DNA from: a virus
Strand: one strand, 5' to 3'
Length of the DNA stretch: 64,000 bases
Virus record (IMG/VR): IMGVR_UViG_3300018411_000639
Coordinates: 32,001-96,000 of that record
Positions 1 to 64,000 of the stretch are shown one piece after another (within the stretch, counting starts at the first letter, position 1; each line of letters begins with the position of its first letter). The notes below the pieces were generated by a model. The model searched no databases, had not been told where the DNA came from, and saw only the letters and a program-made list of their open reading frames with translations. A program made the translations under genes and the position numbers.

Positions 1-213
1 GATGTCTGAATCCGTAAGGCTGTTCTCTGCAAGGTACGCATCTATCTCCTGATAAAAGTAACTCAGGATGTACGCACTGCTTAGGATGTGAAAATTATCA
101 TAGAGGTAAGGCTCTACGGCCTGTATAGCTGTCGGAATTGACTTCTCAAACTGCTCGACTTCCCCTGTTGCCACCCGGACAACGGAGACCGTTATTTTGT
201 AGCGAATGTCCAT
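1..213 (-). CDS. Hypothetical protein, 5' part only (runs off the window edge)
   Basis: ATG at 213 preceded by a GAGGGGAA RBS; open frame MDIRYKITVSVVRVATGEVEQFEKSIPTA... to the window edge. Confidence 0.7.
   Translation of the reverse strand, partial: MDIRYKITVSVVRVATGEVEQFEKSIPTAIQAVEPYLYDNFHILSSAYILSYFYQEIDAYLAENSLTDSDI
129..144 (+). repeat. Dispersed 16-bp motif copy (CTGTCGGAATTGACTT)
   Basis: Exact 13-bp core TGTCGGAATTGAC shared with five other sites. Confidence 0.75.
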
Positions 214-239
214 AAGATACTTCCCCTCTTTAACACAAT

Positions 240-281
240 AAAAGAGGGCACCGGTTTACTAATTGTTAAACCAATGCCCTC
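240..281 (-). terminator. Rho-independent terminator
   Basis: Minus strand GAGGGCATTGGTTTA-ACAATTAG-TAAACCGGTGCCCTC followed by TTTTATT, just after the stop of 292..1395. Confidence 0.75.
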
Positions 282-291
282 CTTATGTTAA

Positions 292-1395
292 TTATGTTCG
301 TTTAAATGATCTAAATCCAACGACGCTTCCATCATACAAGGTTGGCAGAAAGGCGACTCCGGACAACTCCTTGTCGGAAATGTCCCAATAAGCCTCATCC
401 CACTTGAAATGACCCCACATAATCGGAGCCTCGGAATGAATTCTATCTCGGTAATATTTTAGCAAATCGGTTGCGGTACTGTCAACGTGAAACAGCTCGT
501 TCCGAAGCTTCAAATCCGCGTGATCATGCACTTGATGCATTTCTAGACCTGTGATGTAACTGACCTCGAGTTCGACTCCTTCGAGCCTCGGATCACCTGA
601 AAGCAGTACATGACCGGTCTCGCTCAGGAGCACTTCTTCTTCGGACAGGAGCTTCCCGTTGACTTGAACGGAATTGAGTACCACCATCGGGTCTTCGATC
701 AGGAAGTCCGAACCGCCGTTCAGCCAGACCGCCTCTTTCCGTAAGTTCAGTTCTCTGGCAATCCCGTTCATAAGTCCCTCTCGGTGAGCACCTGCAGGGT
801 TCTTGAAGACATCCATCAGGCGAGACTTGTACTCTCTGTTCCGTTCTCCGTGTATGCGCGGGCACTCCAGGATCAAACCGAACTCGTCAAAGAAATTCCA
901 GACGGGATGGACGGAGAGCGACTGTGTGTACCTCTTCCCTTTTACGGCAAAGCTGATTTGCCCGTCCGGGCAAAGAAGGTCACTGTCGTAGGGTTGGCGC
1001 ACATACAGGATGTTCCTGCTTGTATCAATGAAGTAAAGGTCATGACCATACAATTCGTTGTACTCGATACCCACCAGACCGATGCCGAAGAAGTGAGCGA
1101 GTTTCCGTGCTTTCCGCAAAGACCCCGACGACGAGAGGACTTCTTCCAACTCGTCGCTTGCAAGGTTCATTGGGATAATCGTTTTGTAGGCTATATCAAC
1201 AAAGTCGAGGTCGGCTGTTTCGATCGTTGTTTGCTCATAGGCATATTCGAGGACGTAACGAACCTCGTCCAGTTTCACTCCCGCGATGTCCAGGAACTGC
1301 GCCCCTAAACTATCGGAAGACTTCTTACGAATCTGGAACCAGTGAGGTAGCGCGTTTAGAATTTTTTCCGTATAACGAGCGAACTTGGAACTCAT
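292..1395 (-). CDS. Putative baseplate wedge protein (gpI/Mu gp48-like position)
   Basis: 367 aa; motif FDEFGLILECPRIHGERNREYKSRL resembles the LD-x-G...R-x-x-GE-x-D-x-x-YR-x-R wedge signature; lies two genes downstream of a gpJ-like gene. Confidence 0.55.
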   Translation of the reverse strand: MSSKFARYTEKILNALPHWFQIRKKSSDSLGAQFLDIAGVKLDEVRYVLEYAYEQTTIETADLDFVDIAYKTIIPMNLASDELEEVLSSSGSLRKARKLAHFFGIGLVGIEYNELYGHDLYFIDTSRNILYVRQPYDSDLLCPDGQISFAVKGKRYTQSLSVHPVWNFFDEFGLILECPRIHGERNREYKSRLMDVFKNPAGAHREGLMNGIARELNLRKEAVWLNGGSDFLIEDPMVVLNSVQVNGKLLSEEEVLLSETGHVLLSGDPRLEGVELEVSYITGLEMHQVHDHADLKLRNELFHVDSTATDLLKYYRDRIHSEAPIMWGHFKWDEAYWDISDKELSGVAFLPTLYDGSVVGFRSFKRT

Positions 1396-1408
1396 GAGGT
1401 CCCTCCTT

Positions 1409-2065
1409 TTAGATAACGATATTCTTGAACTTCAGACCTTTGAGGTCGCCGTTGATTGTTCCAAGCGATTCTTCCGCATCCTGTATTGTGTCAACAGAGA
1501 CACCAAGATAGACGTCCAGTATGACGGCAGCTCTCACGTAATCCGTGGTATAAAAAGGAGAAGAACAGATGGAGTAGATTTTGTCCTGAAGAACCTGGAT
1601 CTTATCGTGATTCCATACTGCGTACTTCTTCATCACAATCGCCATGACTTGCTGCTCTTCGTGCGTGTAGTTCTGATTCCCTATGAAGTAATTACCGTGC
1701 CGTTTCACGATAGATTCCAAAGCTTCCATGTGGGCATTATAGAGGTGTGTTGCGTTGTCGATCTCTCCGGCATCAACCTTCTTGGCCAAGACTAACAAGT
1801 GATTGTGGAAGGTGTCTAACTGGTTGGCGAGAACGTCACGGAAAACAGCTTCCTTTCCTTTGTTCGTCATAACGAAGGTCATCTGAATGTGTTGTTTCAG
1901 CATGTCGCAACGGACGAAGAAAGGATGTAACTCCAGAGCAACAGCGTGATGTAGCGGTTCTTCCTCTTTTTGTTCGGATCTCTTTTTTGTGATGATGGTA
2001 AGGAGTCCGAAAACGCCGCTAATGAAAGCGACGAGAACTCCCTCTGTTATCAAATACGATGGCAT
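1409..2065 (-). CDS. Hypothetical protein with N-terminal membrane anchor
   Basis: 218 aa; RBS AAAGAGG; hydrophobic GVLVAFISGVFGLLTII followed by the basic stretch TKKR. Confidence 0.7.
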   Translation of the reverse strand: MPSYLITEGVLVAFISGVFGLLTIITKKRSEQKEEEPLHHAVALELHPFFVRCDMLKQHIQMTFVMTNKGKEAVFRDVLANQLDTFHNHLLVLAKKVDAGEIDNATHLYNAHMEALESIVKRHGNYFIGNQNYTHEEQQVMAIVMKKYAVWNHDKIQVLQDKIYSICSSPFYTTDYVRAAVILDVYLGVSVDTIQDAEESLGTINGDLKGLKFKNIVI

Positions 2066-2081
2066 GAGTGTGGCCTCTTTT

Positions 2082-2900
2082 CTACAGGATTATAAGCGCA
2101 TCAGCGTCCGAGCTCAGCATGAAGCGCTCGTTCCACCGACAGTCTTGGTTGACAAACATAGCAGGTAATCCATTTAAACTGAAACGCTCACAGGTATAGG
2201 TCACGATGCTTGCGTTGACATTCATGACCTCCTGCGTAATCTGATCGGTGGTGATGGCTTCTCCGACTCTGCGAGTGGCGAAGAAATCCCTCAACGCCTG
2301 TCTGACGCTGTACTTGAGGTCTTGACTGACGGCGACGCTTGTTGTGTCTTTTGTCATCAGCTTGAGTGTGAGTTTGACGCTCACGGCATCAGGGCCTGTA
2401 ACCTCAAAGCGTGTTCCGTAGGCGGTCACCTTTTCCACGTTAGACTGGACAGAGGCGATGATTTCCGGAGCAGGCTCTGGGGAGTCTGTCGTGATCAGCA
2501 CAGAGAAACTGCCCGTCCCGTAGGAGTATTTCTTGAGGATGGCATCCTGAACACCGGACACACTGAGAGCAGCCAGACGAACGGCGGTTTCGTTTGCGGT
2601 CGCCGTGGTGAGGACGCTCTTGGATATCCGATAGCGATAATCCGCATCTTCTTCTCCGACTAACCTCTCGCAAGCCATCAACGCACCAACCGCTTCTAGG
2701 TAAGACCCTGTTGCGGTTGACACGAAGGACTGCACATGATTTAAAGTCAGGACATCGTAAAGGTCTGCGATGTTTCTGTTGACGAGGCCGAGGAAGAGTT
2801 TTGCGATCGAACCCGCCGAGGTGCTGAATCCGACATTCTGGAGGTTCTGTAAATCTTCTTCTTGCAGTTCTTCAAAAGTTTTCGTGTTGAGTAATATCAT
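2082..2900 (-). CDS. Baseplate J-like wedge protein
   Basis: 272 aa; ATGSYLEAVG...ERLVGEEDADYRYRI and ALSVSGVQDA motifs typical of Baseplate_J family proteins; position after a gp25-like gene. Confidence 0.75.
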   Translation of the reverse strand: MILLNTKTFEELQEEDLQNLQNVGFSTSAGSIAKLFLGLVNRNIADLYDVLTLNHVQSFVSTATGSYLEAVGALMACERLVGEEDADYRYRISKSVLTTATANETAVRLAALSVSGVQDAILKKYSYGTGSFSVLITTDSPEPAPEIIASVQSNVEKVTAYGTRFEVTGPDAVSVKLTLKLMTKDTTSVAVSQDLKYSVRQALRDFFATRRVGEAITTDQITQEVMNVNASIVTYTCERFSLNGLPAMFVNQDCRWNERFMLSSDADALIIL

Positions 2901-2905
2901 TTAGC

Positions 2906-3310
2906 TTAGCCTCCAATCTTGACGTTGATTCCTTTGATGAGATCGAGCTGAACAGAAAGCGACGTTGCGCTTAGTCCATCCAGAGTTCGCAGGTAAACCT
3001 GATACGTGACATCTGTTGCTGATTCCTGTTCGGCCTTGATGAAGATTTCCCCGTAATCGTAGAGGTCGCCTTCCATTAAGGATGCGAGTATTTTCTCTTT
3101 CCCTACCGCACGGGATGAAACATTGTTGGGTTTGCCGAGAAGCGCTTCTAGGTCAGCCCCGATGTGATCACTGAACCAACCTTTGCGGATGGACTTGATT
3201 CTGCAAAGAGCCATCTGAGTTCGGAGGTCGTCATCCATCTGTCGCGAAATGTCGTGCGTCTCTGCATCCATCAAGAATTCTCCGTTACTGTCTAGACCAA
3301 AATCAAACAT
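2906..3310 (-). CDS. Putative gp25/gpW-like baseplate protein (sheath initiator)
   Basis: 134 aa; GWFSDHIGADLEALLG motif, size, and position between the spike and J-like genes. Confidence 0.6.
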   Translation of the reverse strand: MFDFGLDSNGEFLMDAETHDISRQMDDDLRTQMALCRIKSIRKGWFSDHIGADLEALLGKPNNVSSRAVGKEKILASLMEGDLYDYGEIFIKAEQESATDVTYQVYLRTLDGLSATSLSVQLDLIKGINVKIGG

Positions 3311-4274
3311 CTTCTTCTACCTCTTCTCCGTTCAGAATCTTGATGATGTCGTCCCTGTTTGTGATGAACTCCCCATCCAGAAGGACTTGGGATCCCCTCA
3401 AAAGGATGCGATTATTTGCTTCCAGTGTGATGTTCTTTCCGCTCTTGACGTGAACATCGCCTTCGGAACTGACTGACCACTTCCCGACTTCCATGGTCGC
3501 CTCTCCAGTCTTCAGGGCGAAGGTTTCAGCCTCCACCCCAAAGTGTTTCTGGATGACAAGTTTCATGGAGTCCTCGACGGTGGCATTCAGGTTCGTCACA
3601 TGATGGTTTTCGTTCCGAGTGAAGAAGTTGATGGATTGCGTTTTGGGGTCGATGCGGATGCCCTGATCCCCTTCAACGAATATGTCAATCATCCCATTGT
3701 TGCGAAGTTTTATGGTAGAACCTGTCTTGGGATGCGTAATACCAGGCTCTTCCGCTTCATAGAAACTGGTATTCGTCATGGCAGACAGGAGCGTCTGAAT
3801 CGGGTCAACCGTCCAGTCGGCGTACTTGTTTGTGTTCTGGTTGGAGAGGTCGATCCAATCCTCATGAAGCGGAGAAAAAGAAGAGAAGTCGTACTCTTCC
3901 GCTCCGTTGGCTTCCACGAGGTTGTCCGGCAAGTAAGCGCCCTGCTTTTGATGCTGTAGTCGCTTCCTGCTGTGGATCTGGTAGCGTTCGTCAGCAAGTG
4001 CCACAATCTTTGGTTGAAGCAACGACTTGTTGGCGAAGGACACCCACACCTGATCACCTACAAAAGGGCCGGCTGAGTGGAAACCTCCGCTGCCAAGCTG
4101 AATCGGAACGTTCTCGGATGTAAGGAAACCTGCGTGCTTGGGGTCTTTGAAGCTGATGGTCGCTCGGTGCTTCAGTCCGTCGTAAGCCACCACTTCCGCT
4201 AGGACGGTATCGAACTGATTGTTGTCATGCGGTTTAAGGATCTTTTCCTGTATCGCTCGTTTGATCTGGGACAT
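3303..4274 (-). CDS. Putative baseplate central spike (gpV/gp5-like: OB-fold plus beta-helix)
   Basis: 323 aa; N-terminal GPFVGDQVWVSF OB-fold-like motif; C-terminal short beta-repeat strands; follows the hub gene. Confidence 0.6.
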   Translation of the reverse strand: MSQIKRAIQEKILKPHDNNQFDTVLAEVVAYDGLKHRATISFKDPKHAGFLTSENVPIQLGSGGFHSAGPFVGDQVWVSFANKSLLQPKIVALADERYQIHSRKRLQHQKQGAYLPDNLVEANGAEEYDFSSFSPLHEDWIDLSNQNTNKYADWTVDPIQTLLSAMTNTSFYEAEEPGITHPKTGSTIKLRNNGMIDIFVEGDQGIRIDPKTQSINFFTRNENHHVTNLNATVEDSMKLVIQKHFGVEAETFALKTGEATMEVGKWSVSSEGDVHVKSGKNITLEANNRILLRGSQVLLDGEFITNRDDIIKILNGEEVEEDV

Positions 4275-4307
4275 TCGTGTACCTCCTTTCGTCAGTGACT
4301 AATTACT

Positions 4308-7300
4308 TCACTCTGCATCGTCATCCGTTGGGGCTTCTGAGTTATAGACCGCATCACCCGTACCGCCCGGAATGATGTTTTTGCCTCCTTTTACGCCACC
4401 AACGAAAGCCTGTCCTTCCTTATCCAACGGGAAGAGCGTCACGCAGTTATTCCACTGGAACATGTCGAACAACCCCTCAAGAATGATATTCGTTACGACT
4501 TCCCCTGCGATCCATCCGGCCACGGCACCGACCCCGGGAAGGACCGTCCCTCCGGCTAAAGCTAACCCCGTCTTGAGTACGTCAGCAGCTTGCTCTGTCG
4601 TCCTAATTGCCTTGATTGCTTTGAGTCCCGTCTGTGCTGTCTTGACGTGACTCATCAGATCCAATGACTTGATGTAGTCGGCAGAGGTGCTGATGTAGCC
4701 TTTGTAGTCCTTGAATACCTTGCCGCTCTTGACCGCCTGATAGAAGTCCTTCGATAAGGAAACACCCTTTGTTGCGCCTTCGACCGCATTTGCTGCAAAG
4801 GTCCCTGAGCGCACCCCTTGGTTGATTGTCTTGAAGGCAGAGCCGCCACCGTGAATGACGGCACTAGCTGCGCCCATCGTGAGCTTGCGGGTAAAGGAGT
4901 TGGTAGAGGCGATACCGGCCCAAGCAAACATGCTCTTGATGACGTTCCCCTTTCCGGAGTTCTGTGCGTTCGACATGTTCATCAGGCCCGGTGTGATGGT
5001 TGTAACGAAACCTCCTTGAGCACTCATGGAGTGAACGACTTTCCGGACTTCGGCGACGCCGCGGATGCCCGTGTAGGCGTCATACATGTAAAATGTATCG
5101 CAGGGTTTTACGGAAGCGTCACCCAGAAGGAGTAGGCTTCCTTGGTAGGTTTCGCTCCAACTATCAAGCAGGTTTGACACCCCAATCTTGATGGCTGCCG
5201 CTTTCCCGACATCAAAGCCTAGCTTCTCGTAAAGCCAATCCCAACCGAGATAATCCTGAGATATGGTTGTGTCAATTACCGAGGTGTGTTGTTTTGACCA
5301 ATCAATCGACTTGTCGCTGTATAGAGTAGGAGTCGATTTGAGCTCTCCGCCCAGACTGTACATGGCGACAATGTTTGTCTTTACCTCTGAAGAGGAAACC
5401 TTGATTTGGTTGTCCACGATATCACACAAGGAATCGAAGTAATGGAACTGAGAAAAAGTCTTCCCTGCCTCGTAGAGTTTTTCATCCACAATGTCGTACC
5501 GGTACTTGGCAATCCATTGCGGGAGCCCGTAGAAGACACGGCTCTCGAACTGATGGTACATCGGCTGAGCAACAAACTCAGGAACACCTTGCGCCACCAT
5601 CTGCATACAATCCCAAACTGTCTTGTTGTAGATGTTGAAGTTGATGTTCTCTTCTCCGTCAGCGCCGATCAACCATCCATTTGACCCAATGAACGGTTGG
5701 CACTTGTATTTCCCAATATAGAGGTTCTTGCAAAGATCGTATTGCGACTCTTTGGCCAAGTCCGCGAACAAGCCGTTGTTCGAGTAGATTCCGAAATGTT
5801 CGATCCCGAAAGCATTAGGTTCTCCCCACTTTTCGGATAACATGTTCCCTAGTTTATTCTTGCGGGAACGCAACAGGGACGCAATGACATCCGAGGGCTC
5901 TGACCCGAACTTGAAGGCGCCGTTCTCCTGATCCTCTTTGGTGGACACTACGTCGTTGACTAATTCCGCTCCGTCGCTTTGGGCTATGATCGTAACAATG
6001 TCCCCTGCGTCTATGTCGGAAATGACACCATTGAAGCTGATTGGCAACGACATCGGGTTACTGCCATAGCCCATTCTCAGATGGATGCGACAGCCGGGCT
6101 TTACGTTCGCCGTATCGAAGATCATGTTCTTGAGGGCAATCATATTGTCCGTCACCTGCGGGCCGCCTAGCAAACTACCTGTTAGCTTGTACCAACCCAC
6201 GACAAAGGTGTCGCTGACTGCCTCTAGCGCAGTACCGACGAGCGCATCAGGGAGGCCGGCCACCACGTTTACATTATCTGGCGCATGGTCACCGACGTTT
6301 TTGTAGAAATCCCAATAGTCGCTGATGTTGTCACTCACATAAGGAGAGGGTATCTTCGGCGCCTTTGAGATTTCGTTGTAGGCGTTGCTTACCGTGATGG
6401 ATGCGGTGTGGACAGGTTGATCGTTTTCCTGAAAGACGGATACGTCAAGCAAGGAACGGTACGTGTAGAAGTTTGACCAAAGCTTTTGTCCGTCCAACCA
6501 TTCCCCGCCATCATCCACAATCAGGAACATGAACGTAGGGAAGGCCCGAAGCAGGCGACCTCTTGCGGAGTACTCCACCATATCGACCGTCATCCGGTTG
6601 AGCAACTCATCCCCTTCGGCTTCTTCCTGAAAGACTTCTTTGTTCCAGAACTGATCCGCCTTTTCGAAGACGGGCTTGCCGAAGTTATCGAAGTTAAGCG
6701 TTCCTGTCTTCGTTCCCAACGTCTTGCCTGCATCGGTTTGACTCCATGAATAAGTGGACACCGCAGGAGAAGCGGCGACAGAAGACCCCGGCGTACCGAG
6801 GGAGCTACCGTCATAGGCTTGACCTGTCAGCTGAGCGTAGTAGGCGGTCACGTTCGGAACCCAATGGACGTTTAGACCAGTCGGATCGTTAGCGGCTCCT
6901 ACGGGGCAGTATTTCGATCCAATCGCTTCGATCGTAACAAGCCCTTGGTCGATGTAACCTTTCTTCAGGTTGCTAAAGGTGAACGCAAGTCCTTCATCAA
7001 ATGTAGCAAACCGCTTGAGCGTGGACCAGTTGTTATTCCAGTCCATGATGCCGCCGGGGTTGTTGTAGTTACGGATAGCGTTGGATGTCCCGTTACCTGT
7101 TTCGTGAATTACGATAGCCGCAACGATTGCGGGGTCCACGCCGTACTGCTGCCCCAAGGAGATGAAGGTGGACCCTCTTCCCGCCAAGACACCTCCTAGT
7201 GTTTGGTTCATCGTATCCGCAGAAACCTTACTCTTTGTTTCAACGACTCTCGGTGCAGATTCGGTTCCATCGAAGGACAGGTTGCCTGTGGCCTTCCTTG

Positions 7301-9578
7301 TGCTTGTTGTCGCACTTGTCGTGCCTCCTGACGCAAACGCACGGACACGCCCGAATTGATAATAGTTCGCCCAACTCTTCTTTCCATTCGTTACGCCTTT
7401 TTGCGGATTCATCGCTTCAACCGTGTCTTCGTTCCCGAGGTAGATAGCAAGATGCCCGTCCGAAACCAACAAATCCCCTGGTTGTAGCTCGCTTTCGGAA
7501 ATCTTTTGCACACGGGCGGCGTCGTCAACCAAACCTTGATGGTTGGTGCGATACCCAGCCGGAGCAATCCCTAGCTGAATCCACAGCCAACAAATCAGAC
7601 CCGAACAGTCAAACGAGTTTGGCCCTGCCGCACCCCAGACGTAAGGCTTCCCTCTTTGGGCTTGAGCCAAGTCGATGAAGGCTTGCGTGCTTGCGTTTGC
7701 GCTTGTACTGCCTCCGATGGCACCACCTCCGCTCGACCCTCCGCTTCCGCCTGAGCTGCCAGACCAAGTCAGTGACCCGTCATCCCCTGCGATCGCTCCT
7801 TCCGGAATCTCATCGCCCCAATCCTTGTCCGGAACGGTGAAACTGTTCGGTGTCGGCTGCACATTCTTATGCAAGGTCGAGTTGGCATCTGGGTCCATGT
7901 CCTCGTATTTCATCGGGTAGAACACGTAGAAGTCCGGATCAAGGTAGACGGAGTAGTAACCGCCCGGCCCTTTGCCGGGGATGTAAGACACCTCTTTCGG
8001 ATACTCGGTGTAACCCAGAGGAGATAAACCCTTGTTCTTCCGGAAGGCTTGGATAGCAAGGATCGCCACGTTCACTTCTTTGTAAGTTGGAAGAAAGAGG
8101 TCAGGATAAAGCTCTACATGTTTCATCAGCTGTCGCTCTATTTCGTTGTCCTGTCTTGCTTTCCTTTCGAACCCGTCGTAATCCTGTGTAATGGTGTCGG
8201 CCATCGTCCCTTTTTGATTGACCGGGGAGAAGCCTTGGATACTCTCTTGTCGTTCTTGACGGGCGTTAAAGCTGATGCACTGAATTTGTATCTGGTAAAG
8301 GTCTGGGAACTCGGGAACGGTACTGACATTGATATCGTCAATCATAAGATAAGAAGTACCCGTCAGCGAGATGAGTTCGTTCTCGACCTTCACGAACCCG
8401 AAGGAGTTGAATTTCCTGTAGGTTCTTACCAGTGTCTTCGTCATGTTCTCCAGCTGCTGGAACTTGGCGATTACCTTCGCACTGGTTGTTTCCAGTGTAA
8501 AGGTGAAGGTGGTGTCCATGCCGCCCATGAATTGCATCGTGGGCGTGGACTGGTCAGCCAACTGTATCGTCGGAAGAAGGTTGGACAGACCGAACTGCAA
8601 CTCGGTCATCTGAACATTGTCCTCGTTCGTTACGATCGTAGTGAAGCTCTTGTCTTTCAGGAGGTTCTCTCCGATGGTGTAGTCTTCATCATCCACACCG
8701 GCAAGCAGGGTTTCAGGATTCAATGCCTTGAAAACGAAAGAGCCAGTGAGACTCGACTGATCTTTCCCGACAGGTTTCAGGTAGTTCGGCTCTTTTCCGT
8801 CCGAGGACATAGCCCTCTGATAGTAGTAGCGGAACAGATCCCAATCAATGTAATCCTCGAAGAAGATGCCAGGTACTTCTATATAAGGCTCCACGTTAAA
8901 CTCTTGCATAACAAGCGTTGCCTGCAGCGTATCGGGGAACCCCGGCATGGTGTTTACCGAGAACCCTGACAGAGCGACATTGAAGATGGCGTGGGTTGTG
9001 TTCAGGAAGTCATTCACGACTGGCAAGAACGGCGTGCATTTGAATTGAGCTAACAGAGGACGAAGGCCGTCCACATAATACGGACTCTTCGGAAAAGGGG
9101 ATTCCACTTCATACCCGTTGATCTGTTCGTACCCATTGAACACGAACTGGACCACAATCTCTCTTCGGGAATAACCGTGCTTCACTTTTGTCGAACCTTC
9201 TTGTCGGATGGAAACCACACTGTCGGTGGTTGAACTGGTTCTGACGGAGATGAACTCCGGAGGGATCACCAAGGAACAATCCCCTATCCGAAGTGTAAAT
9301 TCATCCGCACCGGTTCGGTGTGGGTATTCGAGGTAGTCGTAATAGTTCGGCGGCTCAACCCGTCGCTCTGGCGTGATTCGGCGAAGTCTGTCCATTACTT
9401 TCTGCGTGTCCTCGTCCTTGATACCTGTTGCCGTGGTGTCGTTGTAGCCTGGATCGGAACCTTTGAATGTTTTCTGCTTTGGCTTTAGCTTTCCGAGGAT
9501 GTCAGACAAGGCATCTGTTGTGTCCTTGCTGACTCCGATGGAAGTTAAAAATGTGTCTAGTAGATCGTCTGCCGGCAT
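4308..9578 (-). CDS. Baseplate hub / tail-associated lysin with NlpC/P60 peptidase and lysozyme-like (glucosaminidase-type) domains
   Basis: 1756 aa; GKPYVWGAAGPNSFDCSGL (Cys658) and GHLAIY (His709); AIVIHETGNG..NNPGGI..YCP..ANDP muramidase-like segment; hub-like RIHLRMGYGS and VRKVVHS..GFVTTI motifs. Confidence 0.8.
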   Translation of the reverse strand: MPADDLLDTFLTSIGVSKDTTDALSDILGKLKPKQKTFKGSDPGYNDTTATGIKDEDTQKVMDRLRRITPERRVEPPNYYDYLEYPHRTGADEFTLRIGDCSLVIPPEFISVRTSSTTDSVVSIRQEGSTKVKHGYSRREIVVQFVFNGYEQINGYEVESPFPKSPYYVDGLRPLLAQFKCTPFLPVVNDFLNTTHAIFNVALSGFSVNTMPGFPDTLQATLVMQEFNVEPYIEVPGIFFEDYIDWDLFRYYYQRAMSSDGKEPNYLKPVGKDQSSLTGSFVFKALNPETLLAGVDDEDYTIGENLLKDKSFTTIVTNEDNVQMTELQFGLSNLLPTIQLADQSTPTMQFMGGMDTTFTFTLETTSAKVIAKFQQLENMTKTLVRTYRKFNSFGFVKVENELISLTGTSYLMIDDINVSTVPEFPDLYQIQIQCISFNARQERQESIQGFSPVNQKGTMADTITQDYDGFERKARQDNEIERQLMKHVELYPDLFLPTYKEVNVAILAIQAFRKNKGLSPLGYTEYPKEVSYIPGKGPGGYYSVYLDPDFYVFYPMKYEDMDPDANSTLHKNVQPTPNSFTVPDKDWGDEIPEGAIAGDDGSLTWSGSSGGSGGSSGGGAIGGSTSANASTQAFIDLAQAQRGKPYVWGAAGPNSFDCSGLICWLWIQLGIAPAGYRTNHQGLVDDAARVQKISESELQPGDLLVSDGHLAIYLGNEDTVEAMNPQKGVTNGKKSWANYYQFGRVRAFASGGTTSATTSTRKATGNLSFDGTESAPRVVETKSKVSADTMNQTLGGVLAGRGSTFISLGQQYGVDPAIVAAIVIHETGNGTSNAIRNYNNPGGIMDWNNNWSTLKRFATFDEGLAFTFSNLKKGYIDQGLVTIEAIGSKYCPVGAANDPTGLNVHWVPNVTAYYAQLTGQAYDGSSLGTPGSSVAASPAVSTYSWSQTDAGKTLGTKTGTLNFDNFGKPVFEKADQFWNKEVFQEEAEGDELLNRMTVDMVEYSARGRLLRAFPTFMFLIVDDGGEWLDGQKLWSNFYTYRSLLDVSVFQENDQPVHTASITVSNAYNEISKAPKIPSPYVSDNISDYWDFYKNVGDHAPDNVNVVAGLPDALVGTALEAVSDTFVVGWYKLTGSLLGGPQVTDNMIALKNMIFDTANVKPGCRIHLRMGYGSNPMSLPISFNGVISDIDAGDIVTIIAQSDGAELVNDVVSTKEDQENGAFKFGSEPSDVIASLLRSRKNKLGNMLSEKWGEPNAFGIEHFGIYSNNGLFADLAKESQYDLCKNLYIGKYKCQPFIGSNGWLIGADGEENINFNIYNKTVWDCMQMVAQGVPEFVAQPMYHQFESRVFYGLPQWIAKYRYDIVDEKLYEAGKTFSQFHYFDSLCDIVDNQIKVSSSEVKTNIVAMYSLGGELKSTPTLYSDKSIDWSKQHTSVIDTTISQDYLGWDWLYEKLGFDVGKAAAIKIGVSNLLDSWSETYQGSLLLLGDASVKPCDTFYMYDAYTGIRGVAEVRKVVHSMSAQGGFVTTITPGLMNMSNAQNSGKGNVIKSMFAWAGIASTNSFTRKLTMGAASAVIHGGGSAFKTINQGVRSGTFAANAVEGATKGVSLSKDFYQAVKSGKVFKDYKGYISTSADYIKSLDLMSHVKTAQTGLKAIKAIRTTEQAADVLKTGLALAGGTVLPGVGAVAGWIAGEVVTNIILEGLFDMFQWNNCVTLFPLDKEGQAFVGGVKGGKNIIPGGTGDAVYNSEAPTDDDAE
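6013..6028 (+). repeat. Variant of dispersed motif (ATGTCGGAAATGACAC)
   Basis: 14/16 match to GTGTCGGAATTGACAC, same orientation. Confidence 0.5.
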
Positions 9579-9601
9579 CTTTTCACTCTCCTTTTATAGG
9601 G

Positions 9602-12600
9602 TTAAAACAAACCGGATAGCTTCTCTTGCAACCAGCTGTCGCTGACTTGAGAAGTGTCGTCTTGGGTATTCAGGTTCACGTTCAAGTTCGGGCCGTTGAC
9701 TTTCTCAACCGTTCGTTTGACGGCCGATAGAACAGCGGAACTGTCTTGGCTGCCTTTTGCTTTCACATGAAACTGAACGCCTTCGTTTCCGACATAAGCT
9801 TTTCTTTCTTTGGACGAAGGAGCGATGCGTGGCGAAACCGCAGGCTTCTGGTCAAACTGTCCGTTGGAGTCGGAGGACCCGCTTCCGTTCGGACGGTGAG
9901 AAGCCTTCAGAGCAGAAGGAGGAGCAGAGAACTGCATCCCTGCAAGCAGACTGGAAAGCCCTACGGCTACACCGACCCCAATCATCGTTTTCCCGAATTT
10001 ACCCATCGGCTTGCGGGCAATTTGTTCAACGGCATCCATCCCTGCACTGGCGACACTCTTTCTTTCTCCGGCACTTTGTCCTGTCTTGCGGATTGCGTCG
10101 TTGATGTCTGAGATACCACCCATGACTTCGTCCTCAAGGCCTCGGGTATTCTGTACGGTATGCCTGTCCATCGCTTGTCTTGCTTCCTCGATGGATGCGC
10201 CGTCCAGTGCTTCGAAGTAGTGGCCGATCTGTTCCGCAGTCTTTCGGGCTGCCTGTGTGTTTCTGGCACCAGAACTTCCTGCTTCGTAGATGCCACGCAA
10301 GTCATTCATGCTGACCTCGTTGATCTTGAGTCCTGCTTGATTGCCGAAAGCGATACGCGCCTCACCTAAGCCTTGGATATTCCGTTCGCTCAGGAAAGAT
10401 TGGATGATGTCGTTGCTGTTCCAATTAAGGTACTGCATCGCTTCGTCAGACTGACTGCTTGCCAAGGTGTCGAAGTCCTCGTCCAGTTGCTTCAGGATGC
10501 CTTGGTTTTGTGTAGAGGCTTGTCTCCAAGGGGTAAGCACGGTTTCTTCTTCCACCGCTTTACTTACGTTCTGATCGTTCAGGCGTTCTGCTGCGCTCTC
10601 GTCCAGGCCTCTCACCTGCTCGGCATAGCGAGTCGTTAACTGTTCGCTTACGTCATGAAGGTTGTAGAGTTGACCTCTCGCCCCTTCTGTCCGTTGGATG
10701 ATCTTCTGAATACCGACATCCCCGCTTGAAGGAGTTGGTATTGTGTCGGAATTGACACCTTTGACGGACGCAGCGTCTCTTGCCATCACGGAGTGACGGA
10801 CTTGTTCTCGTGATTCCGCACTGGCTCCTCGTTCACGGATCTGGTCATTGAACTGACGAATCAGCGAACCGGAGTCCTTGTGTCCCCTACTTCTTAACTC
10901 TCCGGCGAACTGGCTTGTGGCTTTACCTTCGTCCGTCCCGAAGAAACTTTCCTGTGCTCTTTTTGCGATTGCATGATCGTAGCCTTCGTGAGAGAGAATC
11001 GAGGATGCGACTGTTTCTCTTAGTCGATTGGCTCTCTTCCCTCTTTTCGTTACGGTAGACTCTAATACGTCTATTTTATCAGAAGGGGACTGTGATGACA
11101 ACGTCTTCGAGGCGACCAGTGCTTCGACCTGACGAAACTGAAAAGTATCGGCATCCGTCATCGCTTCATCGACAAACTGCTGAGCCCCTTTCGTTATGAT
11201 CTCTTCACGGAAGGCAGGTACATCGCTCCTTGTTCCGATACGGAAACTCTCTTGGATCTTCTGACCAAGGACTTCCATGTCAGCCCCATAGACACGCTGT
11301 TGCTTCTTCGTCTTCGTCTCCTGAAGGACAACGAATGGCTGACGGGAGCGCTCCCCTTGGCCGTAAGATTTCACTTGGTAGATACCCGGATCGTAAACAC
11401 CCTCATTTGGCATCAAGTAATTACTCTTGTCCAAGGCTACTCCGTCGATTCGGATAGCGGAGGGTTGTTTTGCTCTCCGGATGGCTTCCTGTTTTGCTCG
11501 GATAACCTCACTGCTTCCTTCTGCTGTTTCGTTCACAACAGACTTCAGGCGATCCATCAGACCTCTGGGGTTCGGTTGACTTCGGATAAGCGGAGAGTTC
11601 CAGATTTGGGTTGCACGAGGATCTTGGAACATCTTGCTCAAGGATAACAGGGATTGATTCATCGGGATATTCATATCGACTGATCCGTTCAGAATGTCAG
11701 CTGCCACAGGAGCCGTTCCTTTCGGGAAGATCGGACCTTCCATAGCGTCGATTACGTTCTGAAGACCCATCTCATGTTCTCCGTTGGCGAGTTGCGTCAG
11801 ACCTAAGCGGTACTTCGGAACCTTGGTAAGCTCTTCCCCACCATCCTTGATATGTTTAACGTCGATCGGCTTTTGTTCGGATTCATCTGTCATCTTCAAG
11901 AGATTATCTAGGTGGACTTGATCCTCTTTGCTGTCCTTAAACACTTCCTCACCGATTTCACGCAAGACATAGTTTGGTGTGGAGATGTAACCGATAGCCC
12001 CTTTGTTGTGCTTGTTCTTGATGGCGGTTGTAACGACAGCTTCGTTGTGCAGATAATTGTCTTTCAGTTTCCCTGTCGCCGTGTCCGTAGGGAGATTCTG
12101 CTCTCCCTGGATGTATGCAGCATGACGAAGGATAGCATCCCCGGCCTCATCTTCTGGATTGGAAGATCCAAACTTGATGGAGTCACCCACGTACTCGTCG
12201 ATTGCAGCAGCCATGTGGCCGTCTTTCCCTGCATTGGTAAAAGATTGCGCCTCGTAGAGTTTACGTGTCGCTAACTCAGCGGGGTCTTGTTCGTTCAACA
12301 GGCGAACGACATTGCGACCTTTCTCTTTATCGTAGCTGGATTCTAGGTTGAGGATCATGGCCTCCATATCTCCATCGACGTCGGCGTTCCAACTATTCGC
12401 TGTGTACCCTTGAAACATGAGGGTGCGACCCTTTAGTTTGTCGTTCAAGCGGACACTGACAGCTAAGTCGGAACTGGTCTTAAATACCGGGTCACGTTTA
12501 CCTGTCCCGAAAATACCGCGCTCCCTGACGTATTCCAAGCCCGCTTTCTCGAAAGCCTCGTCTGTCGCAGCAACGTAGGCGGGGGAGTTCTTCCAGTCAC

Positions 12601-15600
12601 GGGTTGCTTTCTTCAACTCTTTCTTTGTGGCGCCGGCAATCCCTTCCCGGGAAGGGTCTCCCGCTAAGACAAGCGACCCTTGCCCATCAAGAATACCCTT
12701 TCGGATCAACTGCTCTCGGAAGGCGTTGTCGTTTGCTAATCTTTCGTTTACGACTTGATCGCCGATGTCGCGGAAGTTTACACCCATCTCTTCCAGTTGC
12801 TCACGAGAGGTCTCAAGAACATCTCCGTACCCGATGCGACCATCTGCACCTCTCAGAGTCAGGCCCTTCGTGCTCTCTTTATTGGCGAAAGACAACTCAA
12901 TGCCGTTTTCGAGATCCGCTTTCGCTTTCTCTGCGGCTACAGCCAGTGACTCTCCTTTCATCATCTCTTCTGTTACAGGTGAAGTGATGACGGTACCGTG
13001 AGCGTACCCAGAGAACGGCATACGTCCAGATAGCATGAAGCGATTCATGATGCCGTCCTTATGATTCAGTTCATTCTCAAAGGAACCCATCATATCCTTG
13101 TAGGCATCGTCCATCCGCGACTGCATCTGTTTGATGCTTTCTCCGCTTCTAACTGATTGCCCATCCTCAAGGGCTTTTGCCGAGTTAAGCAGTGAGGCGA
13201 TTTTCTTCTGAGAGTCAGAGAAGAAGACCTGTCCATCTACGGCGTGCGTGCGAACCAATGGAATAACCACATCACCGACTCGTTCCCCTGTTTCCGGGTT
13301 CTTGATGGTTATGCCGCCCAAGTTGACTCGGAACGCATCCACGCCCTCGAAGCTTCCATCGTTCTCGTTGGCTACAGAGAACAGCGTCTGCATCATTTCC
13401 TCAACACTGGCTCCACTCTTAGGGATAAGCAAGTCCTCTAGGTTTACGTCCTGAACCCCTCCGGGACTCTTCTCCCCCATTACGTGAGTAAGGGATGCCA
13501 TGATTCCTCGTAAGGACTTGGCTCCCTCTGCATATTCCGGGGACCGCTGAATAATCCGCATTCTCCGGTCAAGGATCGGCTGTGCAACTTTTTCAAACCG
13601 CTCTCCGGTGAATATACGGAACTCTGCATCGCCCACATTGGAACCCAACATCTGATTGGATTTCGGTGTGACGCTGACCCCTTTTCCTGTATCGCCTTCT
13701 GCTCCTTTTGCCGAGTGCATCTCGGACATAATCATGCGACGAACAGGTACGCGGTAGGAGTTGGCTTGTTCCATCTGGCGCATTTCGGCAGCGACTTGTC
13801 TGACCTTTTCGTCGGGACTGTCTTGGATGGCTCGCACCATATCCCTGACACCTTCTAAGTGACCGGCATCAGAGGAAGGATTTCCCTCGATAAGGAGCGT
13901 CTTCTTCCCTGCCTCATCGAGCAGGAAGTCTCCCGTCTCGCTTCGGCTGTAACGTGCGTTCCAACTTGGCAGATGTTCGTCAGCAAGGCGTTCGAACTCG
14001 CCCTCTACACCTAGTTCGTCAAAGCGTTCCGCCATGTAGTTCACGGAGCTACCTGCGACCACGGAGCCGGATAAATGCTTCCCTAGTTCGAACTTACCGA
14101 CCAAGGCTGCGTCTCCGTAAGATTCTTTCCAGACGGCCTGAACGAGGTCATCGTATTCATCGCCCAAGTCGACGGTGGATGCGACAGTCTTCTCTACGCC
14201 ACTGATGCCGAGTTTGAGCTCTCTCAGCTGACCTTCGGCAACAAACCGCGCTTCGTCACCTTCTCCGACCATCTTGCCGGGGTTCACGTACATGGCGTCG
14301 TCTGCGATTTCTCCGACCTGACCACTTGCCTTGTTGTACACGATGTCGATGGTGCTTCCGTCCAACTCACGCGTACCGATGACATCACCCGTCTTCACGA
14401 AGTCACCCGGCGAAATGGTCATTTTTGCCGTTTCAAGGTCTTTGATCTTGAAGGTGTTCAATTCGTTCTTGTTCCACAAATCCTTGCGGAGAATCGGATT
14501 GACGAGCGAATGCTGCAGGTTCGTATCCGAGTAAAGACGGAACTCTTGCATGACGGCATCGAAGTCTTCGGAAGTATACTTGCCACCAAGTCCGGCCAGA
14601 ACATCTTCCTTGCGGGATTCCGTTGCGTCCAGAGCCTGCAGCATTTCATGGGTGTGCATCTGACGCACGTTCGCCATGACCGTTCCTTCGTAACTCCCCA
14701 TACCGGCGGCTTCCATCTTTCCGTAGTAGTTCTCTGCGGCTTCTCTCGTCACGACACTTTCACCGACACGGATATTCAAGGAGTCCAGTTTGGCTTCCTT
14801 GCCGACAAGATCGTCTTTGTCAAAAGATTGGAAAGACTGGAACTGCATCTGCACCGGACGAGTGAACCCGGTCATAAAGCCATACGAGTTCATGGCGACA
14901 CGATCCAACGTGGAAACAAATCCATCCGCAACTTTGTCTTCCCTCAGGATTTGATGCGCGCCTGTGTCCAGTAGGTTTTTGAACTCTGACACGGTCTGTG
15001 CGTCCGTGATTTCTTCGCCGTAATCCACTACCTTTTGGATAAGACCTTCTCCGTAAACAAGGTTCTTGACGTACCATTCCTGAACGGCGATATCCATATC
15101 CTTCATTTTCTTCAGACTGTTGTGCCCACCGTCGGTAAGTTGCTGACTCCAATTAGCCATGTAACTTGCTACCTTTTCATCGGTTCCCCCTACGACAGGG
15201 CTGAATACTTCGTTCAGCGTTTTTCTTACGCCTTCGTCCCGTTGATAGATCGCAGGCAAGAAGTTGATGGCAGAACTCATATCGACTAGATGGTTGGATG
15301 CAACGTCCGACATGTTCGGAATGACTTTCTTCAAGGCTTGCCCACCTTCTACAACGGTCTGCACCCCACTTAATCCGGGAGCAGCTAGTATCGGCTTGCT
15401 GAAGGCGCGGTTCACGGTCGCATTGACTGCTTGGAAATCACCACGGGAAACCATATCGGCGATCCGCTTGTTCTCGTAGATGTACTGCGTCAAGGATTCA
15501 TTCAACGTATCCTGATAATGTGTCACGAGCTTACCTGTATCCTTGTCCGTGTAGGCGTTCAGGCTGCCAATGATGGACTTCTCTATCCGACCTTTCGACA

Positions 15601-18600
15601 CGGATGCAACCGGGCCATCCATATTGATCTTGCTCATAGGGACGACTCCGGCAAACTCACGAATCTCATCCATTCCTTTTTCATCTGTGAGAGCTTCCAG
15701 TAATCGGTGAGAGTGTTTCTGATCTGTAAAGGCGAGCATCAAGTTATCGTCCGGCCCGTTGAATAGCTGTACGGCGTAATCGTGCGCCCCGACCATCCCC
15801 ATCTTCTTGTTGAAGAAAAGGCTCTCGACTTGCTTCAGGTGATGATCGTCGTAGTTCAGCTCTGCACGCAGTTGTTCTGCCACAGGCGCGAATCCTTTTT
15901 CGGACACCCCAATCGAAACCAGAGGGCGCGTACTGTTGATTGCTTGCTCTACGGTCTTCTGGATGTCATCCGGTGTATTGCCGATCGACGCATGGAACTC
16001 ATCCAGACTATTGCCCTTGTGTTTGAAACCGGATGTATCGAACTCGAGCATCGGTTGCGTTTCTGAATTAATGTAACCCCATAGCTTGCGGTCTTCATCG
16101 CTCAACGTTCCTTCGACGCTTTGTTCGTAAAGGGTGTCGGACGTTACGTCACCGAAATCGAAATCACGCATCTGCTCCGCACTAAAACGGGACTTCACGC
16201 TATCGACGGCTTGGAATAACTCTCCTCCGATTGCTTGTGCGATGTGGTAAGGATCGGTAGCGTCACCGATGACACTGTGCTTGAAGCCTGCAGGCAACAG
16301 CTGACGACCGACAAGATCATCGGCGATAGACTTCAAGGCTTCTACTTGCAGGAACTTTTTACGAGAAGGGAGTTTTTCATGTTTCCCAACCCCTCTTACG
16401 GCATTCAGGATGCCGGCCCCCGCCGAATTGTTCGAGGATGCATTGATCCGTGTATACCCGTTTCCGCCCACAACGTCCGCTACCTCGATGGAGTGAATGT
16501 CCGCAAAGGTCCGGTCGGCAATCCGTTTGTTTCCAGCGATAGAGTTTCCTGTTTCAGGGTCTTTCGTAAGCAAGCCCCAAGCTTTCCGTAGAGCCAATGT
16601 CTTCTGTGTTTCCATGTAGTTGCCTGCAATCTTCGGTGTCAGGTTGCTTGGCACTTGTGTCAGGGCTGCGTTCGTGCCGATGGTATTGATAGCTGTCTCC
16701 ATAGTGATATTGGTGTCTTTCAGGACATTGTAGAGTTCCTTGAATGTCGTCTTCTGTTGCGGAGATTTCAGTCTGCCTAGCACTTGATCCGCATTCAAGG
16801 TCTTGTCCAATTCACTGACAGAGCCGTTCTTCACAAGGAACGCGATATCTTCCATTCGGGCCGGTCTGCCGAAGGTTTCTCTGAAGGCGATGTTTACGTC
16901 CGAGTAAGTGCCGTACATCGTTTCAGCGTAACTGAATCCTCGCCCGTTCCCTAGTTGAAACATTCCCTCAAAGTTCCGTCGCGCGCTATCGGAAATCGTG
17001 CGGCCTACTTGTTGGTCCACCATGGCAGAAGTCACCTCTCCGGGGTTCAACGGAATGCGGTTCACAGCTTGATTGGACTCCAAAGCGCTTCGCAGTTCCG
17101 CTTTCCGTCGGTACTTGCTTCGACCCTGCAAACCAACTTGAGTGGCGTAAGAGCGCAAGCCTTTGAGTGGCATCTGGCTGAAGTCTGTCAGTTCCTCGGC
17201 TTCAACGACTGTATGGATGGAGAGGTCATTCTGGAACAAGGCTTGAATGTCGTCCGGGTTCGATCTGAAAATCGTACCTGTCACATTCTGATTTCCTTCG
17301 CCTGCTCCTCGGAACCGAAGAGCGAACAACCCTTCTGCTCCCGGTTGGTTCTTCGCGACTCGACTTGCGATGCTCCCGTCAAGTTCTGCTGTTGGGATGA
17401 ATTTCATCTCATCCACCTGATAGAACTGATTGCGGTTCAATGCGTAATCAAGGTGCGGCTGAATCTCTCCGTCAATCGCCATGAAGTCGTATCCGTCTTT
17501 GTCGATCTTAACCGCTTTGTTGGCGAACACCACGCTCTCGCCCGCATTGTCTGGTGTGACGGTTCGGTTGTTTGGGTTGGAGCGAATAGCTTCCACACCT
17601 TCGAGGACGTCTTGGTAACTTTTCTGAGCAAGAGTCATGGTCGCTTTCGTATCGGATTCCGCAAGATGGGCGTCAATGTCGATACCGAAGGCCGAAGCCC
17701 ACGAACCCAGACTACCCGGACTGCTTCCTGCACTAAAGCTTTCGATGCCTTGGTTGCTGGCGATACCGCTTAACGAAGACAACATTCTTCCTTGATTGGT
17801 TGCGCTCAGACCGGTTCTGGCATCATAGTGGTTCAGCGCCTTGACGGCAGGGATGCCTTGCTCCTGCAGCACGGCGTTCAGGAAAGGAATGTCATAGTTT
17901 GTGCCATTGTAGCTGAGAAGGGCTTTCCCCGGATTGTTGGTTTCGGTGATGGCGTTCCGTAAGGAAATAAGTTGCTGTCTTCCGACGTCTGTCTGGAGTC
18001 CTTGCTTGCGGCCTACTTTAGCAAGATTGGACAAACCTGACCTTGCCCGACGAAGATCCGTTGGGTCAGGGTCGAGCAGTTTGCCCAGAGCGAAACGTTT
18101 GGAACGAGGATTCATCACAAAGGCGTTGGGGTCAGAATAGACTGTCAGCCGTTTAATGGTGGACTGCTCAGCTGCACTCAACGTATCCCACCCATCTCCC
18201 TCTGCGCGGGCTATCAACTCTAGGAAGCCTCTTCGTTGCCGTTCTTCTACACCAAAGGTAAGGACTTCGCTGATTGGCTTATTTGCCTGAATCATACCCG
18301 AAGCATTCTTCGTTACCTGTTGCCGCACAAGAGCGACTTCCGTCATGGCCAGCAATCCTTTTTCGGACTCCGTTGCGTTTGGTCCGAAGTTCCCAAGGGT
18401 TTCCAAGTCGAAACCTGTAACGTCGCCTCCGTCCACCTCGAAGATGTTGCGGATGTTCTCTGCCTGCTTCTGGATTTCATTGAGGTCAAAACCTTTTGCT
18501 GCTTCAGGGTAAGTGGTGAACGCAAACGGCACACGGGATTGTCTGGCGAGAAGTTGGTTCAGCGTATCTCTTTGTTTCTGGTAAAGCTCCTGTGCGTCGG

Positions 18601-18676
18601 GATTATCCCACATTGTCCCAAGGTTGCTGTTGAAACTGCTTCTTGTTGTGTCTCGGTTGATGTCAGCTAAATACAT
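9602..18676 (-). CDS. Giant putative virion protein: DEDDh exonuclease + Rho_N-like module + single-chain two-barrel (beta/beta'-like) RNA polymerase + C-terminal hydrophobic helix
   Basis: 3024 aa; FDLET / YNGTNYD / HLAESD; RPVQMQFQ, PGDFVKTGDVIG, KLGISGVEK; DGIMNRFMLSGRMPFSG, KRDP, NADVDGD, all in canonical order. Confidence 0.8.
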   Translation of the reverse strand: MYLADINRDTTRSSFNSNLGTMWDNPDAQELYQKQRDTLNQLLARQSRVPFAFTTYPEAAKGFDLNEIQKQAENIRNIFEVDGGDVTGFDLETLGNFGPNATESEKGLLAMTEVALVRQQVTKNASGMIQANKPISEVLTFGVEERQRRGFLELIARAEGDGWDTLSAAEQSTIKRLTVYSDPNAFVMNPRSKRFALGKLLDPDPTDLRRARSGLSNLAKVGRKQGLQTDVGRQQLISLRNAITETNNPGKALLSYNGTNYDIPFLNAVLQEQGIPAVKALNHYDARTGLSATNQGRMLSSLSGIASNQGIESFSAGSSPGSLGSWASAFGIDIDAHLAESDTKATMTLAQKSYQDVLEGVEAIRSNPNNRTVTPDNAGESVVFANKAVKIDKDGYDFMAIDGEIQPHLDYALNRNQFYQVDEMKFIPTAELDGSIASRVAKNQPGAEGLFALRFRGAGEGNQNVTGTIFRSNPDDIQALFQNDLSIHTVVEAEELTDFSQMPLKGLRSYATQVGLQGRSKYRRKAELRSALESNQAVNRIPLNPGEVTSAMVDQQVGRTISDSARRNFEGMFQLGNGRGFSYAETMYGTYSDVNIAFRETFGRPARMEDIAFLVKNGSVSELDKTLNADQVLGRLKSPQQKTTFKELYNVLKDTNITMETAINTIGTNAALTQVPSNLTPKIAGNYMETQKTLALRKAWGLLTKDPETGNSIAGNKRIADRTFADIHSIEVADVVGGNGYTRINASSNNSAGAGILNAVRGVGKHEKLPSRKKFLQVEALKSIADDLVGRQLLPAGFKHSVIGDATDPYHIAQAIGGELFQAVDSVKSRFSAEQMRDFDFGDVTSDTLYEQSVEGTLSDEDRKLWGYINSETQPMLEFDTSGFKHKGNSLDEFHASIGNTPDDIQKTVEQAINSTRPLVSIGVSEKGFAPVAEQLRAELNYDDHHLKQVESLFFNKKMGMVGAHDYAVQLFNGPDDNLMLAFTDQKHSHRLLEALTDEKGMDEIREFAGVVPMSKINMDGPVASVSKGRIEKSIIGSLNAYTDKDTGKLVTHYQDTLNESLTQYIYENKRIADMVSRGDFQAVNATVNRAFSKPILAAPGLSGVQTVVEGGQALKKVIPNMSDVASNHLVDMSSAINFLPAIYQRDEGVRKTLNEVFSPVVGGTDEKVASYMANWSQQLTDGGHNSLKKMKDMDIAVQEWYVKNLVYGEGLIQKVVDYGEEITDAQTVSEFKNLLDTGAHQILREDKVADGFVSTLDRVAMNSYGFMTGFTRPVQMQFQSFQSFDKDDLVGKEAKLDSLNIRVGESVVTREAAENYYGKMEAAGMGSYEGTVMANVRQMHTHEMLQALDATESRKEDVLAGLGGKYTSEDFDAVMQEFRLYSDTNLQHSLVNPILRKDLWNKNELNTFKIKDLETAKMTISPGDFVKTGDVIGTRELDGSTIDIVYNKASGQVGEIADDAMYVNPGKMVGEGDEARFVAEGQLRELKLGISGVEKTVASTVDLGDEYDDLVQAVWKESYGDAALVGKFELGKHLSGSVVAGSSVNYMAERFDELGVEGEFERLADEHLPSWNARYSRSETGDFLLDEAGKKTLLIEGNPSSDAGHLEGVRDMVRAIQDSPDEKVRQVAAEMRQMEQANSYRVPVRRMIMSEMHSAKGAEGDTGKGVSVTPKSNQMLGSNVGDAEFRIFTGERFEKVAQPILDRRMRIIQRSPEYAEGAKSLRGIMASLTHVMGEKSPGGVQDVNLEDLLIPKSGASVEEMMQTLFSVANENDGSFEGVDAFRVNLGGITIKNPETGERVGDVVIPLVRTHAVDGQVFFSDSQKKIASLLNSAKALEDGQSVRSGESIKQMQSRMDDAYKDMMGSFENELNHKDGIMNRFMLSGRMPFSGYAHGTVITSPVTEEMMKGESLAVAAEKAKADLENGIELSFANKESTKGLTLRGADGRIGYGDVLETSREQLEEMGVNFRDIGDQVVNERLANDNAFREQLIRKGILDGQGSLVLAGDPSREGIAGATKKELKKATRDWKNSPAYVAATDEAFEKAGLEYVRERGIFGTGKRDPVFKTSSDLAVSVRLNDKLKGRTLMFQGYTANSWNADVDGDMEAMILNLESSYDKEKGRNVVRLLNEQDPAELATRKLYEAQSFTNAGKDGHMAAAIDEYVGDSIKFGSSNPEDEAGDAILRHAAYIQGEQNLPTDTATGKLKDNYLHNEAVVTTAIKNKHNKGAIGYISTPNYVLREIGEEVFKDSKEDQVHLDNLLKMTDESEQKPIDVKHIKDGGEELTKVPKYRLGLTQLANGEHEMGLQNVIDAMEGPIFPKGTAPVAADILNGSVDMNIPMNQSLLSLSKMFQDPRATQIWNSPLIRSQPNPRGLMDRLKSVVNETAEGSSEVIRAKQEAIRRAKQPSAIRIDGVALDKSNYLMPNEGVYDPGIYQVKSYGQGERSRQPFVVLQETKTKKQQRVYGADMEVLGQKIQESFRIGTRSDVPAFREEIITKGAQQFVDEAMTDADTFQFRQVEALVASKTLSSQSPSDKIDVLESTVTKRGKRANRLRETVASSILSHEGYDHAIAKRAQESFFGTDEGKATSQFAGELRSRGHKDSGSLIRQFNDQIRERGASAESREQVRHSVMARDAASVKGVNSDTIPTPSSGDVGIQKIIQRTEGARGQLYNLHDVSEQLTTRYAEQVRGLDESAAERLNDQNVSKAVEEETVLTPWRQASTQNQGILKQLDEDFDTLASSQSDEAMQYLNWNSNDIIQSFLSERNIQGLGEARIAFGNQAGLKINEVSMNDLRGIYEAGSSGARNTQAARKTAEQIGHYFEALDGASIEEARQAMDRHTVQNTRGLEDEVMGGISDINDAIRKTGQSAGERKSVASAGMDAVEQIARKPMGKFGKTMIGVGVAVGLSSLLAGMQFSAPPSALKASHRPNGSGSSDSNGQFDQKPAVSPRIAPSSKERKAYVGNEGVQFHVKAKGSQDSSAVLSAVKRTVEKVNGPNLNVNLNTQDDTSQVSDSWLQEKLSGLF
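10743..10758 (+). repeat. Dispersed 16-bp motif GTGTCGGAATTGACAC
   Basis: Perfect copy; identity with the copy at 25564 extends to 21 bp (TTGTGTCGGAATTGACACCTT). Confidence 0.85.
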
Positions 18677-18695
18677 GCCAACCCTCCTTCATTCG

Positions 18696-21600
18696 TTATA
18701 CGAGTTTGGATGTGCGAATCTTCTCTTCGATTTCCTGTCGCTTATCCTTCTTCATTTTTACATCTACACCCACATCGCGGGTGCTGTAGCGGTAATCTAC
18801 CTCTATATCTTCTAAGCCCATCTCGGTAAGGACATCCATAAGTTTGTTTCTCACCGTCAGGGCATTACTGCGGACATTCATTTTCGGAAGAGGGATTTCT
18901 CCTTCTGCATTGGCTTGGTCGATTTGATCCTGCCAAACATCGAACTCCCCGAAGTCCAGTCCCTGCTGCTTAATCATCTTGATTTTCACACTGTCGAGGT
19001 CTGTCTCCTCGTTCCACCCTTCCCACTCTGCATCGGGCAGAACGTTCTCCTGGAAGTACGCATCCAGAGAAGGCTTATCTTCGACAGGCATTCCCCATGT
19101 ACTCTCTAAAGCTCGTCGCAGGTACTTTGGAGCCAGACTCAGAATCTTGCCCTTCTCTTCTTCCGGAGCCTTCATAAAGTACTTCATGTACTGGCGGTCT
19201 GTCTTTGGTAACGCAGCTAGAATGTTGGCCAGAGGATCTCCACGATCATAACCGTACATCGTCTTCTCCGATTTGTTGTAGTAGTCGATGGCTTTGGTGG
19301 CATCTGAGGACAGGCGAGTGACGCTTCTGTCGCTTTGGATCTCGGTCAGCTCCTTATTGATTTGACCGACAATGAGTGACTGAGAGGCTTGCATGTCAAC
19401 GTACTTTGGCGCACCTGTCTTGAACTCGAACTGATCTCTGTCTGCGTAGTTCATCTTGATGAATTTCTTGAAGTCCATCAGATCCCGTTTGCGGGCTTTC
19501 TTGTCCTGTCCGTTGAACTCGGCACTCTTCATGAAGGCTTTCACGTCGAAGCCTTCTTCTTTGAGCGTCTTTTGTGCGTACTCCTCGTAGAGTCCGCGGT
19601 ACTTCACGTATTTCAAGGTGTCGATGTATTCGTTCAGATTGCGTTCCTTCTGGCGTGTTTCTGGTATCCAGCGTTCGCCTGTCGTAGCTTCTTTTGTTCC
19701 GACAATAGCTTTCCCGATGGCGGTGACAGAGAAACCTGTCAAGGCTCCCAATATCTTTCCGTAACGGGTAGATCCGAACGCTGACCCGAGCAACGTCCCC
19801 CAAATCAAACCACTTGGTCGGTTGATGCTTTCCCGAATGGCAGGAATCAGGAAGTCACGTACAGGATGCGTCCAGTTCTGGAAATCCTTGCCGTACACTT
19901 CTCGTTGCTCGTAACTCTCTGCCGCACTTCTTACCTGAAGGACTTTCGTATGAAACGGTGTGTTCAGATGGGACACAGCCTCCCATGCTTTCCCGAAGGC
20001 GATCTCCATCGGATTGTAGCGGGCATGGATGGATGCAGGAGTGAAGTCATCCTCTTTCTCCGTAGCAAGGCCGCGCTTCACCATGGTCTTGTTTACATTC
20101 AATCCGTTGCTGTAGACCACGGCCCGAATACTGTTGACGGTATCTTTTGTGACCTGATTGGCTTCATCCATATCGTAACCGATTCTCACGGATCGACCGG
20201 GTTTCAGCAGCTGAGCCAGTTGCTTGCTCGCTTCCTCTCCCGTTCCATCTGCCATCGCTTCGCTTACGTGTACTCCGGCTAGTTTGATTGGATTGTCGGG
20301 CATCTCGTTCGCGATAAAGGTGTTGTTGCTCAGCATCTTTTTGACGGTCACAGTCTTCATTTCAAGGTTCGCCGTTTTGAATCGGTACGGATAAATCCGC
20401 ATCGGCTCTTTGGCTTCGGTGACGCGATTGTCGATGGCAGACACTTCTTCTTGCTCTTCTGTTGTGATCTTCATCTTGGACAGCATAGCCTTTGTTTCTG
20501 CATATTCTCGCGAGTACGGAGCCACATCGCCTAATATCCTCAGGCGGTCAATCGGATCGTAAAGTTCTCCTCTGCCAATCGACCCATCCGCTATACCGTT
20601 CCGGATGTAATCACGGGCTGTCCGAAGGTTATTCAAGGACTCCTGAAGCAAATCATCGCTATATTTGAATTTTGCTGTATACGTCTGATTTGGGTCGTCC
20701 CGGTTTATATATTGAACATACCCGTTCCCCTTTTCTTGTCCTAGCGCCCACATATAATAATTCACTTGTTTGTGGTGGTCTGCTCGAGCCTCTCCTGTTT
20801 TGAGGACCTCTCTAAAGCCTTTGTCACTAATTGTCTTGATGTCGACTACACCTATCTTTGTTCTCGAAGATTCGTCATGAATGACGGCATCGTAGAAACC
20901 GAGGACGCCGTTCTCTTCGTCTTCGATCTTCCCTTCTGTATCAAGGGCGAGGCCGGACTTCAACCACATATCTTCTATTTTTTTGTGGTACTCCGTTCCT
21001 TCATCAACGATACTCTGCAAGCCTTCGTCCGTAATCGGGTCTTGGTTCAGCAAGTGCTTGATGATTTCCTCGGGTTCTTTTCCTAGAGTGGACGAACCGA
21101 CACGAAGCGCCGTAGGGTCTTTGATGTTCCACGTTCGCTCGTAGCCTTCTCCAGGTAGTCGCATCTCTCCCTTGGCTACTTTCGTATAAGGGTCACCTGT
21201 TTGGAAGTTGGTAAAGTAATCCTCGCCCGGCATCCATTCTGGCATCGTGTTCTTGATTGGGTTGATGTACGCAACATCATTCCTTCTTTTCGGCAAGAAG
21301 CGTCGGAAGATTTCCGAGAACTCTCCTCCGAGCCCGCCAGCGTTCTGATCCCAGAACTGGCGATTGAACGACATAGACCAACCCGGGGTGTCTATAACTT
21401 CTTTTTCAGCTTGCGCTTCACCGGTAACGAATCCTTGGATTGCAAAGCCGTAAATACCAGCTATATCGCCCCACTGGTTCGCCTGTTCGCTCAAGCTATG
21501 CCCTACACTGTTTGGTGAAGCAACATCCCCTATTGTAGGTTCAGGCGTTACTGGTGGAGTCGTGTCCACTCGCGTGTCCGCACTTACAGCTTTGCTTAGC

Positions 21601-24428
21601 GCATACTTCCTTAGATCGAAGTTGACTTCGGATAGGCCTAAGCTATTGTCTATGTTGATGACCTGCATTCCGCCGCTCGGCGTCTGGTAAACTTCGTAGG
21701 ATTCATCCTTCGGTCGTGCGCCTGCAGTTGTGCCAATATCGACACCCAGTTCCTGTAGTTTTGGGGTCAGCAGATCGCCTGCGACAGCCGCATCGTCGGG
21801 CATCGCTCGTGATGGAGAACCTCCCGATGAAACTTGGGCTGCAGCTTCCTCTCCGCCTTCGGTAGAAGGAGCCGAACCCTGTTGCCCAGGAATCGCCGCT
21901 TGCAGACTCGGATCGACAAGTGGTTCCGTGTAAGAGGTTGCTCCGCCCTTCTGCCAATACTCTTCATGCATCCGAAGACGCGGCTTGAGGATACGACCGA
22001 TAGTAGCGCCGAAGGCCGGCCCGATGACAGGGATATTCTCGCCCTCTGGGGAAGTCATGAGGTATGGTCTGTCGTTGTAGTGCTTGCGGTCATAATAATA
22101 CTTGTCGGTGACGAAGTGACGAATCGGAGCCAATGGCTGCGTGAGTGTCGGGAACCATGCGTTCTTGAAGTATTCTTCACGGCTTCCGAACTTACTGTCG
22201 GAGAATTCTGCGTCACCCATGATTCTTCTGTAAAGGTTGGGTTGGAAGTATTGGATCTTTCCACCTGTCAAAGGCGTATTACCCATGTCCCAATAGCGTC
22301 CCTTTCTTACTTCCGTCATACCGCTCTCGTAATATTCTTCCCGTTCCTCTGTGGTGCTGGTCCAGTCTACGACGTTGATGCCGGGAATGTCTGCGATCTG
22401 TTCCGATCCTGGAGTCAGGTCGGCAATCTCTTTGGCGACTTTGGTGATGCCCAAGGAGTCCTTTACGCGATGCCAGCCGAGGTCAAAGTTCTTAACGTTC
22501 CTTGCGGTTCGCATCGTGATGTTGTCAGGGCTTCCGTTCTCGTCCTCGTCTCCGCCCTCGGTCAGGTAGTTCAGGTATTGATACCCCTGATAGGCTCCGT
22601 AGACAGGAAGGAATCGTTTCAGGACGAGGTTCGCTGCGATGTGTCCGACAGAGGCTTTGCTTTCGTTACTCATGCCCGGACCGAACATCCCGATAGCTTG
22701 ATCCATTCGGTCAAACATGAAGTACGGCAAACTCGTTCTGGATGTGACGTTATCTCCGATGGTGTCCGGCCCGCCCTCTACCTTCTTGCGTCCGGCAACG
22801 AATTGGTGCGCCCAATCTTTCAGGTCATACCCTTTGTCTTCTTTGAAGGCATCACGGAGGTTGTGGCTGTCACGGAAGGCGACAATCAGATCCTCTCCTT
22901 CTGGTGCGTTACCGAAAGCCCCCGATAGGTCGTGCTGAGATGTGACGGACTTGGACGCATGGAACATGTTCGTCTTGCCCAACTTGCGTCCCATCTCTTC
23001 GATGTAATGGTCCGGCTTGAAGATGTCAGCAAGACCTGTTTCTTGTTGATAGAGGTGCTCAACGGCCTTATCTTGAAAGCCGAGGTCAAGTGTTTCCATC
23101 ATCTTGCCGTAAAGCCGTTGGTAGGTTTTACTTTTCTCATCGTGATGCTCGTAGTCCACCAAGTTCAGGTTTGCCATCTTCCGCATCTGATCGACTTCCC
23201 GAGGCAGCCCATACGGGCCCTGTTTCTCTTTGGGTATCTTCCAGACATGGTAGTTGCTCCCGACTTTCTCAAGACCACCCATATCATCGTTGATCCTGAA
23301 CACATTCCCGTCCGAGAAGAGGAGAGGTTTGTCACCAAAGACATCCTTTATTTTGCTGTCTGTTCTGCCTGCGAGCTTGGTAACGTGAGGTTGGTACGTG
23401 TTGGCGTGCAGAAGTCCTGAAGATAGCTTGGTCCGGTTCATCTGATCGACGTCGAACAAGCGGAGCGGATTGATGCCTACAGCCGGAATCTTGAAGTCTG
23501 TTGCAAGGGAGTGGACGAGATTATTCTTCGCCTTATCTGCCTTCCGGACGTCAATGAACTCCCCGAACTCGTCCACCATGATGTTTTTATCAAGCACGAT
23601 GTTCTTGTACTTGTTAGATGAAAGCAGTGTTTCGGTTACGCCTTCCTCTGTGGTGTAGGCTGTGTTGATAAACTGATTGATCCTGTCAAGCGTCCCATCT
23701 TTGTCATCCAGACGGATGCGGTCGGTACGGGATTGCACGCCCCCGTTCTTCGCTACATGGATAAGGTCTTCCAGTGTGGCAGAACGGTAGCCTGACCGTT
23801 TCATCTTCTTCTGCCCCTCTTCGGCTGCCTGCGTCATCTTTCTGCTGACATCCTGCATGAGTTGCGACTGGACAGGTTTCCTCGCCTGAGCGACCCCTGC
23901 TTTGTTCAGTCCATCTAAAGTTGACTTCATGCGGCCCATCTCGTACCCAAGGTCAGTGTCCGAGTAAGTATGGAGCGTAACGTCTTTTGCTGCCTCGGAT
24001 AGCTTTTTGTTTTTGCTGATGACTTCCTTGTTCAGGTTCTTGATGTCGCGTCGTGTTTCTGACATCATCTCATTGAAGTTCCGGGGATTCGTCATGCGCT
24101 TCAGGTTGGCTTTCGTAGGCTCCATCCGCAACAGACTTGCCTTCGGAGCTTCGGTATTGTTCTTGCTCCAACGACGCATGGTCTGCATCGTAGTGTCCCC
24201 GTACCCCTGAAAGTCATCTGCGTAGCGGAGCAGCTCTTTGATACCGCCTTTCAGCAAGCCCGATCGGTAAGCGGCGATACCCGCGATGCCGATAGCGGAA
24301 GCGATGAGTGTACGCTTTAGTGAGCTATTCTCTCGGGCCATACCTGTCGTATCGTCTTCCGTATAATCGCTATCTCTCGATCTGACTCTCTGTGTTCTTC
24401 GCTTTTCCCATTTGCGTTCGGATTGCAT
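18696..24428 (-). CDS. Giant tail-associated / tape-measure-position protein with PD-(D/E)xK (RecB-type) nuclease and degenerate SNase-like domain
   Basis: 1910 aa; GTEYH, GFYD, VVDIKT, QVNYY motifs; VKKMLSNNTF..IKLAGV..GEEASKQL..NVNKTMVKRGLA; several hydrophobic segments; directly follows the chaperone genes; start could alternatively be Met30 (24341). Confidence 0.7.
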   Translation of the reverse strand: MQSERKWEKRRTQRVRSRDSDYTEDDTTGMARENSSLKRTLIASAIGIAGIAAYRSGLLKGGIKELLRYADDFQGYGDTTMQTMRRWSKNNTEAPKASLLRMEPTKANLKRMTNPRNFNEMMSETRRDIKNLNKEVISKNKKLSEAAKDVTLHTYSDTDLGYEMGRMKSTLDGLNKAGVAQARKPVQSQLMQDVSRKMTQAAEEGQKKMKRSGYRSATLEDLIHVAKNGGVQSRTDRIRLDDKDGTLDRINQFINTAYTTEEGVTETLLSSNKYKNIVLDKNIMVDEFGEFIDVRKADKAKNNLVHSLATDFKIPAVGINPLRLFDVDQMNRTKLSSGLLHANTYQPHVTKLAGRTDSKIKDVFGDKPLLFSDGNVFRINDDMGGLEKVGSNYHVWKIPKEKQGPYGLPREVDQMRKMANLNLVDYEHHDEKSKTYQRLYGKMMETLDLGFQDKAVEHLYQQETGLADIFKPDHYIEEMGRKLGKTNMFHASKSVTSQHDLSGAFGNAPEGEDLIVAFRDSHNLRDAFKEDKGYDLKDWAHQFVAGRKKVEGGPDTIGDNVTSRTSLPYFMFDRMDQAIGMFGPGMSNESKASVGHIAANLVLKRFLPVYGAYQGYQYLNYLTEGGDEDENGSPDNITMRTARNVKNFDLGWHRVKDSLGITKVAKEIADLTPGSEQIADIPGINVVDWTSTTEEREEYYESGMTEVRKGRYWDMGNTPLTGGKIQYFQPNLYRRIMGDAEFSDSKFGSREEYFKNAWFPTLTQPLAPIRHFVTDKYYYDRKHYNDRPYLMTSPEGENIPVIGPAFGATIGRILKPRLRMHEEYWQKGGATSYTEPLVDPSLQAAIPGQQGSAPSTEGGEEAAAQVSSGGSPSRAMPDDAAVAGDLLTPKLQELGVDIGTTAGARPKDESYEVYQTPSGGMQVINIDNSLGLSEVNFDLRKYALSKAVSADTRVDTTPPVTPEPTIGDVASPNSVGHSLSEQANQWGDIAGIYGFAIQGFVTGEAQAEKEVIDTPGWSMSFNRQFWDQNAGGLGGEFSEIFRRFLPKRRNDVAYINPIKNTMPEWMPGEDYFTNFQTGDPYTKVAKGEMRLPGEGYERTWNIKDPTALRVGSSTLGKEPEEIIKHLLNQDPITDEGLQSIVDEGTEYHKKIEDMWLKSGLALDTEGKIEDEENGVLGFYDAVIHDESSRTKIGVVDIKTISDKGFREVLKTGEARADHHKQVNYYMWALGQEKGNGYVQYINRDDPNQTYTAKFKYSDDLLQESLNNLRTARDYIRNGIADGSIGRGELYDPIDRLRILGDVAPYSREYAETKAMLSKMKITTEEQEEVSAIDNRVTEAKEPMRIYPYRFKTANLEMKTVTVKKMLSNNTFIANEMPDNPIKLAGVHVSEAMADGTGEEASKQLAQLLKPGRSVRIGYDMDEANQVTKDTVNSIRAVVYSNGLNVNKTMVKRGLATEKEDDFTPASIHARYNPMEIAFGKAWEAVSHLNTPFHTKVLQVRSAAESYEQREVYGKDFQNWTHPVRDFLIPAIRESINRPSGLIWGTLLGSAFGSTRYGKILGALTGFSVTAIGKAIVGTKEATTGERWIPETRQKERNLNEYIDTLKYVKYRGLYEEYAQKTLKEEGFDVKAFMKSAEFNGQDKKARKRDLMDFKKFIKMNYADRDQFEFKTGAPKYVDMQASQSLIVGQINKELTEIQSDRSVTRLSSDATKAIDYYNKSEKTMYGYDRGDPLANILAALPKTDRQYMKYFMKAPEEEKGKILSLAPKYLRRALESTWGMPVEDKPSLDAYFQENVLPDAEWEGWNEETDLDSVKIKMIKQQGLDFGEFDVWQDQIDQANAEGEIPLPKMNVRSNALTVRNKLMDVLTEMGLEDIEVDYRYSTRDVGVDVKMKKDKRQEIEEKIRTSKLV

Positions 24429-25095
24429 TCATCACACCCTCATTCTGCCAATGGACGCCTCCGATGAGAGGGAAGTCCATGAAGTCTTTCTTCTGGTTAA
24501 ATTCGTCTTTGAAGTATATCATCGGATCCATTCCGTTAGCCCTCAGTTCATCCACAAACGCTTTGTTGTCAGAACCCGAGTTCTCGGCGTACTCCTCTAC
24601 TTCTTGTTGGTTGGTGGTGAGTTGGATGTTATGACCTTTCAGGTTCAGGATTCTCTCTGCCCTTGCTACCGCCAGCATCAAGCGATCCCATGTCCAGTCT
24701 TCCATCTGCTCGTAGGAGTATTCCGGCATAGCCGCCTTGACGACAGCCATACACTCCTGGTCGAATTGCTTGGTCTTTCTCTTCCCTTTCTCGTAGGCAT
24801 CCAGAACGGAACCCAAACTGGTGAAGTTTGAAGCCTCGACGATCATCGGGCACGCATACGCCGACACCCCCGCAAGAGGGTAGTTCTCGAAGTCAATGTC
24901 TGCGGGCTCAAGGATGGCCGCTTGGCAGATGGCATCTTCCATGTCGTGGTCATCCTGCGTCAAGTTGGTGATGTCCCGATACTCTTTTCGCGTCAGGGTC
25001 CGAAAGACGAATTCTTTATTCTGAAAAAGGACATAAATCACTTTATGTCCTTCATGTGCTTCTTTGTGGTAAAACAAATCATAGATGGAGATCAT
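24370..25095 (-). CDS. Putative tail assembly chaperone (paralogue 2)
   Basis: 241 aa; FVFRTLTRKEY..EDAICQ motif shared with the upstream gene; position before the giant tail genes. Confidence 0.55.
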   Translation of the reverse strand: MISIYDLFYHKEAHEGHKVIYVLFQNKEFVFRTLTRKEYRDITNLTQDDHDMEDAICQAAILEPADIDFENYPLAGVSAYACPMIVEASNFTSLGSVLDAYEKGKRKTKQFDQECMAVVKAAMPEYSYEQMEDWTWDRLMLAVARAERILNLKGHNIQLTTNQQEVEEYAENSGSDNKAFVDELRANGMDPMIYFKDEFNQKKDFMDFPLIGGVHWQNEGVMNAIRTQMGKAKNTESQIER

Positions 25096-25106
25096 TGCAT
25101 TGCCCC

Positions 25107-25712
25107 CTATAATATCTGGATGGAGTAGTCTTTTGTGAATCCGCTATTCTCCATGACGATCTGTGCATAGGTTGACGGGATGCCCGCTTTTCCGATAGCC
25201 ATCTTACGGAAGTCGTACTTGCTTGGCCAAAGCGTACAGGTCTCACAAATGATTTCTTCTCTCTGCAGAGGGTCAAGGTTTGGGATAGCTGCGAGCTGTT
25301 TGTACTCGAAGCGGTTCAGAGTGCGGAAGACGAAGTACTGTCCCATGATTTCGATAGCCATAAGGTTGTAGTCTTCCCATTGGCGCTTCCACGTTTCGAC
25401 TTGTGTGATGGTAGGTCCACCCACAAAGAGGGGTTCGTCATAAGCGTAGAGTTCAGGGTTGTCGCCGAGTTCTCCTTCTTCCGGCTCGCTTCTCAGCGTA
25501 GGTAGGTCTTCCCACTCTTCCGGTTCGTTCTGCAGATGAACACTTTCCTCGGTTTCTTCGCTTGTGTCGGAATTGACACCTTCAACTACTTCATTGTCAT
25601 CTCGGAACGATGCGTACAGGTCTTCGTTTGCTGCAGGTTCCTCACTGATTTGCTTGGATAGTTTTTCTTTGGCTTGCTTTGCTAATTGATCTAGGTTTCC
25701 TCCGCTGAACAT
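25107..25712 (-). CDS. Putative tail assembly chaperone (paralogue 1)
   Basis: 201 aa; acidic N-terminus; FVFRTLNRFEY..EEIICE motif; position after the tube genes. Confidence 0.6.
   Translation of the reverse strand: MFSGGNLDQLAKQAKEKLSKQISEEPAANEDLYASFRDDNEVVEGVNSDTSEETEESVHLQNEPEEWEDLPTLRSEPEEGELGDNPELYAYDEPLFVGGPTITQVETWKRQWEDYNLMAIEIMGQYFVFRTLNRFEYKQLAAIPNLDPLQREEIICETCTLWPSKYDFRKMAIGKAGIPSTYAQIVMENSGFTKDYSIQIL
25564..25579 (+). repeat. Dispersed 16-bp motif GTGTCGGAATTGACAC
   Basis: Perfect copy inside the chaperone gene. Confidence 0.85.
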
Positions 25713-25731
25713 TTACATTCCTCACTCTCTC

Positions 25732-26247
25732 TTAGTCCGTGCTTTCCTCAATATCCTGTGCAATGAAATCGTAGGTCTTGAAAAGGGGGTTCCCTGACGC
25801 ATCCACTTCCACACCTGAACTACGCAAGAACACGCGCTTTAAGGTTGTGTTCAAGGGATGGTTCGCTCCAAAGTCCACTCGGATCTCCAGATCGTTCCCT
25901 CTCAATGCTTCCGTGTTACCTTCTTTGAAGAAGGGTGTATGTTTGGGTGTCCCATCGTACTTAGGAACGCCGCCCGCTTCCTCTTCTTGTTCATATCCGG
26001 CCATAGCGTTCGTAACCAGAGCACCGTACTCTTCTTCCAGTTTAGCCTTTGTGTTGGCGTCCAGTCTCCCTGTTGCGGTCAGACCTTTCTTGGTCTGGTA
26101 AGCTTTAACGGCTTCCTCGTAAGCAAGGGTGTACTCTTTCCCGATCGCATACCCGTTCAAAGCCCCGACAGCGTTCAACATAATGCCCACTTCCTGAACC
26201 TCATCTGAGATATAAGGACTTCCGGGGACATACTTTAGTTCTGACAT
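25732..26247 (-). CDS. Peptidoglycan-binding-domain tail protein
   Basis: 171 aa; EEAVKAYQTKKGLTATGRLDANT is a PG_binding_1 signature; C-terminal YDFIAQDI resembles the tube-protein C-terminus. Confidence 0.7.
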   Translation of the reverse strand: MSELKYVPGSPYISDEVQEVGIMLNAVGALNGYAIGKEYTLAYEEAVKAYQTKKGLTATGRLDANTKAKLEEEYGALVTNAMAGYEQEEEAGGVPKYDGTPKHTPFFKEGNTEALRGNDLEIRVDFGANHPLNTTLKRVFLRSSGVEVDASGNPLFKTYDFIAQDIEESTD

Positions 26248-26271
26248 AATAGCACCTCTTTTATCTTCTCC

Positions 26272-26300
26272 ATTTTACCATTTAACTTTGACCTTCACAA
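26272..26300 (-). promoter_or_regulatory. SigmaA-type promoter (extended -10)
   Basis: TTGTGA-17 bp-TAAAAT with a TG extension, intergenic, upstream of the AGAGGTG RBS of 25732..26247. Confidence 0.6.
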
Positions 26301-26301
26301 T

Positions 26302-27165
26302 CTAGGCTTTGGGGATATATACGCCAGGTTCACCTGTTTTGGAGATGTACCCTTTTGTTCCGTTGCTGAGCTGGACATAGTACCAATCCGATACAGTGCG
26401 CAGAATCCTTACGTTAGTGGATTGCTCCAGTGTTGTGATGGTTGGGTAAGTCATACCCGGACCTGTCCGTATCGCCGTATCAGGAGCCACAAATAAGTTT
26501 GCGAACGACCCTGTGTTCAATCCTTGGATGACCGCAAGTGTTTCGGTATCGAGCACGCCGGATTGATTCAAGTTGTAGTCACTCTGGATTTGACGGACGA
26601 CACCCTTTGTCTTCGTGTCGTAGAACCCGTTGATCTCGACAGCATAACCCAACTTCAGGAGTTGCGTCTGTGTTTTCCGTAATTCGTCGCTGAACTCTTT
26701 GTCCTCCAAAGACTGCAGGGAATTCAGTCTGCTTTCCTCTGCAGAGCTTGGACGGGATGAAGCTTTCCACGTAGAGCCGGACAAAGGCTGCAGGTGAGAT
26801 AAGGCGCTCTCCACCCATCCGGGGTAATTGTTCTTCTTCGCTTCCTCTGCAACTTCTTCATTCACTGAATCAACAATGGCTTCGATTTCTCTTGTGCTGT
26901 TCTCTTCGGGATTGTGGATCGGCACGCGCAACATCCCCACGACAATCCGATTCCCGATAGCGACATCATCAAAGGTACGAGAAGCGTAGCCAAAGATCGG
27001 TTTCAGTTGCTCCTGTATCTGATAACTCAAGCCAGAGATATGCGTCAGCTTTTCCCCGTTGACGTAAATAGCGACGTCGGCGCCTGAAAAGTATTCCTCG
27101 GTAAAGATGTTATGCTCCCGCGTATCGCCAGAGTTGTACTTTAAGGTAAGGCGGTCATCTGCCAT
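26302..27165 (-). CDS. Tail-tube-like protein with PG-binding and SH3b domains
   Basis: 287 aa; YFSGADV..QEQLKPIFGYAS..GNRIVVG resembles the tube; TQLLKLGY..NGFYD..T..VRQIQ..SGVLD; IRTGPG..Y..WYYVQ..GTKGYISK. Confidence 0.75.
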   Translation of the reverse strand: MADDRLTLKYNSGDTREHNIFTEEYFSGADVAIYVNGEKLTHISGLSYQIQEQLKPIFGYASRTFDDVAIGNRIVVGMLRVPIHNPEENSTREIEAIVDSVNEEVAEEAKKNNYPGWVESALSHLQPLSGSTWKASSRPSSAEESRLNSLQSLEDKEFSDELRKTQTQLLKLGYAVEINGFYDTKTKGVVRQIQSDYNLNQSGVLDTETLAVIQGLNTGSFANLFVAPDTAIRTGPGMTYPTITTLEQSTNVRILRTVSDWYYVQLSNGTKGYISKTGEPGVYIPKA

Positions 27166-28823
27166 CAGTTATTCCTCCTTGTTTCAATGGTCCACTTCCA
27201 CGGCGTTTCTCCTTGAGGGTAAACAATCAGCTCCACTTGAGTCGGTTCGCTTCCTTGGTCGGGATTGTAGAGGAGCGCATCCTGTACGTCCTGCAGCGTC
27301 ATCGAACGCGAGGAGTTGGCCGGAATGATGATAGTCTTCGTAAAGACCTCCTTCTTGCCGTTAGCGTACTTGGCGATGGCGGAAACCTTCACCACTTGCG
27401 GTACGTCTTGGGTTACGCAGTCCATACCGAAAGTCTGACTGACCTCTTGCATGTTGTCCTGATAGATCAAAGTAGACTTACCTGGTTGCTTTAAGAAGAG
27501 GTACTGTGTGCCGTTCACCTGCTCTTGTTTCTCTAGTCCGGCTTCGCTTTCCAATGTCTGCCACAACTCCCGATCGACAACGCCATCAGCAGTCAGGCCG
27601 CTTTGTCGCTGAGCCTCTTTTACTGTGAGGATGGTAGCTTCATCCATTAGACCATTCACGACCACACGCCCTGCGATATACTCACGGTCAGCTAGGCTGT
27701 TGAGTGCCTTCTGTAGGACGGAAACCAAGGCCCCTTTATCGCCTTCCCTGAGTTCAGGGTAAGTACTCTCTTCTCTCTGATTCCTGTAAGCATAGACATC
27801 ATATTTGGACACGTAGCCCATCCTTGTTTCGTACCAGTCGCCTTCTTCTCCTGCTATAACCAGATCCTCTTTGTACGGATAGACAGTCAATGGTACAGAC
27901 AGAACCGAAGGACTCTCGTAAACGAGTGCGCCGCTTTTATTTGTCACGACAGCTGACGGATTGATTGGCGCGCCCCCGGCCTCATAAGACTGTAGCAACA
28001 GATAGGTTTCATCGTCCACACCGCCACTGACGCGCAAGCCCTGGCTGGATTGGAAGGCACGAACCGCATCATAAGTACGGGTGTCGTAAATGCCAGTAGA
28101 GACCAAACTGTCGTGCCCTGCAGCCCGCAGAAGGTCTTGCACTCTTCTGACATCCTGGCCACTCAAGGTGTTGGCCGGGTCCAGTGAGAGGTTTCGCTTC
28201 AAGTCCGTGCGGTAAGAGCGAAGATTCTCTGCATTCAAATCTTTGTCATAACGGATATCGAAGTCCGTCAAGGTTCGGATTGTGGCAGACCCTTGCCCCT
28301 CTGTACTGTTTCCGAACGCTTCTCCTGTGAAATTCGTCAGATCCCTTGCAACAAAGCTGAAGGTGTTCTCTGTGAAGATATCCTCTATGGAAAGAACTTG
28401 TCCTTCGTCTGTAATATCCACACCGTAAATGAACATCTGGACAGCTGAACCGTACTCATTAGCGCAGATGATCATGAGATCAAACAGAGGAAGTTCATCC
28501 GCCTTCAGTTTCCCGAACTTCTTGAGCCATGGTGCTTGGTCCAGTAACTCGTTTACCCAATGCTGATTGATAAGTGTAAAGACCATCGTGCCTGCATAGA
28601 TTCGCGTCCCACGGGTAAACCCGCCAACGTTGACCTTTCCGATCAATGGAACAGGCTTCTTGTCTCGGAACATGGAATAGGAGAAGGTAGTCAGAGAACC
28701 CAGTACGATTGGCTTTGTTTGTGGCAGTAAGGCAAACACCAGAGCATCCGTACCAGAGAAGGTTCGGTAGTATTTCGGAATAGATGAATCGGTCATTCGG
28801 CTCGCTTCGTTGTATTCTGGCAA
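27165..28823 (-). CDS. Tail-tube-like protein with two PG-binding domains and an SH3-like domain
   Basis: TFSGTD..RDKKPV..GFTRGTRIYAGTMVF..LPLFD..ANEYG tube motifs; two PG_binding_1 repeats; TTG start at 28823 chosen from the AAAGGAG RBS (ORF track starts at 28847). Confidence 0.75.
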   Translation of the reverse strand: MPEYNEASRMTDSSIPKYYRTFSGTDALVFALLPQTKPIVLGSLTTFSYSMFRDKKPVPLIGKVNVGGFTRGTRIYAGTMVFTLINQHWVNELLDQAPWLKKFGKLKADELPLFDLMIICANEYGSAVQMFIYGVDITDEGQVLSIEDIFTENTFSFVARDLTNFTGEAFGNSTEGQGSATIRTLTDFDIRYDKDLNAENLRSYRTDLKRNLSLDPANTLSGQDVRRVQDLLRAAGHDSLVSTGIYDTRTYDAVRAFQSSQGLRVSGGVDDETYLLLQSYEAGGAPINPSAVVTNKSGALVYESPSVLSVPLTVYPYKEDLVIAGEEGDWYETRMGYVSKYDVYAYRNQREESTYPELREGDKGALVSVLQKALNSLADREYIAGRVVVNGLMDEATILTVKEAQRQSGLTADGVVDRELWQTLESEAGLEKQEQVNGTQYLFLKQPGKSTLIYQDNMQEVSQTFGMDCVTQDVPQVVKVSAIAKYANGKKEVFTKTIIIPANSSRSMTLQDVQDALLYNPDQGSEPTQVELIVYPQGETPWKWTIETRRNN

Positions 28824-28851
28824 AGCATAACACTCCTTTCGTATCATATAG

Positions 28852-28876
28852 AAAAAGGCCGACCAAATGGCCGGCC
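28852..28876 (-). terminator. Rho-independent terminator after the tail tube gene
   Basis: GGCCGGCC-ATTT-GGTCGGCC followed by TTTTT. Confidence 0.75.
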
Positions 28877-28887
28877 CTGTTCTATGT

Positions 28888-29685
28888 CTATAAGCTTGCG
28901 CTTGTAGGTTGAACGCCTTTCAGCGAGCCACCCATTTCGCGACTGTAAACGCCACGAACTAGCGGAGACAATCGTCTAGCGATGTAAGTCATCTGTCTTT
29001 CCATCACTACCGTATCTACAGACACACCGGAACTTTCGTTCAAGATGTCGATGTCATAGATTTTTTGGAATGCGGTTTGACCGTACTCATTCGCAAAAGT
29101 CAGCGTTGCATCGAACGGAGGCAATGTATCAGCGTACAAGATGTTTTCTCCACGAATCGGAGAGAACCCAGCCGGAACGTATACGTCCGCAGCGTCTTCA
29201 TAGCTTTCAACAAAGTAACCTGTGTCGTCGAAGTTCGGTTTGCCGTTACTTCCGGGTTGAGCGTTCGCCACGATTTGGCTTGTTCCGCTGAATCCGTATC
29301 CTGGGTTGTTCAGGTTAGCAGCAGCACTAGCGTTCACATTCCATTTCAGCATATTTAAAGCATCCGTAAATGCTTCGGATTTTGCTTGCACCGCGTTGCC
29401 GGCAGCTGTAAACATTGCAGCAGGAGCCACTTTGTCCCAGATAGATTGCATAGCAGTGATCAAGGAATCGTGATCGAAGACTGCGAAGACCATAGAGCCA
29501 GCAATTCCGCGTTTTCCGCGAGAAAACGAACGAGCATCAGCAGATCCCAATGTGAATACCGGAGCTTTTTCACGCTGGATCGCATAAGAGATTTGTTGCA
29601 ATTCACCTACGACTTGGTTTGCGAAGCTGACAACTAGGTCGGCACCACTGAAAGACGTTAAAGTGTTAATGGTTGGGCTTGCCAT
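28888..29685 (-). CDS. Tail tube protein
   Basis: 265 aa directly after the sheath gene; SFSGADL..QREKAPV..RSFSRGKRGIAGSMVF..LPPFD..FANEYG; strong RBS. Confidence 0.75.
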   Translation of the reverse strand: MASPTINTLTSFSGADLVVSFANQVVGELQQISYAIQREKAPVFTLGSADARSFSRGKRGIAGSMVFAVFDHDSLITAMQSIWDKVAPAAMFTAAGNAVQAKSEAFTDALNMLKWNVNASAAANLNNPGYGFSGTSQIVANAQPGSNGKPNFDDTGYFVESYEDAADVYVPAGFSPIRGENILYADTLPPFDATLTFANEYGQTAFQKIYDIDILNESSGVSVDTVVMERQMTYIARRLSPLVRGVYSREMGGSLKGVQPTSASL

Positions 29686-29760
29686 TGAGATTCCTCCTTT
29701 GTTTATGTGGCCTGACTATTGCCGGGGCTTTTACACCCCGGATTGGTCGGCGTTGCTAGA

Positions 29761-32124
29761 TTAAGAAGCTTTTAATCCTACAACAGTTGTGATGCGACGC
29801 AATTCTTGAGGAGGAACGATCGTTAATTCGATACGAGCCTGACCTAAGACTTGGTCTTGGACGCTTGATGTTACGATGAAGTCGTAATCTAAGATCACGC
29901 CTTTTTCTTTCAAGAGACCTAATCGTTTGCTGATAGCAGCAGACAATGCGTTCATTTGTTCAGTTGTGTTCGCTTCACCGATGTAAGGCTCGGATACGTC
30001 GCGGATTTGGTCAACGGTTTCACGGATTACTTTCGTTGTCGTCAAGCGCGCGTAGTCGGAACCAGCTGCGGCAGAGGTGATGCCATCTACAACGTAAGCA
30101 GCCCCTGCGTTTGCACCTTGTTGGTCAAACTTAGTTTTGAACACTACGATTCGGTTGCCCAAGATAGCGTTCATTTGTGGGTTAGACAAGCGGTAACGCA
30201 AGCCTCTTACACCCGCAAGGCGTTTGTTCGCTGGAGCAGAATGAACCGGGATAACAGCGTTCAAGCCAACGTAAGCGACAGCAGGAGATCCGTAAGAACG
30301 TCCCAATGCTCTGCTTTGGTAAACTGGCTCAGGAGAACCGACTACTGTCAGGAAGCTACCCAAGTCGATTGGCTTACCATCGTTGTCGATGATGATGTTA
30401 CCCACTTCATCGCGCATCAGGTACGTGTTTGGCATGTTCGCCAATTTGTTCGCGTGAGCCTGAATGCCTGCCAAAGAAGTGTCTGTTGCAGGACGAACGT
30501 CGATTGCGCCCAAGGTAATCTTGCTGCGGTACGAAAGCACCGTGCAGAACAAACCTAGTTCGTAAGCGAAGTTCTGGTAGCGGCCAGGAAGAACGTCGTC
30601 AGCGTAAACGCCTAGAGGAACAACCCAATCCGTTTGGTAATCTTCTAGCAACTGGTAAGCCCCTTGTACGCTGACAAAGCCTTCACTATCACGGACACCA
30701 GATAGCGCCTCGAACAATTTAGTCTTGTCTGTCGTAATGCCGTTGTCGCCACCGATGAAGTTTACGCCATCAGCGCCGCCCTCTGCCAAGTTAGAAACCA
30801 ATTCTGATACCAAAGCGTCAGGGAAGACTGTTTTCGCGCGGTAGACGCTGTTGCTGTAGTCGCCGTTGATTGCTTCTACTAACTGACCGAAAGTAGGGTA
30901 GTCGATTGAAGTGAACACCATTGGTTGCTCAGCGACTTGTTTTCTCTTCGACAACGGTTTGATGATTTTCACAGTTTTACCTGCGACATCTCCGTTCGCG
31001 TCCAAGATATCCTCGACGATGACCGTACTCTGGTTGTAGACTTCACCTGCGAAGTAAGAGGAGATTTCGATGTTGCGCTCTACCAACTGTACATCTTCGT
31101 AGCTGTACGTTACGGCAACTTGAGACCCTAGTGGGTAGAATTTCTTCTCCAATTTTACGGTTTTCGCTGTAGCGTCTACGATGAAAGCAATCGGGTTTGT
31201 CATCTCAACGCCATTCACGTAAACATGAACCGATCCGCTAACTGGTGTGTGTGCGATGGTTTTGCTTTGCAAGCTAGTTGCAGCTGTGTAAGGTGTTACG
31301 CCGTCGCCTGTTTCAGTCGCATGGAATACGTCGGTTGTGATACCTGTGTAGTCCACTTTGATTTCGTCGCCCGCTTGTGCTGGGTTTCCGACTGCGTAAG
31401 TTGTGATTTTCACTGTGCGGTCTGTGACTTGGTAGCCGCCTTCAGCAATTTCCAATCCGCCGACAAACACATGGATAGCACCCTTTGGCTTGTAAGCTAA
31501 CTCTAAGCTAGTTTCTTCATCCAACAAGTGCGTTTCCTTTACAACTTCGGTAGTACGGTAGTGATCGTATTGCACTTGCAAGGAAGCCCCTGCGTCGCAC
31601 ACATTAGGAGCCAAGATGACTTGACCATCCGTTTCGTTTACGGTCACACCACCAGTGATCAATACACCTTTAGCGTAAACTTTAGTAGAAGCCTGTACGA
31701 TGGTACCGTTTTGCAACTGGATAGTAGTCAGGTCGTTACCCTCTGCATAGCCTAATTCTTCCGTTGACGTTTCTACGGTAGTAAGTGTTTCTGGCGTCTT
31801 CTTCAAAGACGTTTTTGCACGTGTACCAGTTACACGCATCAAGCGAATATCTCGTACCCCGTTCTCGTATAACTCTTTTGCAGCCTTAACTAAGGTTGAT
31901 CCGTTAGGGGCTCCGTTTGCGTTGATCTCTTTACCGAAGACTGTCTCCAGTGTGTTGATGTCAATCGCGACAGGTTCCATTACGGGACCGTCTACTGCTG
32001 TTCCCAGCAATAGCACGCTATCTGTCTGAGCTGCAGAGATGTCACTGCGTAGAGCCAACCCACCATCTTTAAATTCAACCAGATGGCCCGGTAAGTTCGG
32101 GTATTGGTTCGTCATGCCAGCCAT
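29761..32124 (-). CDS. Tail sheath protein (with inserted beta-sandwich repeats)
   Basis: 787 aa; LLGTAVDGPVMEPV N-terminus; FIGGDNG; C-terminal SEPYIGEANT...IELTIVPPQELRRI sheath signature. Confidence 0.85.
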   Translation of the reverse strand: MAGMTNQYPNLPGHLVEFKDGGLALRSDISAAQTDSVLLLGTAVDGPVMEPVAIDINTLETVFGKEINANGAPNGSTLVKAAKELYENGVRDIRLMRVTGTRAKTSLKKTPETLTTVETSTEELGYAEGNDLTTIQLQNGTIVQASTKVYAKGVLITGGVTVNETDGQVILAPNVCDAGASLQVQYDHYRTTEVVKETHLLDEETSLELAYKPKGAIHVFVGGLEIAEGGYQVTDRTVKITTYAVGNPAQAGDEIKVDYTGITTDVFHATETGDGVTPYTAATSLQSKTIAHTPVSGSVHVYVNGVEMTNPIAFIVDATAKTVKLEKKFYPLGSQVAVTYSYEDVQLVERNIEISSYFAGEVYNQSTVIVEDILDANGDVAGKTVKIIKPLSKRKQVAEQPMVFTSIDYPTFGQLVEAINGDYSNSVYRAKTVFPDALVSELVSNLAEGGADGVNFIGGDNGITTDKTKLFEALSGVRDSEGFVSVQGAYQLLEDYQTDWVVPLGVYADDVLPGRYQNFAYELGLFCTVLSYRSKITLGAIDVRPATDTSLAGIQAHANKLANMPNTYLMRDEVGNIIIDNDGKPIDLGSFLTVVGSPEPVYQSRALGRSYGSPAVAYVGLNAVIPVHSAPANKRLAGVRGLRYRLSNPQMNAILGNRIVVFKTKFDQQGANAGAAYVVDGITSAAAGSDYARLTTTKVIRETVDQIRDVSEPYIGEANTTEQMNALSAAISKRLGLLKEKGVILDYDFIVTSSVQDQVLGQARIELTIVPPQELRRITTVVGLKAS

Positions 32125-32141
32125 TATGTTTCCTCCTGTCT

Positions 32142-32909
32142 CTATAAATCATAAGTAATGTCTGAAGCTTTATAAATATCGGGTTCAGCCCCTATATCTA
32201 CCGTAGGTTCGGCATTGACCTCTAAGTCAATGCGCTTGATGGTACTGAGTCGCACGGCACTAATCCGTTCCAGACGGATGTAGTACATCAGACTTCGCAT
32301 CGGGATACCATCTAAGAAGTGCATGGATTGACGAGGATTTACTTCCTTGAGGAAGAAGATCTCGCTGATGCCCTGTCTTTTCAGATATCCTGCGTAAGCT
32401 CCGATTAGTCCTTCGAACCGAGCCATCAGCTTGCGGGTCTCTAGGTTGGTCCTGCCCCAAAAGTTGAACTCCACAATGCAATCGAACCACTGTCGGTATA
32501 GATTGAATGCGTCACCCGTCTTCTGTCCGGCCACCACTTCGAAAACCGTATCTGTTAGCGTGGGCTTGATGGATGTTTTTTCAGCAACCTCTCTGCTGTT
32601 CACATCGAAGGTAATCTGAGGAAGAACCAGTTTGTCCGGATCTTCCCCTCTCGGATAGTCCAGTGAGAGGACCCCCCACCCGTCACCCCATGCTGCGTTG
32701 AGAACTCTACGCAACAAAATCCCAAGCTGTTCGATATCGTCGATGTTTTCATCGGCTGCCATGCGAGCCTTCTCGCTCTCAACCGAACTTTCATCCGACT
32801 GAATGTAAGAGATGGCTTCCGGAGCCTTCTTTCGTGTCGGAATTGACACATCTGACGAAGGCTTTCCGAAATAGCTATCGTAAGCTACCTGATCTATCCC
32901 ACTGGACAT
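32142..32909 (-). CDS. Putative tail terminator/completion protein
   Basis: 255 aa; QWFDCIVEFNFWG..SLMYYIRLE motif; position immediately before the sheath gene. Confidence 0.5.
   Translation of the reverse strand: MSSGIDQVAYDSYFGKPSSDVSIPTRKKAPEAISYIQSDESSVESEKARMAADENIDDIEQLGILLRRVLNAAWGDGWGVLSLDYPRGEDPDKLVLPQITFDVNSREVAEKTSIKPTLTDTVFEVVAGQKTGDAFNLYRQWFDCIVEFNFWGRTNLETRKLMARFEGLIGAYAGYLKRQGISEIFFLKEVNPRQSMHFLDGIPMRSLMYYIRLERISAVRLSTIKRIDLEVNAEPTVDIGAEPDIYKASDITYDL
32834..32849 (+). repeat. Dispersed 16-bp motif GTGTCGGAATTGACAC
   Basis: Perfect copy; read as VSIPT, a different frame from the GVNSDT copies. Confidence 0.85.
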
Positions 32910-32926
32910 TCCTTTCCCTCCTTGCT

Positions 32927-34492
32927 TTATGTGGTCTGGATGGCGAAGCCACCCTCCACTTTTACGCCCTCAATCATGTATTGCGTCTGCAACACGAGAA
33001 TGAAGCGCAATTCTCCTTCTTCCCAGTTGACACGAAAATCCACTTCAAAAGAGAGGAGGACATCTTTCGTAGCCAAGATGTTCAGAATGTACTCAACGTC
33101 TTTCCGCAAGACACCGTTTTCGATGACGCCCGTGATATCTTCCCCGATGTAACCCTCTAATGTTTTTCGGACATAAGAGATCACCAGTTGCACCATCCGC
33201 ACATTGCACAAAAGATGCAAATCCGTCTTGGCACTCTCGGCAGGCGTTACACCGCTAAAGACCACGACCCGCTCAAAGAACGGGCTATGACGAAAAGAGA
33301 CAACACCCATATCCGCCAACCGGCGAAGCGTACCCTCTTCCATTTCGTTGAAGAGAAGAATGCTTTCCGGTAATGGGACGTTGGTTGTATTGCTCGGAAC
33401 GCTCAGACTGGCTATCAATCCGGCATAAGCGGTGCACCCATTGGATACGCTCTGCCCGTACCGATACCCTAGGTCCCCTGCCACAATCGAGACCAAGAAA
33501 CGCAGGTCTTCGTATGTAGTGTCCTGGAAGTTCAGAGCAAGACTTGCCTCGACCACGCGGAAGGTGTACTCGTCTTCCTGTCCGAAAAGGCTCGGGTCAT
33601 ACGTGGGATTGAATCCCATTACACCATGTGTGATCAGACCGAAGCGCATCTGCCTTGCACAGAAGTCAAGCAGCTGACCATAGTAGGTCAACAGTGGGCT
33701 CCCGTCCTTCGTTGTCAGGTAATCTCGGTCATCCTGATAAAACAAAGTGCCGTATTCCGCTTGACCGTAAGAGTACCTTTCCGGTGCAACGTCATCCATG
33801 TACGCTTCGACTGGCACAATCACGTCAACATCCGAACCCTCCAGTAAATCATAGCTCTGTTGGAGTGCATGATAGTATTGGTTCTTCTTGTAACTCAGAC
33901 CGCTATCCCCTCCGTAGAGGAAGACCTCTTCTGGATTACAAGGAGCAAGGCTCCCCAACAAGGGGGTGGATGGATCGACCAGGCACTGTGCGTGAATCAG
34001 GTTCAATCCATTTTCGGTGTCGGTATTGATTGCGGAGACCAGTTGCCCGAACAGTTCGTATTCCTCGAAACGGTAGATTCGGACTTGTGACCCGAACTCT
34101 ACTGGAAAGTGGAACGTCAGCTCTTCTTCGTGAAGCGTGATCTTCACGTTATTATATGCCTCATTGGACTCACTGGCCTTCAGTACGAATCCGTCCTCCA
34201 TGATGCCACCGTCGCTGATGTTTACGTTGAAGTACGTGATCGCATGAGTCCCGGTAGTCTTTACAACATATACGTCATTTTCTTGAGAAGCCTCTTTTAC
34301 AGATTGGAAGGCGTCAATCAAGCTCCCTTTCAACCCGAAGCGCTTTTGCAGCTGCCCTAAACTCTTGATCAGAACAGGTCGGTTAGTGGGTCCAAACTCG
34401 GAAGAGCCTAGCAGGTAAATTTTACGCCCATGAAGTTCACTGTTCAGTATCTCCTGAGCAATCTCTTCTGTTAGCTTTTTTGTGCCGGCCAT
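32927..34492 (-). CDS. Second tail-sheath-like protein
   Basis: 521 aa; LLGSSEFGPTNRPV, LYGGDSG, YDLLEGSDVDVIVPV, AYAGLIA and LEGYIGE motifs parallel the 787-aa sheath. Confidence 0.75.
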   Translation of the reverse strand: MAGTKKLTEEIAQEILNSELHGRKIYLLGSSEFGPTNRPVLIKSLGQLQKRFGLKGSLIDAFQSVKEASQENDVYVVKTTGTHAITYFNVNISDGGIMEDGFVLKASESNEAYNNVKITLHEEELTFHFPVEFGSQVRIYRFEEYELFGQLVSAINTDTENGLNLIHAQCLVDPSTPLLGSLAPCNPEEVFLYGGDSGLSYKKNQYYHALQQSYDLLEGSDVDVIVPVEAYMDDVAPERYSYGQAEYGTLFYQDDRDYLTTKDGSPLLTYYGQLLDFCARQMRFGLITHGVMGFNPTYDPSLFGQEDEYTFRVVEASLALNFQDTTYEDLRFLVSIVAGDLGYRYGQSVSNGCTAYAGLIASLSVPSNTTNVPLPESILLFNEMEEGTLRRLADMGVVSFRHSPFFERVVVFSGVTPAESAKTDLHLLCNVRMVQLVISYVRKTLEGYIGEDITGVIENGVLRKDVEYILNILATKDVLLSFEVDFRVNWEEGELRFILVLQTQYMIEGVKVEGGFAIQTT

Positions 34493-35034
34493 ACATACCG
34501 CTTCCTCTCTGCCAAGATGCGTTTCGCTTTCAACGGCAGCCTCTGGATGGTAGTCCTTACTTGCCCCAATAGATCCGGCTTCATTTTGACAGAAGCGTCA
34601 TAGAACTCCACCCGTCCATCGTCCCCCCGAACTTCGTTGATCCCGGAAATCTCGTAGACCCGTTTCACATCAGCAGGTCTGCCGTCCTTGTCCCACCCCA
34701 CCACGATAATGATGTCCCGGCTTTTCGGCCGGATTTGGTAGTCAAGAAAAAACTGCTCGATTGATTGTGATACGGCTCCGACATCCGTGATGCGAAGCTT
34801 ATTGGAGGAACTGGCTGAGGATGGCTTCGTTTGAATGCCCCTGATCTTTTCGATGCTGGACAAATGACCGTTTCCGAAACAGACGGGACAGCTTGCATCG
34901 CCCGAATTGTAGAGGGGAGAGAAACACCTACAACGAATGTATCTCGTCGCCCTCACATACAATATATCCATCGAAAAGGCGTTTTGTAATACGTTGAACT
35001 CTTTTCTTAGGTCAATTCCACGATCGCCCAGCAT
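34471..35034 (-). CDS. Putative neck / head-closure protein with Cys4 Zn-finger-like motif
   Basis: 187 aa; CRC...CPVCFGNG; RGDDGRVEFY; position between the adaptor and tail genes. Confidence 0.55.
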   Translation of the reverse strand: MLGDRGIDLRKEFNVLQNAFSMDILYVRATRYIRCRCFSPLYNSGDASCPVCFGNGHLSSIEKIRGIQTKPSSASSSNKLRITDVGAVSQSIEQFFLDYQIRPKSRDIIIVVGWDKDGRPADVKRVYEISGINEVRGDDGRVEFYDASVKMKPDLLGQVRTTIQRLPLKAKRILAERKRYVWPAQKS

Positions 35035-35876
35035 TAGAAGCTATCCCTTGTGGCTCGAGGGTACGCATAACTCGTCCCCGCCTTCACAAAACTAAGGGAC
35101 AATGCGGGCGCCGCTTGAAACATTCCTTCCAGTGGAGCAAAGAGCGCCTTGAATCGGGCAAGCATCTCACCCAACTTCGGAAGGGTGACCTCGTCTTCGA
35201 TTTGAATCTCGCTGATGCGTTTGGAACGTGATCCGGAAAGACCTGCCAACGAGAGATAGATGGCATTGATAAGATCAAGGTTCGTCTTGTAGCGCACCCA
35301 TTTCTTCAACCTTCTTTCGAAAGATACTTCGTTGTCGATGGTATTCTCTTCCAAGAACTCATCCTTGTTCTCGTCGGCTTCCTTGCTGTTGAAGTAGATG
35401 ACGCGCCCGATCTCTTCGTCCGTCGCGCCGTTCAGAAGGTCGCCTGTATCGGATCGGATCTTGCTGATGCTTGCGTGGAAGGGATCGCACTTGGACACGA
35501 AGCTCCACGAAACATCGCCACGTCTTGTAGCGATGAAAACCTGAAACACGCTGTTAGGTGCTAACTTTTCCACTGACCCATACTTCGTGTAAATCGCATG
35601 GATGTTTTTCGGATTGCTAGAGATAACATCCACCACCAGTTGATCACTGGCAAACATGGACGCAATGATGAGTCGGTCGCCTTCCTCCAGTTCGTAATTG
35701 AACAGGATGGTCCGGCTGTCCACCTCGATGTAATCTGATTCTTCCCCACCCACAACCAGAATCCCGTTAAGGTAGACCATCAGTGTTCCTCCGATGTAAG
35801 GCTTGGATGTCCGGAAAACTCTTTGGCCGACTGTTGCGGTTAAGTGGTCATAGATGAAATATCCTTCTTCTGTCAT
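35034..35876 (-). CDS. Putative head-tail adaptor with N-terminal repeat domain
   Basis: 280 aa; N-terminal GQRVF..YLNG..DYIE..I.F..L.EGD module; C-terminal helical region with a SRSKRISEIQI adaptor-like motif. Confidence 0.5.
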   Translation of the reverse strand: MTEEGYFIYDHLTATVGQRVFRTSKPYIGGTLMVYLNGILVVGGEESDYIEVDSRTILFNYELEEGDRLIIASMFASDQLVVDVISSNPKNIHAIYTKYGSVEKLAPNSVFQVFIATRRGDVSWSFVSKCDPFHASISKIRSDTGDLLNGATDEEIGRVIYFNSKEADENKDEFLEENTIDNEVSFERRLKKWVRYKTNLDLINAIYLSLAGLSGSRSKRISEIQIEDEVTLPKLGEMLARFKALFAPLEGMFQAAPALSLSFVKAGTSYAYPRATRDSF

Positions 35877-35893
35877 GTTTTCACCTCGGCTTC

Positions 35894-35922
35894 ATTATAC
35901 TATAGGGTGTCGGAATTGACAA
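35894..35922 (-). promoter_or_regulatory. SigmaA-type promoter overlapped by the dispersed motif and a 9-bp inverted repeat
   Basis: TTGTCA-17 bp-TATAAT then GAGGTG RBS and ATG at 35876; ATAGGGTGT/ACACCCTAT inverted repeat at 35902-35931. Confidence 0.75.
35907..35922 (+). repeat. Dispersed motif copy GTGTCGGAATTGACAA (only intergenic copy)
   Basis: 15/16 match; covers the -35 box of the promoter. Confidence 0.85.
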
Positions 35923-35971
35923 ACACCCTATTGAACTCACTTGCTCAGAAAGAGCGACACGCCAACCAATT

Positions 35972-36202
35972 TCAGTGGGTCGGCACAACGGCCTTCCACT
36001 CCAAGGGGAGTGTCCTCGGTTTCGAGATGGGTACCTTCTCTACTTCTTTTGTGGACAGACTGTAACCGTAACTTACCTTCGCAACTCTGCCTCCCCCGAC
36101 AGATCCCGGAAAGAGGTTCACCACTCCGGGTCTAGGCACTACAGGTTTGACGCCCACTTTTACGTCTGGTGCGGACCTTGTTAGTCCCTGATAAATTGCC
36201 AT
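35972..36202 (-). CDS. Small hypothetical protein
   Basis: 76 aa; AGAAGG RBS; fills the gap in the operon. Confidence 0.6.
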   Translation of the reverse strand: MAIYQGLTRSAPDVKVGVKPVVPRPGVVNLFPGSVGGGRVAKVSYGYSLSTKEVEKVPISKPRTLPLEWKAVVPTH

Positions 36203-36217
36203 CTTTAAACCTTCTTT

Positions 36218-37366
36218 CTAAGCTATCTGGATTGCAAACGCACTCGTAGAGAATGATGTAGTCAAATAGGACTGAGCAAAGAAAACTTGAAACTGCTTAG
36301 CCCCCTCCTGAATGATGTCTCCGCTCAATATGTTCTGGGTGGGCAAAGTAAAGATACCCGTAAGCTTCCCTCTCATTCCACTAAAGGCGCTTCCGTAATA
36401 CATCTCGGAAAGAATGTACTTGCCTGCGGCGTTGGGGTTTTTTGGGGTAAGAGAGGATTGAACGGTCTCTGCGACAGAGACCGAGGAAGGCGTGTACTCG
36501 CTAGGGAAGTCCGTGACAGCCACGGAAGTTGCGCCTGGCCCTGCGCAAGAGACCGCAAACAGCAGCCCGTTCGACCCTCCTTCTGCGCTATAGACTTCAT
36601 CAGGTATTCCGATATAGTACAGCGCCCGACCTAAATTCAACTCCGAGGGGTACTCTAACATCAAGATGAGACGATTAGCATTAACGTGGTATTTGTAATT
36701 GATAACGACAGTCTCTCTGTTGAGGACTGTGGTTGCAGCGGCGGGGACGAGGTGTACGACCCTCCAAGCTTCGCCCGTCCTTCTTGGCGAAGTCCCGGCG
36801 CTGGTTACGGGCTCCACCCGTGTCGTAACGCTTGCTCCTGTACCTGTGACTGTCGGAGTGGTTGCTCCTTCGTAGGTCGGCCTTTGTGTCAAACTTATCT
36901 TCGTCGCGTCTACGACCGCCGCCGTGTACTGGAGACCTAGAGTGGCGCTATGGATAACGTTAATGAGATTGACCAGATGTTCCGCCGTCCTCCAGTTAGA
37001 CGTTCCATTCCCACTTGCAGAATAAGTGAGGGAGAGGTTGTTGAGTGTAACAGTTGCAGCTCCAAAAGTAAGCTCGTAAACGCCCGCAGTGATGTTGGTC
37101 GCAGGCACGTATTCTTTTATCAGGCGCAGCCCCATGATGTGGCCGTCCGTAGTTCTGACGTCCGTAGCGACGTCCCCTCCGTTGTTAGGTCTTAGTTGCA
37201 AGATGAGATTTCGATTCCCTTCCGTGCCAGGAGACGACAGAACAACCGAATCGAGCCTCTCGTTCGTGGAGATGTTTGTCCAACCGTTATTCGTAAACAG
37301 GTTCAGTATGGTGTCGTACAAGTTCTTTTTCAGGCAAGAGCCTGATGAAAAAATATAGTCAGTCAC
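36218..37366 (-). CDS. Putative tail fibre / appendage protein
   Basis: 382 aa; GTG start with GGAGG RBS; beta-rich; C-terminal GMRGKLTGIF..SGDII motif. Confidence 0.55.
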   Translation of the reverse strand: MTDYIFSSGSCLKKNLYDTILNLFTNNGWTNISTNERLDSVVLSSPGTEGNRNLILQLRPNNGGDVATDVRTTDGHIMGLRLIKEYVPATNITAGVYELTFGAATVTLNNLSLTYSASGNGTSNWRTAEHLVNLINVIHSATLGLQYTAAVVDATKISLTQRPTYEGATTPTVTGTGASVTTRVEPVTSAGTSPRRTGEAWRVVHLVPAAATTVLNRETVVINYKYHVNANRLILMLEYPSELNLGRALYYIGIPDEVYSAEGGSNGLLFAVSCAGPGATSVAVTDFPSEYTPSSVSVAETVQSSLTPKNPNAAGKYILSEMYYGSAFSGMRGKLTGIFTLPTQNILSGDIIQEGAKQFQVFFAQSYLTTSFSTSAFAIQIA

Positions 37367-37380
37367 TGTAAATTCCTCCT

Positions 37381-37626
37381 TTACCCGATTCCGTATCTAA
37401 ATTTTAATTGCTTGACAACGCTCGTCTCTGTTACGGCGAACAGTTGCTCTTTGATGTTTTCAATCGTGGCTTCGTTTACTACCTTCTTTTCGTTTTCGGA
37501 GATGCCATCCAGATATAGCCCTGCGGAAAAATAATCCTTAAACGCATTGAGCTCTTCTTCTGTTATTGCATCCACGCTAACCCCATATATCTTTCCAACG
37601 AAAGATAGTACTAGCTCTTTATTCAT
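37381..37626 (-). CDS. Hypothetical protein
   Basis: 81 aa; GGAGGG RBS. Confidence 0.7.
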   Translation of the reverse strand: MNKELVLSFVGKIYGVSVDAITEEELNAFKDYFSAGLYLDGISENEKKVVNEATIENIKEQLFAVTETSVVKQLKFRYGIG

Positions 37627-37636
37627 GTGAACCCTC

Positions 37637-38296
37637 CTACGCCAGACTGGTCAACTTGATACTTAGATCCAAGTTAACTGTGCCGGCCCCGTTGTTTTCG
37701 ATTGTGATATGTATCTTGTCTGTTGCATCCTTGTCTTCGCACGGTGCGTTTACGATGTCATACGCGCTCACTGCGTCCAGACTTTGGTAAACCGTGAAGC
37801 CACCGGTCGATTGGTCCTTAATTTTAAGAGTAACCAGTCCCGTCGAACCGAAGTACACGGTTCGGATGTCGTACTTGCTGAATCCTACATCCAGATGCAC
37901 TTCTTTAGATGTTCTCGCCAGCAATGTGTCTGTGTGATTCACTTCTTTTAATTTCGGCACCCCTAGCTCTCCCTCCATGAGTCCAGTCATCAACTCTTTC
38001 AGTATGTTCTCGACGCTCTTTGTTTCGGAAGAGAATAGATTACCTGCATCCGCAACGATGATACTGCTCGCGTCACTGATAGCTATCTCCGTTCCGTTAT
38101 ACAGCAAGGCCCCTGTTCCAGAGACGGTCAAGCCGTCGAGTGTAGCGAGGTTCCCGTGATCATGAGTCGTGCCGGCAATTTGAAGAGCCTGTTCTATTTT
38201 CGTCATGTCGGCAGGAGCCACAAACTGCCTGTCCTGCGTTTCGACGATCATGTCAGCCGGAATGGCGTCCAGCATCTTAGGGGGTATCTTGCTCAC
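37637..38296 (-). CDS. Putative fibre/structural protein
   Basis: 219 aa; IVETQDRQFV and THDHGNLATLD fibre-hinge motifs; N-terminus similar to that of 38385..39179. Confidence 0.6.
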   Translation of the reverse strand: MSKIPPKMLDAIPADMIVETQDRQFVAPADMTKIEQALQIAGTTHDHGNLATLDGLTVSGTGALLYNGTEIAISDASSIIVADAGNLFSSETKSVENILKELMTGLMEGELGVPKLKEVNHTDTLLARTSKEVHLDVGFSKYDIRTVYFGSTGLVTLKIKDQSTGGFTVYQSLDAVSAYDIVNAPCEDKDATDKIHITIENNGAGTVNLDLSIKLTSLA

Positions 38297-38317
38297 TTCA
38301 ACCCCTCCTTCGTATTT

Positions 38318-38350
38318 AAAAAGAGGAAAGGAGTTACCCCTCCCTCTCTT
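38318..38350 (-). terminator. Rho-independent terminator
   Basis: AAGAGAGGGAGGGG-TAA-CTCCTTTCCTCTT followed by TTT. Confidence 0.6.
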
Positions 38351-38384
38351 CTGATGGATGAAACTCTAGATCAATACGTGTAGC

Positions 38385-39179
38385 TTATCCGATCTGTGTG
38401 AATGCGATGGTGATTTCGTCAGTGGCTTCCAATGCGAAGCTACGGTCTGTCCAAGTCACGATCAATTCATTTGCAACAAAGGCTATTGTGTAGTCTTTGT
38501 CTGCGCCCACTTGTTGGATGAAACCATTGACGGCCAAAATAATATCCGTGAAAGTGGAGAAGTGTGCGCCCGTGCCATCGTTCTTGATTCCTGTGCTGAT
38601 GGTTGTTGCGTTGTCCAACACATTAACCGCAATGGTTTTAGAGTACGCCTGAGGGGCTGTGATAGGGAATTCAACCCAAGAAGTCGTAGTCAGGTCGTAG
38701 CGGAAGACTTTGTTCGTGTCAGCGATGGTTACCATCCAACCTTCCTCTGGTGTCGGGTAAGCCGTCACAATATCAGCGAAAGTTGCTACAGGTGTCTTCC
38801 ATGTCAGGCCCGCGATAGCATTCGTGATTTGAGAAGACAATGTTGTTTGGATCGAGTCAGCGTAAGCCTTAGCCGCCGTTTCAGCTGCCCCCGCTTTTGT
38901 CGCTGCATCCGAAGCCGCCGCCGCGATAGCTGCCGCCTCTGCCGCTGTTGCTTTTGCTTCCGCGTCTGCCGCCGCTGTTGCGATAGCCTCTGCTTCAGCT
39001 GTATTAGCGTAGCCTTTAGCGGTAGTCAGCGCAGTAGAGATGCTTGTGTCTGCCTCCGCTTTCGTGTACTTGTCCGCCAGAGACGCTTTTTCTGCATCAG
39101 TGACGAAGCGCTTCTCAGTTGTTTCAACGATTTTAGCTGCTGCTACGTTCTGGAGTTGCTTGGATTTGATTAAGGCCAT
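38385..39179 (-). CDS. Putative coiled-coil fibre protein
   Basis: Ala-rich heptad region; GLTWKTPVAT..YPTPEEGWMV knob motif; C-terminal repeat-like domain; start MALIK (ORF track starts at 39188). Confidence 0.65.
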   Translation of the reverse strand: MALIKSKQLQNVAAAKIVETTEKRFVTDAEKASLADKYTKAEADTSISTALTTAKGYANTAEAEAIATAAADAEAKATAAEAAAIAAAASDAATKAGAAETAAKAYADSIQTTLSSQITNAIAGLTWKTPVATFADIVTAYPTPEEGWMVTIADTNKVFRYDLTTTSWVEFPITAPQAYSKTIAVNVLDNATTISTGIKNDGTGAHFSTFTDIILAVNGFIQQVGADKDYTIAFVANELIVTWTDRSFALEATDEITIAFTQIG

Positions 39180-39198
39180 AATGTACAATTCCCCTTTG

Positions 39199-39708
39199 CT
39201 ATCTGAATTTTAGTATGTCGTAAATGACATAGATTGTGTCATCCGCTTCAAGAGCGAAATCTTTTGACACCCACCGGATCTGCATCTTGCCTATGTCGGT
39301 TGGGTTTTCTTCTGGGATGTAATCGGCGGTTGGGTACTGCCATTGTCCGTTGATCACAATACCAACCGACTTCAGGTCAACCACGCCTCCGTCAATCCCG
39401 ATACCGATAGGAGTCAGCAATACGCCCAGATGTTCGTCCGATGAAGTCAGAAGCGTCATACGGCGCTCTGCCGTGGCGATCTGTTTTCTCCTCCACCCCG
39501 CCACTAGTTCGTCCCAGACATAGATGGTAGCCTCATCAAGCACTACCCGCATCTGTCCGTTGACATCCCCTCGGACTGGAAGAAGTGACCGCGTCGCAAC
39601 CGGGGCTTCGAGGTGCTTGGCTCCCGCAAGCAGGACCTCCAATTCTTTTTGGAGGTTTTCTTGGGTGATGCCGGAGACCTGACGAGCCTTCAGTAATTGT
39701 TGTCTCAT
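39199..39708 (-). CDS. Putative fibre-associated protein
   Basis: 169 aa; PVATRSLLP..GQMRVVLDE..YVWD; C-terminal INGQWQ..DY..W....FALEADD resembles that of the neighbouring gene. Confidence 0.6.
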   Translation of the reverse strand: MRQQLLKARQVSGITQENLQKELEVLLAGAKHLEAPVATRSLLPVRGDVNGQMRVVLDEATIYVWDELVAGWRRKQIATAERRMTLLTSSDEHLGVLLTPIGIGIDGGVVDLKSVGIVINGQWQYPTADYIPEENPTDIGKMQIRWVSKDFALEADDTIYVIYDILKFR

Positions 39709-39728
39709 GGTCGATCCTACTTTCTTAC

Positions 39729-39998
39729 TTAGGCGACGCTAACCGTCACCCTTGTTACGTTTTTCGTTGCCGGGTCATAGGTGTAAGTCTTTGTGGTTGT
39801 ACGTCCACCTTCCACGGTTGTTTCCGTTTCGATGTTATCGTCAACATCGTAAGTGTATGCCGTGTTTCGTTCGATTGCGCCAGTCAGGGTTTCTGTGATG
39901 ATGTGACCCTGTACGTCGTATTCGTAATCTACAGCATACGCGCCTTCGGTTACGCCGGCAAAGATTTCCAATGACCGCAGTCGTTTAAGTGCTCTCAT
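39729..39998 (-). CDS. Small YD/RHS-repeat-like protein
   Basis: 89 aa; YEYDVQGHIITET, YTYDVDDNIETET, YTYDPAT. Confidence 0.65.
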   Translation of the reverse strand: MRALKRLRSLEIFAGVTEGAYAVDYEYDVQGHIITETLTGAIERNTAYTYDVDDNIETETTVEGGRTTTKTYTYDPATKNVTRVTVSVA

Positions 39999-40089
39999 AC
40001 TGTCACGCTCCTATTGTGTTTGATGGGACTTGCTTACGTTAGTGAGCCAGGAGCCGAAGCCCCTATTCCACTAAACGAGAGTGCTGTCC

Positions 40090-41430
40090 TTACGGTGCCA
40101 CTACGGTCAAGCTAACTGAAGCTGTTTTAGTTTCTCCGTCCAACTCAGCCGTTACAGTTACTTCAACCGTTCCTTCAGCTAAAGCCGTGAATAGACCTGA
40201 TGCATCGACTGAGCCGATAGAAGCATTGTCTACGCCGAACGAGAAGCTTGCAGGGGCGACTGTTGTATCCTGGTACTCTGCCGAAGCTGTCAGCTGTTCT
40301 GTTGCTCCGATCAAGATAGTCCCTGATCCTGCGCGACTAAGAAGTACCGTCTGAAGGAATCGAATCAACTCAGCAATCAAGCTGCCACTCGTCACCTTTA
40401 GGTTGTACTCCCACCCTGTAACAGTGTCCACTAGGGGGGCGAATGCCGGAGCGGGCGCTTCCTCTAGAACAGTTACACGGCCACTCAAGTCAGTCACGCT
40501 CTGTGTGCTTGCTTTGGCTGCTACCTCTGTTTCGACTGTTCCCACTCTTCCAGAAAGAGCTGTCAAATCAGCTTCTTCGGCTTTGTTCTTTACATCTCCA
40601 CTCAAGGCCGTCAGTGTTGCTCCGAGAGCGTCCACTACAGACTGTTCAGCCTTGTTTGTGATCAGCGTTGTCAAGCCTCCGTCTGCCAATTCCCATTGCG
40701 CCTTCAAGTCAGTCAGCGCATCAAGGATCTGACCGTCGGCATCTGCATCCAGGACGGCAAGGATGTTCGTTACCTTTGTTTGCAGGCCAGTGATGTCGGT
40801 TCTGGCTAACCCCAAGGTTTCCTCTATCGCCGTGATACTGGCTTGAACCTCTGTGTCACTGTACGCTGCAGGAATCAAAGCAACAATCGCATCCAGACGA
40901 GCTTGCAGGCTTTCGCTTGCACCTCTTGCTCCTGTCAACTCAGCGATGACCGCATCCACCACAGCCTGCTCCACCTTGTTGTTGATCAAAGTAGCTAGGC
41001 TTCCGTCTGCGCCTTCCCATTGCGCCTTGATGTTTGCGATGGTATCAAGGATAGAGCCGTCTCCATCTTCATCCATTGCAGCTACGATGCCCGCCACTTT
41101 GTCACGCAACTCCGTGTCGTCGTAAGCGGGGTTGTTCACCGTAAAGCGCGGGATGCCGACAACTTCTGTCGTAGCAAGAACAATATCCCCACTGGTCAAA
41201 CCTTTCGTAAACACGATAGTCTGCCCGTCTTGCAGTGTGTAATCCGTCCCATGGATTGCAAGGACTCCGTCCACGAACACTTTGAGAAGGTGGCCGGTTG
41301 TACTGAATACGCCAGATGTAATAAAAGTGGTCTGACCACTTGTTGCCGTAAATGTTTCATAGATACCACCGTACTCGGTATCCATTCGTTTACGGACTTT
41401 GTTTGCGATTTGCATAGATAATACGTCCAT
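40090..41430 (-). CDS. Fibre protein with internal repeat and C-terminal Ig-like (Big_2) domain
   Basis: 446 aa; N-terminal repeat module; two DxDxDG-containing repeats; TEQLTA..SVDASGLFTALAEGTVEVTVTA. Confidence 0.7.
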   Translation of the reverse strand: MDVLSMQIANKVRKRMDTEYGGIYETFTATSGQTTFITSGVFSTTGHLLKVFVDGVLAIHGTDYTLQDGQTIVFTKGLTSGDIVLATTEVVGIPRFTVNNPAYDDTELRDKVAGIVAAMDEDGDGSILDTIANIKAQWEGADGSLATLINNKVEQAVVDAVIAELTGARGASESLQARLDAIVALIPAAYSDTEVQASITAIEETLGLARTDITGLQTKVTNILAVLDADADGQILDALTDLKAQWELADGGLTTLITNKAEQSVVDALGATLTALSGDVKNKAEEADLTALSGRVGTVETEVAAKASTQSVTDLSGRVTVLEEAPAPAFAPLVDTVTGWEYNLKVTSGSLIAELIRFLQTVLLSRAGSGTILIGATEQLTASAEYQDTTVAPASFSFGVDNASIGSVDASGLFTALAEGTVEVTVTAELDGETKTASVSLTVVAP

Positions 41431-41548
41431 AAAATCACCTCACTCTTTTACTAGAACAATCCTATTGCAGGACTACCCTGCATTAACCATATACCAGAAG
41501 ACGAGCTGCATTTGTAGCAACCCGTCCATGGCTCTTCTTGGTTTCCCT

Positions 41549-44500
41549 CTAAAGAAGGATGACTTTGAAGCGTTTCTTTGTTCCTGATTTATTTTGGAGA
41601 ATCATCCGCTTGTCGTTCTCGTAATAACGAAGTCCCGCCGTAGAGGGGTCAATGATATCGAAGTGACGAGTGGATTCGGACTCGGTATGAAGAAACGACA
41701 CGCTTCTCAGTACCGGTGTCTTGAATATGTCCGTCGTCTCAAAGATGGCACGAATATATAGCGTCCCTTTGTTCAGCAGATCTAGTTGCGTTTTAGTCAG
41801 GGAGAGCAGTGTTTCGATGCTCATGGAACTCGCTATGGTTGGGTTCGCCGTGGTGACCCATGTCGCGCCGCTCCAATACTTCCATGCGCTTGCGTTAGGA
41901 GAGTCAGATAGAGCAAAGCGCATTTCAGCGGGATTGTGGTCGATAAAGCGATCAACTTGGATTTGGCTGAATTCGCTCCAATTGGAGGTGTCGATCCCGG
42001 TTTTGTTCTGGATGTACCCCTCTGAGTTGTGAACGTAACGAACGGGGCAGTAGAGGATGTTCACGTTCTTGAACGTAACTATCCCCTTACCTTTGCTGCT
42101 CGAGTACGGTCGCTCTAACCGAATCCGGACAAACCTAAGTTCTTTCTTGAAATCTACATTTATCCCCAGTTTCGAGTAGGCAGAAGTCCCGTTTTGCGTA
42201 TAGAGTGTCTCATATTCTTTTCCATCCAAGGACCACGCAAAAGACGTAATCTGCTGAGCTATCACATAGGCATCCGTGAAGCTGCCCTCATTTCTCCTGA
42301 AACCGAACTGAACATTGGACAACTTATCAATGTAGACGTTGTTCCTGAAGTCGATAACGATATCAACCCATCTCTGGTCCTCTCCAGGGAGATCCCAGTA
42401 TACGGTGTCATGCTTAGTAACGTACCACATCTCATCACGATCGCCTGTCGTCGATCCGTGCTCACCTTGGTTATCCAGGATTCTCTGGAACGGGGCAGTG
42501 CCGAAACGTGGATCTACCGTGTTACTGGGAGCTAGAGTGGAGGATACGTCAAACATGTGTGTAGAAAATGACAACGTAGAATATGACAGAATGTCCTCGG
42601 GCGCCATGTACGGGTTGTCTCTGTCGTAGTCTGACGCCAGTAAACCTCCGTCATTTTCAATTACCGTCTGGTAGGCGAGAAAACGATCCTTTGTGCTTTC
42701 GTTCAAGAGCAGGTGCTCGCTATAAGGGACATAGGCGTCTTTTGACTCCCACACTTGTACACCTCTAAGTTTCTCTACGCTCTCAATGGCGAAGGTGTCG
42801 TCCGGCTCCACCCAGTCGCTCTCGAACTCCTTTATGTCCGGAAGAAGTACCGTAGGAAGGTCAACTGGAACAGATCCTGTATTGACGAAGGATTCGTGGA
42901 GGAGGCCCACGTTCTGCTGAAGCAGTTTAGCGAAGCCCAGCGTTTCTTTTTGCTGTTCTGTCAGGCTCAAGACTTCGTCCTTCAGGCTGTCTGTTGTGTC
43001 GATTACACCTGTCCGGTTTTCAATCAGAGTCCGAACGACACGAAGAATGACCGGCTCGGTCGTCAGGTTTTCGTACGAGAGCGCGCGATAGCCTACGTCA
43101 TACTCCTTGATTGTCACGTTATCTATTTCCTGCCAACGCACATCTCGCCAGTTCAAGACATCGTGACCGCTCACGGCGTATCGCTCGCTTGGGATGTAGT
43201 TGCTCATGGATGTCGCAAGATAAAAGAACCTCGTTTGAGACAGAACGTCGGCTCGGAGCGTGCCAGGTTTCATTCTTTGGAGAGAAGGGAGCGTCATGCC
43301 CTTCGACTGAACCTCACCCTCTTCGATCACAACGAAAGCGTCCGACTGCATCTGTACATCAATTTGGGACACCTCGGAGTTGACCTCGTAGAAGATAATC
43401 TTCAGATAAAGCCATTCGCTCCCGTGACGGATCTTTTCGAAGGCTCCTTCGGGAATGGACGTGAGTGCCTGGGATGTCATTTGAGCTACCGCAAAAGGAA
43501 CCCATGTGTCGGTTTCTACATCAAACACGTAGTAGGCATCCCCATCAAAAGATAGCGCGTAACGAATAGCATCCGGAGTCAGAGCAACCTCTCTTGGGGA
43601 GATGTTGCTGATTTTTTGGTTTGCGATATAGGTCTTCGTCTCATAGGTCTTCGTCGGAGAAAAGACGGGATTGCGGCTCTCTGAGAAGAAAGCTTGCAGA
43701 TGAGAATCCACAGCATCCTCTAAGTGAGAAGTGTCGGTTGCCAGAAAGACAGTTGCGGGCAGACCGCAGTTCTTCTTTGTGCCGTACCTCTTTTGCAATC
43801 GGACGGCGTTCGTGATGTCTTCGTTGTCGTAAGCCGAAGAATAACGGCCTGCGTATACATCTTTTCCGATGATAGTTCCGGCAAACCCAGAGACACTTCG
43901 ATTGAACGGAGAGTAATTGTAAATGGCTTGCCCTTGTTCGTTCTCGTGATAATCATAGGTCCGGTAATCCGACCCGAACGCGAAAGTCTGGATGGAGCGA
44001 TCTTTGGTGTCGATCGTCTTGTAACTTACGGATGTACTGCTGTCGGTCTGCGTATAGATGGTCGTCTCTTCTTGACGCAACGGAGCATGGAAGACAATGC
44101 TGATGTCTTCCGCTATGATGTCTTGACCTGTTTGTATGGGCAGGATGTCAACTCGCAGAGATTGTTCTCCGGACACAAGGATTCGGACCTTGAGTTCCAC
44201 TCCTCCGACAGTCACAATGTAAGACCCATTCAGGTTCGCCTCGCTGATAGCAACGACATGCCTTGTCCCGTTCAGCTTGAACTCCACGCCCATCGCAACT
44301 TGATCGTCTGTTTGCCAAGCGTTCGCCACATCTTCAGCATAAGTAGCTCGGTCGATTGAGACAGTTCCAACTTCCCCCGATAAAGTTAGACCGGTGGACT
44401 CCACGTCAAGGAATCGCGCGCACAGTTTCGCGTTGAGGTCACGCAAGTGCCGACTGGACAAAGTGTTCTCGCTTGGACTCATACCACTCTCGTCCCTGAA

Positions 44501-45703
44501 AAGATTAGGTGTGACAGCGATAATCTCAGGGATGTAAGACAGGGTCTCTCTTTCGTCGCGCTCGCTGCTCCATACAGAAAGAGCGTAGCGCGCATCCGAA
44601 TGAAGAGAAGGCATTACATCTGCTCTCGGTTGGATCAGGATATCCTCTTCCGAGTGTGTTGCAATGACGGGCTTTGTTGAGACAATCAAACCCGACTTGC
44701 TTTCGTACTGAAGGGTTTTAATTTGAAGGTTGCTCAAGGTGATCGTCTTGCCGGTCTCTCCTGCTGCTGTCGTGAGCTCTATCCTAAGATACGACATTTT
44801 TAGGGCGTTGAAGAAAGAGGCGACCAAATTCCCTGTCCCTGTTTTTGCTTCCGTCCAAAGAGCGCCGTCTTGGGAGTACTGAACCTTGTACTGTAAAGTG
44901 CTGGAGGTTGAGGTGATATTCAAGAGAACCTCCTTCACCTGAACAGACCCTTGGAAGGAGAAGTCCAGACGAATATTGCCATTCGCAACAACCCAAGCGA
45001 GATTGCTGTTGAAGATGTTTGCGAGATGACCAGCGCCCGCCTTTGATGTGTAGTTCGCCACTGCGCTCAGGTGACCGGGTACGGCGACAGCGTCCATGGA
45101 ACTAACCTCTGACCGTATTCGCTCGGCTGTCTCGAGAGGTATCGAGAAGAGATCTGACGCAATCCTTGCACGAACAGCGCCATCCACGACTTGCGATTTG
45201 TTTTCGTCAAAAGCAGCTTTTTCAGTGCTGTCAAAAAGAATAGAGCTCACGGGAACAATGCTGTCGGTTGTTTTCACGTAGGCTTTCGAAATGTAATCCA
45301 TTCCCAATCCCGGAAGCAGAGCTGTCTGGTTAGGTCCGACGCTGAGGAAGTCTTCCCTTGTTCGGACTTTGTTTTCCAGAGAAATCAACATCTCTTTGGA
45401 TGCATCCCGGATGACCTCGGTAACGTTCTCCGGCATCCGAGCCAAGATCTCTAGTTTTGTCTGCTCAACGTTTTCCAGAACCATGTTCGTATCTACGGCG
45501 TGCGTGTTGACGATGCTCTCCATTGAACGAAGACGGTCATCAATGCTCTGATGACCGCCCCTTGCTCCAATGATTTCGCCGTTTCCGCCAACTTGCTGAA
45601 GAACAGTCTCCTCGATCGCGTCTTGGAGCGTCGCCCGTTCCCCTTTGAAGTTCTTGATCTCGTTATAGATATTTGCGATGATCGTGTATAGCTTATTCTG
45701 CAC
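41549..45703 (-). CDS. Large fibre / receptor-binding-like protein with discoidin-like domains
   Basis: 1384 aa; N-terminal coiled coil with GARGG..SIDDRL; YKVQYSQDGALWT..YLRIE and AWSLDGKEY..RFVRI F5/8-type motifs. Confidence 0.6.
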   Translation of the reverse strand: MQNKLYTIIANIYNEIKNFKGERATLQDAIEETVLQQVGGNGEIIGARGGHQSIDDRLRSMESIVNTHAVDTNMVLENVEQTKLEILARMPENVTEVIRDASKEMLISLENKVRTREDFLSVGPNQTALLPGLGMDYISKAYVKTTDSIVPVSSILFDSTEKAAFDENKSQVVDGAVRARIASDLFSIPLETAERIRSEVSSMDAVAVPGHLSAVANYTSKAGAGHLANIFNSNLAWVVANGNIRLDFSFQGSVQVKEVLLNITSTSSTLQYKVQYSQDGALWTEAKTGTGNLVASFFNALKMSYLRIELTTAAGETGKTITLSNLQIKTLQYESKSGLIVSTKPVIATHSEEDILIQPRADVMPSLHSDARYALSVWSSERDERETLSYIPEIIAVTPNLFRDESGMSPSENTLSSRHLRDLNAKLCARFLDVESTGLTLSGEVGTVSIDRATYAEDVANAWQTDDQVAMGVEFKLNGTRHVVAISEANLNGSYIVTVGGVELKVRILVSGEQSLRVDILPIQTGQDIIAEDISIVFHAPLRQEETTIYTQTDSSTSVSYKTIDTKDRSIQTFAFGSDYRTYDYHENEQGQAIYNYSPFNRSVSGFAGTIIGKDVYAGRYSSAYDNEDITNAVRLQKRYGTKKNCGLPATVFLATDTSHLEDAVDSHLQAFFSESRNPVFSPTKTYETKTYIANQKISNISPREVALTPDAIRYALSFDGDAYYVFDVETDTWVPFAVAQMTSQALTSIPEGAFEKIRHGSEWLYLKIIFYEVNSEVSQIDVQMQSDAFVVIEEGEVQSKGMTLPSLQRMKPGTLRADVLSQTRFFYLATSMSNYIPSERYAVSGHDVLNWRDVRWQEIDNVTIKEYDVGYRALSYENLTTEPVILRVVRTLIENRTGVIDTTDSLKDEVLSLTEQQKETLGFAKLLQQNVGLLHESFVNTGSVPVDLPTVLLPDIKEFESDWVEPDDTFAIESVEKLRGVQVWESKDAYVPYSEHLLLNESTKDRFLAYQTVIENDGGLLASDYDRDNPYMAPEDILSYSTLSFSTHMFDVSSTLAPSNTVDPRFGTAPFQRILDNQGEHGSTTGDRDEMWYVTKHDTVYWDLPGEDQRWVDIVIDFRNNVYIDKLSNVQFGFRRNEGSFTDAYVIAQQITSFAWSLDGKEYETLYTQNGTSAYSKLGINVDFKKELRFVRIRLERPYSSSKGKGIVTFKNVNILYCPVRYVHNSEGYIQNKTGIDTSNWSEFSQIQVDRFIDHNPAEMRFALSDSPNASAWKYWSGATWVTTANPTIASSMSIETLLSLTKTQLDLLNKGTLYIRAIFETTDIFKTPVLRSVSFLHTESESTRHFDIIDPSTAGLRYYENDKRMILQNKSGTKKRFKVILL

Positions 45704-45722
45704 GGTATCACTTTCTTTCTGC

Positions 45723-46688
45723 TTAGTATTTGACTGTTATAGAGAATCCGTCGATCAGCGGAATAAGGAAGACAATCTTCCCGTTCGTGATCAGGTAATC
45801 ATTTCCATGCTCGAGCATCAAGCCATCAATGTAGACGACCGAGTTACTCGTAACACTTTCCGGAAGATAGTAAGTGTCCTCCGAAGACGTCACATCAAAC
45901 TCATGCTCTTTATAGGAGAGAGTTATCCGGTTCTCCAATTCCTGAAGTTTGTCTGTGATGTAAGGCAGGGTAATCAGGTTCGGAAGGTTAGCCGGCAATA
46001 GCTGCTCCAGATTCCCGACACGAGAGGACATTTCCTGAACAAAAGCCATCAGAGTTTCTGCTGTTGCGCTTTCCAGAATCCCTGCAGTCTTTACAAAATC
46101 AAGGGCTTCGATCTTGGCCAGACGAAAAGCCAACTCGTTCGTAATACCTGAGTTCGTCACAACCTGAAGGACTTCGCCACCTGAAGAACTTGACCGCAAT
46201 AACTGGCCAAGCCCGTCGTACTCGTACTCCTTCTGTCCGATCAAAAGTCCCTCGGTATCGTAGAAGGCTTCTTTTGTGATATTTCCTTGTCCATCGTAGG
46301 TGTAGTGGGTGTCATAATTCAGCTCACCACGAACCGTCTCCTTGGTTATGTCTCCGTTGGGATTGTATTCGTAGGTGCGAGCAACCGTCAACCTCTCCAA
46401 TACCTCGGTAGCACGGAACAGATCCATGTTCGTCAGTCGTTCATTCAGCGAAGCATTGAACCCTCTCGCGTCAGCAATCTCTTGCTCGAGCGCCTCTGTG
46501 GAAAGGGCCGCTCCGTCGATTGTTTCCTGTACGGCAGCTTGCACGGTAGCCATCCGGCCTTCCAGTTCGATGACTTTTCCTGCGTTCGCCTCCGTCTCGA
46601 CATGGAGACCTCGAATTTCTTCTCCGAGGTCTTTGTACTGAGGATCGGTAGCTTTGATGTACTTTAGCTTATTCGTTGTAGCGGGCAA
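45723..46688 (-). CDS. Fibre-associated protein with YD repeats
   Basis: 321 aa; coiled coil, three YxYD/N-x-x-G repeats, C-terminal repeat module. Confidence 0.65.
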   Translation of the reverse strand: MPATTNKLKYIKATDPQYKDLGEEIRGLHVETEANAGKVIELEGRMATVQAAVQETIDGAALSTEALEQEIADARGFNASLNERLTNMDLFRATEVLERLTVARTYEYNPNGDITKETVRGELNYDTHYTYDGQGNITKEAFYDTEGLLIGQKEYEYDGLGQLLRSSSSGGEVLQVVTNSGITNELAFRLAKIEALDFVKTAGILESATAETLMAFVQEMSSRVGNLEQLLPANLPNLITLPYITDKLQELENRITLSYKEHEFDVTSSEDTYYLPESVTSNSVVYIDGLMLEHGNDYLITNGKIVFLIPLIDGFSITVKY

Positions 46689-46698
46689 TTACGCTCAC

Positions 46699-46848
46699 CT
46701 ACCTCTCGCTCGATTTAACAGACTTTGTAGCCCTTTTCTGTTTGGGGGAGGTTGCTGCCTTCAAGGATTCATTCTCTTTCCTGAGGGCCTCGTTTTCTTT
46801 CTTGAGAGCGACTGACACGCTCTCTATGGTTTCGAACTTAAATCCCAT
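46699..46848 (-). CDS. Small basic coiled-coil protein (49 aa, not in the ORF track)
   Basis: GAGGTG RBS; MGFKFETIESVSVALKKENEALRKENESLKAATSPKQKRATKSVKSSER; fills the intergenic gap. Confidence 0.65.
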   Translation of the reverse strand: MGFKFETIESVSVALKKENEALRKENESLKAATSPKQKRATKSVKSSER

Positions 46849-46863
46849 ATCTTCTCACCTCTC

Positions 46864-49854
46864 TTATAGACTATACAGGAACGCCATAGCGCTTAGTGCT
46901 GCATCTGGAGACAGTAACTCTGCTTTCAGGATAAGCTCGGTGCTTTGGTTCCCGAATGTGTGCAGACTGTCTGCGTTAACCGGATCAAAGTCCTCTCCAC
47001 CATCGCCGTTATCGACGTAGAAACTTACATCGCCGATGGTCTGTGCCGTAAGGATGATGTGTTGGTACATCTCCAGCGTCAGCTCACGGAAAACCACGGC
47101 TCCCGGCTTGGACTTGTCAATCAATCGCATCAAGTGAAGGTTCCCGTCGTAGTAGACATTGTGGCTTCCGGTTGTATTAAATTCAGGCGGAGAGATATCC
47201 GATGCCGCCTTTCCGTCATCCAGAATGACCTGACCCTCTGTGACGAAAGTAGGAGTTTCGTAAATCTTCTTGAAATCGCCCAGGTTCTCGGACGTCATGA
47301 GTTTGATGTTGGTGACTTCGATACGTTCGCCGTTGGAACTGGAGAAGAAGATCACGCGGAACTTCAGTGCGTTGACCTCATCGAAAGTAAGGGCAATGTG
47401 ATTATTCCACACATTGTTGTCGTAAACGACATTGCTCACGATTGATCCCGTAAAGTCTGAGGGAATACCTTGCTCTCCTATCCGCAGATCTGTAACAGGT
47501 AACCACAGAGGGTTTGCGTAGGCGTCGTTGACTTTCGCTAACGGGTCGCTTGCATACTGCAAGGCAAAACTCTTGCCCGCCGTTCTTTGCTTCCCAAAGA
47601 ACAACAGTACCTTGTTTAGCGACTCAACTGTAGGCGTTGCAATCAGGAGAGACTTCGGTTGTGTCACGGTAGGCGCAACGTCGGAATGCCCGAAGGTGGC
47701 TGTGTTCGCGATTATGTTGGAGGCTCCTTGCCCGCCTGTTGACCACTCAATCGTCGTCCCTGCTACTTGGCCAAAAACATTCTTCGTCTTCGACATCACG
47801 ATGTTGTCGATATAGAGTTCCTGATCTACCAAGAGATTATCAAACCTCATCAGGATATTCTGGATACTTTCTGCGTTTGTCCCTCCTGGAATCGGCAGAT
47901 AGTGTCGATGCCAACGGTCGAGGGCTTCGTCATCGAAGTAGTCCAAATCGAACCCGCTCGCATCGCTCTTACCTAACTGCAAGGCACTCACGAGGTAAGC
48001 TGTATTGTCTAGGCTCACGATGTCCGTTGTTGCAATACTACCCAACCAGTCTTCGCCTTCAAGCCCTCTCCCCAGATTACTGTCAACGTGCCAACTGAAA
48101 GCAACACTGGTACCCGAGAGGAGATGCATTACTCTCCCGAAAGCCACAGTGAAGGTGATGACGTAACTGCCGAACGCATCAGGAGGGAACGTTATAGGTA
48201 TCCAGTCACTCGTTTGGACTGCCGTGGTCGGCGTACCCTCGTAGCCGTTCTTCCCGCCAAATGTAATCGGGACCGGCCTGTTGAACGCAGGATAAGCGGA
48301 ATCCACGGCACCTACTCCCGCAGATACGTTGTCTAGGTGCAAATGAAAGTTCTCAATCTTCACATACTCCCCGACAGGAAGGCTAATGGAGATCCTGAAG
48401 CGATCGTGTTCCGGTCTTACTGTCGGAGTCGCCTCACGGACACGTGTTCGAATCGTCCTCCCTGTCATGTCGATAGCTGTTGGCAGATTTGTTGCCCATT
48501 CTGAGAGGACGGAAGCCACGGCTTCGTTCGAGCGCATCAGAGCCATTTTGGCTTTTTGGTGGTTCTGGTTGGACTTCACATCAACCTTTAACGTGCCGTA
48601 ACTGGACATGTTTAATGGTGAGGCAAATTCTTTCCGGACAGTAGCGTGCACAGAACTGCGTTCGCTCCATAAGCGCAGGTTTACCAGATTACAGAATTGA
48701 GGCGTTCTGTTGATGACGACTTTGATGCCGGTGATGTTTGCGACAGCGCTGAACAAGAATACGTTGGTTGGGCGGGTGTTGTCTGTGATTGCGCCGTCAG
48801 ATGACACTTGACCATCTGTAGCGATGTTCAGTTCCTCACCTCTTAGCGTCTTCGGTTTGACCAGTGATTCGAATCGCTTCCAGCCCAGTCCGGTGTACTC
48901 TGTTACGAAAGTATCGGTTGTATAGAAGATCTCGTAGTCAGCAGGCACGTTCGCAGGGCTCTTATCCCAAACAAGGTCCAGTCTGTTCGTGTTGCCTTTG
49001 TTGTTGATGCCGATCACATAAGCGATGGCGTTGCTGTTCGGAATAGCCGTGCTGAGCGGAGATGAACCTGTCACGACTCGTTTGCCGATACCGGCAGCCA
49101 AGTCTCTTCGTCCAATGAAAGTCGAGCCACTGATAGGCCGACCTTTAAGGTTCAGCTTCAGGGATCCGTGACCGGATGTTTTGTCCGAGCCTTCGACTGT
49201 TATCTTCATGTTCTCCGGGTTCTGCCATTCCGTCAGGCTTTCGTTCTCGACAAGCAGGCGTTCCGCATCCCCTTCGGTACGGTAGATGACAGCCCCCTCG
49301 TTTCCTGCAGGGATATTCTTCAGCTTCAATTCAACCGAGTTGTTCGCGCCTGCGCCAGTTGTGATTGTTTCAGCGTTTGCGATGTTCGTCTCTCCGTACT
49401 TACTCTTGTACGTTACGCCATAGGAGTAGCGTTTATTGGGTTGGAGCGTGCCTAGTTCGGGCCCATTCGTGATGTTCGTCAGTTCCGGAACCGATCCTGA
49501 TCGCATTCCGTAGTCGATGGAACTGTCGTCGTCAAACTCCTCTTTGACGGATTTATCTAAGCCGTATTTTGTAGAGTTGACCAACATGCCTAGCTTCAGC
49601 AACTGAACGTCGCGCTCTTCGTTTGTGTAGATACCTTGCGGGCCGCCACCACCTCCCGTATGGAAGTGCAGGTGGTCAGCGTTCCCCATCTGCGTTAATG
49701 TGTTTCGTTGCGAAAGAGTTAGGTCCGCCTCGTTGCTGTGAGTCGGATGGTCTAGCACCATCTTGTCTTCGTTTAAGCGGAAGCTCGGATGCAAGTGTTT
49801 TTCTTCTACCTGCCCGTCACCGATACGATGTCCTTTTACTTTTGACGATACCAT
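46864..49854 (-). CDS. Large beta-rich structural / receptor-binding-like protein
   Basis: 996 aa; FN3-like YSYGVTYKSKYGET..IYRT; carbohydrate-binding-like LYIDNI and discoidin-like segments. Confidence 0.6.
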   Translation of the reverse strand: MVSSKVKGHRIGDGQVEEKHLHPSFRLNEDKMVLDHPTHSNEADLTLSQRNTLTQMGNADHLHFHTGGGGGPQGIYTNEERDVQLLKLGMLVNSTKYGLDKSVKEEFDDDSSIDYGMRSGSVPELTNITNGPELGTLQPNKRYSYGVTYKSKYGETNIANAETITTGAGANNSVELKLKNIPAGNEGAVIYRTEGDAERLLVENESLTEWQNPENMKITVEGSDKTSGHGSLKLNLKGRPISGSTFIGRRDLAAGIGKRVVTGSSPLSTAIPNSNAIAYVIGINNKGNTNRLDLVWDKSPANVPADYEIFYTTDTFVTEYTGLGWKRFESLVKPKTLRGEELNIATDGQVSSDGAITDNTRPTNVFLFSAVANITGIKVVINRTPQFCNLVNLRLWSERSSVHATVRKEFASPLNMSSYGTLKVDVKSNQNHQKAKMALMRSNEAVASVLSEWATNLPTAIDMTGRTIRTRVREATPTVRPEHDRFRISISLPVGEYVKIENFHLHLDNVSAGVGAVDSAYPAFNRPVPITFGGKNGYEGTPTTAVQTSDWIPITFPPDAFGSYVITFTVAFGRVMHLLSGTSVAFSWHVDSNLGRGLEGEDWLGSIATTDIVSLDNTAYLVSALQLGKSDASGFDLDYFDDEALDRWHRHYLPIPGGTNAESIQNILMRFDNLLVDQELYIDNIVMSKTKNVFGQVAGTTIEWSTGGQGASNIIANTATFGHSDVAPTVTQPKSLLIATPTVESLNKVLLFFGKQRTAGKSFALQYASDPLAKVNDAYANPLWLPVTDLRIGEQGIPSDFTGSIVSNVVYDNNVWNNHIALTFDEVNALKFRVIFFSSSNGERIEVTNIKLMTSENLGDFKKIYETPTFVTEGQVILDDGKAASDISPPEFNTTGSHNVYYDGNLHLMRLIDKSKPGAVVFRELTLEMYQHIILTAQTIGDVSFYVDNGDGGEDFDPVNADSLHTFGNQSTELILKAELLSPDAALSAMAFLYSL

Positions 49855-49859
49855 TTTAA

Positions 49860-50855
49860 TCAGTACCTCCTCTTACATATAGTCAGATTGCAGTTAGCGG
49901 GCATTGGTAACACCATTTGGATCTGATGTTCGCCTACTTCCAAAAAGTCTTCCCCGGCTTGAAGCAACAGCCCATCTTCGTAGACAACCAGTTCATCAAG
50001 CCCTGGTGTGTACGAGAAGACAGTGTCAACTGCCGTCTGGTCTGCCACACTCTTCATCCGGTAAATCCAGTCGTAAAGTCTGCCGGCATTTGTTCCGATG
50101 ACACGAAGTTTCGTTCCCGCAGGGAGAACTTCGTTCAAGAGAACACTGGTGCCATTTACCTCTGTGTAGTCGTTATCTGCTCCTGGCATAAGGAGCAAAG
50201 GTCCTTCATAAATCATAAGCGAGCCATCTCCTAAGCGATAAGGGTTCGGCAGAATAATCTCTTGTTGGTTCTCCTGCAGTTCAATAGTGGTTTCCCACGT
50301 GCTCATCGCCTGAATGGTGATGTCACCCGTTCCGATCTCACCCGTTCCGCTTCCGGCGCTAGCTAGACTGTTCAGCTTGGATGTCAGCGTAGTGAAGTCC
50401 CCTTTGGCGTTACTAATGTCTTCGTAAAGAATGTCGAGGTCTTTATGGCCTCTTACCCCTGCGTGACTGTTGATCTTGTCGTCAAGGCTTATCTGGATGG
50501 CATCCAGTGCCGCCTTTAAAGAGACCTCGTCCCCGACAGCTTCTCCGACAAGATCAACCAACTCGTCCACGGCAGTCTTGCTGGCTTTGCCTTTCAGTGT
50601 GTTCTGGAGAGTCAAGCCCTCTTCTCGCGCATTGGCGATTTCCATGATGGCGAGAACAACGTCTTTCAAGTCGAGTTCCTTCACTAGCTGCGGGTTCGTG
50701 TTCTTGATCAGATCCAACGTCGCTTTGTTCTCGTGGTTGTGTGTCCCGTGATTCAACTGAATATTTCTTTCCGGAATGCGGAGGTCATTACTTAGATGCT
50801 CCGTCTTGATGGACTTGTGCGCCAAGCGATTGCCACCCAATTTCGTTCTGGACAT
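49860..50855 (-). CDS. Structural protein with two repeat modules
   Basis: 331 aa; N-terminus similar to that of the 996-aa protein; two Y-x-x-G...L-x-V/I-Y...DY/F-x-E modules. Confidence 0.65.
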   Translation of the reverse strand: MSRTKLGGNRLAHKSIKTEHLSNDLRIPERNIQLNHGTHNHENKATLDLIKNTNPQLVKELDLKDVVLAIMEIANAREEGLTLQNTLKGKASKTAVDELVDLVGEAVGDEVSLKAALDAIQISLDDKINSHAGVRGHKDLDILYEDISNAKGDFTTLTSKLNSLASAGSGTGEIGTGDITIQAMSTWETTIELQENQQEIILPNPYRLGDGSLMIYEGPLLLMPGADNDYTEVNGTSVLLNEVLPAGTKLRVIGTNAGRLYDWIYRMKSVADQTAVDTVFSYTPGLDELVVYEDGLLLQAGEDFLEVGEHQIQMVLPMPANCNLTICKRRY

Positions 50856-50859
50856 TCCG

Positions 50860-52140
50860 TCACCTCCTCTTGTAAACTGTGATCCTTGAGCCGAATGGCG
50901 GCTCTTCCAAAAGTTGGATAACGCGGTTGCTTAGTTCTGCATAGTCTTCGTCTACCGTTAGTTGCAGTCCGTTTTCGTAGACGAGAATATCGTTTCTGCC
51001 GGTATAGAACACGTTCGTCAGATTGAAGACCGTCTGACCTTCCACACTGACGAATCGCTCATTCCAGTTAAGAAGAGCAGCGATACAAGTAACCTTGATT
51101 TGTTCCCCTTCTTCCAGAGGATAATTGAAGCGGATCTGCTTCTCGTCCACTTCCATGTAATCGAAGCCTTTCCCTAGCCACTGCACAAGGCCGCTTGCGC
51201 TAACCAGAAGCATATTGGCGCCGGGGATATAGGTTTCCGAAAGATCGAAGATGGTCTGACCTTCTGTCGCCACAAAGTCTAGCGACCAGGACTGTTGCTG
51301 ATAGTCGTGTCCGTGATAAAGGACTTGTCCGGCCGCCTGCACTCCTTCTTGTCGAAAGACGAACTTCGTTGCTGCGGGATAAGGGGCTCTCAGTAATCTG
51401 ACGCGATAAGCATCCAGTTCTTCGTAGTCATCTCCTTCGGTCAACCGCAAGCCATTTACAAAGACAGAGAGGGAGTGATCACCCCTCATGTATTTGTTCT
51501 GAACAATGAAATCGGTTTGACCATCCGAGCTGATAACTTCTTCATGAAGCGGAGAGAAGACAGTGTGCGTTGTTTCTGTCAAGAAAGACAGGTACACTTC
51601 CGGCTCCAGAGGATAGAGCATCCTCACGTGCGTATCTGATACTTCCGTGTAATCCAGATCAGGCGTCAAGAGTTCTCCATCACGGAATACGCGCAGGTGC
51701 TGATTGTCAGCCACAAATGTATGCAGGAGATGGAAGTCCACCTCTTCGCCTTCCGTCAGGAACTCTTCACGGAAACCGGAACGGTAAGCGAAGCTGATTG
51801 TCGCATCCCCTTCTGTCCCTTCCATTCCCTCCCCGCTAGCGCTCAACGCATCCTTTATCGCCTGTACGTCTGCAGCAATCTGAGTAATATCTCCGTCGAT
51901 AACGAGGATCTTTTCATCTGTGCTGCTGACGACTTCAGACAGGTCGTCCTGCGTAACCACCGAGAAACTCAAGTCCGAGGAAGGGATCCCTGTCATCGGT
52001 TTTGTATACTTCTCACTTAACGCTTCCTGTAGTCCTGTGATGGATTCAATAGGATGCTGATTAGCCAATCCTCTATTGAAGAGGAGATTATGATCGTTAT
52101 TGATGTTGGTATTGCCTTTTCGCACAATGCGGATTGCCAT
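50860..52140 (-). CDS. Structural protein with four repeat modules
   Basis: 426 aa; HNLLFNRGLANQHPIESITGL fibre motif; four GQTxF..Y..G...L.V..N/D/SGL..G.DY.E-type modules. Confidence 0.7.
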   Translation of the reverse strand: MAIRIVRKGNTNINNDHNLLFNRGLANQHPIESITGLQEALSEKYTKPMTGIPSSDLSFSVVTQDDLSEVVSSTDEKILVIDGDITQIAADVQAIKDALSASGEGMEGTEGDATISFAYRSGFREEFLTEGEEVDFHLLHTFVADNQHLRVFRDGELLTPDLDYTEVSDTHVRMLYPLEPEVYLSFLTETTHTVFSPLHEEVISSDGQTDFIVQNKYMRGDHSLSVFVNGLRLTEGDDYEELDAYRVRLLRAPYPAATKFVFRQEGVQAAGQVLYHGHDYQQQSWSLDFVATEGQTIFDLSETYIPGANMLLVSASGLVQWLGKGFDYMEVDEKQIRFNYPLEEGEQIKVTCIAALLNWNERFVSVEGQTVFNLTNVFYTGRNDILVYENGLQLTVDEDYAELSNRVIQLLEEPPFGSRITVYKRR

Positions 52141-52151
52141 AGCTTCTCCTC

Positions 52152-53243
52152 CTATTCGAGAATGATTTTAAATCGGTAACTGTCTGCGAAGGCCGGTCCG
52201 AACTGCGTGATGTCTCTGTCTATCTTAATCAGGAAATCGTAGCTGACATTAGGGAGCAAGTCAGGTAGTTCCAGTTTCGTCTGGTACGTCGGCGTGTCGC
52301 TCGCAAAGGCCAGCGTAACTTGATCGCCTCCGCGATAATAAGACACAGGCGCCACAGACAAAGCGATACCTCTAAGTGGTTCCGCTTCTCTGCTGATGAT
52401 GGTTACAGGAAGAACTGTTTCCTTGCCGGTAACCCTGCCGAGATCAAAGATATTGGCGTTAAGTACCGCTTGCTCTGCTATCAGGACTTCGACGTTGTAC
52501 GCGTAATCGTACACATCCCCTCCGCACAACGTAACGTCTTCAAGTCCACCAATCTCAATTCCGTCTGCACCCACAACCGACAATCTTGCGCTCGTCAGAG
52601 GGAGTAGTACTGTAGTCAGATCAACCAGTGCTTTCCCGTTGGAGTTCTTTACGGCGTCCTGATTCGCAAGGACATTTACGCCATTTTGGTCATAGATGCG
52701 AACGGTCGCATCGCTCGGAACGTTATTGACCGACAGTAGGTTAGATTTGTAGAAAGATACACCCAAGACTCGCAGCATATCTGAAACATAGGTCTGGACT
52801 CCATCAATGAAGAATCCGACTTCGTTCGCATCGTTCATTTCGGAATTACCTGCGTTCACCCAAGTCAGTCCGTCGCGCGAGATACAGAAAGTATGTACGC
52901 CCTTTTCTACGCACAGTTTGATGTAACGAAAGAGACTAAGCTCTTTCGCTCCTGTAAAGTAGTGTTGGCATTCAATCTGGTTCCCTGTATTCGACAAAAC
53001 CACAAGACCCGAAACGTCAGATAACGTCTCGGGGTTGTGGTAGATCTGGGCTTGCATGACATAATCGTGAGAAGGTGTCGGAATTGACATGGTGAGACGT
53101 TCTTCTCCATGCTCCAACCCAACATACCCCGCCTCAAAGACCACCCGACTGTAATCGTTGGGCGACAGGTTCCATAGCAAATTGCTGCTCGCAAAGTCAT
53201 CTTCGAACAGGTATCCACTGGAAACTTTCGTCAAAGTAGCCAT
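52152..53243 (-). CDS. Putative ConA-like lectin/glucanase-fold virion protein
   Basis: 363 aa; FEDDF..W..SGLVV..YIKL..SRDGLTW pattern. Confidence 0.5.
   Translation of the reverse strand: MATLTKVSSGYLFEDDFASSNLLWNLSPNDYSRVVFEAGYVGLEHGEERLTMSIPTPSHDYVMQAQIYHNPETLSDVSGLVVLSNTGNQIECQHYFTGAKELSLFRYIKLCVEKGVHTFCISRDGLTWVNAGNSEMNDANEVGFFIDGVQTYVSDMLRVLGVSFYKSNLLSVNNVPSDATVRIYDQNGVNVLANQDAVKNSNGKALVDLTTVLLPLTSARLSVVGADGIEIGGLEDVTLCGGDVYDYAYNVEVLIAEQAVLNANIFDLGRVTGKETVLPVTIISREAEPLRGIALSVAPVSYYRGGDQVTLAFASDTPTYQTKLELPDLLPNVSYDFLIKIDRDITQFGPAFADSYRFKIILE
53075..53090 (+). repeat. Dispersed motif copy GTGTCGGAATTGACAT
   Basis: 15/16 match; read as MSIPT. Confidence 0.85.
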
Positions 53244-53253
53244 GTTGCACTCC

Positions 53254-53688
53254 TTACTCTAGGCCAACAGTGATATCCATTGGAACGTTCTTGACAACTT
53301 TAACGTTCTCTTTCCCTAACGAACGGATCAACGGCTCTGCTGACTTCATTGCGGATTGTAGAGAAGCGTGGGAAGAACTAGAGAACCAGCACTCGCCTTT
53401 TGCACGAGCATATTTCTCTACGATGATATGGGAAGTCAGGGTACCGGATGTCTCTGCAATCAGAGAGTTGATTTCCTCTACTCCGTCAAACAGGAAGACC
53501 ATGTCGTATTTTGGATTGGATGCTTGTTGCTCAACGAGCATCTCAGCAGAATCGACCCCCGCCGTTTTTCCGTATGCGCGGATGAATTTCGAGTTGAAGT
53601 CGTAGACCGACGTTGCGGTATTGGATACCGGTTTCTTTGTTGTTGGGTGAATGTAACGGTAAAGCACGTTGTATTGTACTGATGCCAT
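53254..53688 (-). CDS. Hypothetical protein
   Basis: 144 aa; AGGAAAG RBS; tightly packed in the operon. Confidence 0.7.
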   Translation of the reverse strand: MASVQYNVLYRYIHPTTKKPVSNTATSVYDFNSKFIRAYGKTAGVDSAEMLVEQQASNPKYDMVFLFDGVEEINSLIAETSGTLTSHIIVEKYARAKGECWFSSSSHASLQSAMKSAEPLIRSLGKENVKVVKNVPMDITVGLE

Positions 53689-53706
53689 GAATGTTCACTT
53701 TCCTTC

Positions 53707-56700
53707 CTAGGTTTGTCTGATGGTCTTTCTTTTGCCTTTCGACTTCTTGTTGTGGTGCAAGTCGAAGTAATCCTCGAGGCGCTGAATAAGATCCGTGATC
53801 GCCAGATTTCCGTGAACCGCATCTTCAAAGAACGATTCATTGTTCTGGTAAAGGTCTTCGTAGATAGCAAGTTTCTTTATCAGTTCGTCTAGGACTCGGT
53901 TTCCACTCCCCACCACGGGGTGATACTCTGTAATGATGTCCGCCTTAACCATGTCGGAAATGACAACGTTGGCTATGTTTATTATACCACTGCCTTCGCC
54001 ATGGTAAAGCAATTTCAATTCGTTTTTCAGTCCATCTCCGGGCTTCAGCAAATCAAAGCTCAGATCCAGAGGAGAACCTTGGAATGCACCCTGTTGTTCT
54101 CCGTTCAAGAAGACCTCAAAAGCCCCTCCTGTCTGATAGGCTTTCATCTTGATAGACGTATTGGCCGGGTTCTCGATGAAGAAGGTAACGGAGCTTTCTT
54201 CGGTTACTACCGTATTCGTTAGGGTGTATTTAGATGTGTCGATGTGCATATTGGTTTTCTCGCAAGGGATAGCACTCTCTCCAGTATGGAAGCCCCCTTG
54301 AAGAGGTTCGTAGATATAGCTGACACGGTACCGCGAGTTCTTCAGGATAGAAGCCTCTCCGTACCACCTAATCAAGCGTAAGACACGATAGGCTTGTTGC
54401 TGTAGGCCTGGCGGAATCTCTAGCTGAATGTAGGCGTCCATGAACTCGAGCATCTTAGCGACCGAGTCCCGCATATCCATTGCTCCGAACTTGAAGATGT
54501 TCTCCTGCCACGTTTTGTTGTAAATCAAAATCATGTGACGGAGCAGGCTGACGTTTACATCCAGATACTCTCTGGCGATACCCTTGTACTCCGGCAAAGG
54601 GTGTGAGATCGGTCGCTCAACCAAGAAGGAGCCATCGGCCAATGTGTTGACAAGTTTCAGCGGCTTCAACGTATCCGGATCAATCAGACCTTCTTTATAA
54701 GAGGAATAGTCGTAATCCAACTGAGGAAGCAGTAGTTCATCGACACCTCCCGCTGTCAAGTTGAGCAAGTCATCATGATCGCTTGCGTTGTACACCCATT
54801 CGGTCTTGGGCGTGTAGCGGAGATCTTTCAGCACTTTAGCTAGGCCGACGTACTTCTCAAGTTCTGGATGCGTCTCAATAGATCTCTTGTCGACCAAGTA
54901 CCTGCTCGAATTCCGGTCATAATTGGTGGCGCGGTCTTTCTGCTCAAGTAAGAGGCTACCACCTTCGTCAAGGATACGATAAAGTTTGACCAAAGGAACG
55001 TCGCTTTGATGTCTGAAGATATTCTTCTCAATCTTGAGCGACAGAGAGGCTTGGGTCAGCGTTGTGCTTTTCTCGGCCTTGACCTCCAAGCCGACATCTT
55101 CTGGCTTGGGAACTTCAACGGTCCCCGACACGACCTTAGCTGCTCTCGTGCCATCCTGAAAAACATCCGTACTCTTTTGAGGTGACCCCAAGCGAAGCCC
55201 ATCCTCTTTGTCTCGAGCATCGTTGACGACACCATCAAAGCGGGTATCGAGGTCAGCTTCCGTTGTTTCTTTGGAATAACGTCCGAGGCTGATGTCGCTC
55301 TCATGGATGCCTGTCGTCTTGAAAATCGCATCCACTGATGTATCTTTTGTTTCGAATACGGACCGGCCTCTCTGATCTACTTCGATATACAGTCCTTCAC
55401 AGTTTAGCCCGTTTACGGTCGCATCAATCGCAACCATCTCTTTGGCCAGAGCAATAACGTACTCTCTTTTGTCCAGGAAAGAACCGTTGAGTGAGACAGG
55501 GTTCATCTTTCGACCTCTCGCCTGAAGAGTAATTATTCCTTCTTGAATCCCGACAGCCAGTAGCTTCGACAAGTTCTTCTGCTGACTCTCTGTCCAAGCC
55601 GCGCCCATCCCTCGACCAAAAGAGATATCCTGGAACGGAACATCTATGTCGACTTCCAGTTTTTGGTAGCGAAGACTGAACAGCTCGGAGATGCCCGCTG
55701 ACAAAGAACTTTTCCCAGCCGAGACATTTTCCTCCAAGCCGAAGGTCGGCAAGTCTTTCGACAGGAACTGGCCTTCTTCTCCGTACATGAATTGATGTTC
55801 AGACCGGGAGGCGGATTGCACAGCATCTCTGGAAACACCATAAGACTCCTTCCAGAGAGATGTCATCGCGTCAGATGGATCGTTCTGGAATGTTTTCCTG
55901 TCTCGGGATGCACTCTGGAATGGCCGGCCTTCGTAGAGATCCATGAGGCGACCGAACCAATTCTCCTCTGGTGACAACAGGTCTGCTTGATAGGCGTCTT
56001 TCGATAGAATCTGCACGCCTTCGATTGACTGCACGCCGTAGGCTTCCTTTTCCAGTATCCAGTCGATAGCACTTACAAGAGCCTGCTTTTCAGGAGAGGA
56101 CAACCCAACGAAGTTCAGGTCGTAGAAGTCTTTCGGATCTTTTGTAATCTTCGAGATAAAACTGGCAGCATTGGCAGCATAGACTTCTTTGACGTTACTG
56201 TCGCTTGCTATCTGGTTTTCTTGTACGAGAGCTGACTTGCTTTCTCCTGACGTGAATCGGACAGTTTCCGAACCCAAGTCTTTGTACTCCTTGGACGCAC
56301 TGTCTTTGTCCGTCATGTCTGTGACGTTCTCGCTCATCTCTTTTTTGTTCGCATCCATTTGACAGTCGGAGGAAGATTCAACGCCTTTTGTTCCTGACCC
56401 CGCAGAGATTTCATCCCACTCGAGGAAGAGAGAGAGAAAGAACTTCTCCAGGGCTAGACTTTCCCGAACCAGAGCTGATAATTCCCGAGTGTCCCAAAAA
56501 GTAGCCTCAGAGCTTGACGCTTCTTTTGGTCTCCCGGGTTCTAGGCTTTGAGGGCCGGAGGAAAAAGCTTCGGGTACGTCTTTTTCGAGGATATGAGTTT
56601 CTTCGACACGAGACCCCTGTGAGTCCTTCCCTCCGAACAGAGAGGCAGATTCGCCGATCTCAAGGTCGCTCTTTGAAAGAGATGTAGGTGACCCATTGAG

Positions 56701-57459
56701 AAGAATGCCTTCTCTTCTCTTTTCTGCTCCGTCTGAGCTTAACTCTCTCAACAGGAGATCCTCTCTGCGTACCTGAAGACCTTCCTCTACCCTCATGTTT
56801 CTTTTGTGGTCAATCTCTGCGCTCTTTAGGTGACTGCTCGGTAGCGAGGTGTTTTTTAAAACCTCCACGAAGACAGCGTAGGCCCATTCACGGAAGTCAG
56901 AAGAAGATATCCGTTGAACAAGTTTTTCGCTCTCTGGTCTGGAGAGATTTATCTGTCTGCCGAGAAACGCCCCCGAGCTTCTTCTTATGCTTTTTGTGTT
57001 TTCTTTTGATAAAGATTTCCCTCCATCCTCGCCCGGGAAGCGAGTCTCCCGGTACAGGATAGCAGGAAGAGAGGAAGGAAACGGATCTGATGGAATCCAT
57101 CGACCAGAAGAGAAACTCTTCGGTTTACCAACCGAGACCCCTTTCTCTCTACTGTTGTCTGCACCAGACAACACACCCTCCGGAACATGCACAGAAGCCC
57201 CTGCGCCAAAAGAAGCGAAGGCTGTCTCGTTCTGCGCCTTCGCTTCTTTTAACGACTTATGAAAAGGGGTGTGCGCATCATGCAGCTGATAGGAGCTCTT
57301 TCCCAGTGATGCGAACAAACCTGTCTTGAACAACTCGGTCTGAAAGATCAAATTGTTCAAGTAAGAGAATGTTCTCTCGTAGGGGTGTTGGAGCTCTTCG
57401 TACTTTACGTCGTAAGCGGCGAATCGGTCTAGCAAGTAATTGATAACCACCTCTGCCAT
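53707..57459 (-). CDS. Large structural protein with degenerate 15-16-aa periodic region
   Basis: 1250 aa; Ser/Glu/Lys-rich central region with recurring (L/A/G)-x-(K/R) triplets; globular C-terminus. Confidence 0.65.
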   Translation of the reverse strand: MAEVVINYLLDRFAAYDVKYEELQHPYERTFSYLNNLIFQTELFKTGLFASLGKSSYQLHDAHTPFHKSLKEAKAQNETAFASFGAGASVHVPEGVLSGADNSREKGVSVGKPKSFSSGRWIPSDPFPSSLPAILYRETRFPGEDGGKSLSKENTKSIRRSSGAFLGRQINLSRPESEKLVQRISSSDFREWAYAVFVEVLKNTSLPSSHLKSAEIDHKRNMRVEEGLQVRREDLLLRELSSDGAEKRREGILLNGSPTSLSKSDLEIGESASLFGGKDSQGSRVEETHILEKDVPEAFSSGPQSLEPGRPKEASSSEATFWDTRELSALVRESLALEKFFLSLFLEWDEISAGSGTKGVESSSDCQMDANKKEMSENVTDMTDKDSASKEYKDLGSETVRFTSGESKSALVQENQIASDSNVKEVYAANAASFISKITKDPKDFYDLNFVGLSSPEKQALVSAIDWILEKEAYGVQSIEGVQILSKDAYQADLLSPEENWFGRLMDLYEGRPFQSASRDRKTFQNDPSDAMTSLWKESYGVSRDAVQSASRSEHQFMYGEEGQFLSKDLPTFGLEENVSAGKSSLSAGISELFSLRYQKLEVDIDVPFQDISFGRGMGAAWTESQQKNLSKLLAVGIQEGIITLQARGRKMNPVSLNGSFLDKREYVIALAKEMVAIDATVNGLNCEGLYIEVDQRGRSVFETKDTSVDAIFKTTGIHESDISLGRYSKETTEADLDTRFDGVVNDARDKEDGLRLGSPQKSTDVFQDGTRAAKVVSGTVEVPKPEDVGLEVKAEKSTTLTQASLSLKIEKNIFRHQSDVPLVKLYRILDEGGSLLLEQKDRATNYDRNSSRYLVDKRSIETHPELEKYVGLAKVLKDLRYTPKTEWVYNASDHDDLLNLTAGGVDELLLPQLDYDYSSYKEGLIDPDTLKPLKLVNTLADGSFLVERPISHPLPEYKGIAREYLDVNVSLLRHMILIYNKTWQENIFKFGAMDMRDSVAKMLEFMDAYIQLEIPPGLQQQAYRVLRLIRWYGEASILKNSRYRVSYIYEPLQGGFHTGESAIPCEKTNMHIDTSKYTLTNTVVTEESSVTFFIENPANTSIKMKAYQTGGAFEVFLNGEQQGAFQGSPLDLSFDLLKPGDGLKNELKLLYHGEGSGIINIANVVISDMVKADIITEYHPVVGSGNRVLDELIKKLAIYEDLYQNNESFFEDAVHGNLAITDLIQRLEDYFDLHHNKKSKGKRKTIRQT
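53951..53966 (+). repeat. Variant of dispersed motif (ATGTCGGAAATGACAA)
   Basis: 13/16 match, same orientation; same core variant as the 6013 copy. Confidence 0.45.
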
Positions 57460-57477
57460 AGCTTACACCCCTTTCCG

Positions 57478-58551
57478 CTACGCTTGTTTGATGATTGTCA
57501 TCGGGAATGACTTGTTCTGAGAATACTCTGGCCCTGCTGATGCATTCGAGCTTGCTACCAACTGAAGAACTGTCTCTGCGTTGGTCTCGCCAACGGCTGG
57601 ACGTGTAACTTGCGCTACGAAGTGAGTCCCCGCATCCACAACCTTCAGGTTCGGGTTGGTTGGGTCTGCCGCTCCGCCGGCCGTCATAACTGCCCATGCG
57701 AGTGACACAGTAGCTGCCTCTGGTGAGATAGATACTACATTCTTCGGCAAGATCATGTTTTCCACGACTTGATTCAAGGAAACGTTGTCGCCTTTAATCA
57801 CAGATGCATCAACCACAGAGATAGAGCGGACTACAGCTTCTAAGTTTGTGATAGGAAGTTTCATGACCTTGTTTGCCATAAAGTAGACTGTCTTGGTGAC
57901 GTCTCCTTTTGACACGAAACCGGTTAGTGACACTGTACGATCTCCCTCAGAGAAGGATGGGCGCACGACTTTACCAGTAGCAGAGATAGCATCGGCTGCT
58001 GTACTTGTCCACGCGATCAGGGAGCCGTGAGCTCCTTTGGTAGGAAGCGTCAAGTCTGTGTTGATTTCAGTCCGGATCGCGTTTAGTCCTTTGATGGACT
58101 CCCACGAGATTGCTGTAAGGTCCAAGTCAACCTCTTCTTCGTTCGTCCACGCAACGACGCTCAGCGGGATAACTTTTGTTTCAGTGATGATGCCCTTTTT
58201 GATAGTTGCTGTCATCGTTACTGCGGTAGCTGCCGATCCATTTGCCGGACGTACCACTGTACCGATGTTGTCAACCGTAAGAGGGGCGCTCGATACCCAT
58301 GTAATGACTGACCCATTTGGTCCGACCGATTGCAAGAATAGATTGCGGCGTACCGCTTCTTTTCCTGCAATATCTAGCCAAGTTTTGTCTGCCATGACGA
58401 CCTGTGTGTCTGTCATACCGGCTTGCTTTACGCTAGCTGGGTATGTTTTGCTTTTTGTTACTGTACCTTTGGTTACAGTAGCGGTGAGGGATAAAACCCC
58501 GTCACCGTTACCATAAGCAGGTCTTGTCACTTTGCCTTTAACCATCGTCAC
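57478..58551 (-). CDS. Tandem bacterial Ig-like (atrophied Ig) repeat protein
   Basis: 357 aa; repeated L-x-LP..G..GS.I.W.S....I...G.V.RP..GD..V.LT..V.KG units; start probably ATG at 58545 after GGAGG. Confidence 0.75.
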   Translation of the reverse strand: MTMVKGKVTRPAYGNGDGVLSLTATVTKGTVTKSKTYPASVKQAGMTDTQVVMADKTWLDIAGKEAVRRNLFLQSVGPNGSVITWVSSAPLTVDNIGTVVRPANGSAATAVTMTATIKKGIITETKVIPLSVVAWTNEEEVDLDLTAISWESIKGLNAIRTEINTDLTLPTKGAHGSLIAWTSTAADAISATGKVVRPSFSEGDRTVSLTGFVSKGDVTKTVYFMANKVMKLPITNLEAVVRSISVVDASVIKGDNVSLNQVVENMILPKNVVSISPEAATVSLAWAVMTAGGAADPTNPNLKVVDAGTHFVAQVTRPAVGETNAETVLQLVASSNASAGPEYSQNKSFPMTIIKQA

Positions 58552-58568
58552 AAACCTCCGTTAGTGTT

Positions 58569-61106
58569 TTAAATTTCTGTAATCAGGATCAATTCTTCGC
58601 TTGAAGATGTCCAGTTAACAGCTAAGTTATTTGTCGAAGTAGCTGGAAGAACAACGTCTGTTGTTAAACTATGCAAACTACCCACCAGGATATCCAGTCC
58701 GTCTATCGCCTCATTGACAGCTTCTTCATCCGTGATTGCTTTCGGTCTACGAACAGCCTTCTTGACAGCAAAGCCATACGTCGCATTAGGAGAGCCTGCA
58801 AACGGAGAGAAAGGAGCTGTGATCGGGAAGAAGATGTAAGTTTCCTCTTCTTTTGTCGCATCTTTCTTGAAGTCACGGTTTACGATCAATTCGTCAAACG
58901 CGTACAAGGAAGATGTGTCGATTGCCAAGCAATCTGCCAAGACTCCACGAGGGCCGTCATTTCCGTGAGTAATCTTCAGTTTATCTGCGTAGTACTCGCC
59001 AGTGTAAGCTGACTTACCGTACTGCTCTTTGGACATGTACTCTTCCGTGCTTGTGAACATCAGGTGATGCTTCTGGAAGTACGCCTTAGAACGCGTATGC
59101 AGCATAGAGATGTCAACCACGCCAGTCGCAGTGTTCTTGCCGTAGGTGTCCGGTAGGACGATGTCGATTACGTTACCAAATCCATCGCGCGTGATACCTT
59201 TTACGGTTTCATACTTTTCAGTATAGTAATCGTAATTTAGTGTCAGTTGGACCGTTTCAGAAGGAGCGGAGAACAGAGTTACATCTGCCGTCTTTCTGTC
59301 AGCAGAGATGGAAACGATACAACTTGTCCCATTTGGTAATTCGCTGACAACACCTGTCTGTAAGTCTTCGTGTGTGACGCTGAACGCTCCTAGCGGATCA
59401 AACAACTTGCCGCCCTCCTGGATGACATAAGAGAATTGTGTGGTCTCCCCTGTCCCCATTGCCATCGGCACACTGTCGCTCATCGTGATGCGCTTCTTCT
59501 CGGTGGAGGCTGCGCACGGCGTTGTAGAGGACGAAGTGAACAACGCAAAGTTGCCGGCAGTGTCGTTGATCGAGTTTTCAAACGATTCGATCTGCCCTAA
59601 GTAAGCCGCTGAAATCAGGTGGCGGTTTCTTCCGAAGTCCAATGAGGGGTTCCCCATGACAACTAACGCCATGCGGTCGTTGTTCGTGTTGATCCAGAAG
59701 CGGATACGCGTATCCCCGTTCAAGCCCGGAGTTTCTACCGGCAGCCACAGCATGCCATCCGTTAGATCGCTTTCGCCGACATCTCCATCCAGTTCGTCAA
59801 TGCGAACTTCTTCAAAATCTTGATACCAGGACAGCTTCGACCATTCTGATATATGGGATTTGAGTTGAAGGATATCGCCCGTGTTTTCGTCGATGACGTT
59901 TGGCATAGGTCCGTTGCCGTCCGAGTTGATCGCATCATACATGCGTGCGTAGATATAATGATTATTGTAAAGCAGTTTCTTGGCTGCAATTACACTTTGC
60001 TCTTTTTCGTACGTGTAAGTTAACACAGGCTGACCAATGGACGCCACTGATCCTGATACGGTTTTCAGTATTTTCAACGTAAAAGTAGAGCGATCATAAG
60101 ACCACGAGTCGCCAGACAGAGGTGTTGATGATCCGCTGTTGTTCAATGACAAGGTTACGGACTCCGCATTGACTTTATCCAGTTCAGGGAGTTGATATTC
60201 GAACCCGACATCTATGATATAGGATTCATTTATCGCTTTAAGTGTGACGTCAATGCAGAGCGTACTATTTCTGCTAACGTACATGAATACGGTCATGCTG
60301 TCCTGCAATAGAACAGCTTCCTCTGACATGGCCAACTCTTCTGCTGCCATCTTCAGAAACAAAGACCCTTTTAGTTTGAGCATGCTCTCTTTTGACGTAA
60401 TCCTCTCTGTGATATTCCAGAGTCCTGTCGGAGTGATGGCAGGGTAAGAAATACCGAGAGCTGTTGCCAGAGAGTTAGTTAGAGATTTGTACGCAGTGTA
60501 ATCCGACCTATAGAACTCCTTGGTCATCACCTTTGTTGTTACAGGGTACTGTGTCGTGTTTTTCGGATGAGATATCGTACGAAGGCTGATTTCTTTTTCC
60601 GCCGTGCGATTGGCGAACTCTTGGTAAATCCCTCGAGTGATAACGTAAGGCATGATACCTTTTCTCTCGCTCTCAGGATGGTACTGCTCAGGGTCAGCCA
60701 AATATTTTGGCTTATACAGTTCCACATACATCTCAACAGACTCTTTGTTTAAGTCGTTTTCGATGCCGATATCATCTACTTGGAAGACGCCACTTAGATC
60801 TTTGGTTGAGGTCGTTGTCTTCAGAATGATAGTATTTCCCGATTGAGAAAGTTGGTTCTCGATCTTCGTAGCAAATTCTGCCGGAGTAAGAGCTGACCAG
60901 TCCATTACATTCAGAAGCTCACGCTGAGGTTTTGGATATACGATATCCCAGTTCTTGTCAATGATGATTTCACGGTCACGAATGACCTGCCCATTCGTAT
61001 CTAGGACCGCTTCCGTCTTAACCGCAGTAGATAGGACTTTTGCAAGGTCTTTGATAAAGGTGTTGGCCGAAGATGTACCTTCGTAATAGCGCCAAGCGTT
61101 ACTCAT
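58569..61106 (-). CDS. Large virion structural protein ending in half an Ig-like repeat
   Basis: 845 aa; GGAGG-like RBS; C-terminal DEEAVNEAIDGLDI..DVVLP..VNWTSS. Confidence 0.65.
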   Translation of the reverse strand: MSNAWRYYEGTSSANTFIKDLAKVLSTAVKTEAVLDTNGQVIRDREIIIDKNWDIVYPKPQRELLNVMDWSALTPAEFATKIENQLSQSGNTIILKTTTSTKDLSGVFQVDDIGIENDLNKESVEMYVELYKPKYLADPEQYHPESERKGIMPYVITRGIYQEFANRTAEKEISLRTISHPKNTTQYPVTTKVMTKEFYRSDYTAYKSLTNSLATALGISYPAITPTGLWNITERITSKESMLKLKGSLFLKMAAEELAMSEEAVLLQDSMTVFMYVSRNSTLCIDVTLKAINESYIIDVGFEYQLPELDKVNAESVTLSLNNSGSSTPLSGDSWSYDRSTFTLKILKTVSGSVASIGQPVLTYTYEKEQSVIAAKKLLYNNHYIYARMYDAINSDGNGPMPNVIDENTGDILQLKSHISEWSKLSWYQDFEEVRIDELDGDVGESDLTDGMLWLPVETPGLNGDTRIRFWINTNNDRMALVVMGNPSLDFGRNRHLISAAYLGQIESFENSINDTAGNFALFTSSSTTPCAASTEKKRITMSDSVPMAMGTGETTQFSYVIQEGGKLFDPLGAFSVTHEDLQTGVVSELPNGTSCIVSISADRKTADVTLFSAPSETVQLTLNYDYYTEKYETVKGITRDGFGNVIDIVLPDTYGKNTATGVVDISMLHTRSKAYFQKHHLMFTSTEEYMSKEQYGKSAYTGEYYADKLKITHGNDGPRGVLADCLAIDTSSLYAFDELIVNRDFKKDATKEEETYIFFPITAPFSPFAGSPNATYGFAVKKAVRRPKAITDEEAVNEAIDGLDILVGSLHSLTTDVVLPATSTNNLAVNWTSSSEELILITEI

Positions 61107-61848
61107 TAGTGTTGCCTCCTTCTAGTAAACTTTCTTTTTCTGTCAACATTCGGATGCCGAGCCAGAGGATCTTGCTTGTCCCGCTGTCGTTAAAAAACTC
61201 CAACTTGAGGCGCGTTCCCGGTGCGGCCCGATAAACATAAGTGGAGGAGCCTAAGAATAGACCTTCCTTCACCTCTTGCAAGTACCAGTTCTTGAACCAG
61301 AGCTGATCATCACAGTAAAGATCGTACTTGTCACTTTCGCCGTAGCCGGTGGCTGTGACCGTAAGCCCGAGGATTTCAACGGGTTTGTCTAAGGGGGTGA
61401 CGTATTCAACGGAGTACATCCCTGCTATTGCGGGGACAGCCAGTTGAACCATTTCGTTATAAGGCTGAGTGAATTGCGCGAACCCGTCAATAGAGCCGAT
61501 ACGCTCGACTTCGTTCACGGTGTTCAGTGTTCCGCCTGCCAGATTTCCGACATTATCAACCTGTTTTACGAGGTCAATCGTACCGCCTTGGATGTTCCCA
61601 ATTTCTTCTACGAGCCTTACATTCTCAATATTCTGAACATTCTCTAGGTTTGTAACATTGTCAACTTGGCCCAGCTTTTCCAACATCTCAATCCGCTTGA
61701 CCAACTCAACAACGGTTACTTCGTCAATGACGCCACCAAGGATGGTATCGACTTGCTTCACTCTATCTAGGACACCGCCGAGGATTGCTTTGAGGCTTTT
61801 TACCTCATCAATGACACCGCCGGCATTGTAGTTTACATTAAAGCCCAT
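61099..61848 (-). CDS. Structural protein with GG-x-(I/L)-D-x-V beta-repeats
   Basis: 249 aa; five GG(V/T)(I/L)(D/N)xV repeats and V/I-x-x periodicity. Confidence 0.65.
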   Translation of the reverse strand: MGFNVNYNAGGVIDEVKSLKAILGGVLDRVKQVDTILGGVIDEVTVVELVKRIEMLEKLGQVDNVTNLENVQNIENVRLVEEIGNIQGGTIDLVKQVDNVGNLAGGTLNTVNEVERIGSIDGFAQFTQPYNEMVQLAVPAIAGMYSVEYVTPLDKPVEILGLTVTATGYGESDKYDLYCDDQLWFKNWYLQEVKEGLFLGSSTYVYRAAPGTRLKLEFFNDSGTSKILWLGIRMLTEKESLLEGGNTNE

Positions 61849-61851
61849 CTG

Positions 61852-62856
61852 CTAGACACCTCTCTCAACTGGAGAGAATACAAGGTAGCTGACATCACGT
61901 GCTTCGTCGTAGATAAGAGTCCACTCGCCCGCTACAGGTCCTTGTGGTTCGTCCTCGTCTTCTTCGTCAAAGGGACTCCCATATAGGTAGGAGTTCTCGA
62001 AGTCAACGTCCGAAGTCCCTATCCTTCCTACCATCTTGATATAGACGACATTCGTCTTCAAGCTGACACCAAAGCTTTTGTCATCCGGGAACATTTCCAA
62101 AACCTCAATCGGAGCCACGAAGCTCGCATCCAGATCGCCTAAAAATAGGTCCTCATAGGCGTCTTCTCGGCTGACGACCTCTTGGACTTCCCTCTTGATA
62201 AAGAACTGAATAGGGTCGCTCCAGTGACCATTCACGGCCTTCACCCTTGCGTAGTACAATCCTTCTGTCAGGTTCAACGAGGGGAGGTATTCACTTTTCG
62301 CGTATTCACCTACGTTGTTGATCAGAAGTTCGTCACACAAGAGCGTCTCGAAAGTTTCCTCTCGCGACAACTGGAAGGTGTATGCCTTCGTTTGCTCGTC
62401 ACCCCACGTGAAGACAGGAATCTCTGACGAGATCGTGCCGAAGCGAGGTGAGAGGAATGTCGGCTTAGCCCCTGTTGCGCTGCTCTCCGTATAGAAGATG
62501 CCCACAAAATCAGTTGCCAACCCTCTCCCAAGAACATCCGTTAGCCCTCCTGCCCGAATGAACACAAGGTATCGCCTATTCTCCGCTAAAGGATTCGTAG
62601 GACTGAAGATGATTGTCCGATCATCATACGAGGCTTTCCCTTGTACCGTTTCGTACTGAGAACGGTCCATCGAAGCGAGGTTCACAAAATGCAAACCCGG
62701 ATCGGAGAGGACAACAAGATTGCCAATGATGGAACCTGTGTCTAGGTCAGAGTTAAAGCGGATGCGAATGTCCTCATGTACATCCACGCCAATCGACTGC
62801 ATTGCCGGGGTCATTGACTCCACCCGAAGGCCCATCGTTTCGACAGAACTCTTCAT
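61852..62856 (-). CDS. Ig-like (Big_5/FN3-type) domain protein
   Basis: 334 aa; TPA...IRIRFNSDLD..IFSPTNPLAENRRY..GLTDVLGRGL; LYYARVKA..GHWS. Confidence 0.7.
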   Translation of the reverse strand: MKSSVETMGLRVESMTPAMQSIGVDVHEDIRIRFNSDLDTGSIIGNLVVLSDPGLHFVNLASMDRSQYETVQGKASYDDRTIIFSPTNPLAENRRYLVFIRAGGLTDVLGRGLATDFVGIFYTESSATGAKPTFLSPRFGTISSEIPVFTWGDEQTKAYTFQLSREETFETLLCDELLINNVGEYAKSEYLPSLNLTEGLYYARVKAVNGHWSDPIQFFIKREVQEVVSREDAYEDLFLGDLDASFVAPIEVLEMFPDDKSFGVSLKTNVVYIKMVGRIGTSDVDFENSYLYGSPFDEEDEDEPQGPVAGEWTLIYDEARDVSYLVFSPVERGV

Positions 62857-62884
62857 GCAATATCACCTACTTCCGAGGTTATTC

Positions 62885-63334
62885 TTATTCCTTTTTAGCA
62901 GCAGCTTTTTTGGCCGGAGCTTTCTTTGCAGGAGCGGCTTCAACTACTTCTTCTGTAGTTTCAACTACTTCTTCAACTACTTCTTCTGTAGTTTCTTCCG
63001 CAGTTTCAACCGTTTCAATGGTCTCTTCAACTTTTTCTTCTGCAATTTCAACTACTTCCACTTCTTCAACTACTTCTAGTTCTTTCAGTGCTTCAGCCAT
63101 AGCTGCTTGTTTCTCTGCAGTCTCAGCTGTTTCGGTTTTCAGTTCACCGGCTTTGATGTCTACAACACCATTCACGTCAATCAATGTCTTTCCTCTTAGT
63201 CCTCTCAGAATAGAAGCGCTAAGCCGAGGGGAAGACCCCCTCGGCTTGAGTACGCTTAAATGGAGAGGAGCCTCTGGACAAAAGAACACGTAATTATCTC
63301 GAACCGCTGGGTTCAGTTGTAATACAATACTCAT
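62885..63334 (-). CDS. Hypothetical protein after the capsid gene, with acidic low-complexity tail and basic PAKK end
   Basis: 149 aa; GGAGG RBS; E/V/T-rich repeats; ends PAKKAPAKKAAAKKE. Confidence 0.75.
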   Translation of the reverse strand: MSIVLQLNPAVRDNYVFFCPEAPLHLSVLKPRGSSPRLSASILRGLRGKTLIDVNGVVDIKAGELKTETAETAEKQAAMAEALKELEVVEEVEVVEIAEEKVEETIETVETAEETTEEVVEEVVETTEEVVEAAPAKKAPAKKAAAKKE

Positions 63335-63369
63335 CGTCTAGGCCTCCATTCCTTTAGTCTTGTTTGTGA

Positions 63370-64000
63370 TTATTGTGTGATGTTGATAGAACGTTCTGCT
63401 TGAGGGTAACCTTTCGCCATGGAAATGTTTCTACCTACACAGATTGCGCGTCCTTCGTTGTAAGTACCGAAGCCGTAACGTTCGATGACTTTCAGGTTAC
63501 GCAAGTCGCGTGATGGGTCACGGAACTCTTCAGTTGTCAGGTCATCTTTCACGATGTTTACGCCGACGTTGTTTGCATCTACAGAGAAGATGTCGAATGT
63601 TTTGTTCACTTTGTCGATTGGTGCGAATGGTGACAAGTTAACGTTGAATCCGAATGGAATACGTCCTTGGATGCTTTCTGGTCCCAATTTGAATTGAGCA
63701 TTCGGCATGTCGCGTTTTGCTTCGCGATCGAAAGGAGCGCTTAAAGCACCAGTTAGGCCATTCTTGGCGAATGTCGTCCAAGCAAGTGGATGCATTACCA
63801 AATCTGTGGGAGTGTACTCGTTGTTGTAGACTGCGATCAGCAAGTCCAACAAGTCGTCGATTGACATTGTGTCATTCAAGTTATTGTAGAAATCGACACC
63901 AGTCGTTCCTGCATCCTTGAAGCGGATTGGGTCTTGTTTGCGCAAGTTGTTATCGAAGACAACCCATCCATGAGTCAAGAACTCGTTGAAGGCTTTTTGT
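63370..64000 (-). CDS. Major capsid protein, 3' part (frame open to the window edge)
   Basis: PTDLVMHPLAW, FNVNLSPFAP, RDLRNLKVIERYGFG HK97-fold-like C-terminal pattern; upstream of the head/tail genes; no stop codon up to 64000. Confidence 0.75.
   Translation of the reverse strand, partial: QKAFNEFLTHGWVVFDNNLRKQDPIRFKDAGTTGVDFYNNLNDTMSIDDLLDLLIAVYNNEYTPTDLVMHPLAWTTFAKNGLTGALSAPFDREAKRDMPNAQFKLGPESIQGRIPFGFNVNLSPFAPIDKVNKTFDIFSVDANNVGVNIVKDDLTTEEFRDPSRDLRNLKVIERYGFGTYNEGRAICVGRNISMAKGYPQAERSINITQ

Follow-up and report, generated by a model that had tools for sequence, protein, structure and literature searches.

Virion-delivered RNA polymerases are known from few phage groups, namely the N4-like, crAss-like and phiKZ-like phages and Thermus P23-45. 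In the Thermus phage P23-45, gp96 is a virion two-barrel RNA polymerase fused to the tape measure, and its proposed task is transcription of the first genes at the entry pore (PMC10770324). For the gp66 protein of the crAss-like phage phi14:2, single-stranded or denatured DNA is a far better transcription template than double-stranded DNA (10.1101/2020.03.07.982082). In the Bacillus jumbo phage 0305phi8-36 the tape-measure assignment of gp146 rests on tail length only, and the phage encodes a separate YonO/QDE-1-like RNA polymerase, gp99 (PMC2147016). The tape measure of 80alpha runs from the neck, where its N-terminus lies next to the DNA, to the baseplate, where its C-terminus is found (10.1101/2024.12.10.627806). 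How virion polymerases, in the first seconds of infection, obtain a template that they can use is a question to which the exonuclease fusion described here suggests a testable answer.

The window that we analysed is a stretch of 64,000 nt from a virus (IMG/VR record IMGVR_UViG_3300018411_000639, positions 32,001-96,000). The ORF list and translation place in it a gene for a giant protein of 3,024 aa (9602..18676), which lies on the minus strand together with all the features given below and occupies the slot of 0305phi8-36 gp146. Reading of the sequence gave a Shine-Dalgarno element, GAAGGAGG (18683..18690), 6 nt ahead of the ATG at 18676, and the TAA stop of the upstream gene at 18696-18698. 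Given its own Shine-Dalgarno element and the upstream stop, the giant protein is translated separately, without read-through from the upstream giant gene.

The predicted N-terminal exonuclease domain

The preliminary description of this locus had reported a complete DnaQ-family catalytic set at the N-terminus, and we found its three motifs, FDLET, YNGTNYDIPFL and HLAESD, at the residues given there, with residues 90-342 mapping exactly to 18409-17651. This span covers ExoI to ExoIII only, and the domain is somewhat larger than had been proposed, extending over residues ~62-370 (17567..18493) as judged by alignment-based AlphaFold (AF2 on alignment A1), Foldseek, VIA-align and comparison of the family profile with the PDB. 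The ExoI motif FDLET (residues 89-93, 18398..18412) lies in the first strand and supplies D90 and E92, and the second strand holds the motif MTEVALV (18326..18346) with E113; these three residues are invariant in our 29-sequence alignment. From epsilon/TREX1 motif comparison, we take E113 of MTEVALV to represent the 'IxEIg' signature of DnaQ-like enzymes. The ExoII motif YNGTNYDIPFL (residues 256-266, 17879..17911), with N257 and D262, aligns with HNGDRYDFPLL of TREX1, and the ExoIII motif HLAESD (residues 337-342, 17651..17668), with H337 and D342, aligns with H-x-AEGD of TREX1 and AHDASED of 9mrc. ExoIII has the form H-x4-D, i.e. that of the 'h' subtype and not of the Y-x3-D subtype, and the DEDDh catalytic set (D90, E92, D262, H337 and D342) is complete. 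Judged from the sequence, a motif set of this kind is far beyond chance.

Between the core strands and ExoII lies a family-specific insertion of ~100 residues (143-250, 17927..18250), recognised by secondary structure, conservation and a pLDDT of 95+. It comprises four helices and a hairpin, with L166, E170, S172, R176, Y180, G214 and G222 conserved.

The reading of an exonuclease would have been refuted, according to the preliminary description, if no RNase H-like DEDD fold were predicted or if the catalytic residues varied among homologues, and neither was the case. A single-sequence AlphaFold prediction of residues 41-390 reached a pLDDT of 38, and only the alignment-based model was used, which has a pLDDT of ~90+ over residues 62-370. 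In this model strand 84-94 carries ExoI and helix 258-272 carries the ExoII aspartate. Foldseek matched it to RNase T (the top match) and TREX1/2 with a probability of 1.0 (E 2e-5). VIA-align gave Z scores of 12-15.4 to DNA-polymerase exonuclease domains, Cas2-DnaQ, ExoI, DinG and epsilon, with 160-200 of the ~300 residues aligned, and the proofreading domains of family B and T7 DNA polymerases were among the best structural matches (Z 13-15). The high-confidence model and these comparisons indicate that residues ~62-370 have the RNase H-like fold of a DnaQ/TREX-type DEDDh 3'-5' exonuclease. As to the residues themselves, N257, D262, D285, H337 and D342 are kept in 28/29 sequences, the exception being a 291-aa fragment, and all five DEDDh residues are kept in 26/27 full-length relatives at 20-35% identity. 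The conservation of the exonuclease part equals that of the polymerase-like core.

Curated family models do not recognise the domain. RNase_H_2 (PF13482) scored 21.5 bits on the giant protein, under its cut-off of 22, RNase_T (PF00929) gave only E 0.002 in 2/7 members and did not reach its curated threshold, and searches of the protein against PHROGs and NCBIfam returned no family. The family profile searched against the PDB, however, found the TREX1 homologue 9mrc (E 2.5e-6), followed by TREX1, DnaQ, ExoI and PolB exonuclease domains. As the profile does reach solved DEDDh enzymes, we attribute the failure of the curated models to divergence of the domain and do not regard it as evidence against the fold.

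A comparison with the DEDDh enzymes epsilon (2gui/2ido), ExoI (1fxx), TREX1/TREX2, RNase T, Cas2-DnaQ (8h18) and the N-terminal domain of DinG shows a shared RNase H-like fold (Z 12-15) and shared motifs (ExoI D-x-E, ExoII N-x3-(F/Y)-D and ExoIII H-x4-D), which correspond residue for residue to those of TREX1 and its homologue. The domain differs from these enzymes in having only 12-22% identity to them, in scoring under the curated family cut-offs and in the conserved insertion of ~100 residues that it adds before ExoII. It also stands at the head of a 3,024-aa tail-module protein, whereas the known examples are free enzymes or appendages of polymerases or helicases. We infer, without biochemical evidence, that the domain once refolded is very probably an active metal-dependent 3'-5' exonuclease. 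The solved structures closest to it belong to DNA exonucleases (TREX1-like enzymes, epsilon, ExoI, DinG, Cas2-DnaQ and DNA-polymerase proofreading domains), and by analogy with them the inference suggests DNA rather than RNA as substrate.

The polymerase-like part and the protein family

Some 1,700 residues C-terminal of the exonuclease lies a beta'-type metal-binding block, R2061-D-P...N-A-D2099-V-D2101-G-D2103 (12347..12496). R2061, P2063, D2099, D2101, G2102 and D2103 are invariant in alignment A2 and kept in 26/27 relatives, as is the pattern D-x-D-[GAS]-D. The family profile aligns this block to phiKZ gp55 (7ogp), though weakly (E 9.4e-4), and PF00623 matches it with E 3.7e-3 and 13.7 bits, under the cut-off of 25.3, this being the only PF00623 match in the genome. 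The ESM Atlas gave a lead to Rpb1 at 0.76. Further towards the N-terminus, K1488...E1495-K1496 (14189..14215) is a candidate for the lysine pair of a beta-like barrel; it is invariant in A2 and kept in most relatives, and this region differs in the Bacillus phage homologues. The candidate has no profile support, PF00562 having given no match. Comparison of the polymerase-like blocks with E. coli beta and beta' by hhalign was non-discriminating (E 0.14 versus 0.37; beta' not significant), phmmer of residues 1951-2300 against the PDB gave no match, and a search of the 0305phi8-36 record for the polymerase region found nothing. As profile support is weak, the beta-like barrel is unconfirmed and a fold model is lacking, identity as a two-barrel RNA polymerase is only moderately supported. 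Of the earlier proposal that the exonuclease is fused to an RNA polymerase, the N-terminal position on the same chain as the R-x-P...NADVDGD block stands, and the identity of the polymerase is the less certain part.

Between the exonuclease and the polymerase-like part lie about 900 residues to which no function can be ascribed. Within the protein, residues ~500-550 (17027..17179) form an insertion peculiar to it, which is missing from most relatives: the gap fraction there is 0.64 in A2, and the alignment with P0002 also has a gap at this place. A putative SAP/HEH-like basic helix-turn-helix pattern in this insertion is a reading of the preliminary description only.

The family consists of proteins of ~2,400-3,300 aa in which the exonuclease is constantly N-terminal, and 26/27 full-length relatives (20-35% identity) have an intact DEDDh set as well as D-x-D-[GAS]-D. 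A double loss was seen in one relative of 3,008 aa (P0021), which has D90H and a deletion of H337 and in which DxDGD is replaced by YVEGH, accompanied by R2061K, P2063S and K1488N.

A search for the same architecture among phage proteins, as had been proposed, found the fusion in the Bacillus phages vB_BceM_WH1 (gp095), Edson and vB_BauM_KLEB27-3 (gp034). The proteins of these phages have the same order (exonuclease, then R-Y-P...DxDGD, then the C-terminal part), retain all catalytic residues and are encoded, as here, in a cassette of three giant genes. With 2,434-2,515 aa they are shorter, and they have no assigned function, being annotated only as structural or hypothetical; the label of structural protein carried by WH1 gp095 and KLEB27-3 gp034 is annotation only. 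The family profile recognises the cultured Bacillus phage homologues with E values of 1e-42 and 5e-56, and they are true family members. A tblastn search with the N-terminal 450 aa and with residues 1200-2400 against 50,697 phage records had given no match, which we regard as a false negative, since the cultured homologues are too diverged for it and the profile recognised both WH1 gp095 and KLEB27-3 gp034. Word-based homologue searches gained few sequences, and a search of viral, metagenome and genome contigs for related loci found no relatives. Moorella phage MTATph1 was considered and rejected: its tape-measure slot is broken by a transposase gene, exonuclease and polymerase motifs are absent, and it matches only at the extreme C-terminus.

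Position in the tail module

The genes are ordered sheath, tube, tube paralogue, gp142, gp143/gp144 chaperones, gp145, the giant gene, gp147 hub, gpV-like and gpJ-like. This module is colinear with gp136-gp151 of 0305phi8-36, and the giant gene is the second giant gene after the chaperones. The tail sheath genes and the 0305phi8-36 synteny led us to reject a reading of the phage as crAss-like. The first giant protein, of 1,910 aa, is an orthologue of gp145 and has a Cas4-like nuclease match of the PD-(D/E)XK type (phrog_1706, E 4e-14).

The 3,024-aa protein and gp146 share the slot between the gp145 and gp147 orthologues, with homology limited to the C-terminal ~600 residues (~2431-3020, 9617..11386), where BLASTP gave E 5e-6 and 1e-3 and the family profile 3.4e-16 and 5.7e-12. 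The remainder differs, in that gp146 (2,537 aa) lacks the DEDDh motifs as well as the DxDGD block whereas our protein has both. A hydropathy scan located a single membrane-like hydrophobic helix at residues ~2894-2917 (9926..9997). According to its record, gp146 was found in virions by mass spectrometry. We consider it likely, in the absence of proteomics, that the 3,024-aa protein likewise travels in the virion, probably within the tail lumen as a tape measure would, and is ejected into the host together with the DNA. If it were oriented as the 80alpha tape measure is, its exonuclease end would then adjoin the leading DNA end.

Possible functions and comparison with known systems

The explanation that best fits the whole is a tail-slot exonuclease-polymerase protein that is delivered by the virion and whose exonuclease is active and coupled to the polymerase, a combination for and against which we see about equal weight. 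Whether the exonuclease does work with the polymerase core, and is not a swappable weapon, is an inference that could fall either way. Our data speak for a function tied to the polymerase or to genome entry more than for a free-standing one against host defences, function being inferred throughout. In support of coupling, the exonuclease and polymerase sites have decayed jointly in P0021 and both are absent from gp146. The joint loss is, however, a single case and would be seen as well if the whole of P0021 had turned structural. Likewise, with a spacer of ~900 residues, proximity does not imply direct cooperation between exonuclease and polymerase.

The likeliest single mechanism for a coupled role, and a tentative one, is resection of a 3'-ended strand that exposes single-stranded template. 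At the entering genome end, or at a nick, the exonuclease would resect the 3'-ended strand, which would bare the single-stranded template preferred by single-chain virion two-barrel polymerases, and first transcription could then start without host factors. The template step is proposed because phi14:2 gp66 prefers single-stranded templates. More speculative still, and in our view unlikely, is that the protein forms one injected 'resect-and-transcribe' machine, in which the exonuclease on the leading-end side of the tape measure removes the 3'-ended strand from the incoming DNA and passes single-stranded template to the polymerase of the same chain. If this were true, the first genes would be transcribed without sigma factor, promoter melting or host enzyme, and no earlier case would be known of an RNA polymerase that relies on a DNA exonuclease built into it. 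A point against resection is that a 3'-5' exonuclease leaves the 5'-ended strand, so that transcripts made from it would head for the end of the genome. The direction of the genes at the leading end, which bears on the resection model, is undetermined because the record covers about half a genome.

The main alternative to coupling is that the exonuclease is an injected weapon, acting independently of the polymerase to destroy host DNA or defence-made nucleic acids (e.g. single-stranded DNA products or free 3' ends); the PD-(D/E)XK nuclease domain of the neighbouring 1,910-aa giant might assist it. Since that neighbour is the orthologue of a virion protein and carries the Cas4-like match, two nucleases would be co-delivered; the nearest sequence relatives of the domain are TREX1-like DNA-clearing enzymes, and the 900-residue spacer makes a tightly coupled polymerase less likely. 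Multidomain conflict proteins that phages inject are a familiar type, but DEDD exonucleases are not among the domains in the polyvalent-protein survey (PMC5512222). Moreover, conflict domains are usually shuffled among relatives, whereas this domain holds one position and persists in relatives of 20-35% identity, decays only alongside the polymerase site (P0021) and is absent where the polymerase part is absent (gp146). We therefore consider the weapon doubtful, without being able to set it aside.

A role on the transcript side, in which the domain trims or proofreads the RNA 3' end produced by the fused polymerase (backtrack rescue or 3' maturation), was among the proposals of the preliminary description but seems improbable. 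It would account for the location on the same chain as the polymerase-like core and for the loss of both catalytic sets together in P0021, and some DEDDh enzymes are RNases, with RNase T the top Foldseek match. Nevertheless, the neighbours by profile and Z score are mostly DNA exonucleases and DNA-polymerase proofreading domains, and a long stretch of sequence lies between the domain and the polymerase core. The known two-barrel RNA polymerases use their own active site to cleave RNA, and none is known to employ a DEDD domain.

That the domain is non-catalytic, serving as a structural or binding module that holds, for example, the DNA end or a tail or neck protein, is very hard to reconcile with the retention of five catalytic residues together with the structural E113 and D285 in 28/29 sequences at low identity, which points to selection for catalysis; what remains in its favour is that no activity has been shown for the domain, that the family-specific insertion could be a binding surface and that P0021 tolerates loss of catalytic residues. 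Least credible is proofread DNA synthesis, with the two-barrel core making DNA or primers like archaeal PolD and the DEDDh domain editing them, an arrangement copied from family A and B DNA polymerases, in which the exonuclease precedes the polymerase: PolD shows that proofread DNA synthesis can be the work of a two-barrel core, and the best structural matches include family B and T7 proofreading domains (Z 13-15), but the matches of the metal-binding block are to RNA polymerase beta' models (phiKZ gp55, PF00623), the tail-slot position matches that of the P23-45 virion RNA polymerase, and there is no evident reason for a low-copy virion protein to replicate DNA.

A polymerase-coupled protein of this kind would extend the idea of the tape-measure-fused polymerase from one Thermus siphovirus lineage to widespread jumbo contractile-tailed phages, and the three cultured Bacillus phages WH1, Edson and KLEB27-3 make the fusion testable at the bench. 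More generally, 'structural proteins' of ~3,000 residues that are blank in standard annotation libraries can hide two enzymes. We found no description in the literature of an exonuclease fused to a two-barrel RNA polymerase, in agreement with the preliminary description, which knew of none among characterised two-barrel RNA polymerases.

Among known virion polymerases, phi14:2 gp66 is a virion-packaged single-chain two-barrel RNA polymerase with a DxDxD site. It differs in belonging to a short-tailed phage and in being cargo, outside the tape-measure slot and without an exonuclease, whereas the phage of the window has a tail sheath and is not crAss-like. P23-45 gp96 and our protein are both giant tail-module proteins with a DxDGD part ahead of a tape-measure-like C-terminal part that has a membrane segment. 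The tail of P23-45 is long and non-contractile, and gp96 has no exonuclease (the word 'exonuclease' is absent from PMC10770324), whereas our protein, without a direct sequence comparison between the two, has its polymerase-like block mid-protein and the exonuclease at the N-terminus. A virion RNA polymerase fused to a tape measure is thus already known; what the present protein, with its inferred polymerase part, adds is an N-terminal DEDDh exonuclease.

The N-terminal DEDDh domain

The 3,024-residue protein is encoded on the minus strand by a single ORF of 3,024 codons (9602-18676), which begins 19 nt downstream of the stop of the preceding giant gene and has a strong ribosome-binding site of its own, GAAGGAGG, 6 nt before the ATG. 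The preliminary description had placed a DEDDh exonuclease N-terminal to an RNA polymerase, and its reading of the motifs was accurate: FDLET (residues 89-93), YNGTNYDIPFL (residues 256-266) and HLAESD (residues 337-342) are all present, and minus-strand positions 18409-17651 correspond exactly to residues 90-342.

Single-sequence tools perform poorly on this domain. Pfam RNase_H_2 scored 21.5 bits, below its cut-off of 22; a phmmer search of the PDB reached TREX1 at an E-value of about 0.4, with ExoII and ExoIII nonetheless aligned correctly; and a PHROGs search gave no match. To collect relatives, 1.84 billion representative proteins were searched exhaustively with HMMER, which recovered 31 (19 at E <= 1e-10). 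Nearly all are 2,500-3,300 aa long and match at the N-terminus, and the short ones that were checked are fragments from short contigs or partial records. The homologue P0004 (261 aa, 63-kb ENA contig) is 98% identical over residues 1-228 and stops after 261 residues; the sibling genome that carries it has either a frame break or an assembly error within the exonuclease domain.

The family alignment (29 sequences) excludes the fragments P0004 and P0027, a doubtful 1,689-aa match (P0025) and P0021, a homologue that has lost its catalytic residues. D90, E92 and E113 are invariant in it, and T93, G95, G142, G222, N257, D262, D285, H337 and D342 are present in at least 90% of the sequences. Against solved structures, the family profile finds the TREX1 homologue 9mrc (E 2.5e-6), then TREX1, PolB exonuclease domains, DnaQ and ExoI.

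AlphaFold, supplied with the same alignment, modelled residues 62-370 with a pLDDT of about 90 or more. Foldseek groups this model with RNase T and TREX1/2 (probability 1.0), and VIA-align pairs it with DNA-polymerase proofreading domains, Cas2-DnaQ, ExoI, DinG, epsilon and TREX1/2 at Z 12-15.4 over 160-200 residues. Viral predicted structures labelled DEDDh, DnaQ or YprB-like are also matched. An insertion of about 100 residues (143-250), which canonical DEDDh enzymes lack, is conserved and confidently modelled. We place the domain in the DEDDh superfamily as a diverged member. The original proposal was to be abandoned if no RNase H-like DEDD fold was predicted or if the catalytic residues varied among homologues; the confident model with its DEDDh matches and the conservation of D90, E92, D262, H337 and D342 remove both objections.

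The probable polymerase part and its possible coupling to the exonuclease

K1488, E1495, K1496, R2061, P2063 and D2099-x-D2101-G-D2103 are invariant in an alignment of seven closer relatives. When searched against all PDB sequences, the family profile aligns the R-x-P...DxDGD block to gp55, the beta'-like subunit of the phiKZ RNA polymerase (E 9.4e-4), and the sole match to Pfam RNA_pol_Rpb1_2 in the 112-kb genome falls at residues 2061-2110, under the cut-off (13.7 bits, E 3.7e-3). The ESM Atlas provided a weak lead (Rpb1 cluster at 0.76). Nothing useful came from searching this part with the beta-type model PF00562, with hhalign against E. coli beta and beta', or with single-sequence phmmer. 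We consider a two-barrel RNA polymerase the probable identity of this part; it is not demonstrated and lacks the backing of a fold.

An intact-looking DEDDh domain is a constant feature of this family of tail-slot giants bearing a beta'-type metal site. The DEDDh set and D-x-D-[GAS]-D are found together in 26 of 27 full-length cluster representatives, and conservation is as high in the exonuclease region as in the polymerase-like core. The sole exception, the metagenomic homologue P0021 (3,008 aa; 21% identical over 2,188 residues), has lost both catalytic sets. In its exonuclease D90 is replaced by H, N257 by D and H337 is deleted, and in its polymerase part DxDGD has become YVEGH, with R2061 changed to K, P2063 to S and K1488 to N. 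This natural double-dead form retains its full length without any of the three polymerase aspartates, the R-x-P or the first lysine.

Two cultured Bacillus phages, located via the sheath, carry family members in their tail modules: vB_BceM_WH1 gp095 (2,515 aa, 'virion structural protein'; family profile E 1.2e-42) and vB_BauM_KLEB27-3 gp034 (2,434 aa, 'structural protein'; E 4.8e-56). Each aligns to the profile over three separate stretches, at the N-terminal end, across the polymerase block and at the C-terminal end, and both retain D-x-E, the strand glutamate, N-x3-(F/Y)-D, H-x4-D, R-Y-P and DxDGD. Their genes sit in the same three-giant cassette as in the window, and phage Edson encodes a protein that shares 94% identity with that of WH1. 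Within the literature library that was searched, there was no paper on WH1, Edson or KLEB27-3.

Moorella phage MTATph1 (L005, 13513-20869) was rejected as a carrier. A transposase gene (CDS0028) divides its tape-measure slot into pieces without exonuclease or polymerase motifs, of which only the last 60 or so residues match the family C-terminus.

The tail module and the gp146 slot

The window corresponds to the structural module of a phage with a contractile tail (sheath to phrog_16991, E 2e-208); the source record covers about half of a roughly 220-kb genome, with relatives on contigs up to 223 kb. The closest isolated phage is the Bacillus jumbo phage 0305phi8-36 (sheath 37% identical). On comparing 18 consecutive window ORFs with its tail module, those with matches keep the gp136-gp151 order: sheath, tube, tube paralogue, gp142, chaperones gp143 and gp144, gp145, the 3,024-residue protein, gp147 hub/lysin, gpV-like and gpJ-like.

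The gene for the 3,024-residue protein occupies the slot of gp146, which was assigned as tape measure from tail length (PMC2147016) and whose database record reports detection in virions by mass spectrometry. Homology to gp146 is limited to the C-terminal 600 or so residues (BLASTP 5e-6; family profile 3.4e-16 and 5.7e-12), and near the C-terminus lies a single membrane-like helix (residues 2894-2917). The DEDDh motifs and the DxDGD block were both sought in gp146 and neither was found; this slot protein without a polymerase part is also without the exonuclease, and 0305phi8-36 has a separate polymerase, gp99 (PMC2147016).

Several neighbours merit description. The upstream 1,910-aa giant (18696-24428, minus strand) is a full-length orthologue of the virion protein gp145 (32% identity over 2,037 columns) with a Cas4-like PD-(D/E)XK nuclease match at residues 1137-1279 (phrog_1706, E 4e-14), and therefore two nuclease-bearing giants adjoin. 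The downstream 1,756-aa gp147 orthologue (4308-9578, minus strand; hub and lysin) has NlpC/P60 (E 1e-13) and glucosaminidase (E 1e-7) domains and is the third giant of the cassette shared with WH1 and KLEB27-3. The tail-tube paralogue (27165-28847, minus strand), 39% identical to gp141, carries two fused PG_binding_1 peptidoglycan-binding repeats (Pfam E 1.8e-23). A 1,384-aa protein of the structural module (41549-45703, minus strand) comes close to the threshold for an F5/8 type C (discoidin) carbohydrate-binding domain (E 3e-6; 27.8 bits, cut-off 28.2), and its probable role is that of a fibre or receptor-binding protein. Within the 3,024-residue protein itself, residues about 500-550 (17027-17179, minus strand) form a putative basic SAP/HEH-like segment, an insertion particular to this protein that is a gap in most relatives (gap fraction 0.64 in the closer-relative alignment).

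Proposed function and known systems

In phage P23-45, the tape measure gp96 carries in its N-terminal part a virion RNA polymerase, which is believed to function at the entry pore (PMC10770324). The tape measure of phage 80alpha runs from the neck, where its N-terminus lies next to the DNA, to the baseplate, where its C-terminus lies (10.1101/2024.12.10.627806). The crAss-like virion polymerase gp66 uses single-stranded or denatured DNA as template far more readily than duplex DNA (10.1101/2020.03.07.982082). If the 3,024-residue protein is arranged as in 80alpha, the exonuclease would be the part nearest the leading DNA end. Based on these analogies we prefer, tentatively, a model where the exonuclease would resect the 3'-ended strand at the entering genome end or at a nick, and the resected DNA would serve as template for the polymerase part. 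The broader proposal, in which the exonuclease is active, is injected and cooperates with the polymerase, we put at about even odds; all three points are inferred.

The exonuclease could also act on its own as a weapon against nucleic acids of the host or of its defences, a possible though doubtful reading which the neighbouring Cas4-like nuclease supports. The patterns of joint retention and loss, judged from sequence, are better explained by a shared task than by a swappable conflict domain, with the double loss being one case only. Trimming of the transcript 3' end is unlikely. A silent structural module is very improbable, and so is a proofreading role in DNA synthesis carried out by a PolD-like core.

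Full-text literature searches turned up no description of a virion or tape-measure polymerase that carries a DEDD exonuclease, and no such domain is listed in a survey of polyvalent proteins that are injected (PMC5512222). We regard the 3,024-residue protein as a variant of the theme in which a virion polymerase is fused to the tape measure.
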